Source of the DNA: Lingula anatina | Lineage: Eukaryota > Animalia > Brachiopoda | Reading direction: 5' to 3' | NCBI GenBank assembly: GCA_051362555.1 | Contig: CM120641.1 | Location: forward strand, 40,926,401-40,990,400 | Length of the DNA stretch: 64,000 bases | In this document: positions 1-64,000 of the stretch, piece after piece | How the letters are laid out: every line of letters starts with the position of its first letter | How positions within the stretch are numbered: the first letter of the stretch is position 1 | Position numbers and translations under genes: made by a program | Notes under the pieces: model-generated | What the model was told of the DNA's origin: nothing | What the model saw: the letters and a program-made list of their open reading frames with translations, nothing else | Databases searched by the model: none

Positions 1-76
1 AATTAGCATGATAAAATCCATTCGCTGCATACATTTTGATGAAAATTAGAAATAAGTAGTGTTAACATTGGGACCA

Positions 77-317
77 TTCCCAGACCCTATCTTACTAACT
101 GTGGATCGAACTATTTCCGAGGGGATTCTCGCTAAATTGCAATCAACTTAAGCGGCTTAGACGTCTGTCACGCCTACTGAAGCTGCTACGGGGTATTTAA
201 TTATCGTTTAGCAGCTTTAGTAGGCGTGCCAGACATCTAAGCCGCTTAATATAAGCTGAAAGCGAGAAAACCCCTCGGAAATGGATCGATCCTGTTAGAT
301 CGATCTAGGTATGGGAA
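77..317. mobile_element. Palindromic MITE (foldback-like)
   Basis: Nested inverted repeats: ttccgaggggattctcgct / agcgagaaaacccctcggaa and ttaagcggcttagacgtctgtcacgcctact / agtaggcgtgccagacatctaagccgcttaa. A related copy lies at ~19212-19412. Confidence 0.7.
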
Positions 318-502
318 CCCAGTCTAACACGTTATCTACTTTACAATAAAAGAGATCAACTCATGATTCGGATTCTCAACTAAGCCTATAATAGGAAGAG
401 AGAATGTCTCTCTACGAGGAAAAGCCATGCAGTTCTTACGAACGCAATTTAAGAAAGTTCACCTTTAAATTTTTTTTACTATCTAATTGAAACACCATTA
501 AG

Positions 503-3500
503 GGTCCACAGCAGACTACGGTTTCTACGAACATGGAGGCATTTGTATGTTTTCTAATCCAAGAAGTGAGGCTTATTCTGAAGCAGAAGGTATTTGCCAT
601 GCCTTGGATATGGAAATGTTCAGAATGGACTCGGCTGAGATGAACGACTTGTTCTTCGAAACGGTGAATAGCACCGAGCTTACGTAAGTCTTTGGTTAGA
701 GTTAAAATACCATATTTTATCGAAAAGACAAAAAAACGGAGGCAGATTAAAATTTAGCTACAAAGTTAAATATTTTCACAAAAAAAAAAAAATGACTTAA
801 AACATGCATAAATGAGATAGTATTCGCGGCATTGCCTTGGATTGTGTAAATCAATTTGAATTTAAACATTTACAGGTATAATTCTACCTACTGGATAGGA
901 CTGTACAGCAAGGAATGGGGGACAGGTAAATCACCGACGTGGGTATGGAGTGCTGGCAACGAAACTTTGGCGGGAGATGCTTGGACAAAATGGAGTAACT
1001 CTACAAATGGCGGCACTATGTATTATGGGCCGGGTGACAAGTGTGTTGCACTGGACGAGAAAGGGGAATGGATTGTTAAGGACTGCGGACAGTTTTCATA
1101 TTTCTTATGTACCAGAGGTGAGTAAAATAACCCGTGAACAGGCTTAAAATGTTAAAAGACACAGGGAGGGCGAGAATCACATATTATTATTATTATACGT
1201 GCAAAAAACATTTTACATCCGGCATAATTCATTAACTTCTTAATTTTTATATTGAAATAAGCCCCCAGCGCTATACACGACGATTACCCGTCTTGTCCGT
1301 GTGGCTATCACCAGTGGAGCGACTCCTGCTATCACGTCTCTGAGACGAGGGCGAGATTCGAAGAGGCAAATTTGATTTGTGAGGCCGAAGATGGCCATCT
1401 AGTCACCATCAATTCATATTTAGAAAACGACATGGTGCAATATTTTTCAAGGTGAAATTTCACAAATATATATTAATGTTCAGATATATTATAGCCAATT
1501 ACTCTCACTGGCTTCTTACATGATAAGTTAGAGTTTTTTTCGATTCGGATGTATTATTATTATTTGTAATATTTATTTATTTGTTTGTTTATTCATTCTA
1601 TTTTTATTTTCTATATTAACAATTTTTGTATTTCAAAGGAGTTGCAATGTATTGCCTCTCTGTCCTCAGTTTGACAATTCCGGGCGACCAATGGACTTCC
1701 ATATACTGGATTGGCTTTGCACAACTGACACCTACCGCACAGTGGGGTTGGGTAGATGCGAGTCCAGTTGATTGGACCATGTGGGATCAAGCACAACCTA
1801 TAGTGGCCGCTACAGTAGCGGACTGTGCTGCTGGAGCAGTAGGACAGAGTGGCCTTTGGGAGGCGTACCACTGCTGGCAGTACTTCCGTTTCATCTGCGA
1901 AAAAGCTGTCATCGGTATAAGATATCCTGTCTTTCATTGGTCCTTTTGGTTTACCATCTTCACCGCCATTTTCCTAAGTTTTGCCTCTCTGTAGTCTTCT
2001 TTTTTCTTTGTGAAGCATATTCTCACAGGGCCTTTGGTATATTTGACCCTGCATGTCTTTTTTTTAAAACAATTTCTGTTCTATCTTGATCACGTGTATG
2101 ATAAACCGCAATCTTTTACTTATTGCGATTTTACTATATCTTATCATTTCTCGGTGAAATTCATCTTGTACTGAACACAATTTATTATTAAACATTTTTA
2201 ATTATTCGTAATATATAGTAAATCGCAGGCCTTTTTTCATTACAAGAAAAAAACTCTGATCCAGAAGCAATAAAATATGAAATTCTAAATAAAGTGTATT
2301 GCAATAAAACAGTATATTTGAGCGGTAACTGGCAGGAAGGACTGTCAATTAGTGTGGTCCGGCGATGTTGAGAAAACTGTAATCTTTAAGACATATCGGC
2401 TAAAAAATGGAAACCCATGTGTATTATTTAAGATACATTATTTAACATATTCGATACCTAAAAAACTCATGAATATGCATTAATTGATGCAATGTATCTA
2501 AGATATTGTGTTTCATGTGCTTTGAAAAGGAAACTACTATAACTCATCAAATACCAGCGAAACTTCAAACGAAATACAAAGCACAAACCCTGTCACTGTG
2601 AACAACGTATCGACAACAACATCCTCCCTAGTTATTACTACTAGCAGCGGAGAAATGGATGCCAACACCACAGTGAAAGGTTGGTGTCGGTCAGTGGTTA
2701 AGCTTAATTGATTTCATATTTCATTTATTACAGAATTCTGTAATCTGGATTAGTAATATTTGTCCCTTGTAAGATATGTTGCAACAGGGGCCTAAGAAAT
2801 TTTATTTCAGGTTAATAAAAAAAGCTTTTCGTTATTTTTTTACTACCGTGGCCGTGAAGATCCCATCTACGAGCACCATTGCTTGCTCTTCTGGCCAAGA
2901 GGAGAAACGTACAATGAAGCTGAAATACTTTGTAATACCATGGGCATGGAACTGTTCAGGATCGACTCCCTTGAGAAGTACTATTTCATGATGACCGACG
3001 ATATGTACACGTGAGTGGATATTCTCACTTTTTTTTGCCTTATCGGGAAATGTGACGGCTAGGGTTACTAATCATGAGATTACGTCTTTGAGTATACAAA
3101 GTGTGTTTAAAGTGGACGACAGAACAATGCTTAAAATATGTATTTTCCTCTTTATCACTAACCCGACCCTCTCTTAAACTGTTAATAATAACTTATCTAA
3201 GCTTTCATAAGTGGAATAATGCTATTTATTAATTTCCATAACCTTTACGTGAGTGACTCAATACAAATGACTAAAAACAGGTTTATGCATAATATATGTA
3301 ACTATGTCAACGATTTGAAAATTTTTTACCGTGGTGGTTGAGGGACAGAATTTAAATTTTAACGAAAAAAATTACTAAATGAAGATGTAGGGTTCCCTGT
3401 GTAATTTTGAACAGAACGTACTTTTTGTTTTAGACACAATTCTAGTTACTGGATAGGACTGTACGGCAAGGAATCGGGTACAGAAGAGTCGCCGACGTGG

Positions 3501-6500
3501 GTATGGAGTGCTGGCAACGAAACTTTGGCGGGAGATGCTTGGACAAACTGGAGAAACTCTACAAATGGCGGCACTATGTATTATGGGCCAGGCGACGTAT
3601 GTGTTGCCCTGGCCGAGGAAGGGGAGTGGATTGTTAAAGACTGCGGACAGCCTTCTTTTTTCATATGCTCCAGAGGTAAAGCCAATATATGTGAAATTCA
3701 CATCACAGTTAGAAATCGCGAGGTTTTAAAACGATAAGTAAGGTACACTGAAGGCTGTAGATTTAAAATTTTGTTTTTTTACAAATGCTATAATGTATTT
3801 ATCATTCCAGTTATTGTTACAGATCAGACTCATATCGTCAACAATAGCTACCATTATCCGTCGTGCCCATGTGGCTTTCTTCCGTTGGGTGACTCCTGCT
3901 ATAATGTTTCTAGAATAACTGCAAATTTCACGCACGCGTCTTCTACATGCGAGAAAGAAGGTGCCCATCTTGTCACCACGGCATCCATTTTGGAATTTGA
4001 GTCTTTGAGCAATTTTGTAAAGTAAGTTTGACTTTTGTTGTCTTGGCTTCATGCCTATTTTTTAGATACATTTCCTTTGATTCTTTCTTTGGTAGGCATG
4101 TTTTGGCTCCTTTCATTAATAATTGTTTCATTTTTATCAAACTTTTTATCAGACAGTTGCCTAGAAAAATAAAAATGTTTGACACAGCTATTTTGGATGT
4201 ATACTGACCGTCAATGAATATGTCCTGGTAAAAATACTAAGATCTAGCAGTTATAAGAATGCATTTGTTGTTGGAGTTTGTTCATATAAGTGATCAGCTG
4301 CTTGCTAGTGCTTTCTAAGTTTTGCCATGAAACAGCAGGTATGCATGGTAGATATGTGACATGTTGTCCTCCTCTTGGAAATTGTGATCAGGGGTGTTTG
4401 TTGAGTGTCGCATGGGAGGACTATATATATAGCCCGTAAAACGCTACCGTGGTGTCCCTTGGTGTGTTTCATGCCAGTATGGCGAGGAACGAAATATTGC
4501 GTGACTTGGTCATGTTACAGGCTGAGCTCGGCTACAGGAAAATAGCACTGTTAGAGTGGTAACGGTTTACAGACCCAACACCACCTTTTAATGTGTTTCT
4601 TTTTTATATGTGGTATTTTGATAATGAATTATATATTAATAAACTCCCTTGAGCGTTTTCATTGCCGATTAGATTGTATTTTATACCTGCTTAAACATGC
4701 AATCAGGATTTTTTCAGCGACCACTTAAGTGGGGAAAAATATGAAAAATTGGTAAAAATTTTGTTTAAAAAGGATCTAACCACAAATTATTACTTTTCCA
4801 AGTTTAACTGTTCCCACTGACCAGATTGCGGAGACATATTGGATAGGTTTTGCACAGTTGACACCTACCGAGCAGTGGGGTTGGGTAGATGCGAGTCCAG
4901 AGGATTGGGTTATGTGGGGTCAAGGTCAGCCTAGTGTGAACGCTTCAGAGGAAGGCTGCGCTGCTGTAGCAGTAGGAGAGAGTGGCTTTTGGGAGGCGTT
5001 CAACTGCAGACAAATGTTCAACTTCATCTGTGAGATCTCCCTTGCCGGTATGGTAATACTTTAAGGTCTAGAACATATCTTGTTTTCAATAGGTAATACT
5101 GATTTCGTAACCGAAAAGGGCGAAGTTTAAGCTCGAAATTTACAAAATGAGCTTCTAATTTGTGTATTTTAATAAAGATATCATTAATTGGGCATGTTTT
5201 TTGCAGAATATGCTCCGTTCAAGCCATTTTGACGGTCTACCGCAAACCCCTTAACTGATTTCTTATTTCATTTGTTACAGAATTCTGCAATCTGGATTAG
5301 TAATACCCCCCCCTCCCCTTGTAAGATATGTTGCAATAAGGACTTAACGACATCTTATTTCAGGTAATTAAATTTTTTTTTTTACTTCTATCGCTGCGAA
5401 GATCCCATCAACGAGCACTTCGATAATGAAAACCATTGCTTGCTCTTCTGGCCAAGAAGAAAAACGTACAATGAAGCCGAAATTCTTTGTAATACCATGG
5501 GCATGCAACTGTTCAGGATCGACTCCCTTGAAAAGTACTATTTGATAGTAGACGATATGTACACGTGAGTGGTTATTGTTACTTATTGTGGCTTGTCAAA
5601 AATATTACCAATAGTGTAACTGGGTTATATCTTTGAGTATAGAAAGTTTGACTTTAGTGGATAACAGAACACTGCTTAAACACAAAACTGCATGTATAGA
5701 GACAAAATGTTCAGTAAAGCTTTACGTGCATACAATGCTTGTTAGATATTTATATAGTGAAACGTTCTCCTTGGAATTTTATTATTGTGCTCTTTGGCAA
5801 TAAAACAACAAAATTCAAAAGTAAAATACTGTTCGTAATTAGCTCTAATTTTCACTGTCATGAGTGAAATATTTTAATATTTCAATATTTCAATATTCAC
5901 CAATAGCGATCTCCGTTACTTGAGTCGTTAATCTTAATTTTGTCAACGGTTTTGAAAATGGTATACCGTGGTGATTGTGGGACAGTATTAAAATTAAAAC
6001 GAAAAAATTACTATATAAAAGTATATTTGTGTAATTTTAAACAGAACATACTTCTTGTTGCAGGCACAATCCTACGTATTGGATAGGAATGTACAGCAAG
6101 GAATGGAGGAGAAATGACTCACCGACGTGGGTATGGAGTGCTGGCAACGAAACTTTGGCGGAAGATGCTTGGACAAACTGGAGTAACTCTACAAATGGCG
6201 GTACTATGTATTATGGGAGCGGTGACAAGTGTGTGGCACTGGACGAAGAAGGGGTGTGGATTGTTAAGGACTGCGGACAGTTTTCATTTTTTATATGCTC
6301 CAGAGGTAATGCCAATATACCATGGAATATACAGTTACAAATCGTGAGGTTTTTAAACGATAGATAAGTCCCACTGAAGGCTGTAAATTTTGAATTTGTT
6401 TTTGGAAATGTATGATACATAGTATTAACATGCAACATTCTATTAAATGTATTGTTACAGATCAGACAGATATCGTCAATGATGGCGTCCATTACCCGTC

Positions 6501-9251
6501 GTGCCCATGTGGCTTTCTCCCATTGGGTGACTCCTGCTATCGAGTTTCTAGAATAGCTGCAAACTTCACGCAAGCGTCTTCTACATGCGAAGAAGAAGGT
6601 GGCCATCTTGTCACCATGGCATCCATTTTGGAATTTGAGTCTTTGATCAACTTTGTAAAGTAAGTTTGAGATTTTGTGACATTGGCTTTATGGTAAGAAA
6701 GGTAAGATTAACACAGTCAGAGCACCACCTTTTAATATGTTTCTTTTTGTATACGCTAATTTGATTATGAAAAATATATATTTAAAAGACTCCCTTGAGC
6801 GGCAAGTATACTTTATACTTGTGTTTACATGCACTCAAGATTATTATAAATAATGATGAGATTTTTTTTTACCGACCACGCCAACGGGAAAAATACGACA
6901 AATTGATGGAAATTTTGCCACATTTGATTACTTTTCCAAGTTTAAGTGTTCCCACTGGCCACATTGCGGAGGCATATTGGATAGGTTTTGCACAGTTGAC
7001 ACCTGCCGACCAGTGGGGATGGGTAGATGCGAGTCCAGAAGAATGGACTATGTGGGGTCAAGGTCAGCCTAGTGTGAACGCTACAGAGAAAGGCTGCGCT
7101 GCGGTAGCAGTAGGAGAGAGTGTTTTTTGGGAGGCGTTCAACTGCAGTCAAATTTTCAACTTCATCTGTGAAATCTCTCTTGCCGGTATGTTAATACTTA
7201 AGGGTGTTTTCAAAAGGTAATGCTGATTTCGTAACCATGTCAGTTTGTGTCATATAGGCATTGGTTTAGGAACATGTAGAAGACGTTCAGTTTTAATTCC
7301 ATGTAACAAGACAGACACCTATATATATATATTTGTTATTTTTTTATTTTACTTGATTTCACTGTTAGTAATCAAGTTAAATTAACTTACTTCAGTTGTT
7401 GTCCCTTTCACTATTTCCCAAAAATACTTTGACTTCTTCTTGAAAAGGGTCAACATTCACCAGTTGGATGGTGTTAACTGTGGGAATCCTACATCCTCTT
7501 AGACTTATATACTTCGTCACTAGAACGCTTTACACAAAATTTTCTTTTTAGATGAGGAAAGTAAAGTGCAGAATAGTACCAATTCCAGTACAACAGCAAG
7601 CAGTGGAGGAAACTGGAAATCACAAACGTCTACTCCTTCAGGATCGCCAACAACAACCTCAACCATTGAAACAACGCCGAGAGATAATGCTTATGTAGTA
7701 ACAACATCAACAACATCAACTGCCGTAACAACTCTCAGAACAACATCTACTGCCCCAGCTACTCCCACAACAACAGCTACCATTCCAACAACTCCCACAA
7801 CAACATCTACCGTTCCAACAACTCCCACAACAACAGCTACCGTTCCAACAACTCCCACAACAACAGTTACCGTTCCAACAACACCTACGACAACATCTAC
7901 CGTTCCAACAACACCCACAACAACTCCGGTACCTAGTGTTCAAAAAGTAGCCACAACAACGTCAACTGTTCCAACAACACACACAACATTTACTGGTCAA
8001 CGAACACCAACCACCTCAAGTACGAATATTGCTACAACAAGCAGCAAGGGAAGCACCGCACCTGCAAGCACCACTGACACTACTGAAACAACCGAAAAAG
8101 GATATGGTTTTGCGGTGACAACTGAAACTGCAGGTGAATGTCTGTAACTCGCCATTCTAAATGTTCCAAATTCCAATGCTTTATATAATGAAGTAAGGCA
8201 GCGTTTCCTATTATAAAGTTGATATTATGCATAAAGTTGATATTATGGATTATTCAGAGGTTGCAATGTTAGGATCATGTCACGATAAAAGTAAACACAT
8301 AATCCCCTTACTTATTCATTTTCTGTCACCATCAGTTTAAGTAGTCCTGGAAATTTACATCTGTATTATTAGCGTGTCTCCTGACCCCTATAAACTAGGG
8401 GTTTGCTTTTTGGACAGAACACCACACATAAAGTTTTACGTCTTTTCAGAAATACGTTGTGGCGAGGTACGCAATTTTTCAACAACTTACAACAATGGTA
8501 CAGGTTCTACGTACTATATTCCGGGTTCTGTGGTGTCATATGTTTGCCATGGCAACTTAACCTTTCTTGATAACACAACGTCACGTATTCGCACCTGCAA
8601 CAACCAAGGGGAGTGGATTCCATATGAAATACCAATGTGCAGAGGTATAGCCTTCTACACCTATACAAATTATCATTATAATTGTCATCATCATTATTGC
8701 TAAAGAGACACAGGTCCACATTGACACAACTTATAATATCGTCCACATTCTATTTACCGATCTGCCATCTAAACAATGGAGACGATCACCACTGACAGCG
8801 ACAACAGAATCTGTCGGGTTGGGTTTTGGGTTTCGGTCCAAGTAGAAGTTTTAAGAATATGCAATCATTGTAGCTTATGAAAGGTTTAATATTTCACATG
8901 TACTCATATTTTAATCGGGATGATTTTTGCGTTCTAATTGATTATCTGTAAATCACCGAAAAAGGTTGTCTTATATAGGAAAAGCGCCATACCTCGTGTA
9001 TGTCAATTTGGCGCTTTTATTACATAGATAACATTTTTAATTTCTTTTTATTTTCAGAAGGATTTCAGGGCCCAAAACCTCGAAGATCAAAGCGCCCTGA
9101 AAACCCAAAAGAAGCTGAAGGAGCACCCGCCATCGGATCATTTGGCCTGCTAGCCGTCCTATCTATAGTGTGCACTGTAGTGGTTTCAGATGTCCCCACT
9201 TTTTACCGTCAACTTCGGATAATGAAGCGTAACATTTTAAGGACCTTTTAA
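503..9251 (+). CDS. Gene A (5'-partial): multi C-type lectin / Thr-rich mucin / Sushi single-pass membrane protein, 6 CTLDs, ~1220 aa in window
   Basis: 16 phase-compatible GT-AG exons: 503-683, 876-1117, 1262-1451, 1670-1914, 2530-2679, 2860-3010, 3434-3675, 3823-4021, 4803-5047, 5402-5564, 6064-6305, 6461-6659, 6941-7185, 7552-8133, 8450-8644, 9058-9251 (TAA). CTLD hallmarks: CPCG...DSCY, A...C...GHLVT, YWIG, W.W, FICE. Sushi: RCGE..VSYVC..RTCNNQGEW..PMC. TM: AIGSFGLLAVLSIVCTVVVS. The start exon is upstream of the window. Confidence 0.88.
2700..7240 (+). repeat. Recent intragenic tandem duplication (CTLD-pair unit 2, ~2700-5110, vs unit 3, ~5250-7240), introns included
   Basis: Exons and flanking intron sequence align, e.g. 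acagaattctg(t/c)aatctggattagtaata at ~2730 and ~5277, and gtaatactgatttcgtaacc vs gtaatgctgatttcgtaacc at ~5092 and ~7217. Matching exon lengths 242/199/245. Confidence 0.9.
7745..7990 (+). repeat. 30-bp coding tandem repeat (TVPTTPTTTx) in the gene A mucin stalk
   Basis: Repeated accgttccaacaactcccacaacaacagct-like units in exon 7552-8133. Confidence 0.9.
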
Positions 9252-10619
9252 ACATTAAATCCACCGTAACAACAGGCAGGCAGACGTCAGAAGATACAAC
9301 AACAATATATAAAGTGCACAAGTTCAGAGGTCAAGATTATAATATCCAGACAATTCTGAGGCCAAATGAAAAAAATATCTCATTTTTTATTGGCTGAGAT
9401 ATATTTGAGTGTTTTAAAAAAGCAAAAATAGCAGCCATGTTAATTATTATGACAAAATGAACAATAAAGACTTCCTGACGGCGCAAAATCTAAAAATATC
9501 AAATTAACTTTGATAGGTTGTTTCTAGTAAGTTTTACATGTAAATTACAGGTGCTACGTAAAACGAACCACGGATTTTGGAAAAGCAATTTGTCTTTATT
9601 TAAAAAGAAAGTTTAAATATGAAAAGAATTTAGATATATATCTATGGAAAATAGTAGTATTGTAGTACGGGGAAGCAAATGAAATATTCAAATTTTGGTC
9701 AATTATGATCTAACTAGATACATTGATTTAACTCACAAAAAGTACATGTGGTATAGAAAATTTAACATTTGAAATTCAACTATCTGATACTTCAGTATCT
9801 GTTGATGGGCATGTAACTGTTGGTGAGTGTTTGCAATCGCTTTAACCTGGCACATGAGGATTGAATTTTTTTTTAATTTTTAAACGAAGCATCTACTGGT
9901 GGTTTTGCTTTAATTATCGACAGAACACATTTTACCGTTGCCACTAAGTCTCAGTTGGACAAAACGTTATATGATTGCGTGTATTTTATCCCATTGGCAT
10001 GCTTAATTTTATTAGATATTTGCTAATTGAAATAAAAAATATCTATTGGTTTTTAAAGTAGAGATGCTTTTCCTGTGAAGAGAACATTGATTTTAATGTC
10101 ATTTCCATGCATATATTTGCAAATATTGATTCTTTAAATAGGTTTGCCCAATGGTTTCAAAACAAATTACCAAAGTGGGTTTTCTTTCGCCCAAAAGCAT
10201 TAAAATTTTGCGTATGGCTTCTGGCTATGAAACAAAAAGATGACATGTCAATATGCAAGGAGTGGTATCAGTCAATACGGCAGAAAAAGTACATTATTTC
10301 CTTTTCAAATATTTATATAAATTACCACGGGCATAAAAATGAAAGTAATGTAAATGTTGATATCAGCTGTTCTTATTACTTCCTTCTGTTTTGTAATTAA
10401 TACGAGCCTTAAGTTTGAATCAATCGATAATCCGCCCGTTGTTCGTAGACAATGTTAGAATATACCAATTGTCTGGACATTTATTGCTTTTAATATATTT
10501 TGCAAAATTATCCGTATGTATGTTTTCTCATGCGTTCACAAATCGAGACCTGACCCTCATAAAAAATTCATAATCACTTAATATAAGCTCCGATGTCTCT
10601 TGTGCGCACGCAACACACA

Positions 10620-10654
<35 letters not shown>

Positions 10655-11337
10655 AAAACGACGAGTAAGTCTAACGCTGTACAGAGAAAACTATACATAA
10701 AATTATTAAATAAATTTGTTTCCGTTCAAACTATATTTTTGTGGTTTCTAATTAGTTTCTAGAAGCGGCTATAACGCGCCCATACTGAACATTCCTGAAA
10801 CGGTGAATTACAAATTTATTAGCCAAAAAGCATTGTGTTGTTATCTGTCTGTCATTCGGAGCTGAAGGAGTCCCTGCAAGGCATTATAAGTTACCGTTGT
10901 CAATCGACCGTCACTCTCCATCAGCATAATTGGCACATTTTGAAAAGAACATTGCATAATGGATTGAGATAGGATAGATGTTGGGCATTCAAAGCTAATC
11001 TTATAATTTTTTTACATAATGTGCGCCTACTTTATGTTCAATCGAATCGCTTAAGTGAGTTGCTGAGGAAACGACTGTATTGTGCTGCTATAAATAGTAG
11101 CCATTTCACGCGTCATTAACTTACAATACAATAATATATACATAACAATAATCTACACATAAGCTTTTACCATTTCCTTAACCTTTTGTGATGCCACACT
11201 AAGCTATTTGCAAAGCCCACGCCTAATTAAGTACAACTTCAATAAAGTCAGTTTAAACAATAAAATTTATGTCGGCTGATGGGTCGCGCAAAGACCAATG
11301 TATGATACATTATTCCGAGTCTCGCCGCTTACACAAA

Positions 11338-11496
11338 TGCAGTGACAGGAGTAATACCTTCGTATAATGTGTATTTCATATTTCCAAATGAAGTATACTA
11401 CAAACCTTTGTTTGCGCAACTGCAGTGACAGGAGTAATACCTTCTTATAATGTGTATTTCACATTTCCCAATGAAGTATACTGCAAACCTTTGTTT
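11338..11496. repeat. 83-bp direct tandem duplication (2 copies)
   Basis: tgcagtgacaggagtaataccttc...aaacctttgttt starts at 11338 and again at 11421. Confidence 0.92.
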
Positions 11497-13254
11497 CATG
11501 TAATAATTCAATTTTTTATGAGCGCGATCACGGGCTTAAAACTATTATGAGTGTGTTAGGTAATTTAAGCGATCGTCTTGAATCGTGCGCTAGTAATGAA
11601 TTAGAAAGTAGCGCTTGTTACATAAATGGAATCATAGAAAAAAAGAGTGTGAAAACCAATGATTATTGGTTCAGTTGTTTGTTATCGTAAGTAACTGTCT
11701 GGAACTTAAGTTACTTTTATGTCTCCTCATTAACCCAAGCGAAAGGATAAGTAAATGACAAACACAGATATAGTGTTCGAAATTAGGCAGGTAGCGGCCG
11801 CTTTTATTGAAAGGTCCCTCTTGTAAAGAATGGTGTTAGATATTATATAGCATTAGATAATGTTAATTAGTTAAAATAACGTAATGTTATATCTTAAAAA
11901 ATAAATATCAAAACAAATAGTGCAAACATTTTCGGTCTCCTCAACCCACCTACTGAACTAACGAGAGAAATTATCGATATTTCTGTTTCAAAACCAGACG
12001 TCTCCTTCGAAAAGCGATTGTCGCAGTGTGATATAACAGGTGCGTGTAGCACAAAAAAGCCCTAGGCTTTTAAATTCGCCACGCAAAAAAGACTCAATTA
12101 AACTGAACAATGTATCTCTTTTATTGTTTCTGTGACATTTAACAGCAGCGAAATGTTTATTTCCGAACCGCAAGTGTGAATGTCTTATATCAGTTAGAAG
12201 GTTATTTAAAGGCTATATCTAATCCTGAGATGTATTTTCCTCTTTTCCTGTGAATACTTGCATGGCATTGTCAAAAAAAGGCAATGGAAAATTTGAAACG
12301 TCTCAGTTAAGTTAAACATTATGTGGTAAAATTAACATGGCACCTGCCATTCAGTTACTTTGAATACCCAGCAGGTATAAATCAATAGTCCGGTTATGAG
12401 CACTGGGTCCATATTCTTTTTTTTTTTTCATAGAAATTACTGCACTTTAAACAGATCCAGCCAAAGGACCTTGCAACAGTGTCACGTTTCGTTTTCATAC
12501 GAACGGGGCTTGTAAGCGCGGATGTCGAGCGTATTAAATTGGAGAGAAATGCTTGGAAACTATCGATTTCCTCATGGTAAAAGAAGAATGCATTAACACA
12601 GCCGAAACGGCCTCAGTTTTTAGATTAACATAGCTAATTGTTAAAAGCCTAAAATATTGAATTTATTCGTTGACTAAATGAAAAATCTTTCTTGCCTTAT
12701 CGCATAATGGCCAGAAATGTTAAACTATTGATCGGACTTATATCGTGATTCGGCCAAATACTTTTGTAAACAAAACGGAAACAAAGGTACAGAAACGAAT
12801 AGAGCTGCTCAGCGCTTGCGCACATTATAGAGATAAAGTAAATATTTTCTCTTCTGCTTAAACATGTAGCAGTAAGTAACTTGATAAAAAGCTATCAATG
12901 CCAGTGACGGCGAATGCTCTCTGAAACTGAATAAGACCTAAACGCCAACATCGCAGATCAAAAAGGATACACTTGGTACCATCGGAAGTTTTGCTGGTAT
13001 GCAGCTCTTTTGCATATATCATGTGATTTAAAAGAACATGAATACCTTTTTTTTTAGAAAAAAGTAAAAAAACCTTTAGGTGAGTGTAAAAAAATGAATC
13101 AAGATGTAAACGTTCGCTACAATATTTTATGCCTTTGGCGTGAAAACTGCTGACCAATGGAACGAGTTTCATGGTTTGCTTTGTGAAAAAAGGTCTGAAA
13201 GCAAACTGAAGACGAACTGCTAAACCTGCAGCCAGGACGACTGAAGCTCAAAGC

Positions 13255-16200
13255 ATGGCGTGGAAGCTGTCTCTACTATTTTTATTTCAATGCTATGTCA
13301 TTTGGGGTAGGTATATCATTTTTTGTGGTTTTTGTTGTCATAATTCGTCCAGATATTAAAAAGATATATATTAATAGTGACACATGACTCTTTTAAAAGT
13401 TTATTTTGCTGGAGGAGAAAATCAAAACTATGCGTAAATTTATTGACTGTTTTCAACCAAGTTGAAATATAATGATGATAAGAATTGTTTATGTTAGGCA
13501 TTTCCGGGTTTGTAGATAGTTTTAAGTTTGAAGTTGGATGGCAAGCACAGAAATTATTGCCAAAGGGTTACGTCACATCCCATAAATTATCTGTATAGTC
13601 AATGAAATTGTAACCTATTGACATTTCCTGCCGTTAATAGGTTCGCAAATGTTTCCTTTGTAAAAACGGCACATAAATGCTAAGCAACAGTGGTTGTTAA
13701 ATTGAACGTGTGCATATCCTTAAAACACCACAAGAATATAATTTGCGATCACAATCGCAAATTACGAAGTAAAAGCAGTCTTATTAGAAGTCGGCTAAAA
13801 AGATATTCAGTTTTTTCTGTCCAGTACGTAATAGACATTGTGCGTTTTCTCTCCTTCATGCACGTGAAAAGCAAAACGCGACAGGTTCACTAGTAAGGAT
13901 TTACCAGTTCTTAACGATGTATTTGCAACATACAATTTATGATGTATTTAACGTATTTATTTGATAGTCTTACAGCTGAATAATGCGATTTCTTAGAGTC
14001 CGACTGAAAGAGAGTTCTTAGAATAATTTCTTCATATCTAAAAAGTTTTATTGGTGTTTTTGGGACTGGTGAACCCATTTTCCCCGAAATGGAACGCCCT
14101 TTGAACCAAACCAATGTTTAAAAATTTTTATGTTTTTTATTTACTCAAAACATTATTCCACAGCTTAAAATATATTGCAATTTAGAAATACATCATTATT
14201 GTATTTAAATTATATAGTAAGACGTGATCTATAACGAAACAGCCAGAGTTTCTTTACTCAAGATGCAAGACAGATACATGAACAAAGTTGTAGAAACACG
14301 ATTTTCAGAGAAAGTATAGCCCCTTCAGAAAAAATCTTTAGAGAGGGGTTCAAATTGTCCTCTGGACTATGTCACTTAGATCATGATGATTTATCAATAT
14401 CCTAAAATGTATTAATTTTAGTATATATACAGTAGTACTTCCAAATAGACTTTTGTTTATTTCCAGCAAATCAATGAGGAAATTTTAGCTCGAAACGTTA
14501 GGTCAAACACATGGGCGCTTAAATCTTGGTCTGTTCACACTGGTTTCAGGTTGGAGGAACATTTAAAGATGCATATGCCACAAAAGCCAACCAAATGCCA
14601 GCATATAGTTTCAAGTAGTATAACTAAGATAATTACCAAAAGGCATTGTTAAACGTTACTCGAAAAATGATATATGAAAGAATTTTTCTGCTAGCATTCT
14701 ATGCTGTATATCAATGGGGCAGAAAAGTAGGTCACGAAAGTAGGTTAAATTTCCGACCAAAAATGTAAAGAAAGGAGCAGACTAAAACTCTTTTATGACT
14801 GATCGAGTGAGTTATTCAGTTTATCACTTGGCATGTCGAATTTATTTGAGTCGTGTAAGCTAGTAGAAGTGGTTTATATGTGTTACTGGAAATCCACACT
14901 CAAACGATGCTCGGTTCATATGTACCTTTAATTTTTTTATGAAGCAGCAAAATAATCAGATTTGGATATATGACCTTTCGAATGTTACAAATAAAAAAGG
15001 ATAATAACAGGTAAACGTATTAATTTCGTAGGCTAAATATTTTTCTTATAAGACACAAAGTACTCTTGTATATTTTTGTCAACATCAAAATATGGGAGCT
15101 AGTTGTAGTAACTAACTGTAGATAAAGGATCACTATTTTATGTGTTACATTTTAGACTTAAGTACAATGTCCTCTTTTTGCAACCGTTTTTTAAAAACTG
15201 TCCAGTGACGCACGTGTTGTTTTTTCTACTAGCACCAGTTCCGGCAATCGATTCTTCATCATCAGGACCTGGCATCCTTTCCAGTCAAAGCGAAATGCAC
15301 ACAGCGTCACTTTTCCCTTATGGCAACAATACCTGGCTATTGTCCGATAATCACAACGGCGAAGAAGGCAGCGACGGATCTCCCCTTATGGATTCATCTT
15401 CGATTGATTTAATGAGAAGCAGTTACCTAACTATTCAAATGGCGGTAGATGTCACAAATGCAATACAATCGTCAACAGTCAGCACAAATAACATCCAACA
15501 GGATACAAGTAAAGTTGCTTCACAACCACTTCCTTACTCAGAAGTCCCTTCGTCTTTCTTGACAAATAATAGCTTCCTTTCCAATCCTTTGACAGTAAAT
15601 GAGGCAGTATTAGTTTCAACACCCACTGATTTTACTTCTGATTTCCACGTAGAAACAAGCTCAATCGCCGCAGCCCAATCTTCATTCATCAGCAGCTTTC
15701 CAACATTTCCCATGGCAACCCAAGAAACAAATTTACTGATATCAAATACGAGTGTCAGTACAAATCATGGACAAATAGCTGTAACTATACACGACTCTAT
15801 TAATTCAGATGGACCTTCGCTTTTACCATTAACTAGCAATATTCCCACAATTTCCAAGGCGACCCAAGAAACAAATTTACTGACATCAAACAGGGATGGC
15901 AGTACACAACAAGAACATACTGCTGTGACTGCACACGACTTTATTCATTCAGAGGAACCCTCGTCTCTTTTCTTTAACGGCAGCTTTCCAACATTTTCTA
16001 CGGCAACCCAAGAAACACAGGTACTGATATCAAATACGGGTGTGAGTACACAACAAGAGCAAATTGCTGTAACTGTACATGACTCTATTTATTCAGATGG
16101 AGCTTTTCTTTTGTCAGTAAACAACAACTTTCAAGCAATTTCCACGGCGACCCAAAAAACTAATGTATTGGTATCAACTGCAGATGTCAGTAGACAAGAG

Positions 16201-19200
16201 CCAATTGCTGTAACTGTACACGACTCCGTTCATTCAGATGAACCTGTGCTTCTGTCATTAAACAGCAACTTTCAAACAATTTCCACAGCGACCCAAGAAA
16301 CAAATGTACTGATATCAAACACGGATGTCAGTACACAAGAAGAGCAAATTGTCGAAACTGCACACGAATCTGTTCATTCAGATGTACCTTCGTCTGTTTT
16401 GTTTAACAGCAGCTTTCCAGCAATCTTCACGTCGACTGCAGACACACAAGGATCATTATTAACAGCAGATCAGACTATCTTTATCCAATCGGAAACAAGT
16501 ATAGCTCCTTCATTTCATTCAACTCCCGAAACACGTACAAACATAGCTGTTGATAATTCAACAAATATTGAGGATAACGGAACCTTTGTCACCATGTTTC
16601 CATCGACCCAAGATACGACTGTGACGAATTCAGACGTGGAAATAAGAACTCGAATAACATATGAAGGTAATATTGGTAGATAATTATACATTAAGACAGG
16701 CCTATTCCAAATGCTTGAAATTGAGTGAAGCTTCGTAACTGCTTTGAATACCAGCGCAGAGCGTACATATAGATAAATGTATGAGATTCTCTTCTTTGAT
16801 AAAATTGTCTTGATTATATTTACTGCCAATTATCTTACCCTGCAAAGGTATCAGTTGTTTATCGCCATATATACATATATTTATTTTCTGAACTTTAGAG
16901 TGTAAAGCATGCCCCTAAGTTCTCCCGCCTCTCCAAGACAACGCTGTCCTTCTCTTCCACGTTAACATTGATAACACTTACACTAAGTTGGTGTAAACAC
17001 AACATATTTGGAAAGGCATTTTAATTAAAGTACAGCAATAAATTCCCATTTTTCAGATTTTTGCACCGTTCCATCTCTGACAAACGCATACCTAAACGAG
17101 GGACTACTTCTTTTAAGCAGTGCCATGGACTCGAGCAGTGCAGGGAATCTTGCACCATTAAATACTTCATCGACTAATGTGCTATCAATTTCTACGACGA
17201 GGAACAGCGACCTCGCCCAGATTTCTTCCATCACGTCAACACTGTACTTCAATGCCACTACACATGAGCCAGAGACATTTGATGGGGCACCATCCGCGAT
17301 TTCAACAATTTCCGGCATGCCAGAGGCAACTAATATTTCATCATATAGTGATCAACCACTGGAATCACAATTCACTTTTGAGAGCAATGTTTATTCTTCA
17401 TTCATCCAATCTTCGATTTCTACGACAATTCTCGGCCTTACTGAGCTTACTTCCCCACTCAGTGAAACTCTGTTGCCACTTTCAATCGATTGGATTTCAA
17501 GCGAAACCACAGATGATACGATGTCACTCAATACGGCTGTTATACCATTTTCTATCAATTTTACTGAAAGCCGTGCAGTTCTTGAAACTGTGTCGGCCAA
17601 TGGGAGTATATTCCGATTTTCTACTGCAACAAGCTCAAGTGATTCAACTTTAGGTATTATATCACCAAGTGGCATCACTTCAATTTTTTCTTCCGAAACA
17701 AAGTACAGTGACAGTGCACTAGAAACTATTCTAGTCAATGAAACTGTATCAACCACTCCAAATATAAGTGCAAGTTACTTCACTTTGACACTAAATGACA
17801 CTGTTGTTTCTTCTGTTCCCGACTCAATTGCAATCGAAAATGAGACGGTACATTCCTCATCGTATGCCAATTCAGGCTCTCTTGATGTAGGAGCAGATGC
17901 TGTCAGACAGACACTTGACCGAACCGACCTTTTAGGAGAAAACACTTTAGAGACTGGTCTGAGTGGTTTGGAGGTTTCCACACATAGCCAGCTCCAAGAG
18001 AGCTCCTTTCAAAACATGCTATTTACACTGGAACCTTCTACAACAGACATAATCATTTCGGAAAGTGGAAACAGTACATTGGGGACTAATCACTATTCTA
18101 CTTTTCAAATGTCAATGAATACCAGCAATTCAAGTATTGCAACTATATTCTCTGACAATAATAGGACCGCTTTTAATGATATGGGAAACGCTAGTGGCGT
18201 TACTAATTTTCACAACACCATTAGTTCAACTGATATTTTGTTTGATGGAAATGCCACTCCCAATAATTTAATGGCGACTGCACATGGTAAGTACGAAGCG
18301 CTACTGAAAGGATATAATTCATAAAAATAATATGTAGTAGGCTTATCCCATACAGAAATCTAGACCAGAACTGTTTTTTTTTAAGTGCAAACTACGCCTT
18401 TGTAAAATATTATTTATTCTCAGTTTTTAAGTGGATTATACAGGCTGTCTTGATGGTATACTATATAGTTTTTATAACAATTATTTAAGTAGTTTTGTGG
18501 AATTCCTACTGTAGAAATAATTACGAGCGCAGTGTAAATCGAAAAACTCTATGGATATTATTGAAAGTTCAACGGGACTCCAAACATTCGATCCGGTTAT
18601 ATTTTGCAGATTGGAGTATACTAAGCATTGGTATGTCTGTCACGTACCAATGTTCCAATGGCTATACTATGGCTGGCGGGGAAAACAGCAGAGTTTTGGG
18701 ATGTTCGGGAGTCGGGTCTAATTATGTCGTGTGGGACGGCGACTTTAGTCCATGTTTAAGTACGTACATGTATGTCTTGGCTTTCTAAATAACTACCCAG
18801 CAGACAAACGACATTGATTCACCGTTGAATCAACGTTAATTTTGGTGGATCAACGTTGAATCAACGTAGAATCAATGTCGTTTGCCTGCTGGGTATATGC
18901 TTGTAGCATCATTTTTTGCGCATTTTACACTGTCAGGTTTGTTAAGTTCTTAACTGATTAGCCATTCCTAGCAGATGCTAGCATTTTTGTCTGCCAATGA
19001 ACTGTTGGGAAACTTCCTACTAAAGCACAAAGATGGCAGTGTGGTAAGTTTGTCTAAATAACGAATAAGCAATATGCGCGCCACAGTGGGCTCAAATGAT
19101 TTACTATTTGTTGTGCAATGTTAACAGGTGAGTGTTTCTACTTATCAGATTTAGGTATGCAGGCATACCTTCATCGAGAATGATGAACAAGTATTCAAGA

Positions 19201-22200
19201 CTAAGGCTCTATTCCCATAATTTTTAGATCGATCTATCCCCGCGGGGAGTCTCACTAGATTACTTTCAGATAATCCGACTTAAATGTCCGTCCCGCCTAC
19301 TACAAGCTGTAAGGGGGTAATTAACTTTCGTGTCCGCCCGGCTGATAGCTATTTAGCGTGAACCCCCAGGGAGTTAGGTCGATCTAAAGTAGGTCGATCT
19401 AATCTATGGAAATGGGGTGTAAGGCAAATTTAGGATAAAGTAGGCTAATTTTTTCTTCAAGCAACTGTTTAATATTGAAATTGCTTACCTCCAACATTTC
19501 GATATCTGTCGGGTTACTTTCTTCAGAAATGAGGCTATCCAGGTAACAAAGCAAATTAAATGATACAATGTTCACTAAATATAATTTCATAAATACGGAA
19601 TTGAGAAAGGTTTCCACACTTTGGCCTGTTCTTGGCATGAAATCACATAGAGATTGAGGCTTCCATACCAACGTTCCCTATCCAAGGTACAGGTTACCTC
19701 GTAACTGTAAATAAATGATGTATTACAGACACCACAGCAAAAAAAAAAAAAAAAAAAAAATCACCTCTACATTATCCATTAACTGTGCACGACACAGGCA
19801 TATTATCTAGGAGTGAGTTTCCAGTGACTTCTGAAAGGCAGGCTTTGTATTGTTTTCTAGGGAATGTTAACTGCACTTTGGAATATCGTCCTTACATGAG
19901 GATGACCCCTGACTCGGGAGTTGTGGCCGTCGGTAACACGGTGGAGTACACGTGCGACCCGCCGTATGTCCTAGACAATGGGGATATCACTGGCACTAAT
20001 GAATGTACTATGTACAATGAAACGCATGGGACTTGGAACACGACACAGCCAAGTTGTGAAAGTAAGTTTTTGTATTGTATGGGATTTATTTAATGCATCC
20101 TTGAGTGGATACGTTTGGGATATAAACCATGCATTTGTATACATGTATTTCGTCTCATCCATTTAAGACTTTCTTAGAAATTTTCTGACCCCATCAGAAA
20201 TATGAGTCCTATAGCACACTTGAAATAATTAAAATAACCTGTTTGTGTCATCTCTAGTTTTTTTTTTAGCTTGATGTTTATTTAACGAGAGATTTTTTTT
20301 TGTTCATTTATCAGAACTGCTAACCAACTTCGTTTTCTTCATTTTTGTCTTTCTTTCCCACAACGATTTGGTAGTTTATTCATTCGATCACTTACTGATT
20401 TTTAATTAATGAGTATTCTTTTAATGAATTAATTAATTCATTCATTCATTCATTCATTCGTTAACGTATCATTTTCTAATTTTAGTTGCTGAATGCCCGG
20501 TAATAGACCATGGACGATCAAATCGTAATACCACAAACACTTCCCTTGGAACGACTGTAAAAATAACATGCAAGAAGGGATACGTATTCAGTAACTACCT
20601 CGAAGAGGTTATTATTCGCTGCGAATTTATAAATGGTACAGGAGCAGTATGGAGTGAAGCTCTGCCTAGGTGCAGGGAAAGTAAGGAAAATTAAGAGATT
20701 GTCATTTATTTTAGTATATTAATGTTACAGATTCGTTGCGTTGCAATTTACTGTCACTTTCGAAAAACGATCAGGGAGGAATTTAGTTGATCTCTTGGAA
20801 GTAACTTTTAGCTGATGATACACTACGTTTTGCAGTGTTTGAATTATAATTATAAAGGCGTAGGAATATGTCGCGCCCGCTTTGCAATGGTTTGCAGATT
20901 CAGTAATTAATTATGAATAATACAGATATTTATTATCATTCAGATGTGACGTACGGTCTGGATCCGGGTCCTTCACACGGCCGCCTACTGGTTTACCTAG
21001 ATAACAGTTGGGGAGCCGTGAGTAGAATGTATTTGAACAGTGATAAACATTTACGGTCCAAAATCGCAAGCGCCACCTGTCGCTCGCTCGGCTTCATCGG
21101 CGGAGAGTACTATAGCGGGTACAATGATATCTCTGTAGGCTCACCGCCGTCTTTTTGTTGGCTGACAAACCCGATTTGTGAAGGAGACGAGGCCACGTTT
21201 GAAGACTGCAGAAACTGGGGATTTACAAATAGACAATGTGATGTCTCACATCACCTATACGTGACGTGCTTTGATAGGTCACGGGGTAGGTAACCTTTAC
21301 CATAGATAAGCCTTTCCAGTCTATATTTTTAGAAGGTATTTTCATTTGAAAATTTACAAAAAAGTTATTACATTAAGTATTCTGTAATGGCTAGTGTTTG
21401 AGAGACAAAAATACGAATGTAAGCATGTCGTTAAATTTATGCCGTTTTTAACACAACCGGCTTTTTCACTTTTACTTTTGTTAGATTTATAGCCATAAAT
21501 ATTTCAAAGACCACTAGGTATGTAACAGGTCTGTAGCCAGCATATTTATTTTATCTGTGGTCCCTTTGTTTCCCTTTGAGTCAACCCAGATCAAAAGGGC
21601 GGTTCTTTCGAAACCTCCTCCCCCCTCCCCCTCCCCTTGGCCACGGGCCTGTGTAGTTGAGCTATATTTCAAAGATTCAACGGCAAATGCTATATATTCA
21701 ATTGTTTTACGTAAGTCATGCTCTCACATATTCTCAGTAAAATTGCCAATGAAGTATTAAGCGTAACAAGGTTTACGGCATGTTTCAGTGATGATAAGCT
21801 ACGGTAGCTACGGCTATGTACACGCCGTGTCGTCCACATGGGAGTGGCAGACGGTTTGTGACAGCACCTGGACAGATGCAGAAGCCGGGGTTCTCTGTCG
21901 CCAGAAAGGTTTTTCCGCCGGTGAAGCTTACTGTTGTTCTGCCCTTGGCTACCACGGAGATAGCATCTCACGTTGGCCACATTCGGATGAAGACATGGCA
22001 TTTCAATGTGGGGGCAACGAAACGAACCTTGCCAACTGTAATGTTACAACCGGAGACACTTGCCGTTATTCCTTCGATACGGCGGGAGTTCTGTGCTACG
22101 ATAACAACACCATCGTAAACAATGCAATCGCAGGTTACTACACTTTTCATCAATGCGAATATGTTCTTTTTTATTACGGGTTGCTTTCCTGGTTTGTTCC

Positions 22201-24998
22201 ACGAATCCGACAAATTTCGCAATGCCAAAACACTTTTTTATTTATTTTCCCCAGACATAATTTATTTGAAACACTTATAGCTTCTTCCTTAACTGTAAGC
22301 TGATTCACTACTAGATTAACATTTTTATCTGGCATCGTATATGTACCTAGGTGAAAATGATTATGCACAGAAAACCTTCTATAAACCGTTTATATTTTAA
22401 AAACATTATGGATTCAAGAAACACTTCTTTTATATTTTTATAAGACCAATGACAGACAATTCCTTTATTTTTAACTGCAGGCCACCTCACAATAGAGTTA
22501 ATGAATGATTACGGTTTTGATGGAGCAGGAGATGTCATATTCGACTACGGCGGAATAGCCGGCACAGTCTGCGATACAGATTGGACGATAGAGGACGCCA
22601 CAGTGGCTTGCAAAATGAAAGGCAAGTTGCAATAACACTCCTTACCTTGCACCTTTGATTAAAGGTTCTGTATACGGGTTACGCTGGGCAGATCTAGTTT
22701 TCCCCGAGAAAAGTAGTTTTTGTGCTCACGAATCAGTGCCCGACCCAACTGCACTTGGATACGATGTTTGGTACCATATCTAACTGAATAACGTAGTTCT
22801 AAATGAGCTATTTAGAGAGACATAAAAAAAATAATGGAAAAAAAAACACGACATCAGTGCTTTTAAATGAGACGTTGTTTCGTTTTTAAGATCTGGCTTG
22901 GGAAAGAGGAGACGCCTTGCAAGTTCTGTCTGTGACCAAGAGTCATTCAAAGTTTTTCTATGTTAATTTGACAACGATCTTTAATGCGGAAGACTATAAA
23001 ACACTGTCCAGACAACATACAAATGAGCATATTGCTATTATTTCATCATTTCCTGTGCGTTCATACTAGCTAAAACAACTTTTTTTCTCTTCGTTCAGGC
23101 TACATTGGAGGAGGCATTCCGATATGTTATTCTGGGTTTGAAAACATTTTGCCTGATTTTGGCTTGACTGAGGTAAACTGTACAGGGAATGAGCTAACAC
23201 TATTGGAATGCTCTGGTCTGAAATGGACTGGTAGAGGATCTACGTACCGAACATGTTCGTCGTCTGAAATCGCAGGAGTTGTCTGTTACAACAGCACAAA
23301 TGCAACTAGTCACGGTAAATTTATCTGTTTGTGCATAAATTTATTTAATCTGGTTTTATCAGTCTCACAAATGTCAAAATGTTGAAAAAGTTAAGACGAT
23401 TGATTTTTACTAAAAGAACTTTGTGAAGCATATGCATAGGCTAACTTTCTCTTTTAAGAGAGAATTTATGTGATTACGAGAGTTATTGACCGTGGAAAGG
23501 CTCTTGCAGTCGTCATTGAATATAAACGGAGCTGCATGTATGTATATTAACATTTCAGGGGCTGAATACAGATTACAAACAATGGAGTGGATAGATGGCG
23601 CACATTCTGAAGTATTTGGAGGGTCAGACGGCGTGGTTCAGGTCAAATACCATGGTGTATGGGGGACCGTAGGCAGAACAGGGTGGTCAGACGCAGCAGC
23701 AGCCGTGGTGTGCTCACGCCTCGGCTACAGAACCGGTATTGGGTTCCCAAGACCTGTGTACAGAAGCTGGAAATCTTGGGATCCATCGTTAGTACAGTGG
23801 TACGAAGGGGTGCAGTGTGACGGAAATGAGACCTCTCTCGAGGCATGCGCACACTCGGGTACCTGTCATTATGCAAATCATTTGTGGGACGTGTCAGTCA
23901 GTTGCTTCGATACTTGGGAAGGTGAGTTAGTTTTAATGGAAGTTTATTTGCATCGCTTCTGACCATTTTCTACGATTTAGCATGTATGTGATATGAAAAA
24001 TGGAAAATCTTTGGATATATAACACACTACTGGCAAAGTACTAAATTACATATGACCATATAATCATATAGGCCTATATACAATTTATTTTATACTTATT
24101 ATTTTATAGGTCTTACCGTAAGATTCGCGGCAGTGTTCTCTTTCTTTTCGAATAGTTTGGGGACTTTAGTAGTAGAGCACCAGGGTTCGAATGGATTCGT
24201 ATGCACGGATGGGTTTGACGATACGGAGGCCAGTATAATTTGCAGAGCTAATGGGTATAAATCGGGAAGATCTGTTTATCATCATTCTAACATAGATTAC
24301 CTTCGAGGCCCAGCGTGGATATCCCAACTTAACTGCAGTGGCAGCGAGAGCTCTCTAACAGACTGCCCATATGTTGTCAATGATGAGAACTGTTACTCGG
24401 GTTCTTGGTTGAGAAGAGCGGCTGTTTTGTGTTTAGAGACAATAGGTTTGTAGTGGTAACTGTAGCGTACTGGTATTGATTATTCAAAAGAAAAACTAAA
24501 GTAAACTTGTTTAACGTATATGTATGCTTCCCTGGGACTAATTAGGTCATCACTTACATTTCTGGTAAAATAAGGTTTATTTCACACAGTGTAATTCAAT
24601 GAATTAACTAATGATTTTCATACCGTGGAGGGCGTGTGCGTCATCTTTTCGTTTCGCCATATTTTGCTGTATGAAAATTGAGAAAGATGGTGTTAGATCT
24701 TGTGTCCGTGCAGTACGATTTGTATCTGACTTTTCAGATCCGCAAGATAGCATCCACTATCGACTGGAAGAAGGCACCATGTTCAGCGGCAAAGTTATGG
24801 TCGGCGTGAACGGCCTTTGGAAACCAATATCAGAGAGATATTTTGCGACAACAGAGAGCACAGTATTTTGTAGACAGATGGGCTTTGATTACGGTGTTAG
24901 ATATACCTACGGCGACGCAGGGTGTATAGATTCCAATTCACGTTGGGACATGTGGTTAACCGTAGGTGTAACGTTGTTTTTTTATAACTGTCTCCACA

Positions 24999-25029
<31 letters not shown>

Positions 25030-28000
25030 AAAAGTAAAGAAAAGAAAAGAAAATAGCAGGACCCAACATTTAAAATACTTTCAAATTGATCCGCTGTTTG
25101 GACAGTTTTAATGTACATTTTTTTTTGGGGGGGGGGGGGGGGCGAGGTAGCAACTTCAAAAACTTTCTTTTTTAATTTCAAAAGTAAACAGTTTTTATTG
25201 AGAAAAATGCGTGTAATTTTACACTAACAATTTATACCCTACTTTGTTAGATTCATAACTCCTTTCAGGTCGATGAATGCAATCCAGATTATCATACCAC
25301 TCTAGAAGAGTGCACGATAGAGGGAAGATACTGGCAAGGGTCTATACGATGTCGCCCCCCACGAGTCCTGTGCTACTTCGAAGCTGGCGACGGTACGTTT
25401 ATACACATATATAGTTATTTATAATACTACAGGAATAGAGAGACATTTTTGCTCTATTTAATAATTGCTTGAAAACTTTTGTGGCAAAGAGAGCCACCGG
25501 GATACTCGACACAGGGAAAGTAAGGATAATTATGCGGTAAGGCTAATAAATTATGATAACGTAATGAAAATTAACTGAAAAGAAAGATATGGTTTCTGAA
25601 ATATGAAAGACGAGAGTTTTCACTCTCTTCCCTGTTTTGCAGATATAAAGGTTGAATATAAAAGTACCTAATTTCAGCAATGTTTATCTTTTTTCAATTT
25701 GATATAAAGGGTTCATAAGTTGATGGTAACTAACTAAGCTTGCATGAAATTTCTTGAGTGCGAACGGGTTTTGTAAATATTTTCTAATTGAAGCGTAAAA
25801 ACCAAGCGCGAAAACGAGGATTACCGCTGTATCAACACGATATCTACGGATTTACCACCGTCCTCCGCTCACCCCCCCCCCCCCCTCCCCCAGTCCTACA
25901 CTTTTCCCCACAAACCACCGGTAAATACCACAACACCACCGATGTATTTTGTCCCTCCCCACATACGTGCAGTTTTCCTGACCTCGCTATGGATGAGCCA
26001 CGGTGTCTATTCATCAGAGCCCTGTTATTGATATGTACCGAGTGAGAAGAGTACACACGTGTCACTAATAAGTGATCAGATTATCTACTTGTTACTTTGA
26101 TATATTTACGTCTTACCATGCATGTGATATATTTCTTTATTTTAAAGTGTGCACGGGTGGTGCATCTCACCCTGATGTGATAGAACACAAGTGGGGCCAA
26201 ATTCGAAGTCCGCGGAGACCCGCAGTAACCAATTCTGATTACGATGTGCAATGCTGGTGGCTGCTACAAGTTCCACGTCAGTATGTTTTGAATGTGGAAA
26301 TCTTTGTCAAGGTAGGGATGTAGTTTATTTATATTTTGTAACAGTTACTAAGTGCTCGCATGACGTCTCACAGGTTTGATCTCACACTTTATTAAAACGT
26401 TTATCCTGTGGAAATTCACGTATTGCAAAACAAGTCAGTTTTACTGAGAAGAAATTGAATAATATAGAAGCAAATGCTCAAGGGGTTAGTACCTGAGCAG
26501 TTGCAGCTAATAATGATGAACAACCCCCCCCACACACACACACACTCAAAGACACACACATTCGACAATGAGTGTTGAGCGCATAATAACAGATTATTCA
26601 CTGTTTTAGATGGACGCTACCAACCTGACTCTGTACGACGGCTCCAGTGTCAACTCCAATGTATTATTGTTCCTGTGCGGCAGTGGAGAAAGTGAGCAAT
26701 CACTGCAAACGACTGGACATCAGCTACTTATTCACTACGACCAGGCTTCCTACACGGACTACTTTATATTGGGATATGAAGCTGGTAAGATCAATGAAAT
26801 ACTTGAAGTTTTACTTATATAAAGTCACAGTTTGTAAATCTTGACCCTTCCCTTCTGCATAAAGGTTTCCCAGTCTTAAATGAATGTATCTGAGAAATAT
26901 TGAAGGAAAAAGAATGGTCCTTTTGAATGGTATTTGTTTGTTAGTGTGATTGCGTTTTTTTCTGTACTTGTCATTGTTACATTCCTTTCAGTTTGTAATA
27001 GCATTCACGGAGTGCCCGCATGGCGTAATACAGCCAACGTCACGTCCTTGTATGGTAAGAACGTCACCTTGTTATTTACCGGGAGCGATTGGAATGCAAC
27101 CTGTGAAAATTTTTCATCCGAGTGCCTCAGTGGTATACAAGCCTGTCAACTGTCATGTGACGCGAATGCGTACTGCTGGACATTATACTATGATATACAT
27201 AATGGCAGCTGCTACAATGGGGTTCGCTCGTACCAAAACGGCAAGACAGTAGATCTCACAGATGTTCACCTTTTGCAATATGAAATTGATTGTACAGGTA
27301 AGAAACTGAAAAAGCACGATGAAAATATAGATGAGGCAGTCTTCGATAATGCTTCTAATTAAATATAAAACGTAAATGCCATTCACTTTTAGGCTGTGTC
27401 AAGACTTTTGTAACGAATATTGAATATTAGGTTACCATTGCGTGGATCCTAGTTTGTATCATACTTAATATTTCAGTCAATGGTTCGTGGTCTGCCTGGT
27501 CGTCATGGTCACATATGCCAGTCACGTGCGGGTCAGGGGTCATCAGCAGGACTAGAACATGCACAGATCCAAGTCCACATTTCGGAGGGTCAGACTGCGA
27601 AGGCAATTCCACAGAGGAGACTTTGGCTTACTCACAAAATTGCCCAGTCCCATGCCCTGCGCCAAATAGCACGAACGATTCTTTTCTTATCCCAATTTCA
27701 AATAGATCATATTATCTTTGGAATGAGCAACTTGATGTTTTCTGTGTGCCTGGGTATTCATCTTTGAGTGGCCAAACCGAATACACCATTACGTGTGGAT
27801 ACAACGGTACCTGGGACATGGAAAATGTAACATGTGTTTTAAAAAGTAGTTTAGTTGACTCAGAAACGGTTAACTACAACCATTCTGAGACGAGCATGGT
27901 AGTAACGTCGGTGTCACTGACTGGAATGGAATATACTGATAGTGCAACAACTATCTCGTATTCATCTTTGGTAGACTCGGTGCTGTTTAATGTGTCACAG

Positions 28001-31000
28001 GAGTATTCGCAATCAGCGGAACAAACCCTGTTATTCCCATCAGCGTCGGTCTTAATCCCAAGCAATGAAAATAATGCAACAGACCTATCTGAAGTGATAT
28101 CGACTATATCTTTTGATGGCACGTCCCCACCATCAAGTGACTTAGAGACAGACTTCATTTCAACGTCGATTGATTCTATTTTTATTTCAAATTTATCCAC
28201 ATCTTTGGATACGCTTCAACCAGAAGAAGTGTCTGACATGGCGAGTACATATGTACAAAGCAGTCAGTCTAATAACTCCAGTGTGAGTGAGGCATTACAT
28301 ATAACTCGAGGACAATTCTCAGACTTGATGAATATGGCGTCATCAGAGAGCATATCGCCCCCCACAGCTTTGACTACGTTTCCAAGCCTTTTTCGTCCTA
28401 CACAAGAGGAAACAGTGACGAATATTCCAAGTGTGTCTTCTTCAGTAAGCGAGTCTTATTCTCCCACAATATTTGCGGCTGTCCATGATTTCTCTTCATC
28501 TATAGAAAGTTTCAGTTATTTCTCCACAGACATTGGTTTTGTGTCGCCAGACATTAGTTTTGTGTCGCCACCAACAAGTGGATTTTTCTCTGACGTTTCA
28601 AGCGTGGCGTCTTCAGGAAGCGTGTCTGATATGCCGTCAATGTCTTCTTACCCCAAGCTTTTTTCTTCTTTGCTAGGAAGTGCTGCTTTATTGTCGTCAT
28701 CGGAAAACGTGTCCAGTCTTTCTTCAACGTCTTTGTTAGATAGTATCAGTTCCTATACTGTAAGTGACGTATCTGTATCGCCATCAACAATGGAAAGCAC
28801 CATGAGTGCTTCAAGTATTTCATCATCGGAAAACGTTTCCAGTCTTTCTCCAATGTCCTTGTTAGAAAGTATCATTTCTTATACTCTAGGTTATGTATCT
28901 GTATCGCCATCAACAAGAGAAAGCATCATCAGTGCTTCAAGTATTTCATCATCGGGAGACGTCTCCGAACTCTCTCCAGTGTCTTTGTTAGAAAGTATCA
29001 GTTCTTATACTCTAAGTTTTGTATCTGTAACGCCATCAACAAGAGAAAGCACAATTAGCGCTTCAAGTATTTCATGGTGGCAAAGCGTGTCTGATCTTTC
29101 CCCGATATATGATTTTCTTCATTTTTCCTTTACTCCAGAAAGCTCTGATTCTTACACTTCAAGTATTTTAAATATGCCTTCGCCGACAAGCCAAATCTCT
29201 GACCTCTCCATGTTTTCATCAGCATCAGAGATCGTGTCTGATGTTTCCAGAACGTCCGATTTTCTTCAGGTCTTCCCTTTTTCGTTGGAAAGGTCCATTA
29301 ACACTTACACATCGGCTGTGCTAAATGATCCACTGTCGACAAGATACAGCACCTATAAAGTTTCAGGCATGCCATCTCAGAGTGTGTCCGACATTTCCAC
29401 AATATCTGCATCGTTTCCAGTATTAGTTTCTTCATTTGAAATTCCCGGCACTTACACTTCAAGTATGGTCAATAGATCACCATCTACAAGAGAACCTTTC
29501 TCGAACATGACACATTTTTCCACAGTTGAAAGTCTTTCCGATTTTCAAAGTGTTTCTTTTCATCCGATGCTGGTGTCTTCAGTTCTCGAAATTACGAGAT
29601 CTTCACGAGACCAGTCTCTTTTTGTTACCATGCCTTCGTCAGCATCACTCTCCTCTATGCCAGTTACTTCAACACCTCTAAACGAATTATTTTCTACGCA
29701 AGAAGAATTACATTCATCGCATGTGTCTATTTCTACCGGAGACGCGCCAACAAAAACGAGTTCAGAGTCACCAACACTGAGTGGGGGCATTTCTTATACT
29801 AATACTGTTTCTAAAACGTCAGTGGCAACAGAAATGCCCATTTTAATCACAGAATCGTCAATAATGCCAAGTTTGTCTTTAGCTACAAAGGCATCGGAAA
29901 TATCGTCTGTCAATACACCCTACTTGCTTTCCCTGCAAATCTCAGAGGAAACGACAGTCTCTGCAATGCTCATATCTGAAATTACAACAGGCACCTATTC
30001 TAGTTCATTGGATACTATCACCGCATCGGCTCACATAAAGAACACGGGGACTAAAACTGTTTCTGCAACGTCAATGACACCAGTGATGACAATTTCTAAC
30101 AGAGATTCGCCCTCAATGCCAAGTTTAGCTTCATTTTCTCCAACCCGAGAAGCACCAACAACAGAGCCTTTGGTGATCACATCTGCCAATACAGCCATTT
30201 CATCAACAACAGAACCAAACTTCTCCTCTTTGCAAACCTCAACGAAAAGTTTGGCGTTATCTACATTTTCTTCCACGCAAGAAGCACCAGCAACAGATAG
30301 CCCAGAGATGACACCTGTCGGTATAGCCATTTCCCCAACAATAGAACCAAATTTGTCCTCTTTGCAAACATCATTGAAAACGACGGTCACTGCAAATACC
30401 ACACCTGACATCATGACAGATACCGAATCTAGTTCTTTGAAAACTACCACAGCTTCGACTCGTATAAAAAACACGAGGACTAAAACTGTCCTTAAAACAT
30501 CAGTGGGAGCAGTCACGTCAACTTCAAACATAGATTCGTCAGTATTGTCAAGTTTGTCGTTAGCCTCCTATTCTTCAGCCCGAGAAGCACTAGCAACAGA
30601 CACCCCGGAGATGACGTCTGTCAGTAGGTCTATATCCGTTTCCCAATCAACAGAACCGGTCGTGTCCTCTTTGCAAACCTCAACGAAAATGACGGTTACT
30701 GCAACACTTATATCTGATATCGTAACAGCCACCGCATCTAGTTCTTTGGAAACTACTACAGCTTCGACTCATGTAAAAAATACAAGGACTAAAACTCAGT
30801 CAGTGACACCAATGATGTTCATTTCAAAGAGAGCTTCGTCAACAATGTCAAGTTTGGCCTTATCTTCATTTCCTTCCACACAAGAAGCACCATCAACAGA
30901 AACCCCGAAGATGACGGCTGTCAGTACAGCCATTTCCCCATCAACACAACCGAACTTGTCCACTGCAACAACCACATCTGACATCATGACAGGCACACAG

Positions 31001-32774
31001 TTCAGTACTTTGGAAACTTCTACATCATCTTCTCATGTAAAGAACACGATAACAAATCCTACTACAACAGGAACTATAATTACTTCCACGAATTCTGCTT
31101 CCTCTAAACGCCCAACAACAACAACAACAACAACAACAACAACGGTGACAAAAAGCACGACAAGAGAACCCTTGAGAGGTATGTAATCCTTACAAAACTG
31201 TAACAGAACATTTGTTGTAGAAGTAAGAACTAAAATGGTAGACTTTTCCGTCATTTTATGTTTATTTTCTGATATCCAGAAGAACAGAGTAATGTTTTAT
31301 CCCAGTCATATGTTTTAAGCATTTGCATATCTCTAGGGTTATTCTGTGTGTTGAGGTTTATTTCTATAAATGATATAAAGGATATCATTCATATTATCTA
31401 AAGAAAAAAAAAACTTTATTGATAATTGTATAAACGGATCGATGGGTTGGCACTATTGTCATTGGACAGTCCTTTTTGCCTATGTAGTCTGCTTAATGTA
31501 TTTATATATGCAGAGGGGTGCAGTCGTTATCTTTCATTAGTCATTTTCATGTGATATTTCTTCACTTAAATTCTCGTGTTACAGGGTGTTCAAAGGCGGA
31601 TATATCGGTAACAAATGCCGAACCAGACATCAATATGGCCGTGGTCCCAGCGGGTACCTTAGTACAATTCTCGTGTGTTACCGGTCACATTTTTCAGTCT
31701 GGGTCAACTAGAAAGAATGTCTGGTGTTTCAACACTGAGTGGCAGACACCGTCCGTTACATGTGTCCCTATATCGTGTGGGTCCATTTCTAAGGAAAACG
31801 CCGTCTTGTCACCAAACAGAACCGAATACGTGTATGGAGATGAGATTGAAGTCACTTGCGTAGTTGGGTATTCTTATCCAAACGGTAGCAAGAAAGCTGC
31901 AATCAACTGCACTGAAAGTGGTGATTTTAGCTACAGCACACTACATGAATGTGAAGGTAAATATGTGTGCGCGTTTTCTTGTACGCATACGCTTGCGCAC
32001 TCTTGTTTATTTTCGTAGATTCAAAGTTTACTAAAAAGAGAAGCTGAACTATCACAGCGTGACACACGAACGCACACATCTTATTTCTTTAGTACAAAGT
32101 TATCAGTTACTTTTTAATTAATAAAAAAAACATGAGAGAAAGACTGATGGTAGGGTACGCTTATTAACGTTGCGTTTATTTCAAATTATTTTATTATTGT
32201 TGTTGTAGTTGTTCGATGTCCGTCACCGCCAAATGTCACTTTGACTGTCAACAATGCCAGCACAACGGGACCTATGCCCTATGGTACTGTCGTAGCCTAC
32301 AACTGCACTGAGAACAGAACCTATGCAGATGGGAGTGAATCTAGGTCGATGTTTTGTGCAGACAACGGAAAGTGGAGCAAAGTTATTTCAGGTTGTTTAG
32401 GTAAGTAAATGAGAAAAGATCTGTTTCGCTTTTTACACAGAGTGATAGTAAGAGGGGCGATTTATTGATGAAAAAAATGACCGAATCATATTTTTAACAT
32501 AACTGAGACATTTAATAATATAAAATTTATTTTTGCAGAACAAGCTGTAGTGGCACCAGTGCCCCGGAAGCGGAAACACAATCCAGAACCTAAGGAAGCT
32601 ACTGGTGCAATTGGCATTGGAGCAGTGGGCCTGAGCGTTGTGTGCGGGCTACTGGGTTGTATTTTGGCCCTGGATATCAGCACCCTTGGGAAGCACCTTA
32701 GGCTTATGAAAAGAAATTTAGGGTTTAGAATCCAGAGGAAAAAAGCTCACAGGCAGCCCATGGAACTGATTTAA
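13255..32774 (+). CDS. Gene B: giant (~3499 aa) mosaic single-pass membrane glycoprotein: SP - mucin - 3 Sushi - 6 SRCR - CUB - PAN/apple-like - TSP1 - Sushi - mucin - 3 Sushi - TM (DMBT1/scavenger-receptor-like)
   Basis: 21 exons totalling 10500 nt in frame: 13255-13306 (signal peptide MAWKLSLLFLFQCYVIW), 15233-16666, 17057-18286, 18610-18759, 19861-20061, 20486-20680, 20944-21285, 21789-22133, 22481-22621, 23099-23314, 23559-23921, 24110-24445, 24738-24961, 25269-25392, 26148-26311, 26610-26784, 26992-27297, 27477-31178, 31585-31956, 32209-32400, 32539-32774. SRCR: G.V.V..GTVC...W...A.V.CR..G, C.G.E..L..C. CUB: GQIRSP..CWWLLQVP..LTLYDGS..LCG. TSP1: WSAWSSWS..TCGSG..RTRTC. Confidence 0.85.
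15700..16420 (+). repeat. ~144-bp (48-aa) coding repeat x5 in the first mucin exon of gene B
   Basis: ATQET-type anchor recurs at ~15721, 15865, 16009, 16153 and 16294. Confidence 0.88.
18796..18893. mobile_element. 98-bp MITE with CCC..GGG termini and TA target duplication (EnSpm/CMC-like)
   Basis: ta|cccagcagacaaacgacattgattc ... gaatcaatgtcgtttgcctgctggg|ta, with internal caacgttga sub-repeats. Confidence 0.82.
19212..19412. mobile_element. Degenerate copy of the palindromic MITE at 77-317
   Basis: Core cgcctactacaagctgtaagggggtaattaactttcg vs cgcctactgaagctgctacggggtatttaattatcg; similar ttccca..gatcga / tcgatcta..tatgg ends. Confidence 0.55.
21526..21651 (-). mobile_element. Short hAT-like MITE (CAGG..CCTG termini, C-rich core)
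   Basis: caggtctgtagccag ... ttggccacgggcctg. Core aaaagggcggttctttcgaa is close to the reverse complement of the core at ~48140. No clean TSD. Confidence 0.55.
28690..29080 (+). repeat. 126-bp (42-aa) Ser-rich coding repeat x3 in gene B
   Basis: SSSENVSSLS..SLLxSIxSYT..VSVSPST unit; anchors at 28701, 28827 and 28953. Confidence 0.88.
29940..31060 (+). repeat. Degenerate ~90-140-aa Thr/Ser coding repeats in gene B
   Basis: KNT(G/R)TKT-like anchors at ~30038, 30467, 30776 and 31039; recurring (T/A)(R/Q)EA..T..P.MT...AIS...EP...SLQTS. Confidence 0.8.
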
Positions 32775-33200
32775 TATTTCGTTGTAAATCACTGGAAAAT
32801 AAGATGGGTTGTAGAAAGATGTTAACGGACTTTGATAAAGTGTTTTGAAGGTGATTATTAAGGAGAACTAATTCCATAGAAATGTCCAGTATATCGTGGA
32901 ATTTATTTATTTGGCGAGAATGAGGAGAACACTCATTTCTCGCCGTATATATCAAAAGAAAAGGAATATTTTTCTATGTATATTTGCCTCTCTTTGCCAT
33001 GTACTCAGTACTTTGAGACGTTATTACAGTATATGCTTTTTGACAGAACATTTCTTATTGGTTGTGCAAACCTTGATAATATAATGTTTTTGTTGATCGT
33101 GGCGTATGACCAATTTCCTGATACTTGTTACAATGCGTTCTAAATGGGCAACTGTTCTTACAAGTGTTACGTTGTTGTTTTATAGAACCAATATCTAAAT

Positions 33201-33368
33201 CCGGTGTAACGAGATTGAGGGTCCGTGTAACAGAAAGTCCGTCCTCTATTTAGTTAAAATGGTAAAGGTTAGCCTGACCTAAGTAGGTAAAAATTTAGGG
33301 CAAGGCCTACCTGTACAATTGAAAGGGAAGCGGACTCTATCATGGGGGACTCTGTCACGTTACACCGG
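33201..33368. mobile_element. MITE with CCGGTGTAAC terminal inverted repeats
   Basis: ccggtgtaacg at 33201 and cgttacaccgg ending at 33368. Confidence 0.65.
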
Positions 33369-33708
33369 TATATAACGTTGCTTTCATCCGTTAAGCTTTT
33401 GTATCGATTCTAAGATTCTGAATCATTGCCAGGAATTTGATTTTTTACAAGAATATATATATTTATATAAAATAGTGAAAAAAACATTCAACTTATCAAA
33501 ACAATATTGAAAAAATTGTCAGTATCTCGTAGAATTCATCTTTGGTAAATTAACAATTTATAATGGATATTCACTAAATTTTAAAAGAAAGAATGGAAGA
33601 TAAATAAATTGAAAGATTGTTGATCTCAAATCCATGTTGTTTGACAAAGCGGTATACAAAAGCGACTTTTATACAATGTCTGCTCTTTTAAATTGTTCTT
33701 TGCGTTTC

Positions 33709-36700
33709 TCAAATCATTGTTTGCAAGCGGCCAGTTACAATCCCATTAGGTACTGCCGGTGTTTTTGGTTTTATGACCAGTTTTCGTCTCAGTGCCGTGT
33801 GCAGTAACATGTCTGCTATTTCAAAAAGTGTCAAAAAGCTGGCCCCAACAAATAATCCAAGGGATCCACCAATGTCACCTTAAAATGAAAATAACAAAAT
33901 GATAAACAAGTTTGATAAAAAAACTTTGATTGGTCAAAAGATAACTAGCACGTAAAGTAAAGCTCTAAGTCTTCATGAACAACCTACACTTTTAGACCTT
34001 TACACTAGAAATAATAAGTTATCTTACGAACATTCTTTTTCATTTTCTGAACATGTGAACTTTATCATCATGCTGCATAGAAAATAAGCAAAAGAATAAG
34101 TCGTACTACTAATTGTTTAATGTTTTCATTGACTAAAGGCAAATGCTTTTTACGTAAAAATCATATCCGAGGTATCTGGCTTTAATATCAACACGTACTC
34201 CATAGCTTGTTTATGTCATATGCCTTTTGTTGTTCGATCTCTTCAATCTGGAGTTCTTTGAGGAAAACATCAAACTGCAAGAAGTTTTCCCTGGAAATCG
34301 ATGTATTAAAAGCGTTTTATTGTAGGTTAACATAATATGGTGACAATTACTTAAACGGTAATTTGACAATTTGAAAATTAATATTGTTACGTGTACGATA
34401 GAAATACGTCTTCTTATATTATTTTACAAAATCTTTGCTCATAAAAATGAGTTCCAATCTGTGAAATACTAACTAAAATGGTTCAGACCTGAAGAAAGCT
34501 GCATCTATCCCATTCCCCTTGAGATATTCTTCAAGTTGATTCTTCAATACAACAAAAGCGTCCAGAAACTGTTTATCTGTAGTTCCCATAACGCCAGACA
34601 AATCCGACTGGCTTTGCAGGTTCTTAAATATTCTGTTCAGTCTGCTACATGTTTCGTTTAAACTTATATCTGAAAAGTCTCCGTTTAAACGGCTCAGAAG
34701 GACGGAATGATTTCGCGACAGAGCGTTGACGCGTTCTGGAGAAGTGTTGAGAAGATGTGCTATATGCTCAAGAATTTTTCGTTTCTCGCTGCTGGTAACA
34801 TTGTGACTACTAACCAACATTACGTCACTGTTAAGTTTCTGGTAGAACTTCTTCAATGACCCTTCTTCCAGCATCGTTTTCCAAACGGCAATGTAATTTT
34901 TTCTAAAAACTTCTAAGCTGTCTGTTATGTCACGTGACCTGGAGTGCAGTCCATTCAAAGCTTTTCTTAATTCCTGGAAACTGGTAACATGTGACTCATT
35001 TAAAAATGTACTGGCTAAATTCGTCTTGGTAAGCGACTTGTTGGAAATATAGTCTTTTGCATATCTCACCAGAGAATATACGTCTGCCCAGCTAACCAGT
35101 GCCTTCGATTCAAGACTATTATTCACAATTTTTAAAAGGAAATACAATGAGTCACGAACTTTGATTAAATTTGTGACACTGTTATTAAACCTTTCGCGTT
35201 TTTCGTTCACAATGTCTTCCGACCTTTTAACAAGTCTATCATGTAGAAGATATTTGCGGTAGTTAAATGCTCTTGCATTTCTTGCAATCTGAACTTTGCA
35301 TTCCTCGAATCTGGTCCTATTAAAATACCTGTTATCCAGTACATTTTTCGACAAATTTCTTAGAGCAATGATGCTGTCAATATAACTTTGTGTAGCAGAC
35401 GATAGATACATCAAGTATTCCTGTTTATAAGGATGGTATTGAAGCATTTCGGGGTTGTTGAAAGTGTCATCGTAACGCTCGTCTGGCAAAGTCACAATAT
35501 AATTTACAATTGGTGTTCCATTAGTGTAACTGGCGTGTACTGCAGTTATATTATCTAAGGCCCTTAGTGCCAAATATTGTTTTTTTAGGAGATCCATGTC
35601 TATAATTTCGAACAAAACGGTTCGTAAACAGCATTTTTCCTGCTCCGGGGTTGCTGTAGTTGACCTGATGGCTGAATCTTCGAAAGCGCCCAATGTTTCC
35701 TGATATCCTGACGTCACGTGACTAAAAGTCCGTTCTTCCATTACCTCCCAACCTCGCACAAACCCGTTATGAATAGAATACCAAAGTTTATGTAATGCGA
35801 CATCTTGAAAGTTGACGCGCGGAGCAATGGTGGCTAGCAGTTGACCTATCTCATGGCGCAAATGTTGTAAAATCTTGGACATTTGTTCCAACATTGTCTG
35901 TATCGCATCTGCTGCTCCGCTTACTTTTAAAATGGTTTCACTGTCCGCCCTAAAAGTATTCTGGTTCTTTTTTTGAAATATGTCACGCGCGGCTATATAG
36001 CGACGTTGTAGTTTTGTCACCTCTCTGTCGTTCAGTAAAGTTTCCACTTGGAAATTCGAAATGGATGCGTATGATACAGATGGGTCATAGATGTGCTCGT
36101 CACATGGGACAGGGCAAGGGGATTCCATTGTGTCGCGGCGGTAGGTTTCTGAAGTGAAATGGACAGATAAATATATGATTGTTGAACAATATGTGATTAA
36201 ATGGAACATACACAAATGAATTTATAAATTTAGACAGATACTGTAGAAACTGGAGATATGTAGATCTATAAGCATATGCGGCAATGAAACTCTATTTCCG
36301 TTAAAAAGGGAGTAATCAACATTGCCTTTGGTCAGAAAATTGACCTCGTCCAACTAGATGCAATGTGGCTGTCAGAGATATAGCGAAGAATGACACAGCT
36401 AAATTTAATGAGTCGGAAAATCCGCACACAATCAGGTTTTAATCATCCACGGTTCCGGTCCCCATCAGTTACGTACCTAGTAACGGCACGACACAAGAGA
36501 TGTACTGGGTTAAGTTGCATATCGGGAGTTTTACTGAAAAAGACAGACAATCAATTAGGCCACTTAGTAATGTACGTGCAATACCGCTAAGGTATGACAG
36601 ACAGACGATCGATCTTGTGTGTGCATGTGCTAATATTGAAATTGGTGCTACTCGGATTCAGAGAATTACAGCGGCAAACGACTGGTAAACACTACCTGGC

Positions 36701-38830
36701 GGTGAGAACTCCATAGATATGTCAATACAACCACATACGTCCGTCATAGCGCGGAGTTTGCGGTCGACAGAACACGTGTGACTTGTATAATGGTCAAAAT
36801 AATTCAGCGGTATGCTGTCGTCACACTGCCCATAAGGAGGTGGAAGGTTTTTGACCTGCAATCAAGATATAAGAGAATTCAAAACTTTGATAATGGTGGC
36901 AGTCGGTTGAAACTAATGAAACAAACTGCAATCTGTCCATTCATCAGATGTTCATTAATGCCATCGGAATCACTTTGTTATGCGGGCAGTAAAAATTTTC
37001 GTAGGTGCACCGCTTCATCCTATTTCAGCACTCATTTTGCACTGGGAAGGGTTGAAATTACTATAAGCCCCCTTTATTTGGGACATATAAAATAGGAATC
37101 ACTAGAGTATTTGTCTTTTAACCGTTACCTTAAGCATAAACAAGCCTAAAAATGCATGCGAACCGGGAGGTATGGCCAGACCCAAGTCTTTAACCAGTGG
37201 TACGTCAGAGCTGTCGTGGAGTAGTATTTTGACACCGGCAGCATCAGTTGGCCCGGACATATATTCATACTGTTCCACGTTCAGTGTTAAACGTAACCCG
37301 TGCTCGGCTCCTGAATGTGGTAAATAAGATGTAAATCAACCCAAAATTTACAATTTATTTTAAAGAGGCAATCGCAGAAACCTACTTTAATTTCAGTTGC
37401 AGACCTGATGTACATTCACTATTTCTCACTTTCTTTTAGCATTTCGGCAGAAGTAAGGATTTATAAAATGTGATGGTGAAATTGGGCATTTAAACTTCTC
37501 ATAAACTTAACTGATGACTCTCTAAGATTATCTGTACTTTACCTGTCTGCGTGACAATCCTTGGGTGCAAATCTGCATTAAACGTAAAGCAAACGCCTTG
37601 GTCAGTGAATGTTTTAGTTAACGAACCCTCAGCACAATCTTTGCCACCCCAACGACAACTAAAGAGAAAAAATAAAGTGTACAGTCAATTATAAAATGTA
37701 ACTGTTTATCCATGCTATTTTAATGATGGTACATGCATGGTATCTCTTAAGCAGACGTTAAATCATTTTATTAGAAGAAGAAATATGATCAGGTATCATC
37801 ATTACACTCTAGATCAAAAAGACGCGTCTGTTAAAACACTGGTCACTGCTTGTATTTCAAACATATTATATATGGACGTGTCCGTGCGCTCTTTAGAATA
37901 TTTAAAAAAAAATCTCTGAGAACTGATGTGAAATAAAGTTAATAATATTCACGTGATATTAAAGCTGGCAGATATTGTACGTGCTACATGTAAAGGAAGG
38001 TGCCCCAGAACCTGTACCTGACAATCATGTCTTCCTCCTCGTGTCCTGTTCTCTTCAGAAGGTCCATAAAGGAGTGGGACCCCAAGACAGCCAAAGACTT
38101 CTTTCTTTCATCGTCACTGGCACCGTACATATCAAAAAGCGCCTCGTACCAACCATTTTTGGCAGCACGCGACGCTCTGAAATTAGTAACAGACGTAGGC
38201 CTATATTAGACAAATGCGTATAGCAGGGGGTTTGGGGTTTTGTTATGTTATAAAAAAGCGCACCATGCTTATGGAATTGCATCCAAATGAAACTTAATAA
38301 GTATTTGCGATACTTTGCAATTTTCTTGTAAAAAGATAGTATACTTTTCGCCGGTATGATTAACTGCTAGGAATTATCATTATTAATTTAACTGCACTGT
38401 AGATAATTTTCTAAACCCACGTTTGTCAGTAAAAAGTACAGACTGTACAAAGAAGGGCACGCTAAATTGCGTACAGGGCCAGCGCAAACTATGAGCTCAG
38501 CTTTAAACTCATAGTTTGCGCTGGCTCTGTACGCTGAATTACCGGCCGTTTCCTACTTTAACGTTCAATTTTCGCCCCTCGTTCCCTAGTGTTTAAGTAG
38601 GAAACCGGCCACTAATTCAGCTTGGATTACAGTATGCGCATGGCTCAACCATATTTTTCTACCTGAAAGCGTTCTGGTTACAGAATGTGACCGCGGGAAA
38701 GGTCACATTGCTGACGTAATTAATTTTTACGTTGACCGCCACGGGACAGGACAGGAAGAGAAGAAGACTCATCACCACTTGGTAAATGAATAAGCTGAAT
38801 CCTCCAAGGACGAGACCTATCCAAATAATC
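33709..38830 (-). CDS. Gene C: ASIC-like DEG/ENaC channel (~920 aa identified, N-terminal exon not located) with a very large knuckle-region insertion
   Basis: Exons on the minus strand: 38830-38663 (TM1 IIWIGLVLGG.. and FPAVTFCNQNAFR), 38176-38018, 37658-37543 (CRWGGKDC..TDQGVCFTFN), 37310-37129 (GLRLTLNVEQYEY..GVKILLH..GLAIPPG), 36855-36696 (LPPPYGQC..CGC), 36533-36477, 36148-34489 (CPVPC..YDPSVSYAS plus insert), 34290-34199 (RENFLQFDVFLKEL..EQQKAY), 33878-33709 (SDIGGSLGLFVGASFLTLFE, TGA). All phases are compatible. Confidence 0.92.
38469..38621. repeat. Two abutting inverted repeats (hairpins) in an intron of gene C
   Basis: gcgtacagggccagcgcaaactatgag (38469-38495) / ctcatagtttgcgctggctctgtacgc (38508-38534), 26 of 27 complementary. 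Then gctgaattaccggccgtttcctactttaac / gtttaagtaggaaaccggccactaattcagc (38533-38621). Confidence 0.85.
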
Positions 38831-39251
38831 CTGGAACATCAATAACAGTCCATCAGTTCAGATACGTTCTTGTGTCATTCACACTCATTTCAATATGTGC
38901 TCCATCGTCACGTACTATAAATGTATCAAATGTAGGGTGGAAATGAGTCTAAATAGTTTTCTGCTTCGTTTATGGGTTAAGTTATCGAAGCACAGTGTAA
39001 CAGGGAAAGTGTTTCCTTTTTCTCGGTTCCTTGTGGATTACCTCAAACAGGGTAAATGGAAAAGACTGTGTCGGTAGATTTTAAAAAATCATAAAAATAA
39101 ACAAGCAGATAAAATGGTGAGGCTGTCCCCGGAAGTAGATACGTTGCGCAATAACGTTGCAATAAACTTGGTATTGTCGCGCTCATGGAAAGGAGACTTC
39201 GGTGCCCTATTTTTGTAACGAACATGGAGACTAAGGCGTGGTAGGCCTATA

Positions 39252-39806
39252 CCGGTGTGGCGTGTACCGCTCGGGGCGTGAATCATCCGTTCTGCTCATG
39301 CGCACAAAGCGCAGGCAAATCTGAGAGACTTCCGGCGTGTACAGTCCGTCTCTATAGAGTCATCAATACATTCTTAGCCTTTAATGAACATGCGCTGTTG
39401 AGAACATACTGCAAATTCAAACATAATCTTTAGAAATATTCATATCTTAAAGATGTTCACCTCTACAGGGATTTCCCTCAGGTGGCCATATCAACACACT
39501 AGCCTAGTAAAATCAATATTAAAATAGTAGCCAGCAGCTGAATAACGACGGCCCGTCCACGGTAGGTTCATCCATGCGTCGAGCTGTAATTTGACGCTGA
39601 TTCTCTATCAAAATTATCAATTAACACATGAATTTAATCCCCATCATAGTAAATGTATAATGTGGTAGGAAATGAACTAGCCGAATATAACAGTACAGGT
39701 AAATAACAACGGATCATTCACAGAACGGCTCATACACGCGTCTGCTGCGTGTACAATCGGTCAGGACGGATGGTTCACGCAGAACGGACCGTACACGTGA
39801 CACCGG
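39252..39806. mobile_element. MITE-like element with imperfect CCGGTGT-starting TIRs
   Basis: Left end ccggtgtggcgtgtaccgctcggggcgtgaatcatccgttctg resembles the reverse complement of the right end caggacggatggttcacgcagaacggaccgtacacgtgacaccgg. Confidence 0.55.
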
Positions 39807-42800
39807 AAAAGAGACGGGGAGGGGTTAAGTTGATCATCAACCTGCACCGCACCAAATTTAATTTTCATTAAACTTAACGGTTTCATTTCCGATTTTATAT
39901 CTTTAATTAACTCACAGCGCAGATATTAGGCCTTGGTTTTTATCGGATATTAATAAATGAACGACTCTTCCTGAAATGAGATAATAAGCACACTGGCCGT
40001 TTCACTGTGGAAATACGTCATTCCCCTGTTACAGATTAAATTGTTATTGAATGTAGAATCTCATTGTCGAATTGTTATCCGTGAGTAGTTTGTCATGGAA
40101 TGGAAAGGTCGCGCGGGACACCATTAGTCTGATGGACTGCTAGAGTCAATAAATTGTTTTCAATGTTTTATTCCTTTTTAGCTTGATTTTGGTTTGTTTG
40201 CACAGCTATGATTTATTACAGGGCTAAAGGTTGATTCACTACGCAAAAGTGGATCTGAATAATTGATGTATCAGGTCAATATTTGCTAAACAAAATGATA
40301 CTAATTTTTCATTTTTACAACAAAAATGAAATACGGTTTATAGGCTTAGTACCTGATCGCGCTCTATTGTTGTCTGCGCTGTTCTACGCCAACTCCCTAA
40401 GGTTATTTTGTGAAAAACATGGGGACAAATCTAGTTCACAGTGTCCCCGGGGAATGCATTGAAACATGATATGAGGGCGGCTGTCCTTCAGACATAGTCT
40501 CCATTTAAGGACAGAGCCCAGCACCACGGCATCGGAAAGGGAGCAGCAAAATGTACATGTGGCGACATTTTAAGATTCTGGGTAGTGGGTCAAATATTTT
40601 GCATTTAACCAAAGAATTTTTATAGTTTAGTAGCATCAAAAGCATGAATATAAAATCTAAGAAACTGATAAATCAAAATTTAAGATTTCACACATAAAGA
40701 AGAGGTTGATGAATATTAAATTCAAATACGCTTGATGATTTAATTTGATTGAATGGAACTGCGAAATTGACATTGGGATTAACTAACAATGAAAACATTA
40801 CTATAACCGTAATTTTTTTTCTTTGGAGAAAGTCATGAAAATGATGAGGGAAAATGTAAAATAAATAAGAAGGGTTTTACGTATCTGCGAGCTGTCGTCC
40901 CCGTGCTTGCATAACATGTTGAAATGAGCACGCGCTTCAATAATACATGTATCTTTAAAGGAGAAAAATTACACAAAAAGCCCTATATGCACAACTCCCT
41001 TTTTACGGATGCGTTATTGGTTATAATCTGTTTTTGTGCGTGTCGACCGACAATTAGTTATTGAGTCATTCGTTTTAACGTAACGGAAGGCTATTATTAA
41101 GGGAAATAACTTTTAAAATACCGTAAGTACTGTTTGTACCGGGGGTACGTAAAAGCTCACTGCACATATTAATTTTAAAAAAGGCTAAACTGATTGGAGC
41201 TTTTTTTAATTAGAAATATAATTTATTTTTGACATTTGAGAAACTAACGCTGATGACATCACTATAACCAAATAACTGACTTGATATCGTTTTAATTGAT
41301 TATATATTGATGAAGTGCTCAATCGAAAAACATTCCAACTGTGCTGGTGTACCTATGCCTTACACCATTTGCGACATATTGTTTATCAAGAAAAGGGCAC
41401 GGGTTTACCCTGGACTGGGTAAGACAGTGTGGCCACAGATTTATTGGGACCGAAGCAAAGCAAATTCGAAGTTTACCGAAAAAATGATTGATATTTTTTA
41501 AGTTTCCACAATAATAAGTATATTTCAAGTGAGCAATTGTTAAAATTTTGATATTTATGTATGCCAGGTGTTTACGTCCATGCACGTACATAACAATGAA
41601 ATAAGTGTGAGATACTTGCATTTCCTGTATACCTTTTGGGGGTGTTGGGTGGGGTTATGGTGTTTAAGAATAAACAAACAAGCTGTCATTTTCTATGCTG
41701 TCTAACTCAACATGCAGTTATTAAGACTGAGATTTAGCTACGGTTTAGTCAATTAAGTCTGTAGAAATTAACGCGACTGTGTTAAACATGAGTACACTTA
41801 AAATTATCGATTAGTTAACAAATGCTTTAAACCGCTTAGGCAAGACTCCCCCTTGCTGTACGCGGCCTCGAGAGAACAATTGCAGATTTTGAGGAAAAAT
41901 CGAAACTTGAGACAAAAGGGATGAGTTTTGATCTTAATTTGTGCGTTGCAGTAAAACTGTGCTCTTTGTATGATTTGTGAGTATGATCAAACACGTCTTT
42001 AACTAACATTTGAACGTTAACGAAATAACAAAGGACTTTTCTTTTTTTCTCTCTAGCCGAATCAGTGTATTGTAAATTTTGAATACACCATGCAACATCA
42101 TACATGTACGAATTATTTCAAAGCGTGCTCATCCTGGTAAAAGATCCATCCTTCATACAAACTACACAGGTGCTATTCCGACGTATTTTCCTGTTACACT
42201 GTATGTGGGAGCAGTTGGTACAGGTAGGCTACATGTACCGTGCAACCATCGTCAAACCGCATTGGAACGCCAACTCGCAATCATGCAATTAAAACAGTAC
42301 TTATGATCATCTAGACCTTAGAAACATCGAATTGAGTTTTCAAGAAGAAGGCCAGGTATACTTGGGGATATATTGACTCCGAAACGAACTTTATTTTGAA
42401 TAGAATTGCTCAGTCGATGTAAAAATCAATATAAAATTCGTACTAGGTAACATAAGAGTGTAATTTCACAGACCAGCTGGACTTGGTTTTAAACCAGTGC
42501 AATTTCATTGTTGATTAGTCTATTTCCCATCGTTTCGAAACAAGTGGTAACAAATGTAGCACAGGGGAGATAGATGCGTTTTCCATTTCCATGACATTTC
42601 TGATCCCATCTGACGTTTTCCTGGGCCTCGCAGTACATAGGTGGCGTCTATTTTTTGTTCCTCAAGCAAGGATTTAAAAGAAAAAGTGATTATCAATAGG
42701 CAATATCTGTATTAGATTTAATTTGCCGGAGGAAAACACTATGTAGAGTTGTGGTCTACAAGAAAAAGAGAACAAGGCAAAATATGTATTAGATTTAATT

Positions 42801-43660
42801 ATTAGCGGTGACTGTCTAAGATTACGTCTTTGACAACAGCTATGCAGAAGTAAAGCATTATTTTTATAATGTTAAAACATGTAATAAAACAATGTTAAAA
42901 CATTGACTAATGAAAACCATAAGAGAAGATAATTACACTATGTATACATATGTCATCAGTGTGCAGATGCAGCTTGAAATCTTGCGAAACGGAGGTGTAC
43001 CACGGGGCCTATGCTAAACTGCGTTTTAATGCCAATGTTTTTTAAAACGAAACATTATTAATGGTAATAATACTAAAAACATTACCCGTTCTTTTCTATC
43101 TGTCCCCAACTCAAATTCTAAAAGCATATTTTAGGACATGATTTGAATCATGCCGTTAAATATATGGAGATTCACAGATTCAGCGGATAGACATATACAA
43201 ACAGTTGTAAGTATAACCTATTCATGATAGTGCTCAAATATGCTCGAGTGACTAATTTCAATTAATGAAATTACATTTGAACTTCATTTCCCATTCGGAG
43301 AAAGTCGGTTTTACATGTATAGATTTTTTGTACACTAATGTTATCACCTTTACAGAGAGATATGAAGTATTTGCTGATTTATGTCCAAGAATCGAAAAAT
43401 CATTTTAAAATAAAGTATAACCACGTTCGATTAAATTGAGTTTACTAATCTTCACCTTTCGCATAGTAGGTCACTCAGCAGAGACTGTCAATTACAGTGC
43501 AAAGAACGCTTATGCAACTAATGTAATAAGTTGTCGAAAAAAATTACCTTCTGGTTCGAAATGGCGTTTCGGCTGTAACTTGTTTTAATCCGTGGAGTGT
43601 TGTATTTTGACTAAACCGAAAGAGTTCTGAACGCCAAGTCATTGATTTATTCCGTTTTAC

Positions 43661-43790
43661 CTTCGCAGGTTCTTCGCCCATGGTCACTGTGTTCGTGTCC
43701 GGAACGTCTAGTCAAATCTTGTCAGTTGTTTGGTATCAGAAATGAAACAATTAACGCTTGCCCTAGTTTACGATCCACAGGCCATTTATA
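43661..43790 (-). promoter_or_regulatory. Candidate TATA box plus short first coding exon (MGEEPAK), possibly the 5' end of gene C
   Basis: Minus strand: TATAAA at ~43790-43785, then gaccATGGGCGAAGAACCTGCGAAG|gtaaaa (43681-43661) in good Kozak context. The link to gene C is not demonstrated. Confidence 0.3.
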
Positions 43791-44548
43791 ACTATCCAGA
43801 AGTCAATTAATGCGAATGACGTGTCCTCACCGCAACGCTTTGCAACTGTATAATATGACGCTCGAAGTATCGACGTTTAATCTGATGTAAGTTGCTGGAG
43901 AGTTTCTTTGGTTTTGCCGATTTATTTGCCCTCGTCGGTTCAGTTAATTTGGGTGTTATTTTATGTGTTTCATTTCATGGTAATTACATAATGCTTTTCA
44001 TTTCAGGTCTTTTTTTCGACTCAAACGTAGGGATAACCATTTCAGGAGAAAAAAAAAAACGAATCGTGGAATTGGTGTTAAAGGTAAAATGTATGTACTA
44101 GTTGGATTTTGGTACCCTAGGTTCTAGATTCCGGTATTGCCAGCTCGATCTTGATTTCATATATAACCCATAGTAGCAATACTAGTAAAAGCGACTCCAC
44201 CACAAGGTATATTTAGCAAGCTAGCTTTTACGTTGCTCTGACACTCAGGGTAGACTTTGGCTGACTGGGATCACAGTCAGCGACACAATATTTCAATACA
44301 ACTCTGTACGACACAATGCAGTTTATATGATGTCAAAAAACTTAAGTACAATTATTTTAAAATAATGAACATTTCAGACAATATTCATATTGAGATCTTC
44401 GGTTATATATAATAATACAAATAATACCATATCACACTGATGTTACACAAAATAAGCTATAAAAACACATATGAGGTAAATGATGATTTATTTGAGTATA
44501 CTGGTAAATGTAACTAAAGCGAGTAGACAGGGCCCTTAACCCCACTAC

Positions 44549-44889
44549 CTGCTGCCTGCGCTCAAGGATTGAATAAAGCTGAAGAGGGTTGCTTGCATCC
44601 AAGTATATTTGTCAATACGCAAATATAAACTGTTAAAATATTGAATTTTTACAGATAATTAACCTGCCAATTTCGTGTCCCTACATAAAGAGTAGATCGA
44701 AAACAATCTGCTAGTGCTTTTAAGTTCGATTGCAGCAGAGAAGATATCTTTTCATCCCCTAGGTGGCGTTGTAGTATCAATTAAATTTCGAAAAGACCAT
44801 TTGCTGTAATAGATTTCATAAGTAAAATTTGATATTGTGGGTGATTTGGAGTGTTTTGGACTTGTTTGTTCATAAATGTAAGTCTGTGT

Positions 44890-44926
<37 letters not shown>

Positions 44927-45046
44927 ATAGATGTCAATATTGATTATTCAATATTTTCATGGAAAAAGTTATACAATTTAGACGTGTTTTATCAGGCAAA
45001 TGCTATACCTTGGTCTGGGATCATGTCCAGTTTGAAAAAAGCAAGC

Positions 45047-45077
<31 letters not shown>

Positions 45078-45468
45078 TAAAAAAAATCTCCATATTTGGG
45101 CTCTCTGTTATGCAGTAAAATAACGTATAAGGTGAGCTATATTTTTATTAAGTATTAATGATTGGAACACCGATTCAATTTGTCACTTCAATGACGGATT
45201 TCAATATATATAATGTATTTTTTCATAGTTTCATGCACCTGGATGATGATTACAAGTTTTTAAACCAAACAGCAAAAACAGTAAAGGGACAATGCATAAC
45301 GTGAACTGTGTTCAGCCACAAAAGTGTGCCAGGAAAAGTATTTTTTTTTATATCTAGGTTAAAAAAGATTAAAAAGTGCCATGTCTTAGATCTAAGTGTT
45401 TCTCATTATAGAAGATCTGGCAAGGGATAAATAAGGGTGAGCTGGAAGACGGGGTAAGTGCTGATGAG

Positions 45469-45524
<56 letters not shown>

Positions 45525-46383
45525 CATTTGCATTTGTAAAGAAGATGGATCTTTAGTTATTTACCATGTTTACAAATATATGTGCGTCATGACAAAGCAA
45601 ACATTTCTTTTTATTCAATTTCAGGTGCAAATATAAGATTAAATCTGTATCAGGTCGAAGAATACGAAACTTTGGTATAAATATTTTCTTTAAAATCTGC
45701 AAATCAAAATAATTAATACAATCTAGACAAGTGGAATAATTGTTGAATGCAAATGAAAAACTGCACACATGTGGACCTTCATTGACATCTACCCTCTGTT
45801 ATAATCTCTTAAGAGATTGACAGTCCATGTGGTCACACTGTTATTTGTTAATGGACATACCTTTGCTCTTTCTTCATCAATTTTATCACACAGCTTTTTT
45901 TGCTTCTTGTTTTCATCTTCATTTGTACTATTGCATAAAAAAGATAATTTGGGATATTATCTATTTTGAAAAAAACTATTGCAAATGATATAGAAATGAT
46001 CATTTTACTACCATCCTGATAGGCCTATCTAGATCATAAATCCCTGTACAAAGCAGAGTATCGGTGATAAGAATTTGAGAATTTTGAAGCAGTGAAAGAT
46101 AATCAAAGATGAAAATTAGCAAACCATTCAAATATCATGGAATCGACGAGTTTATTGATGAGTTGAAATATCAGTGAACACTAAAATGTCAGAAAACAAA
46201 ATATTTGTCCTGGTTATTCAGGTAATTTTGTATATTTTTTACTTTCTGATGTGACACACCAAATAGGTTGAACATTCTTTAGTTAACCAGTGGTACTCAC
46301 TTCACTTTACTGGCATGTTCTTCAACCTGCTGCTTGTCTTCTGTCCTCAATTTTAAGCCAGAGGGACAAAGACTTGATGTTGC
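44549..46383 (-). pseudogene. Decayed spliced gene relic of unknown family
   Basis: Phase-compatible exon chain: 46383-46301 (ATSSLCPSGLKLRTEDKQQVEEHASKV), 45927-45861 (NTNEDENKKQKKLCDKIDEERAK), 45030-45009 (acceptor reads AA instead of AG), 44803-44664 (one TAA), 44629-44549 (one TGA). Confidence 0.4.
45472..45521. repeat. (TA)n microsatellite
   Basis: About 25 TA units. Confidence 0.95.
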
Positions 46384-46494
46384 CTATTGAAATAAAAAAT
46401 AACGAAGGATTTAAATTTCAATTAAGTCAAGATGTTCATTATGAGGCTATGTAGAATCAAACAGTTTAAATGAGCTGTCTGGGTAGATGAGAAA

Positions 46495-46723
46495 ACATGG
46501 TAATTAATTTTTTTTTTGTTTGTTTGTTTGTCTGTCATCAACATAACTCAAAAAGTTATGGACCGATTTTTATGAAATTTTCAGAAACCGTCAGAAGTGG
46601 GCCAAGAAACAGACAATCAATAATCAATAATCAAAAATAACGAAAATTTAGGGGTGAAATGGCATTGGGTGGAGACTTTGCTGTCTTGGCGGAGGTCTGC
46701 GCTCTCGGAGTGCTTTTCTAGTT
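46495..46723 (+). mobile_element. Non-autonomous Helentron/DINE-1-like element (HINE)
   Basis: (tttg)n tract, then ataactcaaaaagttatggaccgatttttatgaaatttt, and the characteristic 3' end cttggcggaggtctgcgctctcggagtgcttttctagtt. Confidence 0.75.
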
Positions 46724-47378
46724 ATGTATGTGACTGATTGGTGTTGATATTCATAATAAAATTTCAAGAGTAAACATTTTTATGTCATTGGTTGCAATCT
46801 AATTTAGATGAAACATGGCACTTTTGTTTAGATGTAATTTCATCATGAATATCTTGGGCTAATGGCTCACGAGGTTGAATATAATGGGAGTAAGCCCCCC
46901 TTCCCCGGCTCATCCGCCGATGTTTTAAATTGCCTTCAAGTGGTATGCTCAACATAAAAAGAAAACTCACAGAGCTCACACTTTCACTAATGGAAAAATA
47001 TAATCAACACCCCCCCCCCCAAAAAAAAAAAAAGTAGGAAAAAAACTCATATAACAGCAGTTTGTGGCACAAGTATAAATCATGGTGAATTGTGAGGAAC
47101 AACAGTTGCAATCAAAACGCTGCGTTGGAGTGTTATCGACTTTCGATAGTCAACTTGTCGTGTGCAAAATTCTTGAAAGGCGGCAAAGGGTCAACGTGCC
47201 GTGTGCAAAATTCTTGGAAGGCGGCAAAAGATCGACAAAATACTTATTTGACTGAAATCACAAAACAAATAGTTCAAGGCTGTTCTTTCCATTGATCTCA
47301 CTCCCTATGAAATACATTAAGCAGTAAGACGGTTGTCTGCCACCTCGCTTTGTGTGCAAAAGTCTCCAGCGAGACAAC

Positions 47379-50300
47379 ATGGCGGCGTCCATCGCAGGGA
47401 AAGGTCTAGAAACAAATGACACAGTTTATGACGACTTTTCTGATGCATTTTCAGTTGTTCAGAAAGAGTTAAATCATCTGAAATTTTGCTATGATAATAC
47501 TGTGTATCAAATTGAGAAATTCGTGAAAACTTGTCCTCATGTCAATATTGAACAATTCCTTCCTAAAGACACACAGGAACGTGTTCAACGGGTCATCACG
47601 ACGCAGCCGGCAATCATTGTGATCGGACAGTCAAACTGTGGAAAAAGCAGTTTAATAAATGAAATTCTACGAGGTTCTATTCTCCCAACCGCAGAGGTAC
47701 CGTGCACTTCGAAAATTGTTCGACTGAAACACAGCCGTGAGCCATACTTTCAAGAATTAGACAAAGATGGTAACTGTATTGAAGGAAAACCGAAGGAGAC
47801 GCTAACTAAAAAGTTAAAGGTACCTCGATCAGTTGTTGCTGTACCGGGAGCAGAGCGGAATGACAAGAGTAAAGTTGAAGGTGTTGTGGAAGTGGGGTTT
47901 GATCACCCCCTGCTGGAAAAGGGCATTTCTATCGTTGATGCACCTGGATTCAGTGAAAATGCTACCTTGGATTCTCTTGTAACTCAGTGTGTTGAAGGAA
48001 TACTGGGCGTGATTATTTACGTTATCGATGGACAGCACGGTGTCCGCCAACAGGTAGGCCGCGTGTTAGTTGTTTTTAAATGTCTTTAATATTTTATATT
48101 TCTAGCCAGGGGGGGGGGGGGGGGGGGGGGGGGGTTCGGGGGGTTCGAAAGAACCACCCTTTTTGCTGGGAAAAGGTCCACTCTGGGTAAAATTTGACCT
48201 AGGTACATGAAGTTTTTATGGAAAAAGGTCCACTTTTTCAAAAAAAGAACCCCCCTTTTGAAATTGCTGGCTAAGGGCCTGAGTATTTTGCACATACCGA
48301 AAAGTGACACGTATATAATGCGTTGGATAGTTAAAAAACGTTTATTCGAAGGCAATTGCATAATGCAATCTACCCGGTAATGCAAATTTCTGGTTACAGG
48401 ACAGAAAGAAAATAACCGAACTCCGGAAGAAAGTACCAAGAGCTACCATATTTTATGTTTGCAACAAAGTTGAAGTAAATGAAAAGGCGCTTAGAATGGA
48501 TCAAACAGCCGAGGAAGCTGATTTGCCGAGAGAAACCCCTGATAAAGCAGCAATGACATTCAAAGCATTGGCTCACAGTGGTCTACTGGACAGCGAAACC
48601 AATACCGACGACAATCCGTTTTTTGCTGCGGTGTCGGTGAAAGATGTTCATCGATCGAGAAAGAGAGGTCAAAAGGACGAACGTTTTCAACAATTCACAA
48701 TTAAGTTTTTGAAACTGGCAGTACAGACTATGCACAGCCACACAATTGATGCTCTATTGTCCGTGGTAGACATGCATAACGTTCTTTTCTACGGTATGTG
48801 TGGCTCACCAACTCAAAGGGCATTACTCTCGCATTTCATGGCCGAGCTAATAAAGCACTCCTTCGAATTCTTCGACAAAACAAAGAAAGCCATTAAGATA
48901 CGCAAGTCAGTGCTCGTGCATGTGGTCGAGAAAACATTGGCTGACAATAAACATGAAATTATTCGAGACGCGATGAATATGAATTTTTTGCCCATAGTTG
49001 GTGATACAGTCAGGAGAAATGAAATCATCCTTCAGTGCAGGGAGCAAATAAAAGATCACATCGTCATTAAATGTGACACACTGATAAGAGCAAAAATGGC
49101 AGCCACATTCGACGAGATAAACAAAATCTGTCAAAGAGATCTTCGGGATGTATTAGTTCACATACGTGACGCATTAGGTTATAGCATTTGGCACGATATA
49201 ATGGGGTTTCAACAGAGCATTCTTACCTGTCTCAACTTTACGGATAGAAATGTTCTGGTTTTAACCGAAACAATGTTTGATATACTTAAAGAAAACACGT
49301 TGACATTTCTAGAATATATGCAAGGGTTGCATGTCACCAAAGAGTGGAAAACCAAAGTAGCAGAAAACATTTTTTCACTTATAGACCCAAGCGAAACTGC
49401 AAATGATGCGGTGAAACTTATGAAAAAGAAAGTGGCTAGCGCACGAGAACATTTCGAGCAAACCCTAAAAAACATGGACAGTGCCGCATCAGCCATAGGC
49501 AAAATGAGCCCTCAAGAGCAAAGATCACTCGAAAAGGTGTCCCCTATTGTTGCACAGAACAGCTGCATGGCTATGGCTCTTCTGAATAACAATTTATATG
49601 GTCTTCTAGAGTTTGGGGAGACTCAAAGCACCTCAGATAAAAGCCAAGTTAGACTGGTGACCAACCCTGCTCAACTAGTAGGAAGATATGGAGAGTTCGC
49701 ATATGTGGGGAAGATGGTCCAAGCAACTGATCTTCATCTTCTTCCACCAAACGTGGCAATGGGTTTTCTCACTGCAAGGTATGAAGGAAAAAAGTATATA
49801 CGTCTTTTCTTCACGCTTTAATTCACAGAAAGCTAACTTATCAAGGAAGATTTTCGTCAGCCCGTCAGTTCTTTTTTGAAAGTTTTATTCAGATATTTCA
49901 GTTGACAGCTAAATGGAATACTGAAAGTAATTCATTTCTGTCAAAAAAGTCACTGTATTCTCGGAGTAAATTTATCAGTTTAAACAAAGGAAGGGTGTTA
50001 CACAGAGCATTAACTAGGGCAATGATAAATGTATAAATATATATAATAGATAATTTATAAAATCATGAAAAGGAAATAAAAAGATTACTTGATAACACTG
50101 GAGAAGGAACAATTCCCTTTGTCCGTTTTATCCACTAGTTTCTGTTCTACATATTTTAGGCTGTTACCTCACAATGCAAACGTCCTTCACTATCTGGACG
50201 TGGTGATAACTACTGAGTTCCAACCTGTTCTGATCAGACAAAGATACACCATCAACTTAATGGATGCAGTGCAGACAACCAAGTGCATACAAGAGAAAGA

Positions 50301-51121
50301 GCGCAAAAGAATACTAAATGATGTCATTCAGGGCTTGGAGCATGTTCTGTATTTTGCAGTAGAGATAGATCTGAAACCTACCCATGTGGTCGTAAGTAAA
50401 AAAATCTCTCAATATATATTCTCCCAATATATACTCATAAGATGTCGATAATTTCTGGCCTTTTTTTTTACATAACCCCGCCAAATGTAGTCCCCCTTTT
50501 ATATTTATTTCTCCCATCCATAAATTGTCGCAGTTTGATACAATATTGTCAAAGTATAAGAGGTTGTCAGAATATTTTCAAATGTCACACTCAATGAAGC
50601 ATTGATTGTTTGATCTTCATCGTATAACATTCTCTTAATACCATAAAAATTACATATATCTATTGTTTTTGTCAAACTATGGTCAGTATTATTTCAAAGT
50701 CAGCTTAGTTCGTTATATTTTGCAGACCTGCTCGCAAAAAGATGCCCGTGAAAGACAATGGAAAATCCTGCTAGGTCCCCGCGAAACCAGTAACGTGTAT
50801 CCCAACGGCTACCATCCTTTTCATCTCCCCCCAGAGGCATTTGACAAAAGCAGCGTAGGTTTTGGTGAACATCAGTACGTCTACAGTCTAGGCATTCTCC
50901 TTTGGTTGCTGTTTAATCCTGAGTATGCGTGGCCAGAATTCGCCAGACCAGAGACTTCCCGGGATGATTTTATTCTAGCCGTGGATGAAGGAAACAAACG
51001 CCCCGACGCTACCAAATGTTCTCCCGCAGCTCAAAAACTGTTCGAACGCTGTTGGAATGCGGACCAGACAAGAAGGCCAAATATCAAGACATTTATAAAG
51101 GAACTAACCAAAATATCATAA
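47379..51121 (+). CDS. Gene D: DSTYK(RIPK5)-like protein, dynamin/mitofusin-type GTPase + helical stalk + PSEUDOkinase (893 aa)
   Basis: Exons 47379-48053, 48400-49778, 50160-50391, 50726-51121 (2682 nt, open). G1 GQSNCGKSS, LPTAEVPCT, G3 DAPG, G4 NKVE. DSTYK-like stalk VTKEWKTKVAE..IDPSETA..HF. The kinase C-lobe is recognisable (PPE, VYSLGILLWLL, RP..C..LFERCW..RRP), but the Gly loop, alphaC-Glu, HRD and DFG are degenerate. Confidence 0.88.
48103..48281 (+). mobile_element. G-rich hAT-like MITE fragment in gene D intron 1
   Basis: tagccagg(G)n..ggttcgaaagaaccacccttttt..aaaaggtccact x2..ctggctaagggcctg; same family as 21526-21651. Confidence 0.6.
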
Positions 51122-51298
51122 TCTGTAATGGTTCATTGACATAAATGCTTTCTACGAATTTTGCGAATGAATAAGCTCTGTCTCTGTAACGTTGATGATC
51201 CAATACGAGTTACCTCATCAGTGATTGAAAATGCATGCCAGTATAGTGCGAATTAAATGTTCATTTTAAGCGGATGTGTTTATTTTAAACTTTTTTAA

Positions 51299-54105
51299 TA
51301 GTCCATGGGCCAAATACGGAAACCCTCCCCCCCCTTAGTGATATTCATTCACTATGTTTTTCTGATAGCTTATGTCCTGAGTTTAGATTTTCCGCTTGTT
51401 TGCCATTAAACTGGTGGTGGGTGTGTGTGCTACAGCCGTTGCCGTGGTAACGTCTGAGATTAAAAATTGAAAATTTCTGAGACCAAAAAATATTAAATTA
51501 TTCAAATGTATTAAGTAAATGGAATTATAAATCATTTCAGATGTATAGGTTAAGAGCTGCACTATACTTCATGATCCTCAAAATTCTCCAAGATGGCTGT
51601 AATTTCAAGATGGCGGCCAATTTTTGCTAATTTTTGAGTAATTTCAATTATTTTTAATATTTGAGTTTTAATTCAATTATCAAGGAATAAGAATGTGGGA
51701 TATGCTTTGATGCACCGGAATTGCATAAAGTCTCTACTACTTGCTACCTAAGTATTTGTTTTAGATGCAACCTTTTAATTTTGTTGTAAAACGGTGGCCA
51801 AAATACAAGTCTTTTACATTCTGTTGTCCCAACTGGAAAGATGCCATATTTATTATCAAAGTTACATTCTTTATTACTTTTAATAAACTGAATTCGAACT
51901 TAGGCCTTTTCCAAACAATTTTGCTTAATTCTGATTACATTGGGACTTTCAAAATTCAAAATGGCCGCCAATATGCTTATACACACTGGCTAAAAATGAT
52001 ATAATATCATATATTCTTCCAACAGAATTTTAATTTTAATTATCTCCAACCAACTTAGTCCCATTAGTGATTTTTGTTTACTATGATTTTCTGGTAGTTT
52101 AAGCCCTTAGCATTTATTTTTCGCTTGTTTTTCATTAAACTGGTGGTGGTTGTGAGTATTACAGCTGCTGCCATGGTAACGTCTGGGTTTGAAAATTGAT
52201 ATTTTTGAGACCAAAAATGAAAATTAAATATTTCAAATGCATTTTAATTCATGGAATTCAAAATTATACCAAATGTGTAAATTAAGTGTGCTATACTTCA
52301 CAATCATCAAAATGTTCCAAGATGACAGTAAATTCAAAATGGCTGTCAATATTTGCTCATTTTTGAATAATTTTGGGAATTTTTTGATATTTAAGTTTTA
52401 ATTTAAATATTTAATTATTATTTATTATTAAATTACAGAATGTCACTGAAATTTTCCGGGTGATAATCGCTGACCGAGACCAGCCTTTCGTATAATTGTG
52501 AAAAGGTGATATCTCCATGCCCAATATCAATGGCAAACCAATCCAAAACGACGGCCCCCGCTCTCTTTATGTCTTTAATTGTTGTGTATTTTGAAAGTAA
52601 TCCTAGAGATGAATTTGACGGCAAAGCGGACATATTTCCAAGTGGTGATAATACGTATGCGCAGAGAGCTCATTTTCCGGCAAATTCAATAACAGCGTTT
52701 GCGACAACCTACTTCGTTGGGGGGGGGGGGGGGGGGGATTTTTTTTATTTTTTTCGGAGAACAGACGAAAACCGGTGCGCGCGCAGGATGTCATCCCTAA
52801 AAATAAAAAAGTCTGGCCAAATAGGTGATAGGTGTGACAGATTCAGCTGTTGCCATATTAACACAGGGGTTTTGAAAAAATAATTTCTGAGACCTTTAAA
52901 TTGTCATGTATTTCAAATATATGAACTCAATGTTTTGCAAACTTTAAAAAAACTTGGACCTCAGTTATTAATGAAAATATTTGCAAAAAATAATCATAGT
53001 TAAATTACCAAAATGGCAGCCAATCCAAGACGGCGACAGGTTTATGTTAATTTTACATCTTATTACTGAAAGTAGCTTTTTGTAAACTTTAAAAGCAGCA
53101 TTGGAATTGAAAAATTATATATGCTGATATGATGTGAATTGCATAATTACTGTCTTCAGTGATTGTTACTCCTATACCCTCTTATTAAGTGTCAAAACCT
53201 GAAACCCTATGTGGCCATCACAAAACATGGTTTATACATATTGCTGAATGAATATGTTACATTTTCGTTACAAAATTCCCGATTTGCTGTTTCTGTTAAA
53301 CTAAATTAACCTATTAATATTTCACTGGGAATTTCAATTTTCAAAAGATTTTCGACCAAATTATATTAACTTGGCCATTCCAAAATTCAACATGGCCACA
53401 AATGGCCATGACAGTGCAGGTATGGATTTTTACTGCAATGATATTAAACAACGCAAGAAATAAACAATTCTAAAAGTTGTGTTGTTAATTTCAATCAAAT
53501 ATGCCCTTTCTACACTGCTTTCATGGAAACATTTGTCCATATTTAGTTAAATATTTAGAAATGGATGAAATGTCTTTTTAATGAAGAATGTTCATTGGAA
53601 AGCCAGTTAAGATTTGCTGTTACCCCTGAAACCGAGTTTTTGTTACAATCTAAGATGGTGTTCAGCTATATGAATAAATGAAATAAAACATTTACATGTA
53701 CATATACCACAACTCAGCTTCAAACTGCTAGAGAGGTAAAATTATATCCACATTTTGGAAAAAATCAATATATCCACTAACTTCAATTTAATATTTTTCT
53801 ACTTGAAAATTTTATAATACTTTACTTAAAATATAAATGTATAGAAATGCAAAATCACCATCAATATTTGCAAACTACAAAACTACCAAAATTTAGTTTA
53901 TGTATTTGAAATATTTAAGATTTTGTTGGTCTCCAAAATGTCAATTTTCAACCCGTGTGTTACCATGGCAACGGCTGTAGCACACATACCCACCACCAAT
54001 TTAATGGCAAACAAGCAGAACATAAAAGCTAAGGACCTAAGCTATCAGAAAAGCATAGTGACCGAAAATCACTAAGGGGGGGTTCGGTATTTGGCCCATG
54101 GACTA
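51299..54105. mobile_element. 2.8-kb non-autonomous DNA transposon with ~210-bp TIRs, TAG..CTA termini and a TAA target duplication (Academ-like, tentative)
   Basis: taa|tagtccatgggccaaatac ... gtatttggcccatggacta|taa. TIR similarity extends over ~51299-51510 and ~53900-54105. An internal direct copy of the left end lies at ~52062-52400. Confidence 0.85.
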
Positions 54106-54315
54106 TAATGATCTGAAAACTCAAACGCAAAATGTATGTTCAAACACACGCTGGGGTCATAGATTTAGATAAAAGGAGTACAAAATGTCTTAGATGCCGT
54201 TTTTAGACTGGCACAACCGCTTAAGACTGTAAAAATAGTAAATTTTACCTTTTTTTAAATTGTGCTACTTGCGATGTGCAATGTAAAAAACTTAAATCCA
54301 GTCTGGACCTGGTTT

Positions 54316-54467
54316 CCCAGCAGGCATAGTAACGTTGGATCAACGTTGAAAACAGGTTGATACGTTGAATTGCCGTTGATCTACCTAAATTCAACGTAAA
54401 ATTAACGTTGATCCAGCCACGTCAAAACCGTCTTAATGTGACGTTGGCTCGACGTTGTATTTTGGTC
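54316..54467. mobile_element. One-ended fragment of the CCCAGCAG / caacgttga (EnSpm/CMC-like) family
   Basis: cccagcaggca followed by multiple caacgttga/acgttg sub-terminal repeats, as at 18796-18893. Confidence 0.6.
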
Positions 54468-55223
54468 ATTGACACAACCTTGCAGACATGGATTGTAATT
54501 TAAAATGTTAATTATTGAAAACGTGATACTTTGTTTATCAATACTGTAACTAACCTTATCAAAATAATAAAAAGTGTTTTAAAGTAAAAGTGACAGTTGT
54601 TTTGTGTCTTAAGTGAACTAGTGAATTTTCTTAACTTGTTATTCAGAAATACATTCCAATAAACTTCCTTGCAAGGTCAGTTAACACTAGGATGAATAAG
54701 GCGCTGTAAGTGTGATTGAGTGAGGTTAATAAAGTTGACAGTTCTCGGTACCCTGTCATAGATAGATAGGTTTAGGTGACTGTGACTTTATTTGTTATAT
54801 TATTATTATGCATGATAACACAACATCTCTAAAGGGATAAAATATATACTCTCTGGGCACCTATAGTGAAAACTCCGGCGGTTTGGTGAAGTGAACTGAC
54901 ATTTTCCTTCTAGCATAAAGGCTAAGGTAAAGTAACCTTTATTGAAATAGGAATTTTTTATCCTTTGTTTGTCAGGGTCTAAGTGACGTCAATAGCGATA
55001 GGTAAATACTGCCAACAAATAACCTGATATCATATTTCGTTCAATGAATGAGCTGGGGAGCAGAGACTAGGTTGGAACAGCCATCACCTGGTTCTTAATC
55101 CTAAGTTTTCGTCGTCATAATACCAAAATATAATAGGCAGCAATATGCAGGATTGAAAAGGAAAGCACCAGTTCTACTTTACCGCAGCAAACTGCATCTA
55201 TAGGGAAACATCGACAATTTACA

Positions 55224-58200
55224 ATGGCGTCACTTGCTGGCGAAAAGTTAGCTGTTGCACTCGAGAAATTTCAGAAGGCTCTAAACCATATCAAAGAATT
55301 GAAAGAAGAAACGACATCGTGTTTTCAAGAAATAATGAGAGAAATACCAAACATGGCTATGGACAATTTTTTGCTTCCGGCTGAGAGACAGGAGGTGGAA
55401 GATGTATTAAACTTGAAACCGTGCGTGATTTTTACTGGTCAAACAAATTGTGGCAAGAGTTCTCTTATAAATGAAATTCTACAAAAGTCGGTGCTGCCAG
55501 CTAATGAAACGCCTTGCACCGCACGACTGGTTAGGTTGACATTTTCCGAAAATCCGTATTACAGAATCGGTGAAGACGAAGAGGTGGCAATGAAGGGTTC
55601 AATTCCACGGCAAGTTGTACAATTAGGTGTAGACGACAGGAGGGACGCCAATGAGATAGCAAAATACGTAACATGTGGGATAAAAAATGGCTTATTGAAA
55701 TCAGGACTAGACATTATTGACTCCCCTGGCAGAAATGAAAATGAAGAACTGAATCAGCTTCTGAAAAACGAGGTAGAACGAATCCCCATCTTAGTGTACG
55801 TGGTTGACGGCCACAATCAACTGACAATTCAGGTATGTGTTTTTTTGCTTGTTTAAAACTCTTAAAGACGGGTGCTTAATAATTATACAAACGAAGCACT
55901 TACATATTTAATTAAAAGTGCGTTTTAACAAAATTGCGTTTTAACAAAATTGAAAGGATGATACTACGCTTGTGGGGCTAGTTACTGATAATGACGAGAG
56001 TACATATAGAGAATCTGTTGAGTCGGTGTTAAGCTGGTGCAAGAATAATGATCTTATCTTGAACGTAGCTAAAACCAAAGAAATGATAGTGGATTTTAGA
56101 AGGAATCAGAGTGTAAAGGTAGGCCTACCACTCACCATTGGTAATGTTGAAGTTAGTAGAGTAGAGGAATTTTAACTACTTGGTATACACCTTAACAGTA
56201 AATTGAATTGGAAAGATAACACCGCAAAGAGTGTAAAGAAGGCACGGCAAAGACTGTATTTTTTAAGATCATTGAGAACTTTTACTGAAAGCGTGCCTAT
56301 TTTAGTCAATTTTTACAGGTGTGTAATTGAAAGCATTCTAGCGTACGGAATTATAATATGGTATAGCGGAACAGCTGGGGAGGAAAGGAAGAAATTAACA
56401 AACGTTGTAAAAACTGCAAGCAGGATTATTGGGCAGGATCTCCCCAAGCTGGATGATATTTTTAAAGACAGAATGGAGAAAAGAATTGTCAACACCATGA
56501 AAGACTCTTTCCATCCTGCAACATCTCTTTTTACTTTTTTACCAAGCAACAGTAGACTTTTAACTTTTAAAGGCAGTAAACGCTTTCTAAACAGCTTTTA
56601 TCCAAGTGCAGTGACGCATTTTAATTTGAACTCAAAACTAAATTCTTGATTAATTTATTTATTGTATTATTTTATTATTTTACTCTGTATATTGCTCCAA
56701 AAGGAAAATGATTTCCGATTTTTATAATTGGCTAAATAAACTCTTATATTAATCAGTATCAATGTTGGAATACAAATCAAGATTTTTACTAAAATGCTGA
56801 AGCTTTTGTGAAAATGTACCTGTTGTGCATAGTATCAGCATGTCTTCCGCTTACATACGACATGGAATAAAAAGGTGGTGGCATATTTTTTCTCTGCTGT
56901 GAATTTGTTTGAGGAGTGTAGCTCCACCTCTCTCTTCCATATTTATTCTTTATCAAAAAGTTATAAAGTCTTTTATATTCATGGTATTGCTTTAAACGTG
57001 TTTTTAAAGGTTTGCATTATTTCTAGATGAACTATTAGCACAATGTGTTATTTTGATTTTTCTGTCTTTTTCATTCTTCACTCTGCCTCACTAAAGATTG
57101 ATTGTTAAAATGTTTCTTATACTGCCTCTGTTATTGGCCAGATAGTAGATGCCCCTGTGCCAATGTGCCTTTAAAGATACAAAATTTTAGACATCAATAC
57201 AATATGCAGGGGATCCAGGATTATTTGAATGGGGGCACGAATGCAGGGCCGACCCCCCCCCCCTCCCACCCCTTGGCGTGGGTTCTCGGACCTGCTGAAA
57301 GGCCAGAAAAATATTTTTCTGGCCTTTTAGCCTTTTAACTGGGCCCTGGTATTTTAGAGGGCGAACGGTGTCATTTGGTACGGTTTAGAACTATGATTCA
57401 GCTAGAGAAATTTTAATTTCAAGAGAGGATCTTTGGTGTGATGTTTTTGAGAAAATGACTGGCGAAGATGTTGCCTAGCTCATATCTGATTCTGGGATAT
57501 GTTGGTGGTTACACTTGACATAAAAAAAGGCTCCATTGTGAGTTCTACTGGTGTAACCTACTTTCGTTCCATATAAACCATACATAATTCTGAATGTTTT
57601 ATCTTGTTGGCGCATGCAAGTCATTTTATGACGATCCGTTAGATGTATTTATAACTTCAGAGTATCTTTTCTAAGAAAAAAAATCTGTTTATGATAGATT
57701 AAGAGACGAGGAGAAATATTAAGTGAAAAAAGAGGCAGGTATATGTCCAAGTACCTTTTGGCAATAGGTCATATAGACATGCAGATATACTCCAACAAAT
57801 GAAAGATTCTTTTTCTTTAAAAGGAAAATACATGTAGTATTAACATATATCATGCAGTATTACTTAGTGATGGTGAAATCAAAAGTTGACTTGATGTTCA
57901 TTGACCCTTTTTGGCGTTTTGGTTGTCACATGTCAATTATCTAGTCAAAAGCAAGAAAAATGGTATCAAAGAGTGCAAAAACTTTTAACCATCATACAAT
58001 ATATACAACCACTGAAATGAGCAATTAATAGGTCAACAGACATAAAAAGGAGACCAGTTCTATTCAGTTGACCATAGTTATAGACTAAAACAGATTAAGT
58101 GACCTTTTAACGCTTTATCACTGATAGCACAATGAAACATTTAAAGCGTTTTAATATGTTTTATCATGCACACATACAATTTAACTTAGAAACAGGCCTA

Positions 58201-59393
58201 ATATACATTTTGGTTAATATTTATTGAATTTGAACGAAAGTTCTTTAATGATTTTATTTATATTGAGACGGTATGTTTAGCTAAGCTACTGTTTGTTACA
58301 CCCCTGACACATTTCTACCTCTACCTTCAGCCAGTTCATTTTCAGCAAAGAAAGAATTCATGAATCCTCCGTCACACTAGAGGCGAATAAGCAAGAATGC
58401 AGTCGGAAAGCCAATCCTTTGTGCGTTCCTGGATATTCGAAGAGCATTCTAAAAATTCAGAGTGCATTCCAAATAATTTTACCCATTCTTGTGGAATGTT
58501 TTGCTCATGTATAAAAACTCTCGAAGTGCATTCCAAGTGGAAAATTGTCGAGTGGCATTTGAATAGTATTCTAACTGCACTATGACTGCTTTCTAAATAA
58601 TCTCACGGCATTCCGACAGCATTCGAAATATTCTGATCACATTCGAGGGAGAACCAAAATGGCAAGACACTTCAATTCCTGCTGGAATGAGCCAGAATGC
58701 ATCTGGATCCTATTTTAGCCAGCAATCGAAGTACACTCCTACGGTATTCAAATTGTATTCTAAATATTCTGACTGCATTCTGACAGCATTATTGATATTC
58801 CTAGTTTTCCAACTACATTCGAGCTGCATTTGAGAGCTAATACAGCCAAAATGTGCACTAATCATTCCAGGCGGATTCAACCGCATTTAGAGCATTCCAA
58901 CGGCATTCTTACAAGAATTTGGGTCAATTTGAAATTTCTTCCCGAATGTAGTACGAATTTTTAAATTTAGTCATTCCGGCTGGTTCTGATTGATTCCTGC
59001 TGATTCCGCATAAGTGTGACAGGGGCTTTACAGGAGAGATAAAATGACGTTTAAGGGATAATTACTGTTCAGTTTGGCCGAAAAATTAATTTCCCTGTGG
59101 TAAAGGACAATTTTCCCATACTTACCAATTGTAAATGAATCCATTCCAACATTCAAAATTAGTCCCTGTTTTTTTTGTTTTATTTTATATATTATTTTTT
59201 TGTAATAATCTATTAGGAGATTAATTCAGAGTGTAGCCATCTATTGAGGTCACTGGATGTGATGACAAGTACAAAATAATTGTGTTAACCGCCGCTTTCG
59301 GGGCAAAATAGAATTTATTGTACTTCTATGAGTTATATACAATGTATTTATTGTGAAATATTGATATTTTACGAACGGTCGTTATCCCTTCAA

Positions 59394-59431
<38 letters not shown>

Positions 59432-59432
59432 G

Positions 59433-59468
<36 letters not shown>

Positions 59469-61846
59469 GGCCAAATACACTTATAGGTTTTTTTAGATTG
59501 GCTTATACTTCAACAGTTTTAGCGCACTTAAATTAGAAATATGGTAAACAAATTGGCACTCTGATAAACTTCAAAGCAAATTAACTGTATGCTCTGTCAT
59601 GCTTATTTTACCATCATGACTGTCTTTTGCCTTTATGCAAAGATTTCTTCAAAATCAAATATACTTTGAAGTCATCGTATAATTCTTTTCCAGGATGCAG
59701 AAGATCTAAGGACGCTTTATAACCAGTTCGTAGTTTTTTACGTGGTCAGCAAAGTCGATTCAGAAGATGACAGCGATTCTGATAGCGACTCTGAATCTGG
59801 AGACGAGAAGGCAACACCCGCTGGAGTTAAACAAGAGCGCATGGCAGTAGTCTATAGCCGTCTTGTAGAAGAAGGCTTATTAGATAAGCATACCCGGATG
59901 AACGAGTGTCAGCTTTTTCACGGTTTATCCGCGTGGAAACTTCATGAAGCCAGAGAGTCCGCGATGGCAGACAGCAAACATACAGTGTATCTTGCAGATT
60001 TTGAAAATTTCAAAAGTTGCCTCATAGGACACATTGAAGAAATTTTGGAAGCGAAAGTAACAATAGCGTGTAATAATCTCGCTAAAGCTCAAAAACGTTG
60101 CATTGATTCGCTTTTGTCTAAAGCAGAAGATCCGTTAACAATAGAAGAAACTTTAAAAGATATTGAAAAAATCAAACTATTGGAGCAGGATTTCTACCGT
60201 AGGGTTGAACAAAAACTGACGGACAAAACACGCATGGAAATGTCCCTCAAAACTATTTTAAGTCAATGCCAGGAGGAACTGGTTGAAGACATTGGTCAGA
60301 TCACATTTGAGAGACAACATAACATTCAAGAAGGGGCGTATGTTACTGGTGAAGAAGCCGTTAAGAAATGTGGAGATCACGTGAAAGATATCTTGATTAC
60401 ACGACTTATCGATAAATATCAAAAAGGATTAAAGAACATATTCCAAAATGAAGAAAGCTTGATGCTTGAACTGCAGAGAACACAAAATTTGAAAAACACC
60501 AGGGAAGGTATCAAGCATGCGCTAGTATTAGTCTGTTCATTGACACAAAGTCTCTTTGACAGCTACAAAATACCACTGGATCTAAGCAAATGTGTGAGGA
60601 ACCTTACATTTTGGGGACGCCTAAAAGAAGGTTTATGGAACTTTTTCCGAGCAATAGCCCACCCGATAGACTTTATCCGTGGTCGAACGATGATAACAGT
60701 AAAATGGAAGCAGGGCATAGCCAGGAAATTTTTAGCTTCAATTGATACAATGAATTTAGCTTCCGAAGTTGCTGAAGCACTCAAGAGTCGTTTTGACGTC
60801 GCCCACATAAATTTTCAAGAGAATATAATTGAACACAAAAACAACGTTGAAAGATCTTTGCGCCTCAGTAAGGAGCAGCTATCTTCCATTCAGCAGGTCG
60901 CACCAAAGATGGCCTCAGTTGAACTCCGCACCATCGGCATTTTAGATGTATTAAAGTACGGAACCCCGACATTTCTGAGACAGATCGGAGAAGGAGGGCA
61001 AGGGGAGGTCTGGGAGGTGACAGCGAGAGATAAGGCTAATTATGCTTTGAAACTCGTTGGGGACCCTGGATCCGAAGACCTCCTGGGAAAGTTGGCCCTT
61101 GAAATACATTACACGCGGTGAGTTTACTTGTGGTACAATTCTAGTAAATGGGCAATGCATCTGACCGTATTTTACACGTAAAAATCTTATCTTTATCGAA
61201 AAAATCCTTCTTCTCATGAGTTATTTGTCAACACATTCCTTACTAGGATTCAATCTTTTGTAATATTTCTAATTAAATAACTTGGTTTTAAGGAAATGAA
61301 TATTCAATGAGAGCGCCGTTTGCTTCTTGTCATTTTAGAATGAACATTTAAATCAGACGTTTTTTGAAAAATATAGCTTTGTTGGATAATTAGACATGAA
61401 AACATGACTTTGGGGTCTTTTCAAACCCGTGTAGCGCACCTCTTCAAACGATTGTGTAAGACCATGGCATTTACCCTCGATTTTGTTTTTTTTAATGAAC
61501 TTTGCATCATTAAAAATTGCTTGTCTTATTGATTTATCGATTGATATGGAACACCAAAGCAATGTTCTGGGAACGTATGACAATGTGTTACACTCTTTCG
61601 TCTTTTAGAAGCATCTCCCACGAACACGTAATGCCGGTCCTGGGGAGTTTTGTTATTGAAAAAGATGGCAAGCAGCACTTAGCCGTCCTCTACGAACTCA
61701 TGGAAAGTGATGTTATGCATATGCTTCGTAACGACCCAGGGGATCTAAAGATTCGGCTTGGAATTGGGCTGCAAGTGGCAAGTGCTTTAAACTACATGCA
61801 CAGCGCGGGACTCATGCATCGAGATATCAAACCGGAAAACGTGTTG
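55224..61846 (+). CDS. Gene E (3'-partial): DSTYK(RIPK5)-like protein, dynamin/mitofusin-type GTPase + helical stalk + probably active protein kinase
   Basis: Exons 55224-55832, 59694-61117, 61609-61846 (757 aa); the last exon is not found in the window. G1 GQTNCGKSS, LPANETPCT, DSPG, SKVD. Kinase: IGEGGQGEVW, YALK, LALEIHYTRS (DSTYK has LALEFHY.RS), HRDIKPENVL. Intron positions and phases match gene D. Confidence 0.9.
55958..56745 (+). mobile_element. 5'-truncated, inactivated non-LTR retrotransposon (CR1/L2/Rex1-Babar group RT C-terminus) in gene E intron 1
   Basis: DDTTLVGL..WC..N.L.LNVAKTKEMIVDFRR..EEF*LLG..LNW..KKARQRLYFLR.L..FYRCVIESIL.YGI..W..HP..F..LPS..RF.NSFYP.A; in-frame TAA at 56173; AATAAA near 56735. 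Confidence 0.9.
57244..57348. mobile_element. Small hAT-like MITE remnant with internal palindrome
   Basis: cagggcc..ggccctg ends; palindrome aaaggccagaaaaatatttttctggccttt. Confidence 0.4.
58364..59027. mobile_element. PIF/Harbinger-like MITE with GAATGC/GCATTC internal repeats
   Basis: Left atcctccgtcacact vs right agtgtgacaggggct; flanks tga / tta (imperfect TWA); many gcattc/gaatgc motifs inside. Confidence 0.65.
59053..59390. mobile_element. Possible MITE with imperfect AAGGGATAA TIRs
   Basis: aagggataattactgttc vs gaacggtcgttatccctt. Confidence 0.4.
59398..59470. repeat. Compound (TA)n microsatellite, duplicated with an attag spacer
   Basis: (ta)n attagcc (ta)n attagg. Confidence 0.9.
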
Positions 61847-64000
61847 GTATGTTGTCGTTTTGTGATCGTTTTTATAGCTTTACTAGGGGTCAGACATTTA
61901 TCATGGGGTTTGAAAAAGGTAGGAGCATGTTGTTTTTGGGTCATTTTAAAAAGGGCCTTTTTTACAGAAACTAAGATTTTATTTTTGTCACAGATTGTTC
62001 GGTTATGCATGTATTTTTTTTAGCAACAGGAATTAAGGTCAAGAAATTAAGCTACAAAACCTAGTTAACAAGTATTTTAATTTTTTCATGGAGATGAATA
62101 ACGGACATGTCTGGTTTTTTATAGACTTATATAATCTTATTTTTGATTTTTTAAAACTAACATTTTAGCAGAACATTTCGATTTATAATGGATAAACATT
62201 TAATTTTTAAATACCGTATCATGGAGCATAAAATGTTTCTTTACACCTTTTAATTTATTTGTCAACAAATATTTGATAAAAAGTTATTTCAAAATAAAAG
62301 CTATTGGAAATGCCAAGTCAGATAAAAATACAAATCAGGATCCCTTTGGAATCTTCTGGTATTCAAATCAAATTCAGTCCTTTGGTTCTAAACTGTTTAT
62401 AAAAAACTCTGTTCTGGCCTTGCACCTGTAAATGTCCATCATAACGTGTTCAAACATGTTCCCCAAACGTGTCCTTAGCTGACTCTGTTATGGTCTCTGT
62501 TATGAGGTTTAAACTTCTAGAGGCTACCAAAAACGTATGTAAACTGAATGTTAGAAAGAAATGCATTTAAATTATTTAAATTCGTATTATATTTGCTGTA
62601 ATATTTTATGTCTCCTTGATCTAAGCTGATGTAAGAAAAAAGAATGGAACAAACTCAAGTGTGATGTTTGAAATTTGGCCGATGATGGCCACTTTTATTG
62701 GAAGTCCCATTAATAAAAAGAAATAAAGCATATTAATAATAAACATTGAATAATGTTGATAGATGATATAAATATTATGTGTGCGCCAGAAGTATCTACA
62801 TTTAAATTATAATTCCAAACAAATAGTGCACACATTTCAAATTGTGGGGTTGCAAAGAGGCAAAACACATCAAAATTGAAAATGGCGAACGTAAAGTTAT
62901 TCTGACAATTGTATACACTATAGAGAACTTTGCATAAAGCAGACTGAAGGTTTTCCTTGACCTCCGCGAGCCCAAGGTTATGGCCTCTCTTCGTGGGTGA
63001 TTGTGTGTGTGGGGTGGGGTGGGGGTGGGGAGGGGTCCTCACTCACTCCCATGATGGTGCGTTATTTATCCCGTTCTAAGTTTGTATAAGCTCTTATTTT
63101 CATATGGATTTTTTTATTCCCGTGAGTTTTACATATGAATTTCCGAAAGGTTCACTGGACCGTCACGAACTTAAGTGATTCAGAGATTAAATCAGAACTT
63201 AGCCACTTCTATAGGCACAGTATAATGAATTGGTATTGCATACGCTTTATACTTCTTCTAAAAATACTGCAATTTATTTAAAGAACTCTCTGTGAAAGTC
63301 TAGTTACTTCATTCTTTTACGTATTTTGTCCTGGGATATTTTTTCAGTTTTCAGGACTTAGGTATGGGCACTATAAAACTGCCAAAATGTGGTCGTTTTG
63401 TCCAAGTAGTAGAATTGAATCATATTATCTACAAATCAGAGGGTCTAGTTTATCAATAAACGCACAATTCGCAATTAAAACCCCTTTGCCTGTTTGCCTG
63501 CCTTTAAACTAAGACACAACTGACCATAATGTGTGTTTGATTGACGGGGCAGGTTTAGCGCATACCTAGTTGGTATTTATACCAAGGCTTTCAAAAACTG
63601 TATTTATGTAGCCAAATGTTCACAAGCACAACGAAGCTCTGTTTTGCTCCAGAGTTATTAAGATAAGTCCATATGACTAAAAATTGTCCTTTATTAATGA
63701 CGAAAACTAATAAGTTACAAAACTGGGGAGATAATATAACATCCCCCAAATTATACAAGTGCCATAATATAAAAATAATAAAATATGTTAATGTTTTACA
63801 CAATTCAGCTACCAATATGCTTCCAAAAGGCATGGGGAAGAAGATTAAAGAGCAGTTAAGTAGGGGGAGGGGGGAAAAGATGGGGGGGGGGGGGAACAGG
63901 AGGCTAAACTGACGTACGCCGTCAGTACTTCATCACTAGTGTGTGACGCAAATGTAAGGCCATTGAATGGTTGCAATGGAAAGGCGCAAGTCTACCAAGT

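Follow-up and report, generated by a model that had tools for sequence, protein, structure and literature searches.

A DEG/ENaC channel subunit of the brachiopod Lingula anatina carries a 522-residue insert, predicted to be all-helical, between the palm strands beta10 and beta11 of its extracellular domain. In this study, we found that this channel belongs to a conserved lophotrochozoan DEG/ENaC subfamily, insert included, which is wider than the first-pass annotation of the same DNA had seen. The insert is almost certainly a real, conserved helical domain. The usual picture of a DEG/ENaC ectodomain is a single conserved 'hand', about 300-500 residues in size, that varies chiefly in the finger. 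In the subfamily described here, a domain without a match in Pfam or PDB is added at the knuckle and makes the ectodomain more than twice as long. The ectodomain of the channel is about 830 residues, and about 300 residues is the figure given for ASICs in the text of PMC9949801. No description of the insert was found in the open full-text literature; subscription papers, picture-only figures and some supplement sequence were outside reach.

The window is the whole stretch of DNA analysed, 64,000 nucleotides in length. The channel gene lies on its minus strand, from 43681 to 33709. As shown in Table 1, ten exons were spliced into one frame of 965 aa. All nine introns begin with GT and end with AG, and the spliced frame has one stop. 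The translation contains the HG motif, TM1, FPAVTFCN, the Cys-rich thumb, DIGG and the GAS belt, and TM1, TM2 and the GAS filter are intact, as had been reported from the first reading. No second copy of the gene was found within the 64-kb window. The nearest named record is Lingula anatina XP_013414060.1 (P0011), with 97% identity over the long exon. The insert of this RefSeq model has 511 aa versus 522 in the window, and the 11 residues missing near the insert start include a conserved A-R-D/E motif. Since the published transcript in the supplement of PMC10507113 has these residues, the P0011 gene model is probably wrong near the insert start. The model also lacks the N-terminal exons.

Table 1. 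Exons of the channel gene and parts of the insert, in window positions.
Feature	Position	Strand	Evidence
Exon 1: start codon, cytoplasmic N-terminus, TTLHG (HG) motif	43548..43681	-	translation; joint 38829/43547, 4 reads
Exon 2: TM1, beta1 (Val at ASIC proton-sensing His site), FPAVTFCN motif	38663..38830	-	translation, alignment
Exon 3: finger region	38018..38176	-	translation; joint 37658/38018, 6 reads
Exon 4: beta-ball/palm strands	37543..37658	-	translation; RNA joint
Exon 5: palm strands	37129..37310	-	translation
Exon 6: Cys-rich thumb, first part	36696..36855	-	translation; joint 36533/36696, 8 reads
Exon 7: thumb, second part	36477..36533	-	translation; RNA joints
Exon 8, 1,660 bp: thumb end, beta10, whole insert, last knuckle helix	34489..36148	-	
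First knuckle helix (alpha6-like), predicted, aa 357-364	36033..36056	-	DSSP H31-38 of exon model
All-helical insert, 522 aa, aa 357-878	34491..36056	-	translation, AlphaFold2 model
Distal four-helix bundle 'head', predicted, aa 444-646	35187..35795	-	model range 118-320
Last knuckle helix (alpha7-like), predicted, aa 875-879	34489..34502	-	H549-553, exon model
Exon 9: beta11-beta12, TM2 start	34199..34290	-	joint 34290/34489, 7 reads
Exon 10: TM2 with DIGG and GAS belt, C-terminus, stop	33709..33878	-	read depth; joined in published transcript

Other features of the window were also observed. In all four runs compared, divergent RNA reads that fit only in part gathered on repeat-like stretches in intron 1 (39251-39807) and upstream of the gene (44112-44183), which are likely multi-copy elements transcribed elsewhere. 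An inverted repeat of 27 bp, nearly perfect and with a 12-base loop, lies in intron 2 (38469-38534). A plus-strand gene at 27431-32774 stands tail to tail with the channel gene, about 0.9 kb apart. It encodes TSP1 and sushi domains, a Ser/Thr-rich mucin-like stretch of ~1,100 aa, further sushi domains and probably a TM segment. The same large surface protein may also include the C-type lectin and SRCR exons found at 6.8-24 kb. Two similar plus-strand units (47328-51121 and 55137-62023), each with a dynamin-like GTPase ORF, a ~484-aa ORF and a protein-kinase exon, look like a tandem duplicate of a GTPase-kinase gene.

The first-pass annotation had placed about 520 residues between YDPSVSYASIS (beta10) and RENFLQFDVF (beta11) within one open exon of 1,660 bp, and 522 were counted. 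It had given 25-30 residues for the equivalent segment of chicken ASIC1, whereas the alignment with chain 6ave_A gives 19 (residues 382-400). Its description of the insert as poor in Pro and Gly, rich in sequons and amphipathic-helical agrees with our counts. Pro and Gly make up 1.3% and 2.7% of the insert, compared to 5.4% and 6.3% of the rest of the protein. The insert has 12 N-x-S/T sequons versus 5.7 +/- 2.1 in 5,000 shuffles, 0.7% of which reach 12. In each of the six long helices tested, the column-averaged hydrophobicity has a periodicity of 3.46-3.70. No extra TM segment was found, with no 19-residue window above KD 0.88, and no convincing internal repeat was detected (best hhalign probability 29%).

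Seven public raw-read RNA runs under the same species label were mapped to the window. The channel gene was expressed in three runs of one study (X7, X8 and X9); no exon reads were found in X1, X4 and X5, and X6 had 4 reads. The joints that the first-pass annotation had drawn at the two ends of the long exon were both recovered: 36477/36148 was spanned by 9 reads (X7, X8, X9) and 34489/34290 by 7 reads (X7, X8). All 15 bins from 34436 to 36190 had depth in at least one of the pooled runs X7, X8 and X9, and five of six wholly intronic bins were empty. The reads come from other individuals and show a few percent divergence from the window. Among the differences listed in exon 8, 9 of 16 are silent and none is a stop. 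An early donor that removes the insert had been considered at first reading; no joint inside exon 8 was listed in the RNA reads. Since the depth of exon 8 is only about 1-7x, a minor isoform may exist. The last joint, 34199/33878, was not listed among the RNA joints, and the trimmed alignment of PMC10507113 shows this exon 9/10 joint. The supplement of that paper holds a 750-aa assembled Lingula transcript of the same gene with the insert included. The channel sequence is already in a published data set, from whose alignment the insert was trimmed.

We then compared the exon 8 protein with 1.84 billion clustered sequences. It matched 223 clusters (50% identity) at E<=1e-3 and 157 at E<=1e-10, and the best 150 of the 223 were examined further. 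Among these, 27 match the channel core too and 123 are exon-sized fragments; six fragments have longer flanks, five of which run into DEG/ENaC beta10 or beta11 motifs and one of which is unexplained. An occurrence only inside DEG/ENaCs, raised as a question in the first-pass annotation, was borne out among the best 150 of the 223 clusters, where no other protein type was seen. Named members came from the brachiopod, annelids (Capitella, Dimorphilus), nemerteans (Lineus, Tubulanus), bivalves, gastropods and cephalopods. No non-lophotrochozoan member was found among the 30 of 150 clusters checked by name, 7 of which named no organism, and no nematode protein was identified among the insert search matches. 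As weak evidence against long fusions, the insert profile matched none of 2,990 candidates of 1,863-5,000 aa, a range with the length class of the nematode protein DEL-10 outside it. Metagenome scans with a nematode motif pattern and with one family member gave no matches, and an ESM Atlas search with two inserts gave no usable match.

Of the 39 proteins with both motifs, 38 have an insert of 474-538 aa, and the remaining one is truncated at 233. In an alignment of 133 rows, 74 stop exactly at the column where the exon 8 donor site of the window falls, so the single long exon appears to be shared. Segment lengths are nearly fixed at ~20-25% identity (114 rows), with 10th-90th percentiles of 47-48 for the down-stem, 61-62 for the third stem segment, 200-206 for the head and 41-48 for the up-stem. 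Conservation is ~1.5 bits per column in the head and base versus ~1.0 in the stems. The head carries the motif F-x-R...E-R at aa 455-466, and its conserved positions are F455 (94%), R457 (79%), E464 (84%), R465 (85%), R501 (76%), R/K515 (90%) and N525 (81%). The sequon at N525 is retained in 103 of 133 rows, and the family median is 10 sequons per insert. By reading of the helix register, the head motif, the further Arg residues and the N525 sequon would lie at about the same height. The two length classes of the family differ in the base region of the insert, and P0054 has an additional Thr-rich mucin-like stretch of ~250 aa there.

Core and insert trees of 27 proteins gave a rank correlation of 0.87 between patristic distances, a value from non-independent pairs and trees without an outgroup. 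Both trees join the molluscan members, apart from the longer-insert group, and two Capitella proteins shift. The insert evolves ~1.8 times faster than the channel core in these 27 proteins. This pattern fits one old insertion, inherited along with the channel, and judged from the sequences the insert would have been kept since before the split of molluscs, annelids, nemerteans and brachiopods.

A single unusually long exon whose GC is somewhat lower (39% versus 46%) could also be an artefact of annotation, a neutral passenger, a retained intron or the ORF of a mobile element, and the low RNA depth, with three runs (X1, X4 and X5) lacking exon reads, is in line with this. However, both joints and the whole exon are present in RNA, and the listed read differences, more than half of them silent, contain no stop. 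The insert occupies the same site in four phyla with a tree broadly congruent with that of the core, and its predicted fold is confident. Within the insert, no family of Pfam or NCBIfam scores above its cut-off, no transposase, RT or viral family in either database matches it, and no repeats flank the exon. These observations also speak against the transposon ORF that the first-pass annotation had considered. We regard an artefact or passenger of any of these kinds as very improbable.

The fold was predicted with AlphaFold2 on the exon 8 protein using a 134-row alignment; exon numbering plus 326 gives protein numbering. The insert model is all helix, with a pLDDT of 92.4, a pTM of 0.85 and five models agreeing. 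Helical runs lie at 41-144, 148-164, 171-209, 241-272, 277-368 and 384-426 (exon numbering), with shorter ones to 553, and include predicted long stem helices of about 104, 92 and 43 residues. The head boundaries were assigned by structure search (VIA-align) as an up-down four-helix bundle at 118-320, and the remaining long helices outside the head would form a stem and base. At 1.5 A per residue, the helix lengths by themselves would give a stalk about 14-18 nm high. The ASIC ectodomain is about 8 nm high. When two copies of exon residues 45-544 were folded together, the score was 0.00, in a run that left the alignment unused and the chain's own fold uncertain, and this speaks neither for nor against self-association of the insert. 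Foldseek with the insert gave no match at E<=0.001 in PDB or viral models, and sequence and Foldseek searches of PDB yielded only weak generic helical matches. With VIA-align, the head matched only generic bundles and the other insert parts were barely covered. No Pfam, PDB or viral match explains the insert, and no sign was seen of an already characterised domain, the other possibility named in the first-pass annotation.

The first-pass annotation had proposed an insertion in place of the knuckle, three copies of which could form a helical tower. The all-helical fold stands, and the predicted helix lengths fit a tall stalk, but the replacement of the knuckle is not supported. A full-length AlphaFold2 model of the nemertean member P0064 (pLDDT 87) keeps an ASIC-like core. 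In this model, two short helices are seen, one (394-403) after beta10 (379-391) and the other (928-934) ahead of beta11 (935-953). The alignment of the homolog with ASIC1 halts at ASIC1 residue 380 and restarts at 394, where it covers the last knuckle helix of ASIC1 (394-403), matching the insert end. Because of these two short helices in the P0064 model, the insert is placed in the loop between the knuckle helices. About 500 residues are likely inserted there, between two knuckle helices that appear to be retained in the models.

The channel class is supported by the Pfam ASC family (PF00858), to which P0011 scores 142.5 bits against a cut-off of 23.6 and which 12 of 12 longer members pass. 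Two TM helices and an ectodomain with palm, thumb, finger, beta-ball and knuckle are present in the full-length homolog model, and its core matches ASIC1 in Foldseek with an E of 4e-21. The best core matches are ASIC1/ASIC2 and BASIC (ASIC5), of clade A, with E values of ~1e-63 and ~1e-55. By scores only, P0001 is closer to ASIC (1e-63) than to ENaC (~1e-32 to 1e-33) or FaNaC (1e-28 and 1e-20), and an identity with the FaNaC/WaNaC clade B was rejected. The name 'ASIC' used in the first-pass annotation is nevertheless too narrow, as the proton-sensing His and Lys of ASICs are absent. At the beta1 His site (H73 of rat ASIC1a) the window reads P-V-A-V, and His occurs in none of the 26 members covering the site (27 aligned); the ASICs compared have it. 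At the palm Lys site (K211), a gappy region, Ile is found in P0064 aligned with ASIC1 and Thr in the window.

Two published brachiopod channels were weighed as candidates for this gene and turned down. Of these, g20471, the Lingula ASIC already characterised, is a different gene, which retains the beta1 His. DiaaNaC has its TM2 0' residue at N442 compared to aa 910 here, so its ectodomain is of ordinary length. According to the text of PMC11750451, DiaaNaC is a BASIC-like clade A channel that neither protons nor bile acid open. Several paralogs were named per genome in the family: 3 in Lineus, 3 in Tubulanus, 2 in Capitella and 3 in Pecten. In the Capitella protein P0027, TM2 (IGIALLLYLGAS) is degenerate and the model lacks the HG motif; from its sequence, P0027 is possibly a non-conducting subunit.

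Several molluscan and nemertean members are named 'degenerin-like protein del-10' by NCBI. In the supplement of PMC9822975, C. elegans DEL-10 (T28D9.7, NP_495302.3, 1069 aa) has ~367 residues between beta10 and beta11 by hand count. This insert is at the same site as the lophotrochozoan insert and ~150 residues shorter; it begins with an acidic low-complexity stretch, and the R...E-R core of the head motif is absent from the supplement sequence. Six anchors common to DEL-10 and the family profile are collinear by eye in that sequence. These are A-x-E-x3-R-x11-LI-x2-L (in the base, ungapped), TFS-x-V, an N-x-T sequon, YES-x3-PL (as in the scallop P0001), YL-x6-K and L-x2-YL-x8-F-x2-DN. In the YL-x6-K anchor, Tyr and Lys are conserved in 93% and 89% of the family. 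Judged by eye from these residues, the DEL-10 insert is probably homologous to the lophotrochozoan insert, and its shorter spacers suggest a shorter stalk. As a weak screen, six head-motif strings gave one chance match in the sequence file of PMC9822975 (173,333 characters; cnidarians, placozoans, deuterostomes). A wider reading is that there is an ancient protostome DEG/ENaC branch, from DEL-10 to clams, octopus and lamp shells, with a three-stalk knuckle tether on the 15-nm scale that is gated by force or contact. We hold this only with considerable doubt. If true, it would offer the first self-contained test of the tether model for the DEG/ENaC family, and should DEL-10 prove to be a member, a knockout strain of C. 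elegans (ok1705) and a clone for oocytes are already available.

In ASIC architecture, the palm strands beta10 and beta11 lead to TM2, and the insert site is atop the trimer near the axis. We tentatively propose, with confidence a little short of an even balance, that the stalk is a built-in tether, whose head binds an extracellular partner and through which force passes to the gate. Three stalks would surround the three-fold axis. In the head, the conserved Arg/Glu/Asn patch may bind matrix or a protein on an opposing surface, and load on the stalk would move the knuckle helices, hence the palm strands beta10 and beta11, and then TM2. A tether fits best with the rigid stalk, its fixed length and the conserved distal patch. 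The fixed length need not mean a ruler, since long helical bundles resist insertions for structural reasons, and the stalk height would not be fixed across protostomes given the shorter probable DEL-10 insert counted by eye. The tether is also favoured by the absence of ASIC-type proton sensors and by DEL-10, which PMC10424705 lists, from a pH screen of oocytes expressing it alone, among the subunits with currents no different from water controls, as would be expected if a stimulus or partner were missing. However, this silence is incomplete, as a figure legend of the same paper gives amiloride-blockable DEL-10 currents at pH 7.4. The del-10 knockout appears in the strain tables of two proprioception papers. 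Against a tether, the stems are the least conserved insert parts, the closest solved relatives (ASIC and BASIC) are chemically gated, and the knuckle helix alpha6 of FaNaC is described as relatively static in gating in the text of PMC11026163.

In another explanation, a soluble ligand (peptide, protein or glycan) would bind to the head as its receptor domain, and the long helices would shift piston-like to open or close the pore. It is modelled by analogy on the four-helix sensor domains of bacterial chemoreceptors, and we consider it unlikely, with some weight of its own. The head is among the most conserved insert parts and resembles four-helix ligand-binding domains (PcaY 6s18, Z 13.0, rmsd 2.7, 143 aligned), and related channels are ligand-gated, with a FaNaC peptide pocket that includes knuckle helix alpha6 according to PMC11026163. 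However, designed bundles (best Z 15.9), talin and others score on a par with PcaY, and Z under ~13 is common for helical bundles. No pocket was identified in the head, a soluble ligand needs no stalk of such height, and the conserved Arg/Glu pairs may be internal salt bridges.

The stalk could also anchor or place the channel at a cell-cell contact, cilium, synapse or matrix, or pick partner subunits, while a stimulus at the finger or thumb gates the pore. The many paralogs and the degenerate TM2 of P0027 suggest heteromers or non-conducting subunits, the inserts carry many sequons, and the finger, thumb and pore are otherwise complete. However, the two palm strands that the insert directly connects lead to TM2, and load there would be expected to affect gating. 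We judge such an anchoring role to be distinctly improbable.

DEG/ENaC gating through extracellular tethers is a long-standing question, and the candidate tether described here is built into the subunit, where it can be shortened, deleted or pulled. ASIC1 shares the HG motif, the Cys-rich thumb, DIGG and GAS with this channel, but has 19 residues at the site where 522 are found here. PcaY and TorS sensors and the rod bundles of talin and vinculin have the same up-down four-helix layout as the predicted head (Z 11-13); at 4-9% identity, this is a common arrangement with no demonstrated kinship. As reported in PMC6955349, N-glycans of the palm and knuckle of alpha-ENaC are shear-force tethers, and each loss cuts the shear response by ~40%. 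These glycans and the tether model for nematode degenerins set out in PMC10148893 resemble the mechanism proposed here in that force would arrive via extracellular attachments, one of them in the knuckle. The tether in those systems is either a glycan or a matrix protein distinct from the channel, whereas here it would be a large folded stalk within the subunit.

Follow-up and report, generated by a model that had tools for sequence, protein, structure and literature searches.

The two adjacent genes analyzed here from the brachiopod Lingula anatina, D and E, belong to two of three ancient sister lineages of proteins in which, judging from predicted models, a BDLP/mitofusin-like GTPase is fused to a kinase fold. 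E has the sequence motifs of an active kinase and D those of a pseudokinase; a third Lingula paralog, F, is also a pseudokinase and lies on the same RefSeq scaffold (880 kb) as both. An earlier note on this DNA had proposed a two-component pair, and this had to be abandoned in favor of a trio of lineages (the E-, D- and F-types). In the window, the whole stretch of 64,000 nucleotides that was analyzed, the coding exons are the following.

D exon 1, 47379..48053, plus strand: N-terminal neck helix and GTPase motifs G1 (GQSNCGKS), G2 (PCT) and G3 (DAPG); Dynamin_N E-value 1e-18; covered by RNA reads.
D exon 2, 48400..49778, plus strand: G4 (NKVE), helical stalk with a low-confidence tip at about aa 485-535, start of the pseudokinase N-lobe; junction reads for introns 1 and 2.
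D exon 3, 50160..50391, plus strand: pseudokinase up to the degenerate catalytic loop EIDLKPTH; junction reads.
D exon 4, 50726..51121, plus strand: DFG absent; YPNGYHPFH as a conserved motif of the activation segment; C-lobe and stop; alternative, frame-shifting acceptor at 50742.
E exon 1, 55224..55832, plus strand: neck helix and GTPase motifs G1 (GQTNCGKS), G2 and G3 (DSPG); Dynamin_N E-value 2e-16.
E exon 2, 59694..61117, plus strand: G4 (SKVD), helical stalk with an amphipathic tip (aa 512-529), kinase Gly loop, beta3 Lys and alphaC Glu.
E exon 3, 61609..61846, plus strand: kinase up to HRDIKPEN; the DFG/APE exon lies past the window end.

D and E are co-oriented, and E starts 4102 nt downstream of the D stop. 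All introns are GT..AG, with phases 0, 2 and 0 in both genes, and each of the three introns falls at a corresponding place in the alignment (following RQQ/TIQ, within the Arg that comes after FLTA/HYT, and following THVV/ENVL). Dynamin_N and kinase matches were obtained with Pfam for both proteins, Dynamin_N being above cut-off in F as well, and BLASTP aligned D with E at 23.6% identity over 708 columns (E-value 8e-48). The earlier description of deeply diverged paralogs that share introns and a GTPase-helical region-kinase architecture therefore stands. The same is true of the motifs it listed for E (GxGxxG, beta3 Lys, alphaC Glu and HRDIKPEN), which we located as GEGGQG (635-640), K656, E673 and HRDIKPEN (748-755). 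E is open for 757 codons in the window before the window end cuts it, and differs from RefSeq protein P0001 at 1/757 residues. The DFG exon expected downstream exists, since the last exon in P0001, outside the window, supplies ADFG and APE, and by its sequence E has the full active-kinase motif set (Gly loop, beta3 Lys, alphaC Glu, HRD, DFG, APE). The coding sequence of D comprises 2682 nt (893 codons plus stop) with no internal stops, in agreement with the fully open frame first reported. That D had lost most catalytic motifs is correct for the Gly loop, alphaC Glu, the His-Arg of HRD, the catalytic-loop Asn (His760 instead) and DFG, but beta3 K663, catalytic D755/K757 and a PPE motif survive. 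With the DFG Asp absent and Lys663 and Asp755 retained, D is on sequence grounds a pseudokinase.

D is transcribed and spliced in two of four RNA runs (both from one study) with an exon depth mostly of about 2-20, and reads were close to zero in the other two. Fifteen reads spanned the junction of intron 1, seven that of intron 2 and seven that of intron 3; two of the last seven used the in-frame acceptor and five, representing two start sites, used one lying 16 nt farther downstream, which would put the sequence out of frame and truncate the C-lobe. High read depth at 48088-48281 was rejected as D expression, as it reflects a repeat within D intron 1.

Predicted structures bear out a dynamin/mitofusin-like GTPase. 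The AF2 model of D (pLDDT 87, pTM 0.87) is compact and well defined, with neck and trunk helical bundles and a C-terminal return helix of the BDLP/mitofusin class. Its best Foldseek match was BDLP over 700 columns (E-value 2e-16), followed by IniA, the Campylobacter DLP pair and mitofusins, with Mx ranking below BDLP, IniA and mitofusin. Comparison with MFN1, MFN2, Fzo1 and BDLP gave Z scores of 20-22 (BDLP 20.9 over 586 residues, MFN1 22), and residues 616-893 matched the kinase fold of BRAF at Z 19. The predicted model of E also matches BDLP (E-value 1e-13), and a PDB sequence search gave kinase domains only among the best 60 matches listed. With BDLP, IniA, Cj-DLP1/DLP2 and mitofusin/Fzo1, D and E have in common the neck-GTPase-trunk-return-helix fold, the G1-G4 motifs and, in Lingula at least, linked gene sets; unlike them, they carry a C-terminal kinase or pseudokinase, are metazoan and contain introns. 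Mitofusins have a transmembrane hairpin, whereas none was found in the 7/7 stalks of this family that were examined (maximum 19-residue hydropathy 0.75-1.42). The stalk tip, of low confidence in both models, carries an amphipathic helix in E (512-529) and a weaker one in D. GK[ST] is present in 36/36 and DxPG in 32/36 non-canonical members, but not every member can be assumed to be an active GTPase, because G4 of D reads NKVE (Asp to Glu) and G3 of the amphioxus F-type reads ESPA.

The E-, D- and F-type clades received supports of 99/99, 100/99 and 100/99 in trees computed from reduced sequence sets under LG+G4 without a mixture model and with long-branch warnings, and we do not rely on the branching order inside the F clade. 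The clades span brachiopod, nemertean, amphioxus and hemichordates, and D- and F-types are also present in anemones. AU tests rejected a Lingula D+E clade (p 0.0017, kinase columns left out), a Lingula D+F clade (p 0.0013) and a clade of the Lingula trio (p 1e-6). The three types are thus, from their sequences, ancient sister lineages, and a Lingula-only duplication is rejected. Sequence comparison also supports long-term constraint on the D pseudokinase: D755, Y787, P788, P793, F794, H795, W822 and P832 are invariant in 7/7 D-type sequences, from anemone to amphioxus, consistent with the earlier expectation that this domain does not evolve neutrally, and D-type identity is higher in the kinase C-lobe (25%) than in the stalk (15%).

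Conserved adjacency of active and pseudokinase members, also predicted, was only partly recovered. Linkage was read from DNA for Lingula D-E, with accession order and scaffold length as a proxy in amphioxus and Saccoglossus. On the 880 kb Lingula scaffold, the accessions of E and F follow directly on each other. In Branchiostoma the D- and F-types are consecutive (XP_019629833-35) on a scaffold that also carries the E-type, 128 accessions away, and Saccoglossus has two active and three pseudokinase members on one 297 kb scaffold (XP_002739352/353/354 being consecutive), with no D-type found among these five. However, the three type representatives of Tubulanus are on three different contigs, and linkage is consequently not required. 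All three types co-occur in Lingula, Branchiostoma and Tubulanus, that is, in three phyla. Word-indexed homolog searching was insensitive, one such search giving full-length family members in 3/71 matches and others recovering just the query protein. None of the eight active-kinase members assigned to species (of nine) is cnidarian, though anemones carry D- and F-types, and pseudokinase members may therefore work without an E-type partner.

NCBI names both D and E as DSTYK, and the family had been called DSTYK/RIPK5-like. Full-length homology with DSTYK (Dusty kinase, “RIPK5”, SgK496) was indeed found: the canonical N-terminal profile aligned with that of D/E/F over 587 columns (probability 100%, E-value 6e-57), and a chordate DSTYK cluster in the ESM Atlas matched the models at TM 0.63 for E and 0.54 for D. 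However, D and E fall outside the clade that we take to be canonical DSTYK (support 100/100), labelled from one mite protein and from the motifs of human DSTYK. Membership of that clade is marked by the kinase motifs GRGQYG / HRDIKLKN / DLG together with degenerate G motifs (DxPG in 0/22; no Dynamin_N match in 4/4 scanned). By motif content, degeneration in the family appears reciprocal, with GTPase motifs present and kinase dead in D and F, both live in E, and GTPase dead and kinase live in canonical DSTYK. Moreover, PMC9573974 places DSTYK apart from RIP kinases, and with canonical DSTYK a separate, GTPase-dead clade, a comparison with RIPK3-MLKL is an analogy only.

The reading we tentatively prefer, by analogy, is that D, E and F may form a GTP-driven membrane hetero-oligomer in which the pseudokinases would dock on and regulate the E kinase. 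As in known fusion-type dynamin-like proteins, amphipathic stalk tips would bind membrane, and GTP would trigger G-domain dimerisation, including mixed G-dimers; in bacteria, DLP genes mostly come in pairs, and for Cj-DLP1/2 GTP hydrolysis depends on heterotypic G-dimerisation (PMC6104087). The anatomy suggests that the kinase fold comes after the helix returning to the neck, beside the G domain, a position from which G-dimerisation would bring kinase and pseudokinase together. Through their meeting, the tethering or repair of a membrane would be coupled to signalling by phosphorylation. An endolysosomal compartment is probable by kinship with vertebrate DSTYK, located on late endosomes/lysosomes, whose fusion it promotes (PMC6981171). 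A role in defence would also be plausible.

Elements of this arrangement have parallels. Kinase-pseudokinase modules such as HER3-EGFR, STRAD-LKB1, KSR-RAF, RIPK3-MLKL and ZED1/RKS1 likewise keep an impaired kinase fold with a conserved surface beside an active relative, but to our knowledge none is built on a membrane-remodelling GTPase; the corresponding contact in D/E/F is a predicted one. Roco proteins (LRRK2) also combine a GTPase and a TKL-like kinase in a single chain, and dimerisation is proposed to control the kinase. They consist of a small Ras-like ROC plus COR and are not known to have dedicated pseudokinase paralogs, whereas D and E have a dynamin-like GTPase with a helical stalk.

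It is possible, though on balance unlikely, that each paralog is instead a stand-alone membrane-remodelling GTPase, with dead kinase folds that scaffold other partners and a cluster left over from ancient tandem duplications. Slowly rearranging genomes retain old neighbors without functional coupling, and linkage is lost in Tubulanus. The anemone D- and F-types, with no cnidarian E-type among the members assigned to species, stalks just 14-19% identical even within a type, and an overall D-E identity of 24% point the same way. Such independence sits less well with the joint retention of all three types in three phyla, and the nearest structural class is paired as a rule (PMC6104087).

We regard it as improbable that the pseudokinase domain or the stalk of D serves to lure pathogen factors, with E triggered once they engage it. 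Plant ZED1/RKS1 is the model for such a decoy or sensor. D differs from the RefSeq allele at 17 amino acids, all in exon 2 and 14 of them in the stalk (K443E recurs in RNA reads), against 1/757 in E, and the F-type is expanded in hemichordates, as this reading would suggest. The allelic differences nevertheless avoid the pseudokinase (0/268 residues), a mosaic haplotype would equally yield their clustering, and the genes have mostly been kept as single copies for a very long time, whereas decoys turn over fast. A palindromic GAS site is present in the 1 kb upstream of D and another in that upstream of E, along with a single ISRE-like site, but GAS/ISRE/kB-like sites there are not clearly above shuffled sequence and were rejected as immune evidence.

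Slightly less probable still is an MLKL-like switch, in which the activation segment of D or F is a substrate of E and its phosphorylation frees the stalk to tubulate, fuse or break membrane. The Tyr/Pro-rich activation segment conserved in D-types, with Y787 invariant, and the compact, BDLP-like model of D would suit such an effector. On the other hand, aligning the D-types brought out no obvious conserved Ser/Thr that could be the acceptor, and E has its own intact GTPase and stalk, so that the split between trigger and effector is not clean. Finally, it is very improbable that D arose recently by duplication of E and is now decaying, and the tree tests refute this unless the trees suffer from a systematic artefact. 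Many motifs are indeed missing, expression is low, one splice form shifts the frame, and the 30 differences seen in reads give a non-synonymous/synonymous ratio of about 0.48. However, 11 of these 30 are synonymous, above neutral expectation (p 0.047), the frame is open, residues are invariant across phyla, and the trees place D among proteins of anemones, amphioxus, hemichordates and a nemertean and apart from E.

Among the matches listed in literature searches, which covered openly accessible journals, we found no published description of the D/E/F family, and an amphioxus interferon preprint (10.64898/2026.08.17.745176) makes no mention of DSTYK. With these proteins, the fusion-type dynamins of animals gain a branch that carries a kinase domain and whose three lineages have persisted in several phyla. 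A bolder extension of the hetero-oligomer, which we consider possible but rather doubtful, is an undescribed machine older than the cnidarian-bilaterian split. In it, three mitofusin-like GTPase subunits would form a polymer that senses or repairs damaged or pathogen-containing endolysosomal membranes and converts this event into phosphorylation via one active and two dead kinases. Vertebrates would have kept only the GTPase-dead DSTYK, in whose N-terminal 600 residues a membrane-binding dynamin module would survive as a relic. Work on DSTYK links it to lysosome biogenesis and STING signalling as well as to spastic paraplegia and kidney malformation (PMC8490499, PMC6981171 and PMC11933320). 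If true, the relic module would explain its lysosomal location, fusion activity and STING phosphorylation. Members are present in amphioxus and Nematostella, both workable experimentally, and the family directly suggests a testable idea of what the N-terminal two thirds of human DSTYK, so far uncharacterised, may be.

Exon models within the window confirm the positions of D, the pseudokinase gene, and E, its active-kinase-type neighbour, which an earlier note had read as a tandem two-component pair. The four exons of D join into 893 open codons (RefSeq counterpart P0072, 893 aa), and the three exons of E in the window into 757, the E start codon lying 4102 nt downstream of the D stop codon. 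As had been claimed, the introns match in aligned position and phase (0, 2, 0; all GT..AG), and the proteins are deeply diverged (23.6% identity over 708 columns). Exon 2 of E matches a Lingula anatina RefSeq protein, P0001 (887 aa), at 100%, and the end of P0001, encoded by a last exon outside the window, supplies ADFG and APE and completes the kinase motifs of E. D is transcribed, with RNA reads on its exons and across its introns in two of four runs, both from one study; such reads are almost absent in the other two. At intron 3 of D, two junction reads use the in-frame acceptor and five (2 start sites) another one, from which the predicted protein would end ten codons on and lose the pseudokinase C-lobe.

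Features of the window
850-32774, plus strand: multi-exon genes beside the D/E cluster, putative immune-type surface receptors, since by eye their ORFs resemble C-type lectin, SRCR, sushi/CCP, CUB, thrombospondin and Ser/Thr-rich mucin-like segments
~850-7220, plus strand: tandemly repeated lectin-like exons
34473-38209, minus strand: gene for an ENaC/ASIC-like channel, one exon of which is helical and, at 582 codons, unusually long; its match to Pfam ASC is weak (E-value 0.005, below cut-off)
47149-47230: a 41-nt unit present twice in tandem (the copies 90% alike), ~150 nt upstream of the D start codon
48088-48281: repeat in D intron 1 that collects from hundreds up to thousands of reads of other transcripts in each of the 4 RNA runs
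50742, plus strand: alternative D acceptor, 16 nt inside the last exon, in 5 of 7 junction reads (one run)
51328-51476, 52060-52205 and 53945-54082: an element 125-145 nt long that occurs three times in the interval from D to E (copies 79-89% alike, one inverted); possibly MITE ends
56176-56649: 157-codon ORF in E intron 1, likely a retroelement fragment, matching Pfam ALKBH8_N (E-value 6e-12), a domain that typically closes the reverse transcriptase of non-LTR retrotransposons

Confident AlphaFold2 models of D (pLDDT 87.4, pTM 0.87) and E (pLDDT 84.3, pTM 0.77) bear out the proposed dynamin/mitofusin-like fold. Residues 14-629 of D matched BDLP over 700 alignment columns (E-value 2e-16), with IniA, the Campylobacter DLP pair and mitofusins ranking next; Z-scores against mitofusin 1, Fzo1, mitofusin 2 and BDLP are level, at 20-22. 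Residues 616-893 matched BRAF (Z 19), and the E model also matches BDLP. From the N-terminus, the models run through neck helix, GTPase, trunk, return helix and kinase fold; no transmembrane segment was found in 7 of 7 stalks examined, and an amphipathic helix lies at the tip of the E trunk. The catalytic loss ascribed to D covers DFG, the Gly loop, alphaC-Glu, His-Arg and the catalytic Asn; Lys663 and Asp755 are kept. D thus reads as a pseudokinase by the usual definition, and may show residual nucleotide binding.

Of 58 near-full-length family members, 54 came from a profile search against 1.84 billion representatives, with 150 proteins among the matches listed, the others being D, E and two from a separate homolog search; fragments, kinase-only matches and one 1557-aa chimera were left out. 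By motif, nine are E-like, with intact motifs in both the GTPase and the kinase, 27 combine GTPase motifs with a pseudokinase, and 22 resemble canonical DSTYK, with live kinase motifs and no DxPG. Non-canonical members carry GK[ST] in 36 of 36 cases and DxPG in 32. Because profile alignment shows homology between the N-terminal part of canonical members and the dynamin-like region (587 columns), and our models are matched end to end by the chordate DSTYK cluster in the ESM Atlas (TM 0.54 for D, 0.63 for E), canonical DSTYK, lacking DxPG, is, as judged from sequence and predicted structure, a GTPase-dead member of a dynamin-like GTPase-kinase family. The suggested affinity to DSTYK stands; DSTYK itself is placed apart from the RIP kinases in a passage of PMC9573974. 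The ESM Atlas holds further Dynamin_N plus kinase clusters, mostly molluscan (62 members) and cnidarian (56 members). In one canonical-DSTYK-like protein, P0135, an N-terminal Ras-family domain replaces the degenerate GTPase start, which may be a real fusion or a gene-model error.

Automatic Pfam annotation shows both domains, and at NCBI these proteins take their names from DSTYK. Among the matches listed in the open literature, we found no description of a dynamin-like domain in DSTYK, nor of the three lineages that keep GTPase motifs, nor of the gene cluster that they form.

These lineages, named after D, E and F (a third Lingula paralog, also a pseudokinase), are well separated in a 21-row phylogeny that includes canonical DSTYK (clade support 100/100). 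The E-type clade (99/99) holds Lingula, Macrostomum, Tubulanus, Branchiostoma, Saccoglossus and Ptychodera; the D-type (100/99) Lingula, Nematostella, Branchiostoma, Glandiceps, Tubulanus and Lineus; and the F-type (100/99) Lingula, Branchiostoma, Tubulanus, Saccoglossus and Actinia. D- and F-types are sisters (90/80). AU tests rejected Lingula-only clades of D+E (p 0.0017, GTPase and stalk columns alone), D+F (p 0.0013, full length) and D+E+F (p 1e-6, full length). Clade make-up and these rejections place the pseudokinase split, on sequence grounds, before the cnidarian-bilaterian divergence. Among the 22 of 36 non-canonical members with assigned species, none is vertebrate, arthropod or nematode. 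An amoebozoan protein (P0186, Cavostelium apophysatum), a single long branch, has a dynamin-like GTPase and intact kinase in the same layout, which could reflect an origin before animals, a separate fusion or contamination. An expanded F-type subgroup (P0003, P0073-P0076, P0079-P0082, P0097, P0098; named members Saccoglossus) lacks the APE segment as well, and two of its members lack the G3 glycine.

Read differences give weak, partial evidence of constraint on D: of 40 examined among 234, 30 are in its coding region (11 synonymous, 19 not), a non-synonymous/synonymous ratio of ~0.48 (p 0.047 against neutrality). Across seven D-type sequences 11 pseudokinase positions are invariant, including the catalytic Asp and the activation-segment motif Y-P-x-G-x(1-2)-P-F-H, and mean identity is higher in the kinase C-lobe (25%) than in the stalk (15%). 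Between window and RefSeq, E differs at 1 of 757 residues and D at 17, every one of which falls in exon 2 and outside the kinase. K443E at least is a real allele, since it recurs in RNA reads; the exon 2 differences would fit either diversifying selection on the stalk or a mosaic haplotype.

The adjacency of D and E stood, but their description as a two-component pair did not, since Lingula has a third linked member. F (P0130, XP_013414082.1) was not found within the window; it follows E by one accession, on a scaffold of 880,130 nt where D lies too. Linkage outside the window is read from accession order and from matching lengths of the longest contig, not DNA, and accession distance is a rough guide, Lingula D and E being 27 accessions apart yet adjacent. 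On such evidence, Branchiostoma belcheri has consecutive D-type (XP_019629833/4) and F-type (XP_019629835) genes with an E-type (XP_019629705) on the same 8.96 Mb scaffold, and Saccoglossus two active and three F-type members on one 297 kb scaffold, three with consecutive accessions. Linkage of active and pseudokinase members thus appears conserved in Lingula, Branchiostoma and Saccoglossus but not in Tubulanus, where the three types lie on separate contigs; a fair reading is an ancestral gene cluster that three phyla retain and that has come apart in at least one.

Two lines of evidence lead us to lean, tentatively and at somewhat less than an even chance, towards a GTP-driven membrane hetero-oligomer of E with D and/or F. 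First, BDLP/mitofusin proteins, the nearest structural class, work as heterotypic pairs in Cj-DLP1/DLP2, which need each other for GTP hydrolysis, through mixed G-dimers, and which tether membranes (in a passage of PMC6104087). Secondly, excerpted accounts locate vertebrate DSTYK on late endosomes/lysosomes, whose fusion it promotes (PMC6981171), and where it phosphorylates STING (PMC11933320, whose main text lacks the word GTPase). Beyond fold and phylogeny, we infer every step: the membrane would likely be endolysosomal, and G-domain pairing would bring the pseudokinases against the E kinase and regulate it. However, the Tubulanus genes are unlinked, cnidarian E-types are absent among eight named active members, and D-types among five named Saccoglossus members. 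That these are independent paralogs in a relic cluster we consider unlikely, though it deserves weight; a decoy or sensor role for D is improbable, and an MLKL-like switch slightly more so.

D, E and F build on known kinds, namely fusion-type dynamin pairs and kinase-pseudokinase modules, and it is doubtful that the hetero-oligomer would be a new kind of membrane-sensing signalling machine. An immune role for the three would be compatible with DynA, as described in part of PMC8844932, and with DSTYK-STING.
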